Positions 1-64,000 of a stretch of 64,000 bases of DNA are shown one piece after another. The first letter of the stretch is position 1; each line of letters opens with the position of its first letter. The DNA is from Amphiscolops sp. MND2022 (lineage: Eukaryota): the NCBI GenBank assembly GCA_964187785.1, contig OZ076409.1, forward strand, positions 20,524,001 through 20,588,000, read 5' to 3'. The notes under the pieces are model-generated. The model ran no database searches. It had not been told where the DNA came from and worked only from the letters and a program-made list of their open reading frames with translations. The position numbers were made by a program, and so were the translations under genes.

Positions 1-90
1 AACTTCAGTTCGAGGTCAGAGGAATTGTAAATTAATTTTTTTCCGCTCTCATCCTTCTGCGCTTAAAAGTTTCTTTGTACAAATGCTGGC

Positions 91-573
91 TTGTTTGACA
101 AAAATGTGAAAAACTTTCAGATCTTCGAGGACGAAAATGGGGCCTACTTTCTGGAAGAAGATCAGAAGTTCAAGTCAATCGCACAATTGATCGAATTCTA
201 TCGCAAAACCAATCTATCAACTGTCTTCTCGGACGATATCGATGCATATCTCTCTCACCCTCTGGCTGACATCTGCTATGACCTCATCCGTGAGTACGCG
301 GCTGCCAAGGAAGTGAACTCCTCTTTGGAAGTGTCCAACGACGTCCTTCACCCTGTGGGGGGAGCCATTCTTCTCAAAACTGTGACTGTCTCTGATGTGA
401 ATGGTGGCGATTACGTCAACTTGAAGCAAGGACAGCTGGTCTTCATCTCTAATGAAACCGAAGATTCTTTCGAATGCACAACAGTTCTCTCCCCATCTGC
501 TCCTGTTTTGACTGTGTCTCAAACTGATGTGAGAATCATAACGGCCTACGGCGTTTTTGGTGACGAGTCTTGA
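91..573 (+). CDS. 3' terminal exon of an SH2-domain protein (C-terminal half of SH2 followed by a degenerate SH3-like segment); true exon start is upstream/approximate
   Basis: VKNFQIFEDENGAYFLEEDQKFKSIAQLIEFYRKTNL...LSHPL matches the SH2 betaD-alphaB-betaG pattern; DYVNLKQGQLVFISNETEDSFEC resembles an SH3 core. In-frame TAA at 64-66 implies an upstream intron. TGA at 571-573 is followed by AT-rich UTR-like sequence. Confidence 0.7.
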   Translation: MFDKNVKNFQIFEDENGAYFLEEDQKFKSIAQLIEFYRKTNLSTVFSDDIDAYLSHPLADICYDLIREYAAAKEVNSSLEVSNDVLHPVGGAILLKTVTVSDVNGGDYVNLKQGQLVFISNETEDSFECTTVLSPSAPVLTVSQTDVRIITAYGVFGDES

Positions 574-879
574 CTTTAATGAATGATTTTCGAGTTAATA
601 CCGCTTCTCTTTCTTGGCACTGATGTTAACGTCATTTAAATTATTGATACATTTTTGAAATTTTACAAAATTGATGAAAATATATTTTAGTAATTAATAG
701 TTTTTATTTGGCGACTTTTTTTACTGCACTGGAAAAATTTTTCTAAGCTGTAACAGATATCGTGTTTTTAGGCGAGAGAACCGGAGAACATTTTTGGTCC
801 CAACAATTTTTGTTACGGCGTGTTATGTTTTTGGGGTCATCATTTTTCAAGCAGTTTACAAATATTACCTTTTATAAAG

Positions 880-1149
880 AAACAAGACGCCCGCTAAATA
901 CCGGGATATTTTCCGCCTTGTTAAAAAAATCAGGCGGAGGCGAGATTCGAACCCATAACCTACTGGTTGATAGTAACTGAAAGAGTCAACTAAAAGATGG
1001 AGATCGTGGAGATGATAAGTAACTGAAATGGTCAGTAACTAACTAAAATAGTCAAGTAATCAGAAGATGGAGATCATGATTTGGCAGAATTTGGAAAAAA
1101 AACATCACAGATTATGATTTTCCTCCCCCATTTTATATGGGTGGAAAAT
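880..1149. mobile_element. Short non-autonomous Helentron/HINE-like element, family B (other copies 45374-45653 and 46204-46586 inverted; end fragments near 27482, 41780, 54915, 59020)
   Basis: Recurrent end AACAAGACGCCCGCT...GGGATATTTTCCGC and opposite end CAGATCATGAT...CCTCCCCCATTT...G(C/T)GGAAAA; TTTTCCGC/GCGGAAAA subterminal inverted repeat; no TSD seen. Confidence 0.55.
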
Positions 1150-2230
1150 AATAAGTTGTCACGGCATTGTTTTAAACCGATTGTCACGTTTTACGTCTAT
1201 TGTCGAGTGGCAATAAACACATTGTTGACTGGTCTGACGCGTTGTTGCTCAATTTCGTTGATTTTGATCTCGTTCGTCAGCCAACTACCTTTTGATCGTT
1301 TTTTTGAGGTCTTCTCTTCTGAACGAACAATGTTTTCTTCGATTTTTAAAGAAGTATCTGGCCGTATGTAAAAACAAGCCGTGAATGGCCAAAGTCGGCA
1401 CATGTTTCAAAAAAGCAAATGTTTGAATATGCGAAGGCACAGCATAGTGAAAATGTTTATCGAATTTACAGCATCAAAAAATACACTAAGTGATACCCAT
1501 AAAACTCAAAAACCGCTTGGTGTCGCATGGTGCCGAAAGCCCTAAGCAGCCCTCCATGCTCGCAAAACGTTTCCTTTTCTAGTAAAGTCGAGGAGGCTTG
1601 GATAATAAAATTGGAAAAAAAGTCACATAGTGCCGAAAAAACGACAGTATTGAAAAACATTCGGATATAATGTGCTGGTTCGCTGAAAAAAACCAACTTT
1701 CAAAACAAAAAATAATCATTTTGGAAAATATCACAATGCAGAATATTGTAAAAGGGGAATCCAGTTTGATGCAAAGTATCAAAAACATTGAAGATGGACC
1801 CTCTGGAGACATTAAAATGTTTTCGAAAAAAAACGAAAGATTGGAAACTTGACCCTTTGGGATTCATTAACCCGGAATGGAGGTGGAATTTTCTGGATCC
1901 ATCAAAAAATCGGTTGCTTAAACTTCAAACCGCAATATTTCCCAAGCTATTCAACTCCGACAAACGATTTATACAACGTTCGAAAGCGGAGCATCGGGGC
2001 TTTCAAATCAATTTTTAAACTTCCTGGCTGGGGGCCCGCTTCGCCGCACTGGCTCCGAACTTTGCGCCAAAACTTTGCACGCGTGGTGTCTCTGGCTGCA
2101 GTTCAGCTTGTTTCAATACATGCCAGGGCCCCTTTGACCTAATCTTGTCCCCAATGGAAAAAAGTGACCACACAAGAAAACAGGAAAAAACGGAAATTTT
2201 GTGCTAATTTTGTTTTTTTTTTTGATTTTT

Positions 2231-2320
2231 TTGGTCCAGATTTTACTTTGGTCCAGATTTTATTTTGGTCCAGATTTTATTTTGGTCTAGATTTTATTCT
2301 GGTGCAGATTTTATTTTGGA
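2231..2320. repeat. Minisatellite, 17-bp unit TTTGGTCCAGATTTTAT, about 5 copies
   Basis: Tandem copies visible directly. Confidence 0.85.
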
Positions 2321-5300
2321 GGCGTCAAGTCAACAATCCGTGAAAATGCGTGCAATGTTATGTACTTTTGTCTGAAAATCTTATTCAAGAGTTTTCTTTA
2401 CCATACGGTGCGCTGGTGCCTTTAGAAGTTTGCAGATCTTCAGTGGTGCAAATACGTACCGCGATGCTAAGTAGGGTTAAAGGTCTCGACAAGTTTTCGG
2501 TGCTAATTGGGGTTAACATCCGTTCTGTTGCAAAATTTCAAAAAAAATTGAAGAGGGACCCTTTGGTGAAATCAAAAAATCGAAGTCTCATAGGACCGAA
2601 AAATCAAAGTTAAAAACACCAAGATAGCCAAAGGGGGATCCTAAGAGGTTCTGAACGTCAGTTTTGTTTTGGACGAGGTTCTGACGCATCCAGTAATTTT
2701 TGGACATGCATAGTTCAAGTTGAACAAATGAACAAAATAGGACCGTATGCGTATAAAAAACTACCTGGCTGCAAGAATCAGCACTTTTCCACAAATGTCA
2801 CTGGGCGCTGTTGATTTTTGCTTTTGTCCGTCAAAATTTTTTTTTATGATCAAGGAAAATTAACTTACCGAAGCAGTATTAGATATTGCAGTTTTACGGC
2901 AATTTTTTCTTCAACATGAAACTATCGAAAATTAGAAAATCTTTCCTTCCAAAACACGTTTTTCTGACTGTCAAACAAGGTTTTTCTGAAAAATAATTTA
3001 ATCCTGGAATCATTGTGAGTGTAGCTGATTACTTTTTATGAAATGAAATGATGATCCAAAAGTAGAAATGCAAAAACAGTTTGTGACAATTTATAAAATT
3101 ATGTTGATCCAATTTCTTTGACAGTGGTCCTATTCGAAAAGATACAATCTTCGAGCTAATTTAAGTTTTCAGCAGTTTTGAAAACTTATCGAAAGTAGCT
3201 CAAAATTTACCTTTTCAACGATTTTGTAAAACGCTTTTCTCAATATTTCCCCAAATTTTTTTCTGACGAAGGTTAAGAAAACGTTTCTGATATGTTCATT
3301 CATTAAAATACATTCGTTGACGATTGCTTTAATTTTTATCCTAGTAGGAAAGCACAAACAGCATGTGACCTTTCTTTGGGTTCGTTTTGCAAAGCTATTT
3401 GATAATTGATTTCCTTAGTTTTGGTCTCATTAGAATATGAACCAGAATTAAGTTGATTTCAGAGGAGCCGATTTTGAATGTTTTAGATTGCTTTTGGAAA
3501 AAAACCAGAACAATAATGACTGGGAATGTCTGTTCTATTTGAAATTGAAGATCACCTTGTCCAAAATTTCCAACTCATTTCTTTTCAAAGAATCCTAATC
3601 GAGACTAGCGAGAATTGAATTGGGAAATTTTTTGGGCTTTTAGGGAAACGTTTTCATCTATCAAACGATTGTCTAGAACCACAGCAAAAAGCCCGTTCTA
3701 AAGCTCTCTGGAATGTTTATCTTCCGTGGATGCGAGCATCGCAGACTTCCGGGCGTAGCAAAGACCTAAGTGCCATCGGATGTGATCCAATAAATAACGT
3801 TTGTTCCACCAAAGGTTTGGGAATTTTTACTTCTCTTTTGGTTTTGGAAGCTTTTACGCGGTGTCGTCCAGCCTTCTTTTCAAACTTCTCAAAAACCTTC
3901 TTTGAGCCAACAACTTTGACAGGCAATCAATTAGTCAAGAATTTAAGTCCCTTTGTCGTATGTAAAAGCAGTTTGCCTCTAGGTTCTTTTGAATAAGAAC
4001 AGAATTTTCAAACAGCTCTTTTCAATCCTTGTTAATCATGATATAATTTTGACCTATGAAATTCGCAAAAGTTTTTTAAAGTCAAAAACTTTGTAAAATG
4101 TAGGGGTACCATTTTACTGAACGAGAACTTTCGAAAAAAAGTCGAACAGTGCCGAAAAAAGCCCAACGTTTTTTGAACAATTGAGGAAACTCATCAGTGC
4201 CACATGACAAAAATATCCAGAAGTCACCTGTAGGTTTTTCCCACTGGTTTTGAGAAAACTCTCATCAGTCCCACAGAACCTGGAAAAAAGCAATTATGTT
4301 ATCCTTAGGACTAGTAAAACGATCTTCCTTGGAAGAAAAACCTAAAAATTACAAAACTTATCTTCGGTAAGTCGCATAGGGCCAAAAAAATCATAAAAAG
4401 GCCCTCTATACCCGCCAAACGCTTTGTTCGTGCTAAAAATAAAAGACTTACTACAGTAAAAAAAATCTGTGTACAGTACACAATAGCCGTCCCCTTCTTA
4501 GCGTACTTGAGAATTGAAGTCGAGGAGTGAATGTAGTAGTCAGAAGAGTGCTACGGCGCGCTAGCGAGAAACCCCGAAGAAATTAAAGTTGAGAATTACT
4601 TTGACGGTAGCAAAGTTGACCTACCAAATTGCGAAACCCCCGCACGTTTTGGGCGATATCGACCTGAAATTTTCAAGGTAGACCTAAGGGGTAAGGCGCA
4701 CAGCGTTAAACGGAAGCGTTTTCCCGCAACAAATACCTGCTGTCGAGATATTGACCTTTAAAATCAGAGGTCACGTCACCAAAATTTGGAAAATGTTTGT
4801 TTTCGGGGAATGGGTCTACCAAACGTTGTTGGGACAACAAGGAGACCTCATCTAAAGCGCAAAATACTCCTAATAGCTTGAGCTAAAGATGTTTATAAAC
4901 CCCCACGCTGTATTTTTTGAATTGGCCGAGTTCGAGCCTCCCAAAGTTGAGACTTTTGCCAGCGTAAGACACCGATTTTTATTGATGATTCTTTGAGGAC
5001 GTTTTTCACCATGAAGGAGTAAAAACAAAAAGTCAACGTCAGTGTAAACTTTTATAGCCTTTTACCTTTTCTTTAAGATGGTGTGCCTTATTTTTGCTCC
5101 CGGTGATGGGATTACCTAATTTTTGCCCTTAAAGTATGTACCCCCCAACTCAAATTTTTGGGCTGTAAATCAAAATAGCATTTTAGGTCATTGTAAAATG
5201 CTGAGAATTATTTCTTAAGGCCATATTTTGCTTAAGAGAGTTGCCAGGAGTCGTGTGGGAAAACAGGACCCAACAACAAGTGCAAATGTCAATCATTGAG

Positions 5301-5656
5301 TCGAAGTGAAGTCGTGTCTGCAAAAGTAGGGCAGAATTGAGTCAGTGATCCCTCCCCTTAAATTCTATTGAAAACGAAATAAAACCACTAGTCATGATTG
5401 ACAAGATGGTGAAACTCAATCCCACAAGTGATGGGAAAAGGTATTGCTGATAAACTTTTAGTACCGAAGTAAGAAAAACTGTTTTACTCAATGCTTAGCC
5501 AGGCCCCAAAAGGGAATGATGACAAATTACGAATACTTAAGTGAGTAAACTGCCAAAAAAGTAAATTCGGCCGAAGTGTGCGCCAATACGAACGTGCACA
5601 TCGTGAGTCTAACTCTAGAGGAAGGACGGTTTGCATATTTATGGAGTCTTTACGTT

Positions 5657-6030
5657 CCGCATCAAGCACTGGATTATCAAAATTACAGATTTTCATCGAT
5701 TGGCCGTTTAGCCCGTGCCCTCAGCCTAACAACCTGAAGCATCCAGAGTCGTTGCTACTCCACCTTACCCTAGTACGAAAATTGACCCGGCAGCAGGGTG
5801 GTATGTTGGCCTACTGACTCGTATGGAAGCGATTTTGAATTTAGAGACCGATTGGCCACTTTGCGTCGTCGATACATTCCGCATCCGGATTATCAGAATT
5901 GGAGATTTACTTCGGATGACCGTTTAGCCCGTGCCTTCAGCCTAACAACTTGAAGCAGCCAAAGCCGTTGCTACTCCGCCATACCCTAGTGCGAAATTTG
6001 ACCCATTAGCAGGGTTGTCTGTTGGCCTAT
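5657..6030. repeat. Diverged direct duplication (~155-bp homologous blocks at 5657-5815 and 5879-6030)
   Basis: Both blocks share CCGCATC...GGATTATCA...CCGTTTAGCCCGTGCC..CAGCCTAACAAC.TGAAGCA...GTTGCTACTCC...TACCCTAGT.CGAAA.TTGACCC...GCAGGGT.GT.TGTTGGCCTA. Confidence 0.8.
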
Positions 6031-6983
6031 TGTTTCTACATGCAAAACCGGTTAAGTGGCCCTCTAATACACGGTTTGCTTTCTCTTCCAGACCGATAAG
6101 GAAGAATTGCGGCGAGTTCTTCTTTTTCAATATTTTAACGATATCACACCATATCTGCACGTATAACCCATTGAACATTGCTGAAACCCTTGTTTATTGA
6201 TTTCTTGTGTTATATGCCTCTTAGACATTTTCTTAATATTCTCAGATTTTATCATATTATTCTGTTATTTGTGGAGGTAAAATTTTGTTTGTTTCTGTAA
6301 ACGTCCTATTTATTTGATGTATAGTAAAGTAATTATTATTCAAACTGTTCTTTTCATTTGGAAAAGATTTTTACAGCTTTTCAAAAGTAACGAGACAACC
6401 TCCTGAAGAAGGCAAATAGCCAAAGTTGCAATAGAGACGAGATTTCTTAGTCACACTCACCCCCATCGTCTCTGATCGAGTTGATCCGTCCTTTCTTTCG
6501 GAGTTTATAAACATTTATGTAGATACTCTACCAGTTCTTGTCTCGTGCATGGTAGCTACTGATTTAATTGAGCTGTAGTGGAGCTATTCTCAATAAACAG
6601 TTAAAGCTACTGGAAAATATAAAATCTTACAAATCAGATAAGAGAGTACAAGATTTGTCCTCTTCGTGAGATAATACTAGATATGTTTCTGAAAATGCCG
6701 TAATTCACAAATATGTTGAGTGGTAAAACTTCTCAATTTTTTGTTCGATTTCAAAAAAATAGTTGTAATTTTGATTGAAATCTGAAGAATTTTCACTCCT
6801 GCATTTTCAAATTAGGAATGAAAAGTTTTTGCTTTCTGAAGTCGTCCGTTTGCAAATTGGAGTGTCGTCAGCTTTTTGGTACTCCAGTGCATGACGGCAC
6901 AAAATTATCGATACAATGCGTAAGAAAGGGAAAAAAGTTTTCTCCAATGATTTTATGCAAAACTGTTTTTTTTTCTTCCCAGC

Positions 6984-8477
6984 TGTCACAACCTAGAGCT
7001 TGTTTCGGACCCGTAGAGCAGCGATAGAGGCAAATGACTCGCCCATCTACTATTTCAAACTGAAGAAAACTCATCACTTCTTGAAACTTGCTTTGCATGA
7101 ATTCATATATGACTTTTATACACCAGCATTATTTGAATTTGTTTGCTATTCTAGTTAACTGTACTTGTAAAATAATATCCATTCATAAACAATTCACTAA
7201 ATGTTGCAAGGTGTTAAAATATTTGATGTATAATACCGCTCAACACAGTTTGTAGTGAAATGAATAAATTATACATGACTTGTATGATGCATTAATACGT
7301 AAGGACTTTAATATTTGAATTAATCTGCCGCACTAAGTTTGAAGCATACTGCAGTACATTATCGTCTTTTTCAACTCTTCAACTATATCTTTTAGATGTA
7401 TGACTCATTACCTTGACGTAATCACATGTGCTAAACTATGTGGAAATTAATACTTGCACTACATATGAGTCATACTACGTGTTGCCACATTTTTCTCATT
7501 AACGTTGAACGGATTAGTACAGTTAGTGTGATGACCAATCAAAACGCAGGAAAATATTTGTCATGCAGGAACCCATTTATAGAAGTGATGTAACTTACAT
7601 ACCTATTTTTATATCAGATTGGGTACTATTTTCAGTAATTACATAATCGTGATGTAACCGTGACATTCCAAAAATTGTCATGCTGCTAAATTTAGCGCAA
7701 ATCAAAAAGGAGAGTAAGAAGCCCAATAATATTCATTCAACAGAAAACTTTCAGACTGATTAGACTTTCCTTTCCATCCTCACAACCTTTGTTTCAACTT
7801 TGATAACTCAACATTATGCGCATTTTCTTCAACTTTATTTCAACCTAATTTTACTTTGCTTATCATTCTAATTGAAATTCTTCTCTCCAAAACAGCATTT
7901 TACCCTGACTAAAATGGGTAACAAAAGAAATAGAAGGTCTAGACGAGGACAATCACCCTCACTTGAGAGAGAGTTGAGCACATCCGAAATAGAAACATCA
8001 CAAGGTAATGAAACCGTTATTGAATTTTTAAGTAACTTTGAAAATGTTAGTTCAGTTAGGAACGAAGAAATAGCTCTAGACAGTGGAACACAAAATGAAA
8101 ATGAAATGCAAATTTGAACCCAAAGAATATCATATAAAACGAACAAAGAAGTAGCGAACTTAAGGAAAGAAATGGATTAGAAGCTAGAGAAAATACTGAG
8201 AGAGATGAAAAATAGCAGAAGAACACAATCCGTACCAAACAGACGATATCGAGAACAAAACACCCCCAAAGCATGACCTCAAAGTACGCAAGTTATGAGG
8301 ACGGTGAAGAAAACGCATCTGAGCCAGAAAATCAAAAATGTGGATTACAGGATAATCTTTTCAGGCCATCTAATTCAAACGAACTTAGAACGCCAATACA
8401 ACCTTTGAGCATGCAAAACATTGATCTGAATGACTCTGTGGTTGTGAATGAGGATCGCACAGGAGAGGATTATCACA
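6984..8477 (+). repeat. 5' LTR (1494 bp)
   Basis: Starts TGTCACAACCTAGAGC, ends GAGGATTATCACA; colinear with 21082-22578. Confidence 0.95.
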
Positions 8478-8490
8478 TGGTGACAGGAGC
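8478..8490 (+). promoter_or_regulatory. Primer-binding site-like sequence TGGTGACAGGAGC
   Basis: Abuts the 5' LTR terminal CA and begins TGG (complement of tRNA CCA); resembles the tRNA-Leu type PBS TGGTGTCAGGAG with one mismatch. Confidence 0.65.
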
Positions 8491-9584
8491 TACCAAACCA
8501 CTTCATCGTCAAAACTCAAACAACACAACAACAACACACAATGAACATCTGATTGCTGAACCACTTAATACTCAGCAAGACTCCGTTAACCAAATGGCAA
8601 TGGCTATTGAGAAACTGGCAAGCCGCAACACACAACCATCACTTTTTCACCCGAAAAATACCCTTTTATTTATTGGTAAATTTAAAAAGAACGAGAAATT
8701 TGAATATTTTGAAGATCTTTTCCACACAACACTTCGAATGCAACCCGCATTAAATGAGGAAATGAAAATAAATCATTTTCACGCACATTTGCGTGGATTA
8801 GCATTGAAAACATTCAAAAACATCCAACGAACACCAACAACTACGCTTGAAGACATACTGGTAGTGTTTCGGAGAAAATATGTCAAGCCCGAATCTAGTG
8901 CGTCCGCAAAACATAGATTTCATCGCTTGGTTTTTGACCCGGAACACCAGAAACTACCAGAGTTCTTAGAAGAATTACAAGAAAGCGCCGAAAAAGCCTT
9001 CGGTGACGTTGCATCACAAAAGATAGAAAGCTATTAAATGCAAAAAAGCCACCACACTTGAAACATTCTATTAATCAAGCCTACCTTGAGAATGGAACAT
9101 ACGAGCAAATAGTCCGACAGCTCGAACGGGAGATGGAATTAAACGGACTTGAATCAGAAGACACTGGAATTAAAACGCAAATGACGGTAATAAACAAACA
9201 AGCAGAAGTCAAACCAACGCAGCAGAAAACGGCAACAACAAAAAAGAAGCAACAAACACCAAAAACGGTGCCCAACAAAACATTGCAAGATGACCAATGT
9301 CGTTATTGTAAAAACACAGGGCACAAGGCAGCAGACTGCGCTAAACTAGCAAAACGTCATAAGCTGGAAGAAGACCTGACCTTGATGCCATACGCTGTAC
9401 GCATTGTAACGCACCAGGACATGAGGAACCAACATGCTACTTCGGAGCAAATATGGAAAATCGCCCCTCGAAGTGGACACTAATCGAAGCACAGAAAAAA
9501 CAAATTGTAATTTGAAAATTACAAAAACTCCAATAAATACATTAACCCGAAAGCACCCCGTCAACAACGTTTATCATTGAAAGA

Positions 9585-9591
9585 TTTAAAC
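9585..9591 (+). promoter_or_regulatory. Putative -1 ribosomal frameshift heptamer T TTA AAC at the gag stop
   Basis: X XXY YYZ heptamer in gag phase (gaT TTA AAC TAA); the -1 frame is open from 9591 and in frame with the 9732-9950 ORF. Confidence 0.7.
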
Positions 9592-12500
9592 TAATACAGC
9601 CACGCCCCACAAAATTAGAGGAGAAAGATGACTGGCAGCATCCAACTCCTCACCCAATAAAAACAAACACTTTCACACAACACACTGACTCTCAGACTCC
9701 AGGAACTCAACAAAACGAATCAGAGGACGATTTGTATGAAATATACAGAGACGCTCCTGACAGATACATAGCCACAAATCTTGACAGAAGTAACGGAAAA
9801 ATACCAGAAGATCTGTTTGAATCCGAACACGAAACCTCACCACAAAAATTACCAGAACCTCTTCCTAAAGACAATTTTGAACCTCTCCAAACACAAGACC
9901 CATCTGAATACCAACCGAACCTGCATCAACACAAAATTTACCCCTCATAGATGACGAAATTCAAAATCATCTCACAATTAATAAAGAAACAGATATACCA
10001 ATGCTTCTTCTATCAACCAACCTGACACTCAAAAGCAAACGCCATATGTATTACTTTCCAATGGAGTTTGAAAAGCTTACACTTGACGGCCTAATTGATA
10101 CTGGAGTTCTCAAGAGTGCAATATTGGAACAAGATCTAAATAAAATCAAACTCCTTGCGCCCGAAGCAATAACAGACACAGGTCCTGCACCCAATTTTCA
10201 AATAATGGTAGCAAACGGACGATTGGAAACGCCAATTCGAACAGTCTGCCTAGCATTTGAAGTGGCAGATTTTATAATCAAAGAAAATTTCATCGTCATG
10301 AAAGTCTTACCGAATCCTCTAATCGGACTTTGTTTCTTAAAGAGGAACAATTCCATTTTCGACATGCGACAAGGAGTATTAACTTTCCCCCATTTATCAA
10401 TGCAACTGAAATCAGAACGCAATCTTCCAACACGACAATCAACACCATTACTTGCAGAAGCAACATACACACTGCAACCGGGTGAAACCATGCTTATTGC
10501 GAGCAGAACGCCACACTTTATCGATCATGACGCAACAGGCATAGTAACGTCATCAACGCACCTTGAAGATCATGACACACTTTTCCTTGTATCCTCCCTC
10601 TGCACAGTCAACAATAACGCAGTAGGATACCAGATCTGCACTTTCTCAGAACCGACTTTCGAGTTTTAACCCTAGAACAGTTGAAATATATCAAACCAAT
10701 CAATCCTTCAGTGCTAACATTCATTATGCATCAACATACCGAAGTTACGGATGTATACCTCAATGAACTTCTGAAAGTAAACAACAAAGAAGACAAAACA
10801 GAACAATACTGGTTTCCAACACCGGAACAACCCGGAGACCCCACAACAAACACACTTATTCAGAAATGAATATTTGATGAACTAGTAGAACTTCAAACAC
10901 TAGAAAAACTTAACCCACAAGACGACGAACAATCACGCAAAACATTCCTTGACAATTTTGATTGGAGCGACACAACACTTACTCTTTTCGAACGACAGAA
11001 AGTGGAAGAACTGCTGGTCGAATTCCATGATATCTTTGCTCGACACAGATTTGACATTGGAACAAATAGGGAAGTCAAAGTCAAACTCACACCAAACGAT
11101 GACCGACCAGCATATAGCCAAAGTCTTCCAACCCCGATCAACCTAAAAGACGACATCACGGTGGAACTTGCCCTACTTCACATGTATGGTATAATAACAA
11201 CTCTACCCTTCTCTAAGTATGCAAGTCCCATTTTTGCGCAACGAAAACCTAACGGTCGACTACGGCTCTTAGTCGACTTGCGCAAAATAAATAATCTTAT
11301 TTCTGAAGACTACGTAAACAACAACCACCCAGTCAGTACACTTTCCGATGCAGCCCAACATATCGCAGGAAAGAAATTTTTCTGTTAATTTGACTGTTCA
11401 CAAGCATACCACTGCCTTCAGATGGCAGACTACCAATCAATCCGAATGTTGGCCTTTAACTTTGCTTGCAGAACCTTTGCGTATCGGCCTTAGCCGATCA
11501 CTATCAGCATTCTCCAGTTTCATACGGGAATACTTAGACACCCTCATCAAAGCAGACCAATGCGCCCAATACGCCGATGACATCGGAATTGCAGCAAACA
11601 CAGTGACACAACTGTGTATAAACATCCGAGCAGTCTTTGAATGTATACGGAACGCAGGACTGAAATTGTCAATGTCAAAATGCCATTTTGGAGTGACAAA
11701 AGTCGACTTCCTGGGAAGAACAATCACACCTGAAGGAGTTTCTCCCCAATTAGACAAAGTCAAAGATTTCTTAGCGAAACTTAATTTCCCCAAATCCAAA
11801 AAAGGCCTTCAAATGTATATTGGTTTTCTGAATTATTACAGAAATTATATACCACGCCTTTCGGAACGACTCACCCTTTTCTTCAAACTACTGAAGGAAA
11901 CCAGCAAATTCTACATTTCTACCGAACTTACAAGCAAATTTGAACAGTTAAACAACCTCCTCCTTCAATCTTGCCAAATGGCACTCAAACAACCACTTAA
12001 AGACAAACAACTAATCGTCATGTCAGAAGCCAGTTTTACAGCTGCAGGATATGCGATTGTGATTGAAGACGACACTCTACAATCGAAACGCAAAACATAC
12101 GCCCCATAAGCATTTGGCTCAAAAACTTTCAACCCAACCCAATTAAAAATGTCAATGAATGCGAAAGAGTTTTAGCTATTTTCTTCGCATTCTCAGAATT
12201 TGGACACCTAATGTGGAGTAGTGCTTTTCCCGTAAATGTTATTACCGACAACCGAGCAGTCACCAGATTTTCCCAAACAAAAATCATTCCCCAGCACTAT
12301 GGAACGCATGCGACTACGTCCTGCAGTACAATTTCGTCATAGCACATGTAGAAGGAGCAATGAATACGGCTGCAGACTTCTTGTCGCGAACGGAAATCAA
12401 CCCGACAGAAAAACTAGAAATGAATTTACGCAACGACATACAAACAAAAGCTATCGAGGTTATTATCCAATCCTCTGGCATAGCCAAAGAAGAACAAATT

Positions 12501-14471
12501 TACATCCACCCAGACGATGAAAATGATGAAAAAACACTTTGGGAACAAAAAGATAATATCAGAAATCAAGCACAAACAGAAATGTACAATGAACCGGAAA
12601 ATGAAATAACTGAATTACAAAATTTCCATAAACCAACTGCCGGAACAATAGGTTATTGGGAAGGACACTTTCGAGACAACGCAAAAATCCGACTCGAACA
12701 AAATAATGACCCAGTCCTTCGCAAGCTCAGAGCAAAAATAGAGGGTGAACGTTCTGATGAATCAGCGTTCACGCAAGACAATCGATACCAACATTACCTA
12801 CAAAAAATGCCCCGCATCGAAATCTGCCAAGACATTCTTGTACGAAATTACTACAATGATATTGGACAAATCTCACACTACCAAATACTATTACCGAAAC
12901 AGCTTCTCGAAGAGTTCCTACAGGCATTGCATGGACACAATGCAAATCATCCTGGAGTAACAAAAATGATAGAAGAAGCGCGACAGAAATACTATTACCC
13001 ATGCTTAGCAAAACACATCAAAAATTGGGTACAAAACTGCCAAATGTGCATTCAAAACAAAAGAATCAATAACGATTTACTGAAAACAGAACTTCTAAAT
13101 TGTCCAGAATGGGACCTCGGTCCAGAAGATTTTCTTCAGATGGACATTTTACCTAATCTCCCAGCAAGTGAAGGTTTTGATAACATCATAACAGCAATCG
13201 ATGTCTTCTCAAGATATTTATTTGCTTATCCAACAACCCGAATTACAGCCCCTACAGTTGCAAGAGTCATTATGGACATTTCGTGCAAACACAGACATTT
13301 ACCAACGACCATAATAACTGACATGGGCACTCAATTCAACTCACAAATCACCCGAGAAGTAGCAGCAGTGCTTGGAGTTGAACTAAACATGCTTCGACAA
13401 AACATGCACAAACAATCGGCATGCTAGAACGCACTCACGCTACAGTAAAAACACATTTGAAAGCAACTACAGGTGAATTTCGCAATAATTGGCACAAATT
13501 CCTACCACTGGCTGTCTTGAACCACAACAGAACCTATCATGCCAGCTTAGGATGTGAACCCACCCGTGTTTTCCACGGCAGGATATCACATAACATCCTA
13601 GAATACAAGCTAGGCTATAATCCTAACCCACGGTGGACTCCGCAGACTGACATTGCAGAAGAAATACAACGCAGAATGGAGATACTCAATGACCAAACCA
13701 AAAAGTCATACCAAACAAAAAGTCAAACTCATGCAGTCATACTTAAAATATAAGGCATACTATGACCGCAAGGCAAAATCAGCACCGCTTACTACAACAG
13801 ACTATTGCTACATAATGAACCCGAAGGCAGACACACAAGCAACGAAAATTCCGTTCCGAGAATTCCGTTGGATAGGTCCCTATAAAGTTGAAAAAGTCCT
13901 ACCTAACAATAACTACATTGTACGAAGGCTAGGGACAAACAAAACACAACTGTTACACCGAATACGTTTGAGGAAATAATCACCTAGTGCACCACTAGCC
14001 GATATATTTGTCAGAGAAACCGATTGGCAAAAAGATGACAACATAATAGTAACACACGATGAACTCTATGCCCATACATGGGATACAAATTTTGGTACAG
14101 ATCCATTTGACACAAAACGTTCTGATAACGAACAAGATGACATACAAGAATATGTCCCGATAAACCACCTACCCTCCCTCGAAATTTCAAAAAACAGTGG
14201 GGGAGCTCCGGAAGAACAAACTACTGTTCCTAATGAAGAAACCCTACACGAAAATGCAGAAAATGAAATCGATACAAATGATAATCAGCAAGATATACAA
14301 CCTAACCCTACTATTGATGCAGAAAAATTCCCGGAAAATGAAGACGAAAATCAAGAAACGTTGAGGTGTAAAAAGAAAAACCCCCTATAAAGAAAAACCA
14401 ATACCCGTGGTGAAAAATACAATTTACGACCCAACCCAAATCCTAACTTCTCAGACTCCTACCGATATTAA
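9591..14471 (+). pseudogene. pol: pol polyprotein: aspartic protease, reverse transcriptase, RNase H, integrase; multiple stops and frameshifts
   Basis: PR: LIDTG. RT: SPIFAQRKPNGRLRLLVDLRKIN, YADD, KCHFG...FLG. RH: LIVMSEASFTAAGY. IN: H-x5-H...CQMC, LQMDIL, IITDMGTQF, GMLERTH, WIGPYKV. Tail ends YNLRPNPNPNFSDSYRY* at 14469-14471. Confidence 0.95.
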
Positions 14472-14618
14472 AAACAAAAATTAATACAAATTCAACTCCC
14501 TAGCTTCCTGTTAAACAATCAACAAAAATCAAGAAAAGAAGCAATGAAAACTGCAGAAAAGTTGTAGCCTATATTGAGCCATTGGCTTAAACGAAGTTTG
14601 ACTAAATCCGACGATTTG

Positions 14619-17600
14619 CTAATGCATAGCTGGTTTTCCTTTCTTGTGCTTCTTCTTATCACCAGCGGAAGAAACAGCAGAAGTTGAGGCAGTCAGGAAG
14701 GGAAGTTTAATCAAACTACGAACAGCTGGAGCAACAGCGGAATCTGCAGTAACTGGCTTTTTGGTCTTATCTGGAGACGATTTCTCAGAAGACTTCTCTG
14801 GAGAAGAATTCACTGAAAAAGACTCTACAGGGGAACTAGCATTACTACTAATACGGCTAGAGCAAAGCCTGGGTTCTTTCTCTGCAGTAATCCAAGTACA
14901 ACTGTCAACAGCAACATTTTTGGCGTAACAGGACCCCAAAGTAGACAGCAAGCCAATCTTCGAACATGAGTCGAACTCAGGAGATTCCACACTGAGAACT
15001 TGCGTTTGAGAAGTAGCCCAGGCCCTTGGTTAAGGAGATCGTGTGCACGAGGAAGTGCAGCTGCAGATAAGAAAAGACTCTCTACCTTTTGAATGGAACT
15101 GAGGGAACACTGAAGGCTCCTCACGCAGGAAGAGAATTCGATTTTACTAGATTTTAAGCCAGGCAAAAATACAATAAACTGTGGAGGTGAGCAGCAAGGG
15201 TTTCTGAGCGTTTCACAACAAACTTTAAAGAGGCGTAACAATTCCACCCTGCATTGAAGTTCATAGTAGCAGGAAATGAAACTGACCCATTCCTTCGAGC
15301 TAGAAACTTTGTCTGCACGGAATTTGGTGACGAGAGAACAGTACTCGCTCACTACAACAGGTTTTACATGGAAGGAGATCCATCGCTGTTGGACGAAGTA
15401 TCCGGCAAGGGTTTGGTTAGAGTCTTCATACTGCGCCTCCTCTCCATAACGAATCACAGCTTCATCAAACGACGATAGCCCACGAGCAAATGAAGATGTA
15501 GCAATTTCACAGGAAAGCAACAGTTTGATAAAATAACGGTAGAATGATATGGCCTGCTCAGCGAATTTCCGTGGGGTAGGGATCTTGCTCCTATATAGCA
15601 TATCGGAGAGGTCTTTGTCCTGCAGAAATTCATCAACTGTCTTGATAGGCAAAGTGACTTCACTCATGTTTAGTTGGATGTAATTGTCCCAATTGCTGAT
15701 GCTCCCAAGGAAGGAAGTAGGGAAGATGGTTTGCATCTGTGTGTACACAAAGACACAGAACTGGTTGTAGATACGAAACCCTCCAGCTACACTCGCGTCC
15801 ACTTCCTTGAAAGTTGAATTGTCTAGAACAAGAAACTTATGAAGTGTGATATGAAACTATTACGGAACCACCAAAACAGAAAAATTTTGTGCAATACATT
15901 GAAACCTACTTTGGAAATGACGCTTGAAGCAAAACAATTAAAGAGGAATACTAACATTGGCTCAAAATGTTGCGGATGAAAAACAGTCGTACAACCAGCA
16001 CACGATCCTTGATGATGATATCATCCATCCCAGATGGCTGAAAGGAAACCAAAAATTATATAAAACCCATGTGCAGAATACCCAATAAGGAAGGAAATAA
16101 GAAGAGAAACCTCTTGGATATGAGAACGATATGCAGTCACTCTCTTGCTGTTCCGCACATGGGAAGTGACGCGTTCCCAGTTCTGAATTAGTTGATCGAG
16201 AATCTCAACAGCTTGTATCAGGTCATAGTCAAGATTGAACGCCAGCTGTTACAACACAAAAATTTTGACTTCTATTACATAACAACATGAAGCGAAAATG
16301 TGCAGGTGCCAAAATCAAAGAAACAGTCGAACACAAGTATTCACGTGCAGAAATTTGAAACAAATATCGTATAGTGACTCATTCTTTACAAACTGCTAAA
16401 CTACGTAATCATGAAAAATTTTCGAAAAATCAGTTGAGAAGACCAATTGCGCCACATTATGCCGCAAGCTTGGATTTGCAACAAAGAGAAATTTGCAAAG
16501 TGTCATATGCGAAAGGAAAATTCTTTTTTCCTAAAAGGAAAGGAATCTTCACAAGAAAGAGAATTGTGAACCAAAGGCATAATAGCCGTGTTTACACAAA
16601 AATAAAATTTTGTCACCAAGCAGACATTTCTACAAAATGTTTGGAAAACGAAATACAAAAGATAAACCTTTTCAAAATTTGGAAGGGACGATAGCCAGGA
16701 GCTTCCACAAGCGGATCTCAGTCGAAGAAGCAGGAAATCCAGAACACTTCTGAAGTCAAGCCTGTCAAGAATTTGGGCTGTGGGGACGCGCAGAAGCTCT
16801 CTAAATCCTCAGGACCGATTTTTGGCGTACGACAGATCCTTTTGTGCTGGGGTAGGACCCGGGAAATTGTCCAAGCAAGACGCCGAGAAAATCCAGACAA
16901 GAAAATCAGATGTACCTCTTTGTCCAGCAGAGCGAAGAAACTGCTAATAATTGGGATCAAAGCAGACTGGTTTGTTAGTCGGCCGGGAAGAACGGCTAAA
17001 CACATGCTGTGTAATGAATTTCCAGACCAGAAATTCACAAAGAGCATCGTTTCTTGTGCCGTGAATGCCAATCGGAGGGAGTAAATGTCCGAGGACTCAA
17101 TCGAAGTGATGCTGTATGATAGGAGCTCGCGAAACATGTGAGCTAGGAGCGCCTTCAAAGAGACCACCCTTTTGAAATACCTAGAATTTTTACAGGCAAA
17201 AACGACTACCAAAACAACTTACCAAGATCCTGTGTGGCCTCCAATCGTGAGTAGAAACGGATTCTGAAGTCCTTGTCTCCGTGATCAGGTCATGCCGGAG
17301 GGCGATCAGAGAATCCAAATGTCCGCCATGCCGGAATCCGAACTTGAGTAGGGTCAATTGTGACAAAGTCTCCTTGTCGGGATTATCTGGTTCCGTTTTT
17401 TCTGGCAGTTCTTGCTGGTCAACTCGGAGGTAATAGTCGCCAAGCTTGGGGGCAATCGGGTATTCCCGTTTGGCTCTCTCCTTCGCGTATTTTAAGGCCA
17501 TTCCACTAAATTCTGTGCACTGTTAATCGAATAGTGCAAGCCCGGGAGTCCCCATACGGATTCTGTGTTTCCGTACTAGGTGTACATCAGTCCGACAGTG

Positions 17601-18964
17601 TCGTAACATTTCCAAAGGACCTTTGGTCTTAAGAGAAAGTTCTACCATACAAACGCGAGAACGGTACTTATTTGGATGGCGGGCCGCATCAGAAGGTGCT
17701 GTGGCAAAGAACCTGAGGGTGAGGTACTTATCGTACATCCATTCGGCGAGCATATGTTGAGGCTTAGCCCGTTTTCTGGCTGGACTACTTTTCTTCTCTG
17801 CCTTGCGCTTCCTGAGAGGCTTCTCGGGGGTAGCGACAAACTCTTCAGTAGAAGACATCTCCAGATCGGAATCGGTGCTACTGTCCGAACTTGAATCGGA
17901 TGGCCGACAATTGTCTCCAACCACAACTGGTGGCCTTGCTGTGGTAATAGCCTCAGTCGCGGGGCGCCCTTCTTGCCCGCTGTTTTCCCCGGTTTTAGCA
18001 GAATCTGCAATCATTAATGTGGAGTTGAGTCGAATCTGTTTATTAGCAGCTTCTTCTGCCGCTTCAGCTAACAGTCTCTCTAAACGAGCTGCCCCAGTGT
18101 CTTGGGGGTAAGAATTTTTGAGACACTTTGGCTCCGAGGTAACAGCACACGTGTTGTTTTTCCCTTGTTCCTTAGGTGGATCAGTCGTTTTAATTAGATA
18201 CCTGGTAAAAGGGGATCCTTTGGCTGAAACTTGAGTGTTCCCAGTCTGGGTTGTCAGAATGTCCTTATCCTTACAGTGCACGAACTTTGTAGAAACGGTG
18301 TCAAGAGGTGTTGACGGACTTGCTGGCATTCTGCTTATAGGAGCGTTAGTAACTTCCGTTACTTCAGGCGCGTCGTCTTTTTCAGTTGTTTCAATCTGAA
18401 TATCCCCAGCTGTATCTGCTTGTTTCCCACTTATTGAAACACAGTCTGGTGAATCAACGGCATCCACAAGCTCGTCAAAATTATCTTTCAGTAGAACTAG
18501 AGGAACAAATGCTGGAGGGAGGTCTTCCTTATCAAGGGAAAATGGGGGATTATAGCCGCATTCGAGCAGAGTTCTTTGGATTCTAGCAGATTTTCGCGGC
18601 TCAGAACATTCGGCACTGCGTTTTGTTTGTGTAGCTCAGTTAGAACCTGAAATAAAATTTGGAATGGAAAAATGCTAGAAACCAAGTCAGGAAGTTAGCG
18701 TTTCCGTTCAAAAAACTTAAAGACAAGAATTTGATAAATCGGAAAGATATGTTAACGGAAATATGAGTCTGGCCAACTCGTATTCAAAAATCCGAGACGT
18801 CTCAAAAACGCAAGAAAGCAACAATAATACACAAAGAAAGTAAACTCAAGCTTACCTGTCAAAATACCTGCAGTGTTTGATGGTTGATCCTGGGAAGTCG
18901 AAGCTGTCCTCTTCTATTTCGAAGCTTTGCGACGCCGATTGGAAGTGCTTCTTGAACGAACCAT
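14619..18964 (-). pseudogene. Six-exon antisense gene inside the retrotransposon, ~1150 codons: low-complexity N-terminus, C2H2/BED-like finger, hAT-transposase-like body lacking recognisable catalytic residues. Exons 18964-18856, 18646-17223, 17152-16668, 16245-16111, 16037-15956, 15822-14619
   Basis: ATG at 18964 (MVRSRSTSNRRRK). Five GT-AG introns with compatible phases (1,0,0,0,1) join the listed ORFs. Finger Y-R-[S]-R-V-C...H-CRTDV-H. hAT-like segments: SIESSDIYSL, ILDQLIQNWERV, LFFIRNILSQYNSTFKE, FYRYFIKLL...LSSFD, ELLRLFKVC. Three in-frame stops and two 1-nt frameshifts indicate decay. Confidence 0.8.
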
Positions 18965-19311
18965 GATATGAAGAATTGACAATGGAAAAGGCGTAACTAA
19001 TTACCAATTAAAACTAATAATGAGTTGAATGAAAATTAAAAAACTATGAGGTATAGACAGAAGTCGGAAAGCGGGCAGCAAGGAAATGTTGATTGAGAAC
19101 ACTGTGAAACTGTAGAAATCGACTTTGGACTACGAAACTTTCCAAACAAACAAAATTATATATGGGGTGGCTTCCGGCTGAATAAAACACAATTTGCATA
19201 TTTGCGCAATTGCTCGATGCTGGTTGGCTGAAATAGTTTGAAACCAATCACGCCTGCCAGCGAGATTGGTATTTAGAACTGTACAGCTTAGTGCGTTTAC
19301 ATACACATGAT

Positions 19312-19331
19312 GCGCCGCCCCCTAGTGGCGG
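19312..19331 (-). promoter_or_regulatory. CTCF-like motif in the divergent intergenic region of the element
   Basis: Minus strand reads CCGCCACTAGGGGGCGGCGC, close to the CTCF core CCAC(T/C)AG(G/A)GGGCGC; CCAAT boxes at ~19244 (+) and ~19265 (-). Confidence 0.45.
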
Positions 19332-19977
19332 AATGAGAAAATGAACGAAACTGCTTACATCTTGCAGTACAACGCAAGACGATGTTTGACCTAAAACAAT
19401 TGCCATCACATAACCCTATGCATCATTTGGATACCATGAGATAATGCGTATCCCAGAAGCAGACAACATGAAGCAGAAAACTTGAGATGGACATGTTTCC
19501 TTTCTGAAAACTTAATGTCTATGAGTATCCTGAAATATATTTGTATTAGGACATTAGTTCCGTTGATGATATCAATTCCAATTAAAATTACATGTAAGTA
19601 TTCATAAAATCTGCAAAATTCAAAAAACAAAAATTGAGTTGTTAAAATTCGTCATGCAAATTTTCATTTAGACTTGTTTACAAGTGATTATAGTGTCTCT
19701 GTGATCTTGAATGGGAAAATAACACCTCTATCTACCATATATGGAAATTTTGAAGATAAATTTCGATTTGTTTTGGAGCTATTCAAATAAAGTTGAAACA
19801 CATTCTAACGCTCACCCTGAAAATTACCGGGAAAGGGGTGAACAAAGAAGAAGATGACTCGACAAACTACCACCGTATTTGGGAAACCCGGGGAAATGCC
19901 CATCGACAGAAAAGAAGTGAGAGATTTTTATTCTGCAAATATTCACGAAACGGAGCAGTTGATAATTTCAAACTCAA

Positions 19978-21125
19978 ATGGACAACAGACCTCCAAAAAA
20001 TTCTCACCTCTTCACAATCGATGAAGATATGCAATCTGTCTCAACAAACTCCCCCGGACTTATAAACATCTCGAGCGATTCTGGGGAAGAGTTTCTGACT
20101 GAACAACCTAATTCGGAACCTATAGACTTAGGATTCAGAATCGGAGGGCCCATTAACGATCCTATGACTGCATTCGTAAATGAAAACGCTGCAAGTCTTT
20201 TTGCAGTGAGTGAGCCCGAATCCAGAGAAGATTTGGTAATTGACATAACAGGAACCGATATCGAGAGGGAAATGCTGAGTATGATTTCTGAGAACACTGA
20301 ACTGCCTAACATCTCGCCAATCTCATTTTTTGAATCAAGCGGAAGCAATAGCAAAGAGCTGTTGTTAAACGCCAACTTCGCGAATGTTCCTAGAAACAAT
20401 TATGGCAGACCTGTGCTAGCCGTTCCACTTATAAGAGGTGAGAGGTTACCGAGGCAAAGACCTTCACAACCTGATACTGGCAACAACAACCTCCCTGTTT
20501 TCACCCAAAGAAATGGGCCAATTAGACCTGTACCCATTACTCCAGTGGTTATTCCACAAAAGATTCCGCAACCTAATTATGTTCGTATGTATAATGTGGA
20601 GGGATATTGCAGACGCCGGTAATAAACCAGTATAATATGCCAGCTGCTCATTTTCATTTGCCGAATCCAGCTACTCTAGACATGGTACATATCCCATACA
20701 ATTCAAATGCAGAAATACTACAACCCAGTGGGCCTGGAAATGTTGCTTACTAAAATAACGCCGAGGGACACTTGTATCTTGACACCCAGGGAACCCATAG
20801 CAACTTGGAAACGACCAATGTGGGTCCTGTACACGGTGACAGCGCTAGTCAGCAACAAAGAAACCTTCCACGAAGGCAACTTAACCCTCCGGTTATGCCG
20901 CACGTGCAAGGAAATTGTCATTGGTGTGACAGGACTTACGATGAAGTCGCCCTAGATGCTCTGGCAGCCTCTACTACTGCGACGGAATACCCCGGCGAAA
21001 CAGTGCGAGATCGGAACATCAGGTCACGGGCTTATCTAGATAAGTTCGAGGCAGCACTCATTTGCTTCAAGAATGCTGGCCTGTCACAGCCTAGAGCTTG
21101 TGTCGGACCCGTAGAGCAGCGATAG
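19978..21125 (+). pseudogene. Orphan 3' ORF (~380 codons, one frameshift near 20595 and one stop near 20751) ending 44 nt inside the 3' LTR
   Basis: ORF 19978-20622 continues in the frame of ORF 20772-21125 (GGILQTPVINQYNMPAAHF...). Acidic, Pro/Asn-rich N-terminus; C-terminal CHWC motif and helical segment ending AGL|SQPRACVGPVEQR*. Confidence 0.7.
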
Positions 21126-22578
21126 AGGCAAATGACTCGCCCATCTACTATTTCAAAGTGGAGAAAACTCATCACTTCTTGAAACTTGCTTTGCATGAAT
21201 TCAAATATGACTTTTATACACCAGCATTTTTTGAATTTGTTTGCTATTCTAGTTAACTGTACTTGTAAAATAATATCCATTCATAAACAATTAACTGAAT
21301 GTTGCAAGGTGTTAACATTATTGATGTATAATACCGCTCAACACAATTTGTAGTGAAATGGATAAAATATACATGACTTGTATGATGTAATAATACGTAA
21401 GGACTTTAATATTTGAATTAATCTGCCGCACTAAGTTTGCAGCATACTGCAGTACAATATCGTATTTTTCAAGTCTTCAACTATATTTTTTAGATGTATG
21501 ACTCATTACGTTCACGTAATCATATGTGCTACACTATGTTGAAATTAATACTTGCACTACATATAAGTCATACTACGTGTTGCCACATTTTTCTCATTAA
21601 CGATGAACGGATTAGTACAGTTAGTGCGAAGACCAATCGAAACGCAGGAAAACCTTTGTCATGCAGGAATCTATTTATAAAAGTGATGTAACTTACCTAC
21701 CTATATTTATATCAGATTGGGTACTATTTTTAGTAATTACATAATCGTGATGTAACCGTAACATTCCAAAATTGGTTGTCATGCTGGTAAGTTTAGCCCA
21801 AATCAAAAAGGAGAGTAAAAAACCCAATAATATTCATTCAACAGAAAACTCTCAGACTGATTAGACCTTTCTTTTCATCCTCACAACCTTTGTTTCAACT
21901 TTGATAACTCAACATTATGCGCATTTTCTTCAACTTTATTTCAACCTAATTTCACTTTGCTTATCATTCTAATTGAAATTCTTCTCTCCAAAACAGCATT
22001 TAACCTGACTAAATTGGGTAACAAAAGAAATAGAAGGTCTAGACGAGGACAATCACCCTCACTTGAGAGAGAGTTGAGCACATCCGAAATAGAAACATCA
22101 CAAGGTAATGAAACCGTTATTGAAACTTTAAGTAACTTTGAAAATGTTAGTTCAGTTAGGAACGAAGAAATAGCTCTAGACAGTGGAACACAAAATGAAA
22201 ATGAAATGCAAATTTGAACCCAAAGAATATCAGATAAAACGAACAAAGAAGTAGCGAACTTAAGGAAAGAAATGGATTAGAAGCTAGAGAAAATACTGAG
22301 AGAGATGAAAAATAGCAGAAGAACACAATCCGTACCAAACAGACGATATCGAGAACAAAACACCCCCAAAGCAGGGACCTCAAAGTACGCAAGTAATGAG
22401 GACGGTGATGAAAACGCATCTGAGCCAGAAAATCAAGAATGTGGAATACAGGATAATGCTTTCAGGCCATCTAATTTAAACGAACTTGGAACACCAATAC
22501 AACCTTTGAGCATGCAAAACATTGATCTGAATGACTCTGTGGTTATAAATGAGGATCGCACAGGAGAGGATTATCACA
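21082..22578 (+). repeat. 3' LTR (1497 bp)
   Basis: Starts TGTCACAGCCTAGAGC, ends GAGGATTATCACA followed by TSD CCAGC; contains a second copy of the gag N-terminus (ATG changed to TTG at 22014). Confidence 0.95.
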
Positions 22579-23896
22579 CCAGCGATACTGTGGAAAGAAA
22601 AATGCTATTATTTCAAAAGATCGCTCCTTGTTTGAGGACATGGACATCTCTGATGTAACAAACCTTGGAATTTCATGTAAAAATATGAACTTTGGATTGA
22701 TTCAATGATTTATCATCATTTGCAAATATAACGAGCATGCTTCCTAATGTCCTCAGTACACTCAATAACTAACTTTGGCAAATACCGTCAGCAACGCACT
22801 TCCAAACCTGTAGTGATGAGTTTTCATTCATTTTCGGAAACCACACTGTCACTTGTGTGGAGGCTGCTGAAAGTTCAAGAAACGTATTTTTTCCATTCAA
22901 ATGTTTCTGCTCCGCAAGCGTATTATAACAGGCACGGACGATTTTGGAAACGTGACAATGGGAATCGATTAGGCATCTAAATCGAAGAGACAATTTAAGA
23001 AAAGTATTCTAGAAATTTTGATTGTAAATTGTCAGTGCCAAGATAGTGAAGTGATACTTGCAGTCTTTTAGTGTTAGATTACTACTGAAAGCACTGCTCG
23101 AAGCTGAGACTTTTTGAAACCAACAATTGCAAAAATATCACGCGATTTTAAACGCACTGGAAATTCCAAACATTTTTTTCTTATTACTGGAAACTAGGAC
23201 CTTGGTGAATTTTCGAACAGACTGGGATTGTTTTTGGATTCAGCCGATTTTATAACTCGCAGACTTCTCTGAAATGATGGATGAAGCAAGTAAGAAGGCA
23301 TTCAGTTTTCGTCAAAAATACCGGAAACTTTTGTCTCACATCGGAAAAAAACTTCAAAAATAGGTTGAAAGCAAATCAAACCACCTTACAGCAAGCAAAT
23401 ACATGCGGAACCAATATTTGTCAAAAGGAATTTCGAAACTTTATCAGCTTTCAATGGAATGCTTCATCTCCAAGTGCTTTCAGGCTATAATGGAATATTT
23501 CATGAGCATAGTTCAATTAAAACAAGCCGGGAACGGCATAAGTCGGCGCCATAACTAAGGCTCAAAAATAGCAATATGACTCAGTGTCAAAAGGACTTAG
23601 TGTCAAGTATTCTTTTACAGTACCCGAAAAACCCAAAAGTTGACCGAATTGGCGAACCGCCAATTTTCCAATTTCGATTTCCTCAAATATTCTTTACGGT
23701 TTGAAAGAACTTTTATGGTGTCTTTCTCCACCATATAAGGGCTTATAATGTACAATTTCATCAAAATCGTATGACTGAGATTCCAGCCAGTCAGAAGGAA
23801 AAAGACCTAAGCCGACTCCGTTACCGCTCACGCGGCTCTGGTTTGTTTTCTACTCCGAGTTATCTCTTCAACTTGCCATAAGTAAATATTAGTGTC

Positions 23897-24343
23897 AACA
23901 AGCCGGGACCGGCCCAAGTCGGCACCATATCTAAGGCTCAAAAATAGCAAAAGGACTTCAAAGTGTCAAAATATTCTCTTCTACAGTACCTGAAAAACCC
24001 AAAAAGTTGGGCCATTGGCGCGCTAAAAGGGGGGACCGTTTCGCATTTTTCAACATGCATTGTTGCAAAACATCAAAAAATTGAAGGGGAAATCTTTTTG
24101 GGGAAAAAGTCTAACAATGCCGAAAAAAACTGAAAGGGGGACTCTTCAGTCTCTCCTGGTGTGGTATGTTACGCGGAAAAAGAGGAAAAACTTTTTTGGT
24201 TCAGTTCGCTAGGCCAAATGATTCAATTTGGGACCATAAAAGTTCGTAGAACGTTTAAGAACTATTTTGGTCAGTTCGTGTAGATTGAAAAAAAAGAGTC
24301 ACTATAATAGTCGCGTTTCACTTCAAGAAGCGCCGACTAAAAA
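23897..24343 (-). mobile_element. Helentron/HINE-like non-autonomous element, family A
   Basis: Ends AACAAGCCGGGACCGGCCCAAGTCGGCACC... and ...AAGCGCCGACTAAAAA; subterminal inverted repeat plus terminal hairpin. Confidence 0.7.
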
Positions 24344-24576
24344 CAAATTTCGGCGTTAACCAGATTTAAGTCGAAGACTGTTTACTCAAACAAGTACGTG
24401 AAGCATGCTAGTACTGTTATATACAAGGGTACCAGAAGGTTGGAAACACTCGTATTCGCTAACAAAAAATTTTAAACGCAATAAATCATTCGACAAGAAA
24501 GTGAAAAGCAAAAAAATTTCGTTTTGAGCAGATGGTCTTTTTTAAAGATGGTTTGGGAGGGCTATCTCAAAGATAC

Positions 24577-25076
24577 AACAAGACGGGAACGTCTAAAGTC
24601 CGCGCTATATCTAAGGCTCAAAAAGCGCAAAACATTTTTTTTTGACAAAAACCTAAAATTTTTTTCAAAAACCTTCAGAAAATGTCGCATAGTGCCGAAA
24701 ATGTAAAAGGGGGACCCTTTGGGCTTCATTAACAAAAATTCTGTTGCAAAATATCAAAAAACTCGAAAGGGGGACTCTTTTGAGACATTAAAAAGTTTTC
24801 GAAAAAAGTCGCACAATGCCGAAAAAACTCGAAAGGGGGACCCTTTTGTCTCGTCCGGTTTTGTAGATTACAGTTAAAAAATAAAAAATGAAAATTGGAC
24901 CCTTTTGCACTAATTTCCGCTGACCGGACTTGGCCTTATGGCCTTAGTAGTTTTAGTAGTTTCTATTGTAAGATAAGTGGACCAATCAGAGTGAGATTGT
25001 AGTCTGACGAAAAAAAAGAAAAAAGTAGCCAATGTATTAGTCGGGCTCTTTTCACTAGAAAAGCGCCGACTAAAAA
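24577..25076 (-). mobile_element. HINE-like family A variant (sister copy at 49011-49507)
   Basis: AACAAGACGGGA...AAAGTC.GCGCTATATCTAAGGCTC start and GAAAAGCGC.GACTAAAAA end; interior closely matches 49011-49507. Confidence 0.7.
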
Positions 25077-26057
25077 CAGGCAACGATCTCCGTTAACACA
25101 ACTTGAGGCTCATCTTCTTTTCGGTTTGTGAAAAACGTTTTCTTTGGAACTATCACCGTTAGCCTTTTAAATCTGCTCTTTATTAGTAACATCTTTTTTA
25201 CAGCCATAACTCCATTTAGGCTAACTTTAGAATGCATAAGGACCAGACACTCAGCTACTGTTTGCGAGTTAGTTCCATATCAGATGGTATAATAAACTAG
25301 GTGCGACGTATTTAGTTCTTTGTTAATCGCATTTTGTCTTGCTGATACGCATGCGTACATTTTTGTCCACAACATTCCCTCTGAGCAGCAGAAAAGTTTC
25401 CGCATACATTCAGGGCTCGTGCTTAGCCAGTAAACAACCAAATTTTTGAAAAATAAACTTGGAAGTTTGACACTTTTTGGTTCATCTCATCCTTTTTTGA
25501 TAAAATTTGGCGAACAAGACTATGCTAAAAATGGTTTTCTTATTGAACAGTTCGCAAACTCATACTCACAAAAATATTCAAAAACTGTAGAGTTTCACTG
25601 GAAGACGATCAAAAACTACAAAGACGTAAAATCTCCATATGTCTCTATAGAAGAGCTGTTTGATGTTTGCTGATGAACCGTTTGGATACTCAAATCTAAA
25701 AACAAGTAGAAACAAACGGCATGAAACAATCCATGATTGTGAACAAAGAATGCTCAATTGACCTGTTCCATGGGGTGGAGATCCAATATTCAGTTCTGCC
25801 TTTCCAAAAGAGCTCTTTTTCCAGATATTCCTAATAGCAAGCTAAAGTACAATATTTAGAGCTAAGTAGTAAAAACTGGCCGTCTTGAAGCTGTGATTTC
25901 GAAGTGATTTACTTGCTGCAGTTTTTTAGTCGTCGTTTTTCTCTAAAACAACAACTATAATCATGGCTTTTCGTCAAGTTTTTTAATACACCATAACTAG
26001 CTAAAATAAGTCTACCAGAAGTTCTTCAATTTTGGCAAAATTAATAAATTTTAACTG

Positions 26058-26150
26058 CCACTTGGCGTAGAGGTTAACCCGGAATTCTGAGGTGGTCTGA
26101 GACGATCTCTGAGAAGCGGGAGTAAGTGGGTTCGAGTCTCGCACTGAACC
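26058..26150 (+). repeat. tRNA-derived (SINE-like) remnant
   Basis: A-box-like TGGCGTAGAGG and B-box GGGTTCGAGTC, but no closable cloverleaf; similar remnants near 40715-40770 and 48215-48240. Confidence 0.4.
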
Positions 26151-26736
26151 AAAAGTTTTTTAATGTTTGCAAAAATAGAAGGAGACCAAAGGGCCCTCTT
26201 TTAGAATTTTTCGGCACTATGCGACTTTTTCTCAAATTTTCAAACCTAAACTCCGTCCCTCAATTTTCAGCAGAAACAAATCGTAAAAGGCAGTCATGAT
26301 GTATAAGAAATGACCTTTTAAGGGTTTCCTGTGAAAAAACATGTTTTCCGAGTCTTGAGGGTAACCTCTGTTACTTTTGGATCCTTTGGAACCGATGAGT
26401 TTTGCTAATGATTCTGGAAAAAGACTTTCTGGAAGCTTTGTTTGGGCTCTTTGCGTTTTCCGAAACTTTCATTTAGTCAAAGGGTACCCCCTCGCTTTTC
26501 ATCTTGGGAAAAAGTAGATTTGCCAACTGAGAGCTCCTCTTTCGGCTCTATGAGGCTTTTTTAGAAATTTAATTTTCAAAAAATAGACTTGTGTGTTCAG
26601 TTGGGTGAAGAGTGGTTTCCAAGTCTTAAGCGTATCCCTTGGAGTATTTTCCAGCACTGAGAAACTAGCAAAAAGTGACAAAATAGTGATCTCTTGAATA
26701 TTTAGGAAAATTGTTTTTTTTTTCAACATGAGCGGG

Positions 26737-27391
26737 CCCGATTTGGACCGGTCCCGATTTGTTTTATTTTGTTTTTTTTTCTCCATCAAATAACCTTACT
26801 ACTACGAGCGAGCAAAGAATTTGCTCAAAACCTAACATTAGTGAATTGAGAGACATTTGAAACTTAGTATTTTCCGCCCCCACAAATTCATTTGTGAATT
26901 GGGGAAGAAAATCATAATCTGTGTTGCGTTTTTTCTTTACCAATTCTGCCAAATCTCCTCGATTTCCATCCACTTCAGTTAATACCTAATTTAGTTAGTA
27001 CCTGGCAGACACGAGGTTTTTGTTCGTTTAGGCATTTTTCTCATTTCCCTTTCAAAAGGTATTTTAAGTAGCCATTTTTTTTTCGTTGACTTTCATAGCT
27101 ACGAAAACGTTCAAAAGTTGGACAGAAAATTGTTTCAGAAAAGTACAAAGAAAAATATCGAGAAAAAACTTCGAAATGTTTCGGTTCATTTCTTGGAAAT
27201 TTCTTTCTTTTCCCATAACGGTGCGCTAAAAAGCCGAATTTTTTGTTGAGCTCACAAAATTCCACCTTGAATACTAAGATTGCCTATAACGATCAAAAAT
27301 AGGATTTTGCTGTTTTCAGTCGGAAATATATGAAATTAAAGTGGTTTTTCGTCGTGTTTTTTTTCAACTTGGGAGAAATGGCCGTTTCACG
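26737..27391. repeat. ~650-bp near-identical direct duplication, second copy at 30627-31277
   Basis: Both begin CCCGATTTGGACCGGTC.CGATTTGTTTTAT and stay colinear through ...GCCTATAACGATCAAAAATAG...TTTCACG. Confidence 0.9.
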
Positions 27392-30300
27392 CCGAATGCT
27401 GAATTCTCACGAATAGTTCCCGAGAAAAAAACAGCATTGTTTGGAAGGGTCCACTCTTTCTAACTTGGACAAAGTTGTTCGAACAAGACGCCCGCTGACC
27501 AGCAGGATATATTCCGCAGAGACTGTTCAAGCTATGACATATTTTTAAGACTCAAGCCATTGCACCATGAAAACGCATAGAGGTTTGATAAAAAAGGTTT
27601 GACACTAATATCATGCCATTTCAGAAGGAACCACTTCAAAAAAACACTAAACATCTATTTGTATTTTCTGTCGGCTTGTGTGTATATCAAAACTTAACCA
27701 AACTATTTTTCTTGACACTTGCGCGAAGTCGTCCAAAACGTCAAAATTAGGAAAATTTTGCTTTTTGCACAATTTTGCGGTCATTTGAGGACCTTTTAAG
27801 AACTTGTACATGTATTTTTAAAATTGCCTATTTGTTACCGGGTCCAGTTTTTCTTGCAATACAAAAGTGTTCGAAAGGTTTACAAAAAGTATATCAACTT
27901 TTGAAACACAAAAAAAATGAATTTTCAACATATTTTAAGTCGTTTCGACGAATGTTTTGCAAAAAAAATTGTAAATTTCCCCTTGTCAACATTCTGCATG
28001 CCTATTCAAAAAGCTTAGACTTTTAGAAGACTACAAAGTTTTGGTAAATTTCATTTAAAAATTCAATTATTTGTCAAACAACTGAAAAAAAATGCTTTTT
28101 TTTCGACTATCTGAGTCATTTCGAGGCTCTTTCTAAACGTGAAACTGCAATTGACATTCATAAAGACTGAATAACGCATATTTTCGCTGTTGAACGTTTT
28201 CATTCTTCCAACGATGGAAACTTCTCAAAAAATTCAGAACTTTGCAATAGAAACGTTGAACTGGACTTTTTTCATATCCGATTCAACAGGGTCATTTTTG
28301 AAGTGATTTTCAAGCAAAATACCGGAATTCTCCTGAAAATAGCATACTGCATAGCTAGTTTGTTTTTGAGTGTTTTGAATCCTCTCAGTCACAAAAACGT
28401 CCAAAAATTGTACGCAAACTGCCGGAAAAACTACAACTTTTTTTGATGCAAAACACTGTAATTTTCTCATCAAGAAAAGAAACTAAATGCCTGATTCTAT
28501 TGCCTTTGATAGTTCTAAACGTTCTTACACACAAAAATTCTCAACAATTGCACTCAAAGAACATGAAGAAGCTACATTAACTGGAAATTTTTTGACTTTT
28601 CGACTCTTTTTGTGGCAAACTAAAGCACAATTTTATCAGGAACTGCACTTTCCGATCAAAAATCCTACTGGAAAACGCCTTCAGTTGTTGTTTACCAGTT
28701 TCAGAGTTTTACTTTATGAGAACGTTGAAAATGTAACAAAAGTTGCATTGGAAGAGAATGTAAACAAAAGTAAGTTTTGTGATTTCTTTGGGATCATTGT
28801 AGAATTTTTGAATTAAAAATGCTTTTATTTCCCCTAAAAACCCCTATTGGACAACGAATTTATTTGTTGTGGAACGTATTCAACGTTCTGATCCTTGAAA
28901 TTATTTAGAAATTGGGAAAAAGTTGCATGAAAACATGGGCAAACGGTTCATTTTGGAGTTTTTGTAATTTTTGGTCGCATTTTGAGAATCTTTTTTTTTC
29001 TAGAAAACTTCTTTATTTCTGAACAGAAGCATCCCGGGCACCGAATTCGTTCCTTGTTGAACGTCCTCTACAGTCTAGGTCATCAGGTCTTTCAAAAAAT
29101 AGACCAAAAGTTGAAAGAAATTTTCAAAAATCTGCATTTTTTGATGTTTTTGTCAATTTCGGTCTGAACTTGAGGCATTTTCGAAATCAATTGATTTTTT
29201 TATCTATTCAAAAAAGCCTTTCGGACAACGAATCTTTTCTTTGTTGAACGTCTTTGATAATCTAAGCCACCGAGTCTTTCGGAAAAAAGACAAACATTGC
29301 ATGAAACTTTAAAAATCTCAATTTTCAGGGAATTTTGTCAATTTCGGTCTGAATTCGAGGCATTTTCCCAGTACAAATTGCATTTATCTTTTTGAAGAAG
29401 CCTCTTGGACACTAAATTCTTTCCTTCTTGAACGTTTTTATTTTTCTAAGCTAGCATGTGTAACAAACATTTGGCAAAATTTGCAGAGAAACGTTAAATT
29501 TCTGAACTTTCTGTATTTTTTTTTCAATTTTGATCTCAATTTGAGACATTTTTTCATTGCAAAATGGCAATTATTTCTTCAAAAAGGACTCTTAGATAGC
29601 GAAATTTTTTCCTTTCGAACGTTTTCAACTTTTAAAGCCACGAAATCTATCGAAAATTTGAAAAAAATTGCATAAAAACAGTAAAATGTGGAAAATTTTG
29701 CAGTTTTTACTTTTTTGGGCTCATTTTTAGGTCATTCTTGGGTCTTTGCGGTCAACCAAAAAGTCCAAAAAACCTCTACAAATACTTATCACATGATACT
29801 AATTTTACGTCGGTTGAGTTTTATTGGTGAAACCCTTTAGCTTGGAAATAAATTTGGTGCTTGGCAAATTTTGTAAAAAAACCTCTTTTGATTTAATTAT
29901 TTTCCTTTTCTATATAAATTATGGACGGAAAATTATAAAAGAGATTTGAGGTTAGTTTTGGCACTGTGTGACCCCGGGTTTCCCTCCAATACAAAAACTA
30001 ATTGATCATACTCTGGACCATAAAAGTTCCAGATTGATCATGGTAAGATCATAGAAAAATTTTTGTATGATTTGTATGGTACCATATTTGATCAGAGCAT
30101 GAGCAACCTGGTCAGGAAACCCGGAACGTTTTGGAGAGAAAGTAGTTTTGCCAGCTGAAAGCTCCTTTTTCGGCACTAAAGGGCTTTTTGGATGGATTTT
30201 TTGTGTTTCCGGTTGGGTAAAAAGTGGTTGCCAAGTCTTATGCGTATCCCTTGGGGTATTTATGGACTGAGATATTGATAAAAGGTAAGAAATCGTGATC

Positions 30301-31776
30301 TCGTGCTTATTTAGGAAATTAGAGTTTTTGAAACTTGAGCGGGCGCCGACTTGGCCTGGTCCCGGCTTGTTTTTTTTCATCAGATGACGTTACCACTACG
30401 ACGGAGCGAAGAATTCCAACGGAAATCCCATTGCTCTAACCAACTACATCATGATCTCCACAAACTAAAATAGTTGAAATTTTCTTTTTTCACTTCACCT
30501 TTTCTCGAAAAAAACTCAAATTCTTGTTTTGGGTGGCCTCAGACGGTAATTTTTTTCAACACTGCATTTTCATTCCAACGGAAACATCCAAAAGTTGCAC
30601 GGAAACAGCAAAAAACACTGAAAACACCCGATTTGGACCGGTCTCGATTTGTTTTATCTTGTTTTTTTCCTCCATCAAATAACCTTACTACTACGAGCGA
30701 GCAAAGAATTTGCTCAAAACCTAAGATTAGTGAATTGAGAGACATTTGAAACTTAGTATTTTCCGCCCCCACAAATTCATTTGTGAATTGGGGAGGAAAA
30801 TCATAATCTGTGTTGCGTTTTTTTTACCAATTCTGCCAAATCTCCTCGATTTCCATCCACTTCAGTTAGTACCTAATTTAGTTAGTACCTGGCAGACACG
30901 AGGTTTTTGTTCGTTTAGGCATTTTTTTCATTTCCCTTTCAAAAGGTATTTTAAGTAGCCATTTTTTTTTCGTTGACTTTCATAGCTACGAAAACGTTCA
31001 AAAGTTGGACAGAAAATTGTTTCAGAAAAGAACAAAGAAAACTATCGAGAAAAAACTTCGAAATGTTTCGGTTCATTTCTTGGAAATTTCTTTCTTTTCC
31101 CATAACGGTGCGCTAAAAAGCCGAATTTTTTGTTGACCTCACAAAATTCCACCTTGAATACTAAGATTGCCTATAACGATCAAAAATAGAGTTTTGCTGT
31201 TTTCAGTCGGAGCTTTATCAAATTAAAGTTGTTTTTCGTCGTGTTTTTTTCAATTTGGTCGAAGTGGCCATTTCACGAAATTTCTAGAAAAAACCATGCT
31301 GTTTGAAAAGGTCCTCTTTCAAACTTTTACAAACTTGTTCGAATAGAAGAGATTTGAGGGTTAGTTTTGGCAGTGTGACTTTTTGGGAAGATTTTTTCAT
31401 TTCGCTTTAGTTCAGTTGGAAAACAGTTATTGTGTCCGAAACGTCTTCCAATATGTCAAATACCCGAATTTTGGCCCTACACATCTCAGCCCAGGCTAGA
31501 GTTGATTTCGAAAATATTTTGAGATCAGAATGAAAATTGAAGTTGAGATGCCAAATTTTCTTTCTGATTAGACTTCTTGTATGAACTAAATTTTCGCTGA
31601 ATACCATTTTTGAAGCTAAGATGTTAGAGCTATTTTGAACCTTTAGACAATTAATTGAACGTTTATTAGAGCTCTTAATCTAGGGAAAGAACTACAAATA
31701 TACAAACTTGAGGAATTATTTCAAATTTTTACAAAAAATTGAATTGCATAATTGTCTGAATAAGTTTTTAAAAGTT

Positions 31777-32262
31777 TTATGGGTCTAGCTCTGGTTCTGT
31801 TTTGCCCAACTTCATGTAAGTAACCCAGTACAAAACGTTCAAAATAAGGAAAGATACTGGAAACCAAATTCTAGAGTAGTAATCAATTTGGGCGACATCG
31901 ACCGTGTTCATGAACCAAGATAAGAAGCGCGAGTCTTTCAGAAGCTCAACTTGTCTCGTTTTCTCGCTTTCTCTTCGGAACCTTTGTCGGCGGTGCCTCG
32001 GAATAGAGCGTCTGTTGTACTGATTGTCTGAATAAATTTCATTGGCTGTCGAATGCGTTTCTGAATCCGAGTTCATGAATCTTCTGTTTCTGCATGCACA
32101 GTCGTTTTGATCACTGGAAAAATAGTAGTCGTCGTTGACGTCACTATCTTCTTCGGCAGTTGAGGTGTTGTTCACGATGAAGTTTGGAGTCGGTAGCAAA
32201 TTGTGTTTGTTCCAAACTTCGGGCTCTGAGGAGCTTCCGTCCGTTGTGGTGTGGTAAAAAGG
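31777..32262 (-). CDS. Cys-loop ligand-gated ion channel subunit, terminal exon (end of M3-M4 loop and M4)
   Basis: Acceptor TGTTTCAG| at 32263, phase 0, in frame with ORF 31777-32199; VAQIDYYSRIWFPVSFLILNVLYWVTY is the typical GABA-A/GlyR M4 signature. Confidence 0.9.
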   Translation of the reverse strand, partial: PFYHTTTDGSSSEPEVWNKHNLLPTPNFIVNNTSTAEEDSDVNDDYYFSSDQNDCACRNRRFMNSDSETHSTANEIYSDNQYNRRSIPRHRRQRFRRESEKTRQVELLKDSRFLSWFMNTVDVAQIDYYSRIWFPVSFLILNVLYWVTYMKLGKTEPELDP

Positions 32263-33095
32263 CTGAAACAGCGATGGAATCTCAAAAACCCGAAATTCAA
32301 AAATGTTCTATACTTAGAAGACCTCCAGAGCCAAACGAGAGCTTCCGAAATTTTCCTGAGCTAGTAGAATGGGCTAGTAGTAGTTTTCCTAATTCATAAT
32401 AGTACCGATAAAAATACCTAAACGTGAAGTAACAACGTAGGGAGTTTCTCCGGAGAACTTGAAAAGGATAATGCTGTTAGCTCGCTATTGTATTTTCATA
32501 TTTTTATAGGAGCTGAAACTCATGTTTAAAACTCATGTTTGAACTTACGTCATTTGTATTTTTAGTCGGCAATTTCGGAGAAAAAACATGGTAGCAATTT
32601 TTTTCTCCAGTAGCTCTGATGCGTCCACTTTTACGGAGAACAGATGGAGCAAATAGTATTCATACGGTAAAGACCATTTGGTCTGCTGGTCAGCACGCTA
32701 TATTCAAAGTGTTGACGTTATATCCGAAATGAATTGAGTTTTACTAAGGGGGAAGTGGAGGAGGTTCTACTAAGGCGGTTCGAAATTATTGAGATTTTTT
32801 TTCGAAAAAAAATTGGAAGAAAACCTTTTGATGTTTCCAGTCGGGGAAAAAGCTGTTTTCGAATCTTACGTGTAGGGTATTCCTTCGGGTATTTTTTGTG
32901 CTGTAAATTCGATTGAAAATTTCACAATGCTGGGCCTTCGCATATTCAAAAATCTTTTTAAAAGTTGAGCGGACCGCTTGTCTTTTTGAACCGGGAACGG
33001 CGTAAGTTGGCGCCCCGCATAAGCCTGAAAAATAGCACAAGGACTTCAAAATGCCAAGTATGTTCTTCCACAGTGCCTGCAAAACCTAAAGGGTG

Positions 33096-33782
33096 TTTTT
33101 AGTCGGCGCTTCATGAAGTGAAACGCGACTATTATAGTGACTTTTTTTTTCTATCCACACGAACTGACCAAAATAGTTCTTAAAAGTTCTACAAAATATT
33201 ATGGTGTCAAATAGCACCATTTGGCCTAGCGAACTGGTCCAAAATGGTTTTACCTGTTTTTCCGCGTAACATATCATACCGGGCGAGACCAAAGAGTCCC
33301 CCCTTTCAATTTTTTTCGGCACTGCGAGACATTTTTTCGGATTTTTTTTCGAAATTTTTTTTCCTCAAAGGGTCCCCCCTGCATTTTTTTTGATGTTTTG
33401 CGACAGAATGGATGTTGGAAAATCCCAAAGGGTTCCTCCTTTCAGTTTTTTTCGGCATTGTGAGATTTTATCCCGAAAATAAAAAAAATTTTTTTTTCTT
33501 CAATTTTTTCATGTTTTGCGACAGAATGGATGTTGAAAAACCTCAAAGGGTCCCCCCTTTCAGTTTTTCGGCATTGTGAGACGTTAGCGCGCCAGGGGCT
33601 CGCGGTAGCGAGCCCCGGCGCGCCACTCGGTCCATTTTTTTAGTATGTAATTTTTTCAAAAAAAAAATTTCGAAAAATTTTCAATTTTCGACTACTGTAA
33701 ACGAATACTTGACACTTGGAAGTCTTTTTGCTATTTTTGAGCCTTGGATATGGCGCCGACTTGGGCCGGTCCCGGCTTGTTT
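33096..33782 (+). mobile_element. HINE-like family A, young complete copy
   Basis: 5' TTTTTAGTCGGCGC...CGCGACT; internal tandem subrepeats; 3' GGCGCCGACTTGG-GCCGG TC CCGGC-TTGTT hairpin; lands in T runs with no TSD. Confidence 0.8.
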
Positions 33783-34787
33783 GTCATTGAAATTGTCATG
33801 ATTTCTTTATTTTGTCAGTGGAGGTGTACACGTGGATAGTCATACTAGTGAGTCTTTGTTTTTCAATCCACACGAACTGACCAAAACAGTTCTACAGAGT
33901 TCTACAAAATTTTAACGTGTAAAATTGAACAATTTGGCCTAGGGAACTGAACCAAAAAGGTTGTTCCTTTCTTCAGCGTAACACACAATACCGGGAGAAA
34001 CTTAAAGGGACCCCTTTCAATGTTTTAGGCATTGTGAGACTTTTTTTCGAATGTTTTTCTTCAAAGGGTCCCTCTTTCAATTTTTTTGATGTTTTGTGAC
34101 AGAATGGATGTTGAAAAAACCAAAAGGGCGCGCAAATTCGGTTCAACCTCTAGGTGTTTAGGGTAGTGTAAAAGAGAATACTTGCCACTTTGAAGTCGTT
34201 TCGCTATTTTCGAGACTTAGATATGGCGCCGACTTATTCCGTTCCCTGATTGTTCAAATACATCAGAAAGATGTATAAGGATTCTATATGACTCATGCGT
34301 TTTCCTGCCCAATGGACGAACTTTGATAAAAGATCTGAGAAAATGTACGAAAGTTCAGAACGCTGGGAAAAATCTGGAAACGCGGGATTCTGCCATGATC
34401 TCTTGAAATTACTGGGACCGGATTTCCCAAGATTGCTGTTGCTTGATGAATGCTCCCATGTTTTGTGTCGGAATCCCGTTGTATGTGTTTTCTCACATGA
34501 GTTTTCGTTGTGTTTCCAATGTGAAAACTACAATCAAACTCTCTCGAGTGGAAAAGCTCTCAAATTGCTGCCAAAAAATCAGTGAATGCGGAGTTTTGAC
34601 AAGAAATCCAAGACACCAGAAATCTTGGCAAGATTTCCAGCATTTATCAGGATTTTACAAGGACTGCCCAGATTAACGCGAAATTCCCTGGATCTCGTCA
34701 AGGTGTTCGAGATGTTAAACGTTGAGAAGTAAAAAGAGTAATGTTTTTAGATTCTTAACACATTCCTAAAAGCTTTCTCTGCATGTT

Positions 34788-35976
34788 TGTCCCAGGCGGC
34801 TGCCTGTGATAGTAATTTATCTTCAATTTACCACAATTATCAGCGGGCCCTTCCCAATAACTTACCATTAAATTAAAACTTTTCCAGCAAAACAAAACTG
34901 TTCACAATATTATTTTTGTAGTTAGTAATTGTTTACTTGTTGCTATTAATTAAAGGCCTTGTACGGCCATACGTGCTTTTGTGATGTACACTCAACGGAA
35001 AGTGGACTGCCAATCCTTTATTCAATTGAAATGAGAACGATGCTGTATAATAGGGGATTTTCGCTCTATTTGACTCAACAAAAAAATAACCAATGCTAAT
35101 CAAGAAATTCACTTATTGTTGCAGTATACATTTCGGCCCTTATGGCCTGTTATCATGTTGCCCACATATATATCACATGTAATGTTACGTTAATCGAAGC
35201 CACATGTGTATACGTTGCTGTGTTTACAGCATGTTTATGTGGACCGCATGGCCACATAAACAAATGTTGCCGCTTGTACTTTGATGTTCATGTCATGTTA
35301 CTATTTTTAGTTTTGTGTCTACTTTTAGATGAAATTATTCTATTTTTTGCTAGCATAATGACTCTTCCAAAATGGGATGTCATCCTCCTGGAAGTATATT
35401 TAGAACTTCCCGCGAGACTCTAACACAATCGGACTTTGTAAACGAATTGTTAAAGTTGAAAATTTCTGCAATCATAAAACTCGAGAAGTAATTTAGTATT
35501 ACTCTTTCGCATAATTTTAATGCCATCTACAAGAAGTCAAAAGGCGAAAGCTAGAATGTCAAGAGAATTGGGCATGATGTCCGATTTCGAGAATATGGAC
35601 GTTTTACTTGGAAGTGAAAATACAAATCCCATAGAAAGGGAATTAGCTAATACAATCAACGGTTCGATTAGTTATAATCAACTTGATTCTGATTCCCACA
35701 TTAGAACGAATCCTTTCCGATTAAAATGAAATAAGGAACTTCAGCCATGAAGGCCAGCTTCCTCTATCAGCCATTCAGCATTTTCGGAAAGAGTGATCCC
35801 AGAGATACAAAACATCATGAGTTCGATATCTTCGGGGAACAGGGACACTGAGTCTGGCTTGTCATCGAACAATCAGGAAAATGATAATAGAACGAATGGG
35901 TTGAAAACTAAAATTACAAAAAAGGACTGTAGGTCTGCTTTTGATCTAGGAGACACGGAGGGCCTTAGTTCTTACA
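34788..35976 (+). mobile_element. Solo LTR (1189 bp) of a second, related Gypsy family
   Basis: TGT...ACA termini; 5-bp TSD ATGTT at 34783-34787 and 35977-35981; gag-like N-terminus MPSTRSQKAKAR...IERELA in its 3' part. Confidence 0.85.
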
Positions 35977-36655
35977 ATGTTTAAATAGTGTTTGAAACTG
36001 TTCACTTATGCAGATTTTTTTCTATTCGTTTGTTCTTTCTACTGAGTTGAGGTGTTTCTCAAAGAGAGCAAAGTATGGACCTTGCAAGACTTTTGCAAGA
36101 ATGATAAACTATGCTAGACCTGCATTGGCTGGCAAGATTTTTGCAAGTGGTGTATTCGCTCGCAAAAATCTTGCAAAAAAACCTTTTTCGTAAGATGCTT
36201 GCAAGAAGCTTGAAATGAAAGAAACTAGGGAATGCATTGGAAAAAGGGTAAGTCGAAAGGGTTAACTGTTTTAATGGCTGCAGCTATATTGAAGGAGATC
36301 GCCTGGCATGATATCTCCTCAGTGACCATAATCATTGCTTAAAATTTCTTTTAGAACGTAACTTAGACGGAAACAGTCTGAGGGAATAGTTCGCAAAAAT
36401 ATTAGCAACTTTCAGAAAATATTTGAATTGCCTTAGATCTAGAAATTTTTGACAGTGCCTTGTTTTATTTTCTGTCTCAGTCATATAGCTAAGGAAAATC
36501 TTCTTCCAAAAGAACTCTCCGTTTTAGAAAATATACTCCTATAAGTGAAAAATTTTGGGTGTGTGGCAAATTAGAGGATCTCAAAACATTCCTGTTTTTT
36601 TTAGGGTTTGCAGAACATGCGAACTGACAGTGATCAAAAGACAGAGTTTGTTTAC

Positions 36656-36892
36656 CGTGAAGATATTGGTATGATCTAGTTGTATGTCATTGGGAGCGTG
36701 AGTGTGAGGGGGGTGCGGCTCTGAGTCAAATTCCCTGCCGTAGTCTGCGTGAGTGGGTGTCATGGGGTGCAGAGGGTGACAGTGATAGGGCGAGGAGTTG
36801 TCCCTCCAGTTGGTGATGGGGTGTCTCCCCCTCCTGTAACTATACGTCAGCTTCACCCCCGTCTTCACTGCAGAGGCTCCACTCCCCGGGTC
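36656..36892 (-). CDS. Ion channel subunit, internal exon (His/Pro-rich M3-M4 loop)
   Basis: Acceptor TTTCTAG| and donor |GTAAAC; 237 nt, phase 0-0, open (DPGSGASAVKTG...DHTNIFT); joins both flanking exons in frame. Confidence 0.75.
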
Positions 36893-39594
36893 CTAGAAAC
36901 AAAAAGTAGGAGTCACAGAAATTGAACGTGAACAGGTGTTAAAATTATAACCTATAAGGTAAAATATTTTAATTTGGACCCAAAATAACTCTATAGGGTA
37001 GGGTAGAACCTTTCGCAAACATCTGTTGTTTTCAGCGGAGAGACAGTGGCTATTACTCAACGCCAGGCAGGCAGTGAGGACTAATGCTTTAAATATCGTG
37101 GCTAAACAAACCAGTGTTTCATATTTTAGGTGTCGGAAAAATTTTTTGACAACTTATGCACTTGTACCTTTTTTCTCCCGACTTTTCAATGAGAATTTCA
37201 AATTTCTCGAAAACTATCCGTACTATTTTGAATGGAATTTCGCACAGTCAGTCTACATCCAAAGGTGCTCCTGCGTCCTACAATGAAATCAAAATCGTAT
37301 GGTTGGGATCTGAGAAACATAACCAAAATTAATCCAAAATGACCAGATGGCAATAAAGAACGTAATTTGTTTTTCAATTATTTAATAAATTTCCGGCTTC
37401 TTTACCGCACATGCGACTCTGGTTCCAGTTAGGGAAGTTTTACTTAAGTTGTTGACAACTTTGGCAACTCAAATGACAACTTTAGCAGATTTACTTACAT
37501 TAGGGTAAGAAAATACAATTCGAGGTTTAGAGAGACTTTTACCTCCGATTGGAAGCTTAACAGAAAAATAGTTGTTTTACTGAAAAACGTTCGCTCAATA
37601 CAAAATCTACTTCCCAAGAAAAGGATACGTCCATAATTGAATCCGCGATTCAGCCGGGTAAGATAGGTACAGTTCAATGTTGTTGAAGCTCTAACTTCAA
37701 GCAAAGTCACAAGTTCTGGACTTGTAAGTGAATATACTCTGAGCTATCGACAACATAATCTTCTAGAAAAAACGTGTCTCCGCGAGACTCAACTTGCTTC
37801 TATATCTTAAACTCGGTTGTGTCTGTTCCAGTATATTCCAATTCCGCCTGATTCATATTTGTTTTTCGCACGTGTTTCTGCTGGTTACATTTTCACTTTT
37901 CTTCAAGCTTGGCATTTTCGTTAATGGGCGCCTGCATCTGAAGATTTACCTCTTCCTTTAATAGCATGGCAACGCCACTAGTTATACTTCGACTAAACAT
38001 CCTTTCCGCCAACAAAAAATAATTCGATATATTGTCCGAAGTCCACATTCCAAGATAATTCAAGTCTCCCAATATATTTGTAATGTCGAGAGATATGCTC
38101 AATCGCCTTCAATTAAATGGTTTACATGTTCGATTAAATGGTACTCTACACAAGGGAGGTACTCTTCAGTCCTTATGAGTGCGGTTCATCGCGAATACTC
38201 CAACCGAATCGAAACGCATTAACGCTGATAAACACGTTCTAACGTACGTTTTCCATATTCTCAAGAGTCACCCCCTGAGATGACCTTGAGGTTCGCCCGT
38301 GACCTTAAAGTTACTCGTAGCAATCCAAAGGTCCTATATCCCGGAATATAAGGTCCCAAGATTATGTGGACCCGAGTTAAAAGGTGCATATCGTTTGTTC
38401 ACCTAAGTCGGTTACCCCCGGTTGACTTACAAAATTAAGTTCATTAGCAATAGTAATCGACTCAATCATTATCTCGGTTAGTTTGAGGTATTACAAGCCA
38501 AGGTCAATTGCTTTGCTTTTACCGCGTCTGCGCTGCTGGTCCCGCGTGCCTTAGTTAAACAATACTCCGGGCGCAATGGATCAATTAATGTGGCTTTCAT
38601 GTATCTTACTTAGGTTTGATAGCTGAACATGTAAGGCAAATTATTTCATGATCCTCGCGTTAACTGGTGGCGATTTACATAACATTCGATGATTGTTTGC
38701 ATAGGGTTCGTGCTCCCCTTGCGAGTGTCATTGGGTTCCGAAAAAAAAACGCAAATGGCACATCTTTCTACGGGTTATCAGTTCCTTATATTATACTGTC
38801 TATTTCGGGGTTTGCCGATGCGCCGTAGGTCAACCTAGTGCACTTCCGATGCATATAGACCGGTGGGTCTCGACTCCTTTCCAACTTTATAAACAAATAG
38901 CATTCCAGCTCATGTATACGTGTGCCAAATTTCAGGTCTCTACAATTAATAGTCTTAGAGAAAACCCTGACTGGGGGTTTGAAGATTTATCACACTTGGT
39001 TTTTCGCTGGGGGTCTTAGTGTATTTTCGCTCGAAAGTGAAAGTTACGAAACTTAACTCTAAGGGATGAACTGTTTCGGCTGATTCGAGCAATAACTTCG
39101 CTGACGTCGATTCTAAACTATGTTTAGGTGGTGAAAAGTATTCGTTTTCAATGGACTATGAATTTTGATTAATTGAATCATTGAAAAGTTTTAAAATTTG
39201 TTTGGCCTAATATTCGTTCATTTATCAGTTTGTACACTTTGGCTCTTTTCTGCCTCCCGCTACCATCGAATTTTTTTGATGGAAAATTTCAAAAATAGTT
39301 TCAAACTGGCCTGATTAGAAAAGTCAAGCTTTTTATTGGAATAGATTTTCGTTTGAATTAACTGTTTTTTTGTGACTCAAAACAGGAAGCTTTGATTTCC
39401 TAATTAAAAACGAATGACTTCATAGGAAACAATACTGTGAACAAAGATTGTATTTGGGTCCTAAATGCCACGCTGAAATTAATTTTACAATCAAAAGATT
39501 TTGTTGCGTTTTTAGTTTTTCATTGTAAAGTTTTCACTGATTTTTCAATTTCGGCGGTGGGGGACAGAAAAGAACCTTTACTTTCATTGTATAC

Positions 39595-39837
39595 CTCGAA
39601 GCTACTATGACAGGGCGTTTCCATCACGTGATCTGGAGTGGCACCGTGCATGGTGGAGTTGGCGTTTGAAGAGGCGTGGTGGTTCATGACTGGCTTCTGT
39701 CTGCGGATATCAGACATCTGGAAATTGTCTTCACTCGAAGAGTCAGCCTGCACTATCGAATTCTGCACGAATTTCAACCTGAAACGTCCAAGTTTCAACG
39801 TTACTGGTAGATTCAATCTCTCATAAGTATGTATAAC
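39595..39837 (-). CDS. Ion channel subunit, internal exon (M3-M4 loop); 5' boundary uncertain
   Basis: Open frame IHTYERLNLPVT...TPCHSSFE; donor GAG|GTATAC phase 0 matches the next exon; two tandem CAG acceptors near 39838-39847. Confidence 0.65.
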
Positions 39838-40978
39838 TGTGAAACTGCGAACAACCGATAAAGTTGGAACTCAACTCAAAATTTCCATCTTATATGAACT
39901 TCCATCAAAGCCTCCAAACCTGTATGATGTTTTTAAATTGAATTTGCAATGACACACAACAGTGAAACTTTTTCGATAGGCTAGACGCACATAGAAGTTC
40001 CATATATGGCACCGAGATGAAAAAACGTTTGTTTCCACAATTCCGCGGGAAAGACAACGAAGAAGGAGTTCTGCTTTTCCGGATATCCCCCATAGCTAGC
40101 TATAATACCATATTTGTGACCAAGTGCTCAAGGTTGACTTAAATCGGTGGCTTTGAAGTTATTCGCTAAAGGTACTTAAGGTCTGACAGCTCTCCGTTGC
40201 TTTCTCAAATACGTTATTTTTTGCCAAGACCATACCACTAAACTAGGGATGGAGGACTTGCTTAAGGCCCAACAATGGTACGTTGAAAGAGGCTCGAACC
40301 TAATACCGCAGCAATAAAGGCCGGTACATGCAGTTCAAATCGGTGCATTCCAACGTCCTGCCACTTAACATGAAGAAAACCCGTTGAAACTTTATTGTTC
40401 AATGTAAAACTTCATTAGCTCCTTTTTCTCATCACTAGCAATGAAATAAATTAGTCTATACATTTTGACATGGGATTGTGATTGGCTTTTTTAAATTCGA
40501 CATTTTCTTTTTTATTTTTCATTCACTTGGAGGTTTTTTTTGTTTTAACTGCATTTGGGAATTTTAACGATGATAATCACAGTTCGTTACAGCTAGTTCA
40601 AATCGTTTCTTTGTGTTGAATCTGCGCTCGTATTTAAAAGTTATATGTTCTCAACTGGAGACTCTCTATCAAGATTAAAAGAGCAATTGTAAAAGTTTGT
40701 TATAATTTGACTTTGCGGTAGTGGATAGAGAGCATTCGACATGTATTGGGGTGGTACCAGGCTCGATTCTTTTTCAATTTACAATTGATGTGACTTTGGC
40801 ATGTATCGCATTTGCCTGAGAAAAATTAAAATCAGAATAAGGGTGATCAGTCCCACCTTCTAAGACCTTGATTAAGTTTTTTTTCAATATACAGCGTCAA
40901 GCCAACCATTGCTTGGCCACTTGGTTGCGAATATGAAACCTTAGCTTGCTATCCGAAATTGCATCGACTTGAAAAAAC

Positions 40979-41382
40979 TTGAGAACTGGACATTCTGTAG
41001 TTTTTTTCAAACCTCTCTCGTTTGTCGAGCCACTTCATCTTCTGTTTGCTAAGGAAGTGCACGGTGATGAACTCGCCGAGAGCAGCGAGAACATACACGA
41101 AGGATACGAAGAAGTAGACGTCCACTGCATTGAGGTTGTCGACATTGGGCAGCACGGCCTTGCTCGTGTTCATGACCAGAATCATGCTCAGCACCCCTGT
41201 CACCCCTATGTAGGCCCTGCTGGTGGCCACCTCTGCCACAGTGGCCCGCCCTCTGTCGGGGATGATCCAGAACGAGGCCCAAGAGATGACCACTATGATG
41301 GCTGCCGGGATGTAGCTCTGAACCAGGAAGTACATCAGGTCCCTGGTGAATGTGAACTCCAGAATGCACCCCTCGTAGGACC
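40979..41382 (-). CDS. Ion channel subunit, exon encoding beta10-M1-M2-M3; 3' boundary uncertain
   Basis: Acceptor TTTTCCAG|; GSYEGCILEFTFTRDLMYFLVQSYIPAAIIVVISWASFWI (M1), RAYIGVTGVLSM (M2), LPNVDNLNAVDVYFFVSFVYVLAALGEFITVHFL (M3), typical of the GlyR/GABA-A/GluCl group. Confidence 0.92.
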
Positions 41383-44099
41383 CTGGAAAAAAGGGAAACA
41401 TCAGTCAGATATTGATGATCTTTCATTCGTCTATTAGGTCTAGCAATGATTGTAAGGCTTTGAATCCTAAGGAACAGGATTGCGTGGATTTGTTATTCCC
41501 TGGAATTGTCTATAGAAGTGTTTTTCTTACATTTTTGAATAGCAGCGTATTTCACAAAATGGATGTTCTTAGAATGAGTAACATTAAACGATTTTAAAAA
41601 ACAGTCGTTTTGTACATCTACGCCACAGAATAATTTCAGGAAATTCAATAGATATCGAGTATTTTTTTGACATGGAATGGTCCCACCAAAAATTGGCTCC
41701 TAAAACTGTTTCTGTTTACCCATCCAATCGACCCAAAATTAATTGATAGTCGGAAAAAGCAATGATGATTGCTTCAGCAACAAGATGCTCACTGACCAGC
41801 GAGAAATTTTCCGCCCAAAAATATCCTACGAAGACATAAATTTGAGGCTCAAGAGTAGCCAATGCACTATGAAATGCAAAAAAAAATCGAAGGAAAAAAG
41901 TTTTGATTCAACTTAGCCCGTTTCCAAAGAAAACATCTAATTTAAAAAGACGCCAAGTACCTAATGGTTTTGTTGCTGAACTATGTTGATACCAATACCT
42001 GAGATACCAAATGTTTAGTTGGCGCTTTTCATTAGAAAAGAGCGACTATAGTCACGGCCTTTTGTCAGTTTTTTTTCGATACACCTGATCTGTCCAAAAT
42101 AGTAATACCAAAAGATCAACCTTCCAGGTAACTTCACACTGCCACTTGGCCTAGTGGTTAACGCGGATTTCTTTGGTTAACGCAATTTTTGTTTTTTAGG
42201 GATTTCCGTGAAGGAAAAATGTTTCCCGAGATGTGAGGTTGACCTCTTTGTTACTTTTTGATCATGTGGAACTGGAGAGATTTCTTAATGATTGTTGAAA
42301 ATAACTTTCCTCAGCTTTTGTTGGCTCTGTGCATCTTTCAGAAAGTTTCAATTGATCGAAGGGTCGAACCCCAATGTTTTCACAGCTAATTTCAACTTGA
42401 GAGAAAAATTTTGCGAGCTTTTGTCACTGTGAAATTGGTAAGCTTTGAAAATAGTGACCATAGGATCTTTGAAAGACTTGAGCGGAGCGCCGACTTGTGC
42501 CGGTCCCGGCATGTTATATTTTTGCCTATAACGTCACTAAAAATGTCAAAAATTGGAAAACTCTGATTTTTTTGACAATTTTGGGGTCAGTTTGATGAAT
42601 TTTTTAAGATAAAACTAAATATGTCTCTTCTGAAAAGCCTACTGGATTACGAGAAATCGTTTTTTTCGAAACTGTCTTGAAATTGCATGAAAAGCTACAG
42701 AAACCTAAAAATTTTGGAGTTTTTGACATTGTCTGGGTCAATCCGAAATATTTTTCGATATGAACTATATTTGACTGTTAAAAGAATCTTACTGGTCAAC
42801 GAAATCTTAACTTGTTTGACAGTTTCAACATTCTGGTCCACGAAGTCTATCGATAATTCGACAAAATTTGAATAAAGACTGTGAAATTTGGGACGTTTTC
42901 GAGATTTTGTGTTTTTCGGTGTCAATACGAATCATTTTTTATCTGAAAAACTGCTTTTATCACTTCACAAAGCCTATTTCACATCAATGTCTTCTTTGTT
43001 GACCTTTTCAACATTCTAATCTTCGAAGTCTGTCGAAACCTTGACAAAGTTTGCATAAAAAACTATGAAAATTAGAAAACGTTGAATTTTTGTCGTTTTT
43101 GATACCAATATGAGATTTTTTTTGACAGGAAAACTACATTTTCTGACCCTAAAGCTTTACTGAAAAACAAGGTTTTACCTTGTTGAACGTTTTCATAAAT
43201 CCAATCCATGAAGTCTTTCGAAAATTTGACAAAAATTTCATAAAATTGTAAACAATCAGAAACTTTTGGTCTTTTTGTTAGTTTCGGTCTCAATGTGAGA
43301 CATTTTTCAATGAAGAACCCTTTTATTGCTTCAAAGAATGTTCCTAGACAACGAATTTTTCCTTGCTGGACGTTTTAAACATTCTAAATAAACGAAGACT
43401 ATCGAAAATATGACACAAATTGCCTGAAAATGTAAAAAATATCGGAAGTTTTCGGTTTTTTTGTTTACTTTGCTCTCAATGTGAGGAATATTTCTATTAA
43501 AAATCTGCCTTGTTAATGTCTCCTGAACAACGAATTCATTCCTTGTTGAATGTTTTAAACCTCCTAAACCACCAAGTCTATCGGATTTTTTTTAAAAATT
43601 GCATAAAAACGTTTTTGGTTTTTTTTTCAATTTCGGTCTCAATTTGAGGCTTTTTTAATCGAAAAATTGCATTTACTTCTTTGAAAAAGCCTCTTGGATA
43701 ACGAAATTGTTCCCTTTTGAATGTTTTCAACATTCTAAAACTCGAAATTTTAAAATATGGAACGATTCTTACGGAGGCTGTTTTCAGGAAAAGTGATAGG
43801 ATCAAAAGTTATATGAAAGCAAATACACGAAAGCTTATGAGATATGAAGCAAAGGTACAAAATTCGTTTCTGACATTTTTTGAGAAAAGCGTTTTTTCGT
43901 TAGCAAAATTGAGTGTCTTTAGCTTTTAGGTATTTTGGTACCCTAGTGAATCTGCTATATTGTGAACATTGCGTTTTATTTTCTTTTATTCAACGGGTTT
44001 TGCATGACAAAAATGCCGTAAAGAAACAATATGATTGTATAGTTGAATTATTAACATCAGATTCAAATTATAACACTCTGGAATCCATGCAACGTGTCT

Positions 44100-45200
44100 G
44101 TGGATTAAGAGAGAGAGAGCTGGATAACTCTCAGTCCAGATTACTTAAATATCTTCCAGGTACAGCAGCCTGACATGAATGCAACATTCATGAATAATCG
44201 ATTTTACATCATAGTACTTCCTTCTTGTTTTATATCGACGCGTGGACCGTAGAATAAAACGTTTTATTGATTTTTTGGCTGTTTTACAAACGGCTATCAG
44301 CTCTGTCACAATCAGCACATAGCCGACAAGTGATATTTGAAAAAAGAGCTTTGTTTTTGCATACACGCTGTCAGCATTTTAAAAAAACTATCACATTTTT
44401 TTCGTATTTCCTAAATTTTCTGCATCTTTTGAAAGTCATGATTGAACACACATCAGCCTTGCATCTTGATGAATGGATGAAAAGTATACATGAATAAATG
44501 TGTATGATTTTCGTTTTGTATAATTCTCCAGCTAAGAGCCGCCTTTGCCAGGCAATTTCACGCATTTGCCAGCGTGCCACTGCACTGGAGCTCAAAGTCT
44601 TTGATGTGTTTCCACTCAGACTGGAAAGGAATATGACGTGTAATGGGTTGTTGCTCAGAATGGAAAATTCCTCTTTGATTTATATTCACCTCATCTGTTT
44701 AATCAACAAAAGTAGAAAGAACTTCATTTATTTCAAAGAATAATCCATGCGCATACATTGCTTGTACCTGGGGATTGCGTGTACCATTAATATGCCGAGC
44801 AAACAACTATCTATTCATTCCCAATTCCATCATCTTTGTGCTCTTTTCCCATATATTGTGTTTTTCCGCCCATATTTCTATATGGGGAAAAGAGAAATTA
44901 CTAACTCAGCCTCGTTTTTTATTTACTAACCAAGACGCTTTTTTGAAGAGAAATCTTTGAAAAATTCTGAAAAAGTGTCTCAAAATGACCTCACTCATAG
45001 ACAAATTTCTCGTCACAATGTAAATGCAATGAACAAATTAAACTACAATCAATCAAAGCGTAACAATTGACATGTGTTCCGTCTAATGATGATGAATTCA
45101 CACAAAATTTACAAGCTCAGGATCACGAAACGAATCCTTTTTATTAAAAAAACTTCCATCTGACATTCTGGAAACAACAAATGTTGGATAAAACACAGCG
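44100..45200 (-). pseudogene. Possible heavily decayed hAT transposase fossil
   Basis: Minus-strand fragments in the expected order across frames: SSSLDGTHVN (cf. SLxLDESTD), LPGKGG (cf. MxGKxxG), SIHQDARLMCVQS (cf. CIIHQEALCAKS). No long ORF. Confidence 0.3.
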
Positions 45201-46392
45201 AAATTGAACAGGATGTATTTAATAGACGGAATGATCGTTTATGAACTTTGACATGTGTTGAGAGAGACAGTCATCTAGAATATGGTAATTGATGAATGGG
45301 AATCCTGATATTGATTGAAAATTTGATATTCTAAAATTCTTTCATTTTTCTCCGAGAATAACTTCAAAAATTGAACAAGACGCCCGCTAAGCACCGGGAT
45401 ATTTTCCGCGACACCCTTATTGCAAAAAAAGTATGGCGAAAGAGAGGATCGAACCCACGACCTACTGGCTGAGAAATACGAAAAATTTCAAGTACCAGCC
45501 TTGGTTCGAACCCACGACCTACTGGCTGGGAAAGCAATAAGTGAAGTGCACTTCACTCGATGGAGTGGAGATAAAGTGGAGTTTTGGCAGCATTTATAAA
45601 AAAAAACTTGTCACAGATCATGATATTCCTCCCCCATTTAAGTGGGCGGAAAATAAAAATAACAAGAAAATTCATCAACAAATTTTGGATCCATTCTGTC
45701 GCAAAACATCAAAAAATTGAAGTGGGGAACTTTTTTTATTTTCCGGAAAAAAATCTCACAATGCCGAAAAAAACTGAAAGGGGGACCCTTTGGGATTTTC
45801 CAATATCCATTCTGACACAAAACAGCAAAAAATTGAAGGAGGGACCCTTTGGGGAAAAAATTTTCCGGAAAAATGTCTCGCACTGCCGAAAAACAATTGG
45901 AAGGGGGACCCTTTGGTCTCGCCGGGTATGGTGTGTTACGCTCGAAAACAGGAAAAACCTATTTTATTCAGTTCGCTAGCCAAATAGTACAGTTTGGTGC
46001 AATAATATTTTGTAGAACTTTTAAGAACTATTTTGGTCAGTTCGTGTGGATTGAAAAAAAAAGAAAAGCCACTCTAATAGTCGCGTTCCACTTCATTAAG
46101 CGCCGACTAGAAACTTTGGTCTCATTTCTTGTATGTATGTATGTTAAACGTGGTCTAATCAGGACGAAAACTATTGTCTAGAAATATAGTCGGGCATTTA
46201 TTGTTTTCCGACCCCACATTTCATAAATGGGGGAGGAAATTCATGATCTGTGACCTGTTTTTTCTTTCAAATTTTGCCAAATCTCCACAATCTCCACCTT
46301 TTGATTACTTGACTATTTTATATAGCTACTAGTAACTAAAATAGTCAAGTATCTAAAATAGCATACAGCGTGAATAATATCTAAAGTCAAAA

Positions 46393-46513
46393 AAGGGAAT
46401 AAGATCTAAAGGGAATAAGATCTAAAATTTCAGGGCGGGCATAAGATCTAAAAGCAATAAGATCTAAAATTACTAAATTTTAGATCTTATTCTTTAGATC
46501 CTATTCCCCCTTC
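46393..46513. repeat. Small palindromic motif array (ATAAGATCTAAA x4 then inverted x2), MITE-like, nested in a HINE-B copy
   Basis: GGGAATAAGATCTAAAG at the left is the near reverse complement of CTTTAGATCCTATTCCC at the right. Confidence 0.6.
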
Positions 46514-49500
46514 CCAAAATAGCTATGGCTCAGTTGGTGAAGGCGAACAGGGCGGAAAATATCACGGTGCTTAGCAGGCGTCTTGTATCAGCTTCAGCTG
46601 TTTGGCTGATAACGCTTAAAAACTCAAATGAAACTGAAGGGTATGCAGAATTCAATAAAAGTCCCGGTCAAAGTCATTTCACAAAATAACACTTCTACAC
46701 GTTCACAGAACATGCATTGCTTTTGCAAAAGGCAAAATTGCATCTCTTTTAAGGGTGAAAAATCATATGCTCCGACATTCTTTCCTGATTCCACTGAGTA
46801 TCATTTCTTCTTGTGAGATGTGGGCATACGGATCCTACCGCAATGTTTTGGTAGTGTTTGCCGGAACAATAAAAAAAATTCTACCAGCAAAATTTAGACA
46901 AATATTTTGTAAGAGCTTTCATGAACTCGGATAATTCGAACTCAATTTTTACTCGTAGAGTTTCCAAAGACCCTGGTTGGAAAACCTGTATGCCAAAACT
47001 GAGTTTAAATTACCTGAACTCAGAGAAAAAAGTTTTTCCCCTCTCATTTTTTCCGTAACGCACATTGAACAAATACTGGCATTGGTGATTTTTTACCAAA
47101 ATCAGGGTCATAACTTCAATATGACCAATGTTGAGATGATATATCATTTTGCCACCATTGCATTCATTTGGATTCACATGCATGGTCCATGTTGTTTCTC
47201 AGATCCAATGAATGACTATGTATGGTCTAGCGTTTCTGTGCAATATTGAAATGAATCAAAAATTAAAATAATACGTTTTTCTTGAGTTCGAAAATAGGTT
47301 AACTTTTTGTTGAAAACTGAATCAGCTGATGTGAAGAAAATTTGGTATTATATTTTCTAAAAGTTTCAAAAATATTCAAACAACTATGGCAAACTTGAAT
47401 AATTTGTAACTGACATGTTTGGATACAAATGAACATCTGTGTTATTGATTTTGATAAAGAAGCAAATGAAAAAGTGGTATAAGGTTTGTTAGGTTTCCAT
47501 CAAATTCCATCAAGATTCTGAGAAACGTTTGCTGCTGTGACACTTCTGTCAAATTGATATCAAAAATTTTGGGGAGCTTTGGAAATTTGTGCTTGTAAAT
47601 TCAAGTGGCTTCGAATTTTTGTACCCTATAGTATGATTTGACTACCATGACAGTGATCAGTGGCTCTTGTCAGAAATCTTTTCGTGAATTAACAACCTAA
47701 CAAAATAAATTTCTAGAGGCATGTCAAAAATCATCGCTTGTCATGAACTAAATGTATTTGAATCGTTTCCCATATGCCGAGCGCCGTGTATAGGAAATGT
47801 TGAGCAATCCGGGGACAGCTGAAGTTATTAAGGAACCGGTTATGGTCTGAAGCTTGCGGAAATCATTGACGCTAGGTCTAGACATTGTGATAGACCACTT
47901 GGCTAACGGTGCAGTTGACCGACTGTGTAATTGGCCGACAAATTTGGGCTGAAAATAGCTAGGCGCTGCAATTGAGTTTAGTAGTTCAAAAAGAATGAAA
48001 ATAGGATTCCAATACAAATAATTTCAGATTGATATTTGATTTTTTTGTATCAAACAAATGTTTTTCGTTTTAATGGCAAGGCAACTTTTTTCCAACATTT
48101 ACTGTCAATAGCTATAGGACACTATGCTGGTGTAAGGCTATCAGTACTTTCCACTGGGCCTGGAAATTAATAAAAGTTTCTATGCCTGATGACAGGGCTT
48201 GTGAAGAAGGAGTACGTGGGTTCGAGTCCCAGGCTAGTGCAAAGTTTTCTGTGTGCAATTTTACGTCTGCAAGGTAAACTAACAGAAACACTTACCAAGC
48301 TTTACGACAGCCTGGTTGACAACTTAGTGACAAATTTCAAAACTGATTTTTCCAGGAAAGGCACTTGCAACAACCACTACTCAAAAACCTTCAATGGATG
48401 ATTTGCAACTATTTTTAAAGGAAAATTTAGCTTGCGTTACTCTGAATGAGTTTCGGAAGTCGGTGAAGCAATTGTTGCATCTTTGACTTTACACTTTTTC
48501 TGTTTCACAAACATAAAGTAACTTTAAAGTTCTAAAGCGTGACTAAAGGAGTCAACTTGGCTGTCTCGATGAGGGGCAGCGTGGTTGATCTGCTAAACCA
48601 AACGATAAGTCCAAATCCTTGCGTCCACGGTAACTTTCTTAAGCAAAAATATCGAAACCACATGCAATATAACAAATTGACGTTGGAATTTCGAAACAAT
48701 ATAAAATCAGTTGCTCAACTCCAAAAAAGCTCTTCTGGCGAATTAGCTGAATTGACTGTACGAGAAACCTCCAAGCTTTCGTTTTCTTCAAAACTTGAGT
48801 AGCAAAGTCGACCGATTTGGATCTCTACTTGGTTGGGTCTCTTTTGTAGGAGTTAACTCTGGTTACTTTAGCGTACAGGAATTACCTCATGATGGATGTT
48901 TGTGGTTAAATTTACCATCACCATACAAGCGTCTTGATATATAGAATAAGTTGAAACGAAATATTCATCTGGGTTGTTGTTACACACCAAATTATGTAAA
49001 AGTATATATAAACAAGACGGGACTTCTAAAGTCGGCGCTATATCTAAGGCTCAAAAAGCGCAAAAGACTTTTTTTTGAAAAAAAACAGAAGTTTTGTCAT
49101 TTTGTTTTCAGAAATGTCGAATAGTGTCAAAAAATATAAAAAAGGGGACCCTTTGAGCTTTCTTAACATTTTATTCTGCAAAATATCAAAAAACTCGAGA
49201 TCGGGACTCTTTTGAAACTTTAAAAAATTTTCGGAAAAAGTCGCACAATGCCGAAAAAAATCGAAAGGGGGACCCTTTAGTCTCGTCCGGTTTTGTAGGT
49301 TACCTTGAAAAAGTAAAAAATGAAAGGGGGGACCATTTTGCTTTAGTTTACGCTGACCGGACATGGCCTTATGGGAGTAATTTTAGTAGTTTCGGTTGTA
49401 AGAAAAGTGGACCAATCAGAGTGAGATTGTAGTCTGACGAAAAAAAGAAAAAAAACTAGCCACTGTAATAGTTGGCCTCTTTTCACTAGAAAAGCGCTGA

Positions 49501-52134
49501 CTAAAAACACACATATGGGCAAAATTAAGGCATACATTTACAAGCGATATTTGCTGTTAATAACTCAGGGGGATTCGCAAATAGTACTGGTGGGTCCTCT
49601 GAACACCCACGTTAACCAAATAAGGCGCAAACAGAGAAATACTTACCGAAAAACAGAAATAATCACAGAAAAAGCACAAGTTCCATAAAAGGGTCCAAAA
49701 TCAGGTCAACCAGAAGTGTTTCAAAAATTTTTTTCTCTGATTCTAGTGTTTTTTGGATTAACTAATTGATATGGTCAAAAAAAGGGGCGATACAAAAAAC
49801 TATGGTCAATTTCCAAATATTCACGATTTTACAGCACTTTGTTTAAAGCTAATCTGACGTATTTTTCGCAAAAATTTTTAAATCTCATTTGAGGCGTCAA
49901 CATGCAAAGTATGCGGAAGACCAAACGGCCCCCTTTGGGATTTTTTGACCCTGTGCATTTTTTTTAAAAATCATGTTCTACTGGGAGTTTTTCCATCATT
50001 TTCAGCAAGGACAAAAGATTTTGTGCTTCCGGAAGGTCCCCGTACGTTTTTTTGACACTGTGCGACATTTTTCCGTATAAAAAAGTAGTTTAATCGAAAA
50101 GCTTCTTCCTTAAAGCTTTCCTCATGAAATTGAGTTTTGAGTTCTCACTTAGAGAAAAGCGTTTTCCTTCCTAGTCTCAAAGATGCTTTTTTAGTTATTT
50201 GTCGGTACCGTGAGTGAAAATCATCACATTTTTTGTAATGTCGTAACAGCCTTTGTCTGCTGCCGACTTGGGCGGTTCCCAATATATTTTTTTCCAATTG
50301 AACCATTATAATTACGAAAGATTGACGCTTTTTCCAATGAGGTTTTGGCAAGAAGATGGTCGTTGAAATATGTAATTTGAATTTGGCATTTTGGAACTCT
50401 ATATGCATGAATTTGGTTTCAGATCTGAAAAGGTTACTTTTTCTTAACCCAAAAATAGCTGTTTAAAATAGTTCGAATCTTCTCAAAGGTGTCTTGCAAC
50501 AGTATACAAAAAATATTGCAGCGTCACTTCACCTTTTGCTCTTATCAAGTTTAACATTTTGTGGCGAGAAAACGTCATAAGAAATTATATATTTCCTATT
50601 TTTTTCCTGTTGTTTCACCTTAGTTCATATTGTATGCGCATTTGTCACTTCATAAAAGCTTCAAGCTTTTCAAAATGCTGTTCTGACATTGTTGAAGTCT
50701 TTCAAGAACGCATTGTGAGAAGAAAATATTTTCACATAGATGGGCATCAAATTCTGACTTTTAGCCTATTTCTAGCTCCAGTCATCGTAATGCATCCACA
50801 ATCACAAAGTTTTTAATGACTGCATTGTTAAAATACATTCGCAATTTGAGACAAAATTCGTGTCTTTGCTCCCAACTGAAATTATTTTTACAAACCAAGC
50901 GAGGGAGGAGGACACTTTAGCGAATGAAGCATTGTTCCAAAAATATGTCGCTTAGCTGCGAAAAAATTCAAAGGTAGGAAACGTATAATTATGGGTTGTT
51001 TTTTTCAAATAGATTTCTGGAAGCCAATTGCGACAACTGGAAGTATATACATGGAAGCATACGACACTCCGTTTGACACGTAAATAATTAAAATACTAAT
51101 TCATCAGGATTGCTTTGTTCGGTTGGGCTGAAGCTGAAGTGCAGAGAAGGCTAACAATCAAACAAAAGGGAAGAAACGAAAACTCCAAATTGCACAATTG
51201 AAGAATGTTTTGGGAAACCATTAGAGCAGATAACCGATACTTGTTTATGACGTCATCAAAACAGAACTATACAAGTGCCCCCTCTTATCCTCCTCGTACC
51301 CGCTGAAAAGAATCCAATTTGCAAGAGAACCGTTTGAAAACGTGAACTTTGTATATTTAGAAAGATTATTACCGGGTTCTTCTCAGTACCAGCCGCCCAC
51401 CCACACGTTCGAAATTAAAAACATGAAGTGTATTCGATATTTTTCAACTTCATTATTCAACTTGAAGAAGTACTGTGAGTGCAGATAACAAATTAACCTC
51501 ACATAATGCGAAAAATAATTGAAAAAATTACAGAAAAGGAATTGAAAAAAATGTACTGAGAACTTTCGAGCTTCTTGAGTTGTAAAATAGTTGAAAAAAT
51601 TGTCATAAATTAGTAGGTGATTGTATGATTTTATGTGTGTCGTCAAGATGGGGGGGTTGTCAAAGTTTTTTAGTGTAATTCATTGGGTAAAAATTAATTT
51701 TTTTAAAACGAGTGACGGTGGGGAAGGAAAAAGAGCCAAAAAGTGGTTGATTATGGCTAGTCGTCACAACAAAATACTGCCGCCAGAAAATGTGCTTTGA
51801 GACGTCTTTCAGCGGGTTATAACCCCAGATCGTCAGCATCAGAAAGCTTGCAAAATATTCCATGTAACGTAGGTCTTAAACGGAGAGCAATAGCAACGCT
51901 GAGATGCTATGCTTCCGGGTCTCATTAATGAATATCTGATCTGGAGAGCAAGATTCCAAGCCTTTGCTCATCTCATTGCGAAGGACTATTCGACATGCAC
52001 CGTGATTCAGTTCAAACAACTCTTTCTATGTTTTTCCTCGAACACTTATCGATGATTTTCCAAGAAACGTTGTCCAAGAAAGGAGGTCCAAGAAAGGTCG
52101 TTCCAAGAAAGAGGCCCAGGAAAGGATCCGTTAC

Positions 52135-52231
52135 CATCTCTTGGAAGTATCAAAAAAGTTGCCATTAAAGATTGCTTTGGTGTAAATGTCGAACAAAGAC
52201 ATGCTCAAAGGCACTGGGAGGGTGTATAAAC
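52135..52231 (-). CDS. Candidate ion channel exon (loop F/beta9 of the extracellular domain)
   Basis: Acceptor TTTCACTTCAG|, donor G|GTAAC; only one fully open frame, GLYTLPVPLSMSLFDIYTKAIFNGNFF, resembling the LxLPQFxI motif. Exit phase does not match the next known exon. Confidence 0.45.
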
Positions 52232-53614
52232 CTGAAGTGAAACTGAACTGATGTCAAAAAGCAGCTGAAAAATTTTCCCCCAATTAGTGTGCAAAAAACG
52301 GGTCCTAAAACAAAAAAACAATAAAGTTAAAATGTAACCGGTAGTGGGGCAAAATCTTTTTTTTTTGTGAATTGGGCGAATTACTTTTCTCGACCCTTGA
52401 TAAGTGAAAAAAGCTAAAAATTCGTGAATTTTTCAGTCACAGATCCCTAGGAAGTAGTTGTTCTCTTATGCATCGTGTTTTCGTTCAGTTTCCACCCCTG
52501 AGGCCTACTACGTTCTTTTGGCGATTTTTCAGTTTCACTGGTTTGTAGAGTGTCAACATTTTCAACCAACACGTCGAGTTTTAGTGCAAATTAATAAAAA
52601 AAGAGAAAATTAATCGAAATTACAGTATATTCAAATAGAATTTGGCCGAACTGTTTTCGACAACTGTGGGGAAACGGAAAAAATTCATGTAGTTCTTTTT
52701 TTTTCAACCTTTCAAAGTGATAGAATTCACGAAGGTAGCAATCCTCAGTTGAAGAAGATATTTTTTTCTGTTGCCCGACAGCGACAGTGAAGAAGACAAA
52801 ATATGTAGACACAAAGAAATGAAGAGAAATGAAAGACTTGACAAAAGCTTATTTTGTAGATCAAAAGACTTTTGTTTGTTTGAAGGGAAGTTCAATGAGC
52901 TCCCAGTAATTTGGGTGTCATTTCTTATGGAATCGAGTGCTTCTTGAAGTAATTGTGATGATTTTCAATAGAGGGATTTGTTTCAGACAAAAGAAATTGC
53001 GAATTGGGAAGTAGCGTAAGAGGTAGCAATATACTTAATTATGGAAAATGAGGAATCAGAAAATAAAGAGCTCTAAATTTTAATCACGTCAACTGTTGCT
53101 CCTTCCAATTTTTTTGTGAATGATATAGATGTATTAATTCTGTAATTTTGGGAAATAAGTGTAATCGGTACAATCCCCCTCCGAATCTTTTCTTATTCGT
53201 GATAGTTCAAAATACTCCTATAGGCCGCTAAAAAATAAACCCAATATATATTTTTTAAAAACAATCAGCCTGGTTAAAGATTTCTAGAGTTAAGAAGAGA
53301 GACACACTTCAATTACACCAATGGTAAACCAGCTTTCACAAGAGCTTATCATAGTTGAACTACTGTTAGCCGACTAAAAGAAACAAAATTGGGTTAAGCA
53401 GTTAACAGAACACCGTATAAAAATTGAAAGTTTCTGAAAAAATGTCTAAAAGTAAAGCAAAAATTATTAAAGTAAATAAGAAAAATGCATTGTAGTCACA
53501 AAAAAAGCTTCAATTGTCGTTGAAATGCCAGTTTTTGAACAACAATGCCAGTCTAATCGCTGAAAATTTGACTATCGCTGCAGATCACGTATATTGTCGC
53601 CGCAGATCGCGTAT

Positions 53615-54826
53615 CCCGTACTGACACTCCAGTGGACTTAAGTCCTTGCCAGGACAACTCAAGGATTCCAAGTCCTTGATAGGATAACTCAAGGATTCCA
53701 AGGACTGCCAAGGATTTCCCCAGTTTTCGAAAATTTCGCAAGTTCTTACCAGTCCTGGTGCAGTCCTTAGCAGTCCTTGAGAAATTTCGATGAAAAATTC
53801 GAAGTTGCATTATGGGCGCGGCCATTTTGAATTTGAGTAGGAAAAACTTAGTTGCTTGTATTTCCTATCGTAAAACTTTGGCTTTCAGAAGGTTCTGTTT
53901 TGTATCGGAATCTTTCAGTTTGATTTTCAACAGTTGCTTTCCTTGATTTGATGTTCCGATCCGGGCAATTTCTTGTACTGCGTGGTCGGTGTGAGTAGTT
54001 TGGTGGTTTTTTGGTATGCGGTCAAGATCTATAAAAAAGCTATATTATAGCAAGTGACTCTCTGGATTTGTCTATAATTTTTAGGTCACTTGCTATAAAA
54101 AAATTATAGCAAGTGACCGTCTATAATTTCCCTAATTTATAGCAAATGACCTGGTCCTGCTCGTCATAGTCACGTGACCGGTAAATGGTCACTTGGCTCA
54201 ATGCCATTTGGCTTAAAGTCATTTGGCCTAATACAATTGGTCACTTGGCTTAATTTTTTTAAGCTAAGTGTCTCGGGTATTGGTCACTTGGCTAAAAGTC
54301 CTTTGACTTAAAACCACTTAGTTGAAAACACGTGGCAGATTTTGTCGAATTTATCTTTATAACGTAGTCAGCGCATTATTATAACATATTGTGAATGGTG
54401 CTTTTTTATGCAGGTGCTTGTTGGTAGCCCTGCCAGTATCGACTTTTCTTCGACAGTTTGCCCAGTGAAATTAATAAAAAACAAGTATTTTCGAAATTAT
54501 TTTATGATTATTCGACGAGAGACTATTTTTCACGATTTTCGTAAGGTAACATACTGAAAAAAACTTCTTCCCGCACCCAATTACAGTTATTCCAACTATA
54601 TTTAGCACCTATTTGGCCCTTATAAGCCCTGAATTGGTTTTGGATTTTTTATGTGTTCCAGTCCTGGGCAGCGTATCTCCAGGATTCCCCAAGACTGGTA
54701 AGGACTGGTCCAGGACTTGTAAGGCTAAAAGTGGCACTTGTAAGGACTGGTCCAGAACTTGACAAGTCCTTACCAGTCCTTGGGAATCCTTGGCAGTCCT
54801 GGAATTCAAAATTTTGTCAGTACGGG
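53615..54826. mobile_element. Non-autonomous DNA transposon (CMC/EnSpm-like MITE)
   Basis: Perfect 12-bp TIR CCCGTACTGACA / TGTCAGTACGGG; flanking AT on both sides (2-bp TSD); arrays of subterminal AGTCCT/AGGACT motifs at both ends. Confidence 0.8.
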
Positions 54827-57684
54827 ATAGAATTTCAAAAATCCTGACTGATAAGTGTTTCCGGTTAAACGGTTATGCATGATTCGATCGATTGGAGTAT
54901 TTTAACGCTTAATCAAACGAGACGCCCGCTGAGAACTGTGATGTCTTCCGACAAGAATATATTCGTCATGTTCCTAAGGCTCGCGCGAAACGGCCACGAA
55001 CTGGCAAAAAATACAGAAATTTTGAAACGCTTGACTTTGGTCTAAATTCAAACTTTTCCGAACACATCGGCATTACATCTACGAGAGTTAGTTGAGTGGC
55101 TGATTGCTTCGTTATTATTTTCCGCTCATATTCAATTTGGGAAAGGAAAATATTTAATCAAACGGTTTATATTTACCTCTAAGGGTGTTACCCATAGAAA
55201 TCAACTCAAATAAAGTTAGCTTCGTGCGATTTGTATTTACCGAGGAAATTGGGGAACTTTTTTAGTTGAACCCAAGGACCCAAGATTCACCCAATAATGA
55301 CTCCAAAAACAAGACAATTTGCAAAATTTCCAATTTTTGATGTTTCAATGCAGTTTTTGTCAATTTTTCGATAGATATCATAAATTGGAGTGTTGAACAC
55401 GTTCGACAAGACACATATTCGTTGTCCACTAGGCTTCTATGAAGAGATAATTTCAGTTTTCTGAATGAAAAATGTCTCACCACCGAAAATGACAAAAACC
55501 GAAAAATTCCCAATTTTTATCAACTTTATGAAATTTTTGCCAAACTTTTGTTAGACTTCGTGGATCAAAGAGTTGAAAATGCTCAACATGGCACTAATTC
55601 GTTGCACAGTAGGCTTTTACGAAGAGATAATTGCAGTTTTCTGAATGAAAAAGGTCTCAAATTGACACCGAAATTGACAAAAAACGCGAAAATTTCCATT
55701 TTCAATTTTTTTGCAGTTTTCAATAAATTTTTGACAGACTTCGTAGATTGGAAAAATGAAAAGGGTCAACACGGAAATCATGTGTTGTCCAGTATGCTTA
55801 GTGAAGAGATACATACAGTTTTTCAATTAAAAACTGTCTGGAAATGACATCGAAAAAGACAAAAGTTCAAAATTTTTACGAGTTCCAACATTTTTGTTCA
55901 ATTTTGCTCAAACTATCGATAGACTTCGTGGACGAGAAACCCCTAAACAATAAGAAAACTTGTTGTCAGTGGACATTCGGCAGGAGATGAGTTCAATTTG
56001 TAAAAGAGAAATGCCTCAAATTGACTCTGAAATTGTCGAAAACGTTTTAGTCATTTTTGATGCAATTTTCGTTTCTGTGATTTTCCGAGAGATTTCGTTA
56101 TAAGCTCCAACACAATCAAAAGCAAAAAAAACGAGCAGTGCAATACATTTTTTAAGGAGAATGTTGCAGCGTTTTGCTTCAGAAAACACTTCAGAATGAC
56201 TCGGAATGAGTCGAAAAATTTCAACATCTTCGATTTTTGCAACTTTCGTGTACTTTTTGAACCCTTTCGGAGTCAGAAGGTTGGCAGATTTATAACAAAG
56301 AATGAACTCATAATCCAGTAGGCCTTTAAAAAAATATTTGCAAACTTCGGTGGAAAAATGGCTCAAAAGTGATAACAAAAAGTAGAAAATAGTCGAAACT
56401 TTTGCCGATTGCCAACATATTCAGTGAATTTTTTTTGAGATTGAAAAAATTCAGTAGTTTAAATGCTTTGAAAAGCTACAGATACTAAAATTAGTTCAAC
56501 AGCACGTTTTTTGAAGAACAATTCGCATATTTAATGGAAGAAAGTTTCCTCAGAATGACCCAATTAATGCAAAATCAGAATTTACCAGTTTTTTTTACAT
56601 TTTTAGGCAGCTTTGTACGTTTTTTGAACTACGTCTTAGCATAAAAAGTTCTCAAGATTCAACAAAGACTAATTCTGTTATGCAGTAGGATAATTTGAAC
56701 AAATAATGGCAGTTTTTTGCTGGATTTTGGGCCTAAAAACACCACAAAATCCATGAAACAACAAAAAACCTGGGTTTTTGACAAACTAAACCCATTTGTT
56801 GTTCAAACCTCGATCTTCCCTTGTGCTGATCGTTCGAACAATAGGGTAATAAAAACGCAACTGAGGGAAAAAAGTGGATTGAAGTTCATCGAGTTCTCAA
56901 CAAAGGTGTTAAAACTTGCGGATTTTCTCATTTTTCAACAACGTAGTCCAACTTTTCAAAAATTTACTTCAATGAGAAAATCCATACGCTCAGGATTGAC
57001 ACATGTAGCTACCGGTAGTGTTTCAAAAAATACCAGACAAGTTTATTCGCTTAACTTTTGAAAAAGTTACTTGAAAATGTAATTTTAGAACTTATTTGTC
57101 AAATATTCAATATTTAATAAGCATCAAGCAAAATCACTAGATATGGAGTACAACTTCCGAAGTAAATTGTTTAGAGCTACTTCGTGGGTAAGAATGGTGT
57201 AAACATTCAACAACTAGTGAACTCGGTGTCTAGTGGGTTTATTTTCAAAGAGACATCTGTAGATTATAATAGAAAAGTTCCTCAAACTGACGGTAAATTT
57301 GACGACAATAATTCCAATAATTGACACTTCTGGTGAAACAATGTGCAATAACATAACAAACCGGGACCGCCAGAGTTTCCTAAACTTGCATTTTCCTGAC
57401 CAGGACCTATTTTCTTGCTTTTATCATTTTCTCAGTGCCAAAAATCACCCCCAAGAAGTACGCCAGACTCGGAAGCCACATTTTCCCAACAGGAATAAAA
57501 AAACTCTATTTTGTAAAACTTTGTTTGGTAATTTTCCGTGATGGTTTCAGCTCGCAAAGCTACTTTTCTCGAGCCGAAATTAGCTATGAAAGTAAGGGGG
57601 TACTCTTCGAGCAAAAGAAAGTTTCGGAAAGACGCACAGAGCCGAAAAAAATCCTGAAATGAGGTCTTTTCCACAATCAATAGG

Positions 57685-58378
57685 AACAAGCCGGGACCGG
57701 CCCAAGTCGGCGCCATATCCAAGGCTCAAAAATAGCAAAAAGACTTCCAAGTGTCAAGTATTCGTTTACAGTAGTCGAAACTCGAAAATTTTTCGAAAAT
57801 TTTTTTTTTGAAAAAATTACATACTAAAAAAATGGACCGAGTGGCGCGCCGGGGCTCGCTACCGCGAGCCCCTGGCGCGCTAACGTCTCACAATGCCGAA
57901 AAACTGAAAAGGGGGACCCTTTGAGGTTTTTCAACATCCATTCTGTCGCAAAACATGAAAAAATTGAAGAAAAAAATTTTTTATTTTCGGGAGAAAATCT
58001 CACAATGCCGAAAAAAACTGAAAGGAGGAACCCTTTGGGATTTTCCAACATCCATTCTGTCGCAAAACATCAAAAAAAATGCAGGGGGACCCTTTGCGGA
58101 AAAAAAATTTCGAAAAAAAAATCCGAAAAAAATGTCTCGCAGTGCCGAAAAAAAATGAAAGGGGGGACTCTTTGGTCTCGCCCGGTATGATATGTTACGC
58201 GGAAAAACAGGTAAATTCATTTTGGTCCAGTTCGCTAGGCCAAATGGTGCTATTTGACACCATAATATTTTGTAGAACTTTTAAGAACTATTTTGGTCAG
58301 TTCGTGTGGATTGAAAAAAAAAAAAAAGAAAAGTCACTATAATAGTCGCGTTTCACTTCATGAAGCGCCGACTAAAAA
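57685..58378 (-). mobile_element. HINE-like family A, complete copy, near-identical reverse complement of 33096-33782
   Basis: Same termini, subrepeats and GC hairpin in the opposite orientation. Confidence 0.8.
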
Positions 58379-59461
58379 TCATTAGTTCCACATGATCAAA
58401 ACTAACAAAGAGGTTACCCTCAAGACTCGGGAAACTTAATTCTTTTAATGAAATTCTCATTGTTTTCGAAAGCTTTTTCCAAAAAACGTCTTCACTCTGT
58501 AACTCGCATAGTGCCGAATAAAAAACTAAAAGTGACCGGCTATCGCAGAAAAAAAAACAAGCCGGGAACGACCCAAGTCGGCGACATATTAAAGGGTCAA
58601 AATTAGCTAAAGGACTTCAAAGTGTCAGGTATTCTCTTTTACAGTACCTCTAATTTTTTTCGTATTTTGTTTCAATGTTTTTTTGGTCTCCGGTAAGTTG
58701 CATAGTGCCGAAAATGTAAAAGGGACCTCAAAAAGCCTGATTAACCTCTATCTCAAGTGCTAGTAGAAGTAGTGTAGCAGTTAGTGTTAGTGCAAGTTAG
58801 CTTATAAAGCTTAGGAAATCTGTCACTTCGTTGGTCTTAAACAAAGTCACTGGTATATATAGTTTTCGTTTTTTACGGAAAGCGCCGACTAAAATTTAGG
58901 TGATTCTTTAAAAAATGGGCTAAGATGAATCAAAGCTTTTTTTTCTTCGAACTTCTTGGCGTTTTTTAGTGCATTGGCTATTCTTGAGTCCTGATTTTAT
59001 GTAGTTGTAGAACAGTTCGAGGCGGAAAATATCTCGCTGCTCAGCGGGCGTCTTGTTAGAAAAATTGTTGCATCAAGCGTTAATGAACCGAGTCAAGTTC
59101 TTTTTCCGTAAATTCAATATTCCGTTAGAGAGACTCATGAAAAATTTTCTCATTCATAATTATCTCAAGCAATCCTACTTTTCTAATTTTCTCTGAGTTT
59201 CAAAACAAGAGATTGCATACGAAAGTTTCTGAACAAATTTTGATTGACACTCTTTTCCATCAAATGCATGTCGAAGAAGTATGCGTTTCGCCTGCAATAT
59301 CATCTGTAATGTCCTTCGACTTGGGCCATGTTTTCAGTTTCTCTGGAGTAAGAAGTCGACGGGATGTTTTCTACGTCGATTCGATTGTTTCGGTGTATCG
59401 TTCTATTGCGTTCACGGTTTTCCCAGTCAACGAGTCAGTTTCTAAGACAAATTCCTTGTCA

Positions 59462-60112
59462 TTTTTAGTCGGCGCTTCATGAAGTGAAACGCGACTATTA
59501 TAGTGACTTTTTTTCTATCCACACGAACTGACCAAAATAGTTCTACAAAAGTTCTACAAAATGTTATTGCACCAAATTGCACTATTTTGTCTAGCGAACT
59601 GAACCAAAAAGATTTTTCCTGTTTTTCCGCGTAACATACCATACCGGGCGAGACCAAAGGCTCCCCCCCCCTTCATTTTTTTCGGCACTGCGAGACTTTT
59701 TTTCGAAAAAAAATCCCCCAAAGGGTCCCCCTGCATTTTGTTTGATGTTTTGCGACAGAATGGATGTTGAAAAATCCCAAAGGGTCCCCCCTTTCAGTTT
59801 TTTCGGCATTGTGAGATTTTTCCCGAAAATGAAAATTTTTGTTTTCTTCAATTTTTTCATGTTTTGCGACAGAATGGATGTTGAAAAACCTCAAAGGGTC
59901 CCCCCTTTCAGTTTTTCGGCATTGTGAGACTTTAGCGCGCCAGCCCCGGCGTGCCACTCGGTCCATTTTTTGAGTATGTAATTATTTCGAAAATTTTTTT
60001 TTCAAAAAAAATTCGATTTTCGAGTACTGTAAAAGAGAATACTTGACACTTGGAAGTCTTTTTGCTATTTTGAGCCTTGGATATGGCGCCGACTTGAGCC
60101 GGTTCCGGCTTT
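59462..60112 (+). mobile_element. HINE-like family A, complete copy
   Basis: TTTTTAGTCGGCGCTTCATGAAG start and GGCGCCGACTTGAGCCGGTTCCGGCTT end. Confidence 0.75.
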
Positions 60113-61004
60113 TTAGAATTTCTCTCTGGTTAGTCTCTGTTTCCTCTCATCTTCTGCTGATTGATTTCTCGTTGGTTTTCGGGTTGCCATAATGGCCCAG
60201 GTAGCAAGAGGGCTAATTTTTAGCCCGAAATTTTCCGAAATTTTTTTCTTTCCAGCACTCAAAGTGCGTGAAAGATGACTATTTCACTAGTCGTTGACTT
60301 TTTTTTATAAATCGATACATACTTAATTTTAGAGTAAATATCCGTTCGTGGATAGTAATCCATGAAGTAAAGCTTCGGTCAGAACATTTCATCCATGATC
60401 ATCTGTGGCATCATGATTTATCATCCATGATCATCCATGAATCATGGATATCTTTACTTAATCATGGATCATGGAATGATTCTCAGGTTGGTGAACCCAT
60501 GAATCATAGGTCAATCACGAATGGAGGGCAATGACCTGTAAGCCTGTGTAACGCGAAAAAATTTATTAATACAATGTGATCATCTAAGTTTTTCGTTCAA
60601 ACCAACCTACGGAATTCAGATTACAGAATTGGACCGCGGAACCGTTTGTTGATTTCTATAAAAGAATTCGTCTGAATGCTCTCAATAAAGGGGTTATAAA
60701 ATTCATTCCAGAGGAGAAAACAGACAATTTGGTCCTGATTACATCTTTTTCACGATTTTTTATCATCATCTTTGTTCTGGTTGCATATCGAAGCCTGAAA
60801 AGACAAGATAAAACTGGCATAAATTTATAATCGTTGTGGATATTTTTTATAAAAAGTGAAGAATCACTCCATGTTTTATGACTGAAATTGACTAAATATG
60901 AGCAGCAAAAGCATTTTCGAAAATGAAGACCTGTAAAAACTTTTTATCGCATGTCATTTTCGATTAGTTCAAACAGCAGTATTTAAAAAAGTACGAGAGA
61001 CAAT

Positions 61005-61136
61005 TCATATCAAGCGACAACTAATATCAAATCAGAAAGGCGACAACTCATATCAAGCGATAACTCATATCAAATCCTCAAAATTTTTCTAATTTAGTTT
61101 TCTGACATGATTTGTCACTTGATATTAGTTGTCACC
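61005..61136. repeat. Short motif array (CTCATATCAAGCGACAA-like) with inverted copies
   Basis: Several direct copies, followed by the inverted TTGTCACTTGATATTAGTTGTCA. Confidence 0.55.
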
Positions 61137-64000
61137 GAACGCTATTTTTTCTATTTTTGAAGAAGAAGCTCAAGAAGGTTAATCTATGTAACTTTTCTAC
61201 AGACCTTAAAGTAGTTTTCTTCTAATTGATGTTAGTTAAAATTGTTCCAAGATTTCTTGATTTTGAAAATGATTCTTGAAAATGATTTTGAAAATGATTT
61301 CTTGATTTCTCCAAAAAATGACTGCTTCCTAAGATACTCTGCTATGTTGTATTTGTGCTGGTTACTGATAACAACACGGAAACTAAAGCTCATAAAAAGA
61401 AAAGTCTCTTGAATACGCTCAGAGCCAGTTTTTGAGGAACAAGAGAGAATCTTAAAGCCTTTTACGTCCAATACACCCTTTATAGAAACAAAATGATCGG
61501 AAAAAATCGCACAGTGCCAAAAATACCTAATGAGGAGCCCTTGTTCACGTAAATAGCTTGAAAGTATACAATTATGCACCTTTTCGCCTTTCGATGCGGT
61601 GTAGATTAGCTACATGAATAGTACATGAGTCGCTTCTACCATGGATCGACTCTGTAACAACTTTTATAAAATTCACAAAAAGTAAAATTTTCAGTGACAC
61701 CTGGAGATGAAACCACGCACTTTAAGAGTCTTGCACTTTTCTGGCAAAACAGTGCCGACAAAAAACGGTTGTTACGTTAAGTTGTTGACAAGTTTTAGTT
61801 GAAATACAAAAGTCAACGCCAGCGCATCGAAGTATGCAAGATTTTATGCTAGTTAATCATCGTTTTTCGCAAAACTTGGTCGTGTTAGCAGAAAATTCAT
61901 ATCGAGGAAGTTTATATGCAGCTTCGTCCTCCGTACTTTCATACGTACATTTCACCCTCATCGTGTGACAGTTTTTAGGCCAATTTTTGAAACAATTGTT
62001 TTTCGATGCTTCTGTGTTTATCAAACTATCTCCCGATCTCCGATGTTTTTGATCTTTGGGTTCATTCAGTTTCAGAAGGTAGTAGTGTTGTTGGACGTTT
62101 CCTATTTGATGGGCTACCATTTATAGCTCATTAATTATGTTCAGTTGATATTGTTGACTCAATTTTTAGAGCAATTTCTGGTCTTCAAGTGCTTTTAACC
62201 ACAAATCACATGAACATGCAAAATCTATTTATCCGTTCATAAAAAGGTGCAAAGCTCTGCTCAATCATGCCAACTGAAATTTGAGATCTCGCGGGTTGTC
62301 TTTGAAGAAGGTTCTACAACACGGTTACAAAGTGGAAAATTGATGGTACCACCATACATATAATGAATGTAATGTTGGCTGTGGTTGGAGTTGTCGCTTT
62401 AACAAGGAAAGGAAGCCTCTAGGTTTCATACTTATCAGCAACTGCAATCGATATGTGTATCTAATTGTATGTGTTTCCTCTCTGAGTGACTGCCCTAATC
62501 ACAGAGTGGACACGGCGGTGTGACAACTTAGTCAGCTTAGGCAACACAGAACACAGATAAGACACGGATAAGACAGATAATGACTGCCTTGTTATTTGCC
62601 AAGACAGTCAGCCAGGAAATTAGTTGGCTTTGAGGATTCAACCTGGACACCCGTTAACCGCGCCATTATTGGGGTCTACACAGGTATTGGGGTTTAGCCA
62701 CTGACGCTAAGTCCAGGGTGCGAAAGGGTCCTCGCGGCGACAAAAAGAGACAAATTATGGGTCCCGTTATGGGGGACAGTCGGGCAATGGACGGGGGGGT
62801 TGGTGATCACGCAAGGGGCTTGAACCTGGGAATGCAACAGGGTGGTTAATGGGATGAAGGGGTTTACAGAAGAAGTAGAACGGGTTAGAGGGGAAGCGCG
62901 AAAGAAAAGGCGGAAGCATGGGAAAAATGACGTGCAAGCAATGACGCAATCATTTGGAATATTTGCCATAGAACAATTAATGGGTACATGCTTTAATGCG
63001 GCCACAAAGTGGTAGAAAGAATTGTGAAGTTCGTATACCGCGAAGGAAGTAATGTGCATAGATAGCAATGGGCATTGTTGCAGAATTCAATCAATGGAAT
63101 GCCAAATAGCCGTGCAAAATTGATTGTCTCTTCTTCCCGCAGGAGTTGAGCCGTGATAAATAAAAGATTTGCAAAATCACCTCCCGTCCCCGACTTTTGA
63201 CGAAGCGTCAAAGGCACAAATTGAGACTGACGTGAATCATAAGCGCCGCCAGTGCACAAATTGAGCCACTAAACACTAAATCAAACAGAACCCCCCTCCC
63301 AGACCGCCTTCCTTCAAATGCCGGTACCGCTGTAATACTGTCCTCTATTTGTTTTAACTGAAAAATTCATTCCAATCAATCCAGTTATGTCATCTAAAGT
63401 GGGGTGGTAAAAGCCGCCCATGTGAACGAAAAGCCTCATCATTTTTTTTGTTTTTGATGCAGAACTTCAGGCAGGCTTTTCAAGCTAACCAGAACAAACA
63501 TTGCAGCTTTTCTACATCAATCTAACTATTCCCAAGAAAATAATTTCGTAGGAGCCCATAACTTTGTTCAAAAAGTGCGCATAAAAAAGTTTGAATCGGC
63601 TATTACAATTTAAAATTATGACACTTCGACTTTTCGTTTTGCGCCCATATTCCTCACGGAAAGGAAAATTAATCGTTAATCTCTGATTATGCTTTTTCTT
63701 ATAAATTTTGACATGTTCTAAATTTATATTCAAAAGATGAAGCTTCTTTCGCACAGTTTAAACTTAACCACAAGAAAATATGTAGAATAGCAGATGTTTG
63801 AACCTGTTTTGTAAATTGAAAAATGGCCCAAAAGTCCAAAATGCAATGTAACGGCAAGCGCTAAGCGGCTGTATCGTGACATTCGAGTGGAGGAACTGGT
63901 GCCATGGATATGGTCCGAGACAAACAACCATGACATCAGCTCACTTTGTCCTCCTAAGGATAGCCGGTCCCGAGAAGGGGGAACCGTCTTAAAGGACGCT

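What the first reader, a model, noticed from the sequence alone, without database searches (positions are those of the whole stretch)
6984..22578. Complex 15.6 kb Gypsy element with four coding units, virus-like organisation
Seen within one LTR pair and one TSD: gag (starting in the LTR), -1 frameshift, pol, a convergent spliced antisense gene, a divergent promoter region, and a sense orphan ORF ending in the LTR. About 6.6 kb lies between the pol stop and the 3' LTR, with no env-like signal or TM segment. Established: animal Gypsy elements usually carry gag, pol and sometimes env; antisense extra ORFs are mainly known from plant Tat/Retand-type elements. Inference: a retrotransposon lineage with its own accessory-gene cassette.
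Basis: partly seen in the sequence, partly recalled or inferred. Interest (0 to 1): 0.85.

Follow-up and report, generated by a model that had tools for sequence, protein, structure and literature searches.

The report
Retrotransposon carrying a dead transposase gene
A large family of animal retrotransposons carries, backwards, a conserved gene with six predicted exons whose protein is predicted to be a disabled cut-and-paste transposase, and it likely uses this protein to bind a DNA motif repeated in its own control regions and keep itself switched on.

Summary
One LTR pair (95% identical) and a 5-bp TSD enclose gag (starting in the LTR), pol in the -1 frame, an antisense spliced gene and a sense ORF ending in the 3' LTR. 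The window copy is a decayed relic, but the cassette is not a one-off. All 14 diverged loci sampled (20-70% protein identity) carry it against pol. Splice sites are conserved, one allele lacks an intron exactly, and both extra genes are under purifying selection.

New here: the ~1,150-aa antisense protein has a CxxC...HxxxxxH finger, a predicted RNase H fold (top Foldseek hit Hermes hAT transposase) and a helical part weakly matching Hermes, in Hermes order, without conserved catalytic acids. Sequence profiles do not detect the link. The gene is swapped as a module between near-identical gag-pol backbones. A ~24-bp motif sits in the LTR and the long intron, where it is the best-conserved stretch, and forms arrays in one clade.

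Best reading: a dead transposase recruited as the element's own DNA-binding regulator, like plant VANC/TnpA. Binding, expression and function are untested.

The parts
6979..6983 (.). 5' target-site duplication CCAGC (second copy at 22579-22583)
   Evidence: a 5-bp TSD in 14 of 15 copies checked
6984..8477 (+). 5' LTR, 1494 bp; its last ~560 bp code for the gag N-terminus
   Evidence: LTR-encoded gag part free of stops in 10 of 11 copies, pN well below pS
7335..7358 (-). Bipartite ~24-bp motif in U3 of the 5' LTR
7914..9594 (+). gag (556 aa in unbroken copies; weak Ty3_capsid and zf-CCHC hits); broken here by stops and frameshifts
8478..8489 (+). Primer-binding site, 12 nt complementary to the 3' end of a host tRNA-Leu(CAA) plus CCA; lies inside the gag frame
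9585..9591 (+). Slippery heptamer TTTAAAC directly before the gag stop (predicted -1 frameshift site)
   Evidence: heptamer plus stop found in 26 of 31 copies scanned
9546..14471 (+). pol, order PR-RT-RNase H-integrase (1652-codon open frame in two other copies); broken here by at least 12 stops and several frameshifts
14619..15822 (-). Antisense gene exon 6: helical region weakly matching Hermes 368-604, then a Ser/Lys-rich tail; one frameshift here
15956..16037 (-). Antisense gene exon 5; the intron after it is absent in 6 other copies
16111..16245 (-). Antisense gene exon 4
16448..16471 (+). Copy of the bipartite motif inside intron 3 (3 mismatches in this copy)
16668..17152 (-). Antisense gene exon 3: predicted RNase H-like fold without conserved catalytic acids; one frameshift here
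17223..18646 (-). Antisense gene exon 2: variable low-complexity N-part, basic stretch, CxxC...HxxxxxH finger; one stop here
18856..18964 (-). Antisense gene exon 1 (ATG at 18964, Arg/Lys-rich); one stop here; intron 1 checked by eye in this copy and one other
18965..19977 (.). Non-coding spacer between the two divergent start codons (inferred bidirectional promoter; TATA-like at 19157, CCAAT-like at 19244 and 19265)
   Evidence: holds motif arrays in other clades
19978..21125 (+). Sense ORF D (379 aa from ATG in an unbroken copy): acidic/Pro/Asn-rich, conserved C-terminal ~80 aa with CxxC; covers the PPT position and stops 44 bp into the 3' LTR; frameshift and stop here
21067..21081 (+). Position of the polypurine tract: only 8 of 15 purines, coding for ORF D
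21082..22578 (+). 3' LTR, 1497 bp, with the motif at 21433-21456 (-)

Best explanation
This is a decayed copy of a Ty3/Gypsy clade whose unit carries a conserved antisense gene with six predicted exons, predicted to encode a catalytically dead hAT-like transposase that likely binds a motif repeated in the element's own LTR, intron and promoter and would act as its self-specific activator or anti-silencer. Shown: the architecture, its conservation, purifying selection, modular exchange of the gene between backbones, and the conserved or amplified motif. Inferred: (1) splicing, with the antisense orientation letting introns survive reverse transcription of the sense genomic RNA; (2) transposase origin, from predicted folds; (3) loss of catalysis; (4) binding to the motif; (5) an activating effect; (6) exchange by template switching between co-packaged RNAs. 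ORF D is a second accessory protein from the same divergent promoter; its role is the least constrained.
For: Architecture in 14 of 14 diverged loci. GT at 104 of 107 donors and AG at 105 of 108 acceptors located for introns 2-5 in 30 copies; intron 5 missing precisely in 6 copies. dN/dS 0.04-0.28 for exons 2C, 3 and 6 where pS is not saturated. Exon 3 model (pLDDT 73): helix plus RNase H topology, Foldseek ranks 1 and 3 of 350,542 chains are Hermes (E 1.6e-3 and 4.3e-3); VIA Z 6.2, rmsd 3.4, 103 aligned, Hermes 153-264. Exon 6 model: Hermes rank 2 of 48,161, Z 4.9, 168 aligned, chain 368-604. Finger region: ESM Atlas neighbours at 0.90-0.91 include GTF2IRD2-, SPIN-DOC- and FAM200-like clusters, which I recall as hAT-derived. 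The three parts follow Hermes order. No conserved acid at the strand ends. Module exchange: copies c5 and d3 differ by pS 0.105 in RT but 0.83 in exon 6; AU tests reject three of four cross-module groupings. Motif in U3 of 18 of 20 and in the long intron of 18 of 20 elements, against 0.35 per shuffled element; it is the best local match in at least 14 of 15 pairs of otherwise unalignable introns. TATGCGG occurs 89 times in 28 kb of non-coding DNA, once in 52 kb coding and never in 19 kb flank in one clade. Precedent: VANC motif arrays in introns and non-coding regions (PMC5735166, passages); TnpA derived from a transposase (bioRxiv 2026.08.24.746577, abstract and one section).
Against: No sequence-level link to hAT: Pfam has no hAT family for any exon, PDB profile searches are blank, HMMs score the genome's hAT ORFs no better than reversed controls, and hhalign gives at best E 0.067 while a reversed control reached 0.075; a second, longer template lost even that. 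No Foldseek hit reaches E 0.001. For exon 3, Argonaute, integrases and actin-like folds tie with Hermes in Z. The exon 6 match has rmsd 9.7, its last third has pLDDT under 50, and Foldseek missed it. The Atlas recognition score (2248) is under its 2300 mark. The motif was defined after seeing these sequences, copies are related, and a host factor could be its reader. Swapped alleles keep the same motif, so specificity does not explain allele diversity. CpG o/e 0.79-0.94 and a 34:34 transition:transversion ratio between the LTRs give no sign of methylation-type silencing. The deepest clade showed its array in the promoter, not in introns.
Confidence: 0.45

Rival explanations
1. Same dead-transposase origin, but the protein acts on the cDNA or at integration: it binds the motif in the LTR ends to scaffold, import or target the pre-integration complex, not to regulate transcription.
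For: The motif lies in both LTRs; the protein has basic stretches at both ends; hAT transposases are recalled to bind subterminal repeats as oligomers.
Against: Arrays also build up in an intron and the internal promoter, far from the ends. The TSDs show no obvious target consensus (by eye).
Confidence: 0.17
2. The motif is read by a host transcription factor; the antisense protein does something else, such as interfering with host silencing proteins or excluding competing elements.
For: Alleles are far older than their backbones yet share one motif, which suits frequency-dependent selection against a host defence. The deepest clade's repeat contains a GACGTCA core, recalled as CRE-like.
Against: The finger is conserved down to 20-25% identity, and the motif variant differs between deep clades, as expected if reader and site evolve together.
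Confidence: 0.2
3. The protein is not hAT-derived: its RNase H-like domain comes from another source (Mutator/IS256-type transposase, PIWI domain, integrase or a host gene).
For: Z-scores tie across RNase H folds, with Argonaute 6.9, integrases 6.3-6.8 and ISCth4 5.6 over 100 residues; no sequence support for hAT.
Against: Among the leading rows only the Hermes and ISCth4 transposases align from the first helix. Hermes recurs independently for exon 6, and the finger region points to FAM200/GTF2IRD2-like clusters.
Confidence: 0.16
4. One-off nested DNA transposon or passively carried host fragment.
For: The transposase-like fold fits an ancient nested insertion as the origin.
Against: Fixed position and orientation in 14 of 14 diverged loci and purifying selection; no inverted repeat around the gene among the internal repeats listed.
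Confidence: 0.02

Closest known systems
Plant Retand/Tat elements (Grande, RIRE2, Retand) with antisense TRP28 ORFs (PMC11963269, PMC7264820; passages read)
   Same: Gypsy element with a 3-6.6 kb pol-to-3'LTR region, a conserved antisense ORF for a predicted DNA-binding protein, and often tandem repeats.
   Different: Animal host; six-exon ~1,150-aa gene; no PF04195 hit; fold match to a solved transposase; extra sense ORF ending in the LTR. The review says the origin of most plant antisense ORFs is unknown.
Botrytis Boty/BcGypsy1 brtn (cited in PMC8365987; passages and reference title seen, original not read)
   Same: Additional antisense gene in a Ty3/Gypsy element.
   Different: Fungal; earlier scan notes (unchecked) describe such genes as small Zn2Cys6-like proteins, unlike this protein.
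Arabidopsis VANDAL VANC and Spm TnpA (PMC5735166 passages; bioRxiv 10.64898/2026.08.24.746577 abstract, one section, passages)
   Same: Element-encoded regulator; short motif amplified in same-orientation arrays in introns and non-coding regions; TnpA derived from a transposase.
   Different: Those are plant DNA transposons. Here a retrotransposon would have taken the protein from another TE class; binding and activation are untested. The preprint's main text has no occurrence of 'retrotransposon' or 'LTR' as whole words.
Hermes hAT transposase (PDB 4d1q, 2bw3, 8edg)
   Same: Predicted finger, RNase H core and helical region in the same order.
   Different: No conserved DDE acids, no CxxH, no hATC Pfam hit, no TIRs, long disordered ends.
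Animal Gypsy elements with extra genes: bdelloid ORF3s (PMC5408684, abstract) and planarian Burro (PMC6431247, passages)
   Same: Animal LTR elements carrying non-standard accessory genes.
   Different: Those carry env, GDSL, DEDDy or apoptosis/ubiquitin domains; 'antisense' does not occur in the Burro review, and no transposase derivative is mentioned in what I read.
Complex retroviruses (HTLV-1 HBZ; foamy virus internal promoter; HIV nef overlapping U3; the last two recalled)
   Same: Antisense regulator, internal promoter, accessory ORF running into the 3' LTR.
   Different: No env; Gypsy-type pol; no homology shown.

Membership tests
Ty3/Gypsy LTR retrotransposon | LTR pair TG...CA, TSD, tRNA PBS | tested here: met
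Ty3/Gypsy LTR retrotransposon | pol order PR-RT-RH-IN | tested here: met
   (protease hit is under the Pfam cut-off)
Ty3/Gypsy LTR retrotransposon | Polypurine tract before the 3' LTR | tested here: inconclusive
   7-11 purines in the last 15 nt in 29 copies, 8 in the window
Ty3/Gypsy LTR retrotransposon | Named clade by RT phylogeny | not tested
   No named reference RTs were available; the 120 relatives listed carried no names
Env-bearing (errantivirus-like) element | env ORF with signal peptide and TM segment | tested here: not met
   Maximum hydropathy 1.39 in the extra proteins, no Pfam env hit
Retand/Tat | Antisense TRP28 (PF04195) ORF | tested here: not met
   No PF04195 in any exon scan
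hAT transposase (origin of antisense protein) | N-terminal BED/TTF-type finger | tested here: inconclusive
   CxxC...HxxxxxH conserved, Atlas neighbours 0.90-0.91, no Pfam hit
hAT transposase (origin of antisense protein) | RNase H-like core | tested here: met
   Predicted model and fold searches; the fold alone is not hAT-specific
hAT transposase (origin of antisense protein) | Helical insertion and C-terminal dimerisation region | tested here: inconclusive
   VIA Z 4.9, rmsd 9.7; hhalign E 0.067
Active hAT transposase | Conserved D-D-E and CxxH | tested here: not met
   No conserved acid at the strand 1 and strand 4 ends in 17 sequences, no CxxH; the third acid's position is poorly defined
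VANC/TnpA-type self-regulator | Motif arrays in the element's non-coding DNA | tested here: met
   Arrays in two clades, single conserved copies in the window's clade
VANC/TnpA-type self-regulator | Protein binds the motif and derepresses cognate copies | not testable with these tools
   Needs binding and expression assays

The most novel reading that the evidence does not exclude
An animal retrotransposon clade has domesticated a DNA transposon's transposase, stripped of catalysis, as its own sequence-specific anti-silencing factor, and shuffles it as an allelic module: a VANC/TnpA-like system built across TE classes, in an animal.
Probability: 0.38. Interest if true: 0.92.

Novelty: new variant of a known kind. 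Interest (0 to 1): 0.8.

Why it matters
Element-encoded, sequence-specific anti-silencing is documented in plant DNA transposons, and the origin of antisense retrotransposon genes is called unknown in the reviews read. This family offers a concrete origin (a transposase), a candidate target motif and natural allele swaps, so the question of whether animal retrotransposons encode their own counter-silencing factors becomes directly testable. It also shows a spliced gene persisting in a retroelement through antisense orientation, and an LTR element with coding sequence across both LTR junctions and no clear PPT. The family is abundant: the searches scored 130 and 95 matches for two clades, which are lower bounds.

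Tried and rejected
Complex prediction of exon 3 with exon 6 gave no verdict. A search for longer, spliced homologues found none among 6,792 candidates; the Atlas had no usable hit for exon 6; the metagenome scan found no relative. The profile search returned 322 unnamed relatives, with no Pfam family above cut-off in 18 scanned. DUF4371 rang nowhere in the genome, including the controls. Sequence-level hAT tests were negative. The exon 2 N-part query was out of frame and is ignored. One AU test did not reject (pol data, d3+d6+e7, p 0.29). The first three tRNA-pattern loci were tRNA 3' halves, not genes; a real tRNA-Leu gene came from an array. No strong hairpin lies close behind the slippery site; the conserved one starts about 26 nt downstream. 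ORF D has no Pfam match, and tblastn did not link it to the deepest clade's ORF at the same place. Ten literature searches (listings only unless cited) showed no description of this architecture or of a transposase-derived gene in an LTR element. Subscription papers, Repbase, Dfam, GyDB and all supplements were not seen, and the Burro primary paper was not held.
Full report
1. Observation. Self-comparison gives one long direct repeat, 6984-8477 and 21082-22578, 95.1% identical, ending TG...CA and flanked by CCAGC. Pfam finds capsid-like and zinc-knuckle traces, RT, RNase H and integrase on the plus strand, and nothing above cut-off for the frames between pol and the 3' LTR. Comparison with unbroken relatives places gag at 7914-9594, pol at 9546-14471, six antisense exons at 18964-14619 and ORF D at 19978-21125. 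It shows stops or frameshifts in all four units of this copy. The host is an animal, inferred from Cys-loop channel exons in the window.

2. Not a one-off. A 1.8-kb piece of the cassette gave 48 matches in the genome, 27 of them nearly full length at 80-100% identity. Exon 6 gave 130 scored matches down to 42%, and a distant relative gave another 95; these are lower bounds. I fetched 34 loci at 20 kb. All 14 chosen for divergence (ten at 43-70%, four at 21-24% in exon 6) have pol on the opposite strand just beyond the last exon; one is truncated by another insertion and one lacked a paired LTR in the stretch held. In three of the four deepest loci, where pol is only 44-53% identical, the LTR termini, the PBS, a gag start in the LTR and a divergent ORF ending inside the 3' LTR are all kept. 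Complete elements are 15.6-17.3 kb with 5-bp TSDs in 14 of 15 checked. LTR identities reach 99.5%, so the family was recently active.

3. Replication signals. The 12-nt PBS is complementary to a genomic tRNA-Leu(CAA) end plus CCA. TTTAAAC precedes the gag stop in 26 of 31 copies scanned. The LTR-encoded 188 gag codons are free of stops in 10 of 11 copies with pN well below pS. There is no clean PPT: ORF D codes across that position.

4. The antisense gene is real. For introns 2-5 in 30 copies (one tandem copy left out), 104 of 107 located donors are GT and 105 of 108 acceptors are AG at homologous positions, while intron lengths vary from about 65 to over 900 nt. Six copies lack intron 5 exactly and read through the predicted junction in frame. 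dN/dS is 0.04-0.28 for the conserved exons, and between alleles pN is about 0.2 with pS saturated. ORF D gives 0.10-0.30. The exons sum to about 1,150 aa. That introns survive because the genomic RNA is the opposite strand follows from how retrotransposons replicate; the exact intron loss is most simply explained by recombination with a spliced transcript (inference).

5. What the protein is. Pfam, PDB sequence search and the Atlas search for exon 6 were blank. The exon 3 model (pLDDT 73) has a helix, three strands, a helix, a strand and a helix. Foldseek ranks Hermes first and third (E 1.6e-3, 4.3e-3). VIA-align gives Hermes Z 6.2 over 103 residues, tied with Argonaute and integrases, which align 80-90 residues. 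The exon 6 model (pLDDT 59) has Hermes second of 48,161 at Z 4.9, the longest alignment listed, but with rmsd 9.7, and Foldseek missed it. The exon 2 finger has FAM200-, GTF2IRD2- and SPIN-DOC-like neighbours at 0.90-0.91, below a set of unnamed clusters at 0.94. Each signal is weak, but three separate parts point to the same family in the right order. Profile tests against 117 and 42 hAT proteins and against the genome's own hAT ORFs were not significant. No acid is conserved where Hermes has its first two catalytic aspartates (positions recalled); traces remain by eye in a few lineages. I put a DNA-transposase origin at about 0.8 and hAT at about 0.65.

6. Modular exchange. Along the element, copies c5 and d3 are 86-100% identical in gag-pol and 84-93% in ORF D, but 39-70% in the antisense gene and 62-67% in U3. 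Their synonymous difference is 0.105 in RT and 0.83-0.86 in the antisense exons. Trees of pol, the antisense gene and ORF D group the copies differently. AU tests reject three of four groupings carried over from another module (p 5.7e-5, 2.7e-5, 4e-4; the fourth 0.29), with groups named after seeing the trees and three copies left out. The window copy shares its antisense allele with c5 but carries the other ORF D type. Old alleles are therefore kept and reshuffled on homogenised backbones.

7. A cis-motif. In one clade TATGCGG occurs 89 times in 28,075 nt of non-coding DNA, once in 52,066 nt coding and never in 18,830 nt flank. It forms same-strand arrays with a period near 33 bp in U3, the long intron and (in four of five elements) the divergent promoter. 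In the window's clade a related bipartite ~24-mer is present once in U3 and once in intron 3. A degenerate pattern finds it in U3 of 18 of 20 and in the long intron of 18 of 20 elements, against 0.35 per shuffle and 2 in the other 48 kb of the window. It is the best local match in at least 14 of 15 pairs of unalignable introns. The long intron is number 5 in some lineages and number 3 in others, and the motif follows it. The deepest clade has a different repeat, four to five times in the promoter. The patterns were chosen after inspection and both LTRs were counted.

8. Mechanism. Most likely the spacer drives both extra genes; the antisense product goes to the nucleus, binds the motif as a catalytically dead transposase, and keeps the LTR and its own promoter active against host silencing. 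This parallels VANC (PMC5735166, passages) and TnpA (bioRxiv 2026.08.24.746577, abstract and one section). Against it: there are no binding or expression data, no sign of CpG decay, and exchanged alleles share a motif. The rivals are a role at integration, a host-read motif, or a different RNase H source. ORF D most plausibly is a cofactor with an acidic disordered region and a small Cys-containing domain (inference, low confidence).

9. Novelty. Antisense accessory genes in Gypsy elements are known from plants (PMC11963269, PMC7264820) and fungi (brtn, via PMC8365987), and extra ORFs from rotifers and planarians (PMC5408684, PMC6431247). Ten searches found no animal case with a spliced antisense gene, nor a transposase derivative in an LTR element; repeat databases and subscription papers were not seen. 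Verdict: a real and unusual new variant, interest 0.8.

Noticed in passing
window 40949-41404 (-) and 31777-32307 (-): Exons of a Cys-loop ligand-gated ion channel gene (Neur_chan_memb, E 1.5e-11 and 2.7e-4).
   Followed up: partly
window 67-573 (+): Exon with part of an SH2 domain (E 2e-5).
   Followed up: partly
window 33096-33781, 57685-58378, 59462-60114, 45689-46114, 23897-24345: A ~690-bp non-coding dispersed repeat family with internal ~60/116-bp units, 76-96% identical; probably non-autonomous transposons.
   Followed up: no
window 28815-29837, 42550-43748, 55181-55938: Degenerate AT-rich arrays with a period near 190 bp, 65-71% alike between sites.
   Followed up: no
G000:C8 about 35.59-35.65 Mb (L133): Long tandem array, mostly 296-bp period, holding intron-containing tRNA-Leu(CAA) genes; the pattern has 863 matches genome-wide.
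   Followed up: partly
L122-L124, about 1500-1560: Isolated 3' halves of tRNA-Leu including CCA, one partly duplicated; possibly primer copies left by other retroelements.
   Followed up: no
L023-L024 (G000:C3:27.47-27.49 Mb): Two elements in tandem, apparently sharing an LTR, 99.2% identical over 5.8 kb.
   Followed up: no
L065-L066 (copy e8): Internal duplication of exons 4-6 and the pol end, including the intron motif.
   Followed up: no
L059 (copy e5, intron 3): A ~79-bp tandem repeat of about 8 units carrying the motif, with related repeats in U3.
   Followed up: partly
pol, between protease and RT: Two related pol proteins carry a dUTPase Pfam hit (PF00692), suggesting a degenerate dUTPase-like region in this clade.
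   Followed up: no
L096-L101: Several diverse hAT transposase ORFs of 500-700 aa without stops in the same genome; none is detectably close to the antisense gene.
   Followed up: partly
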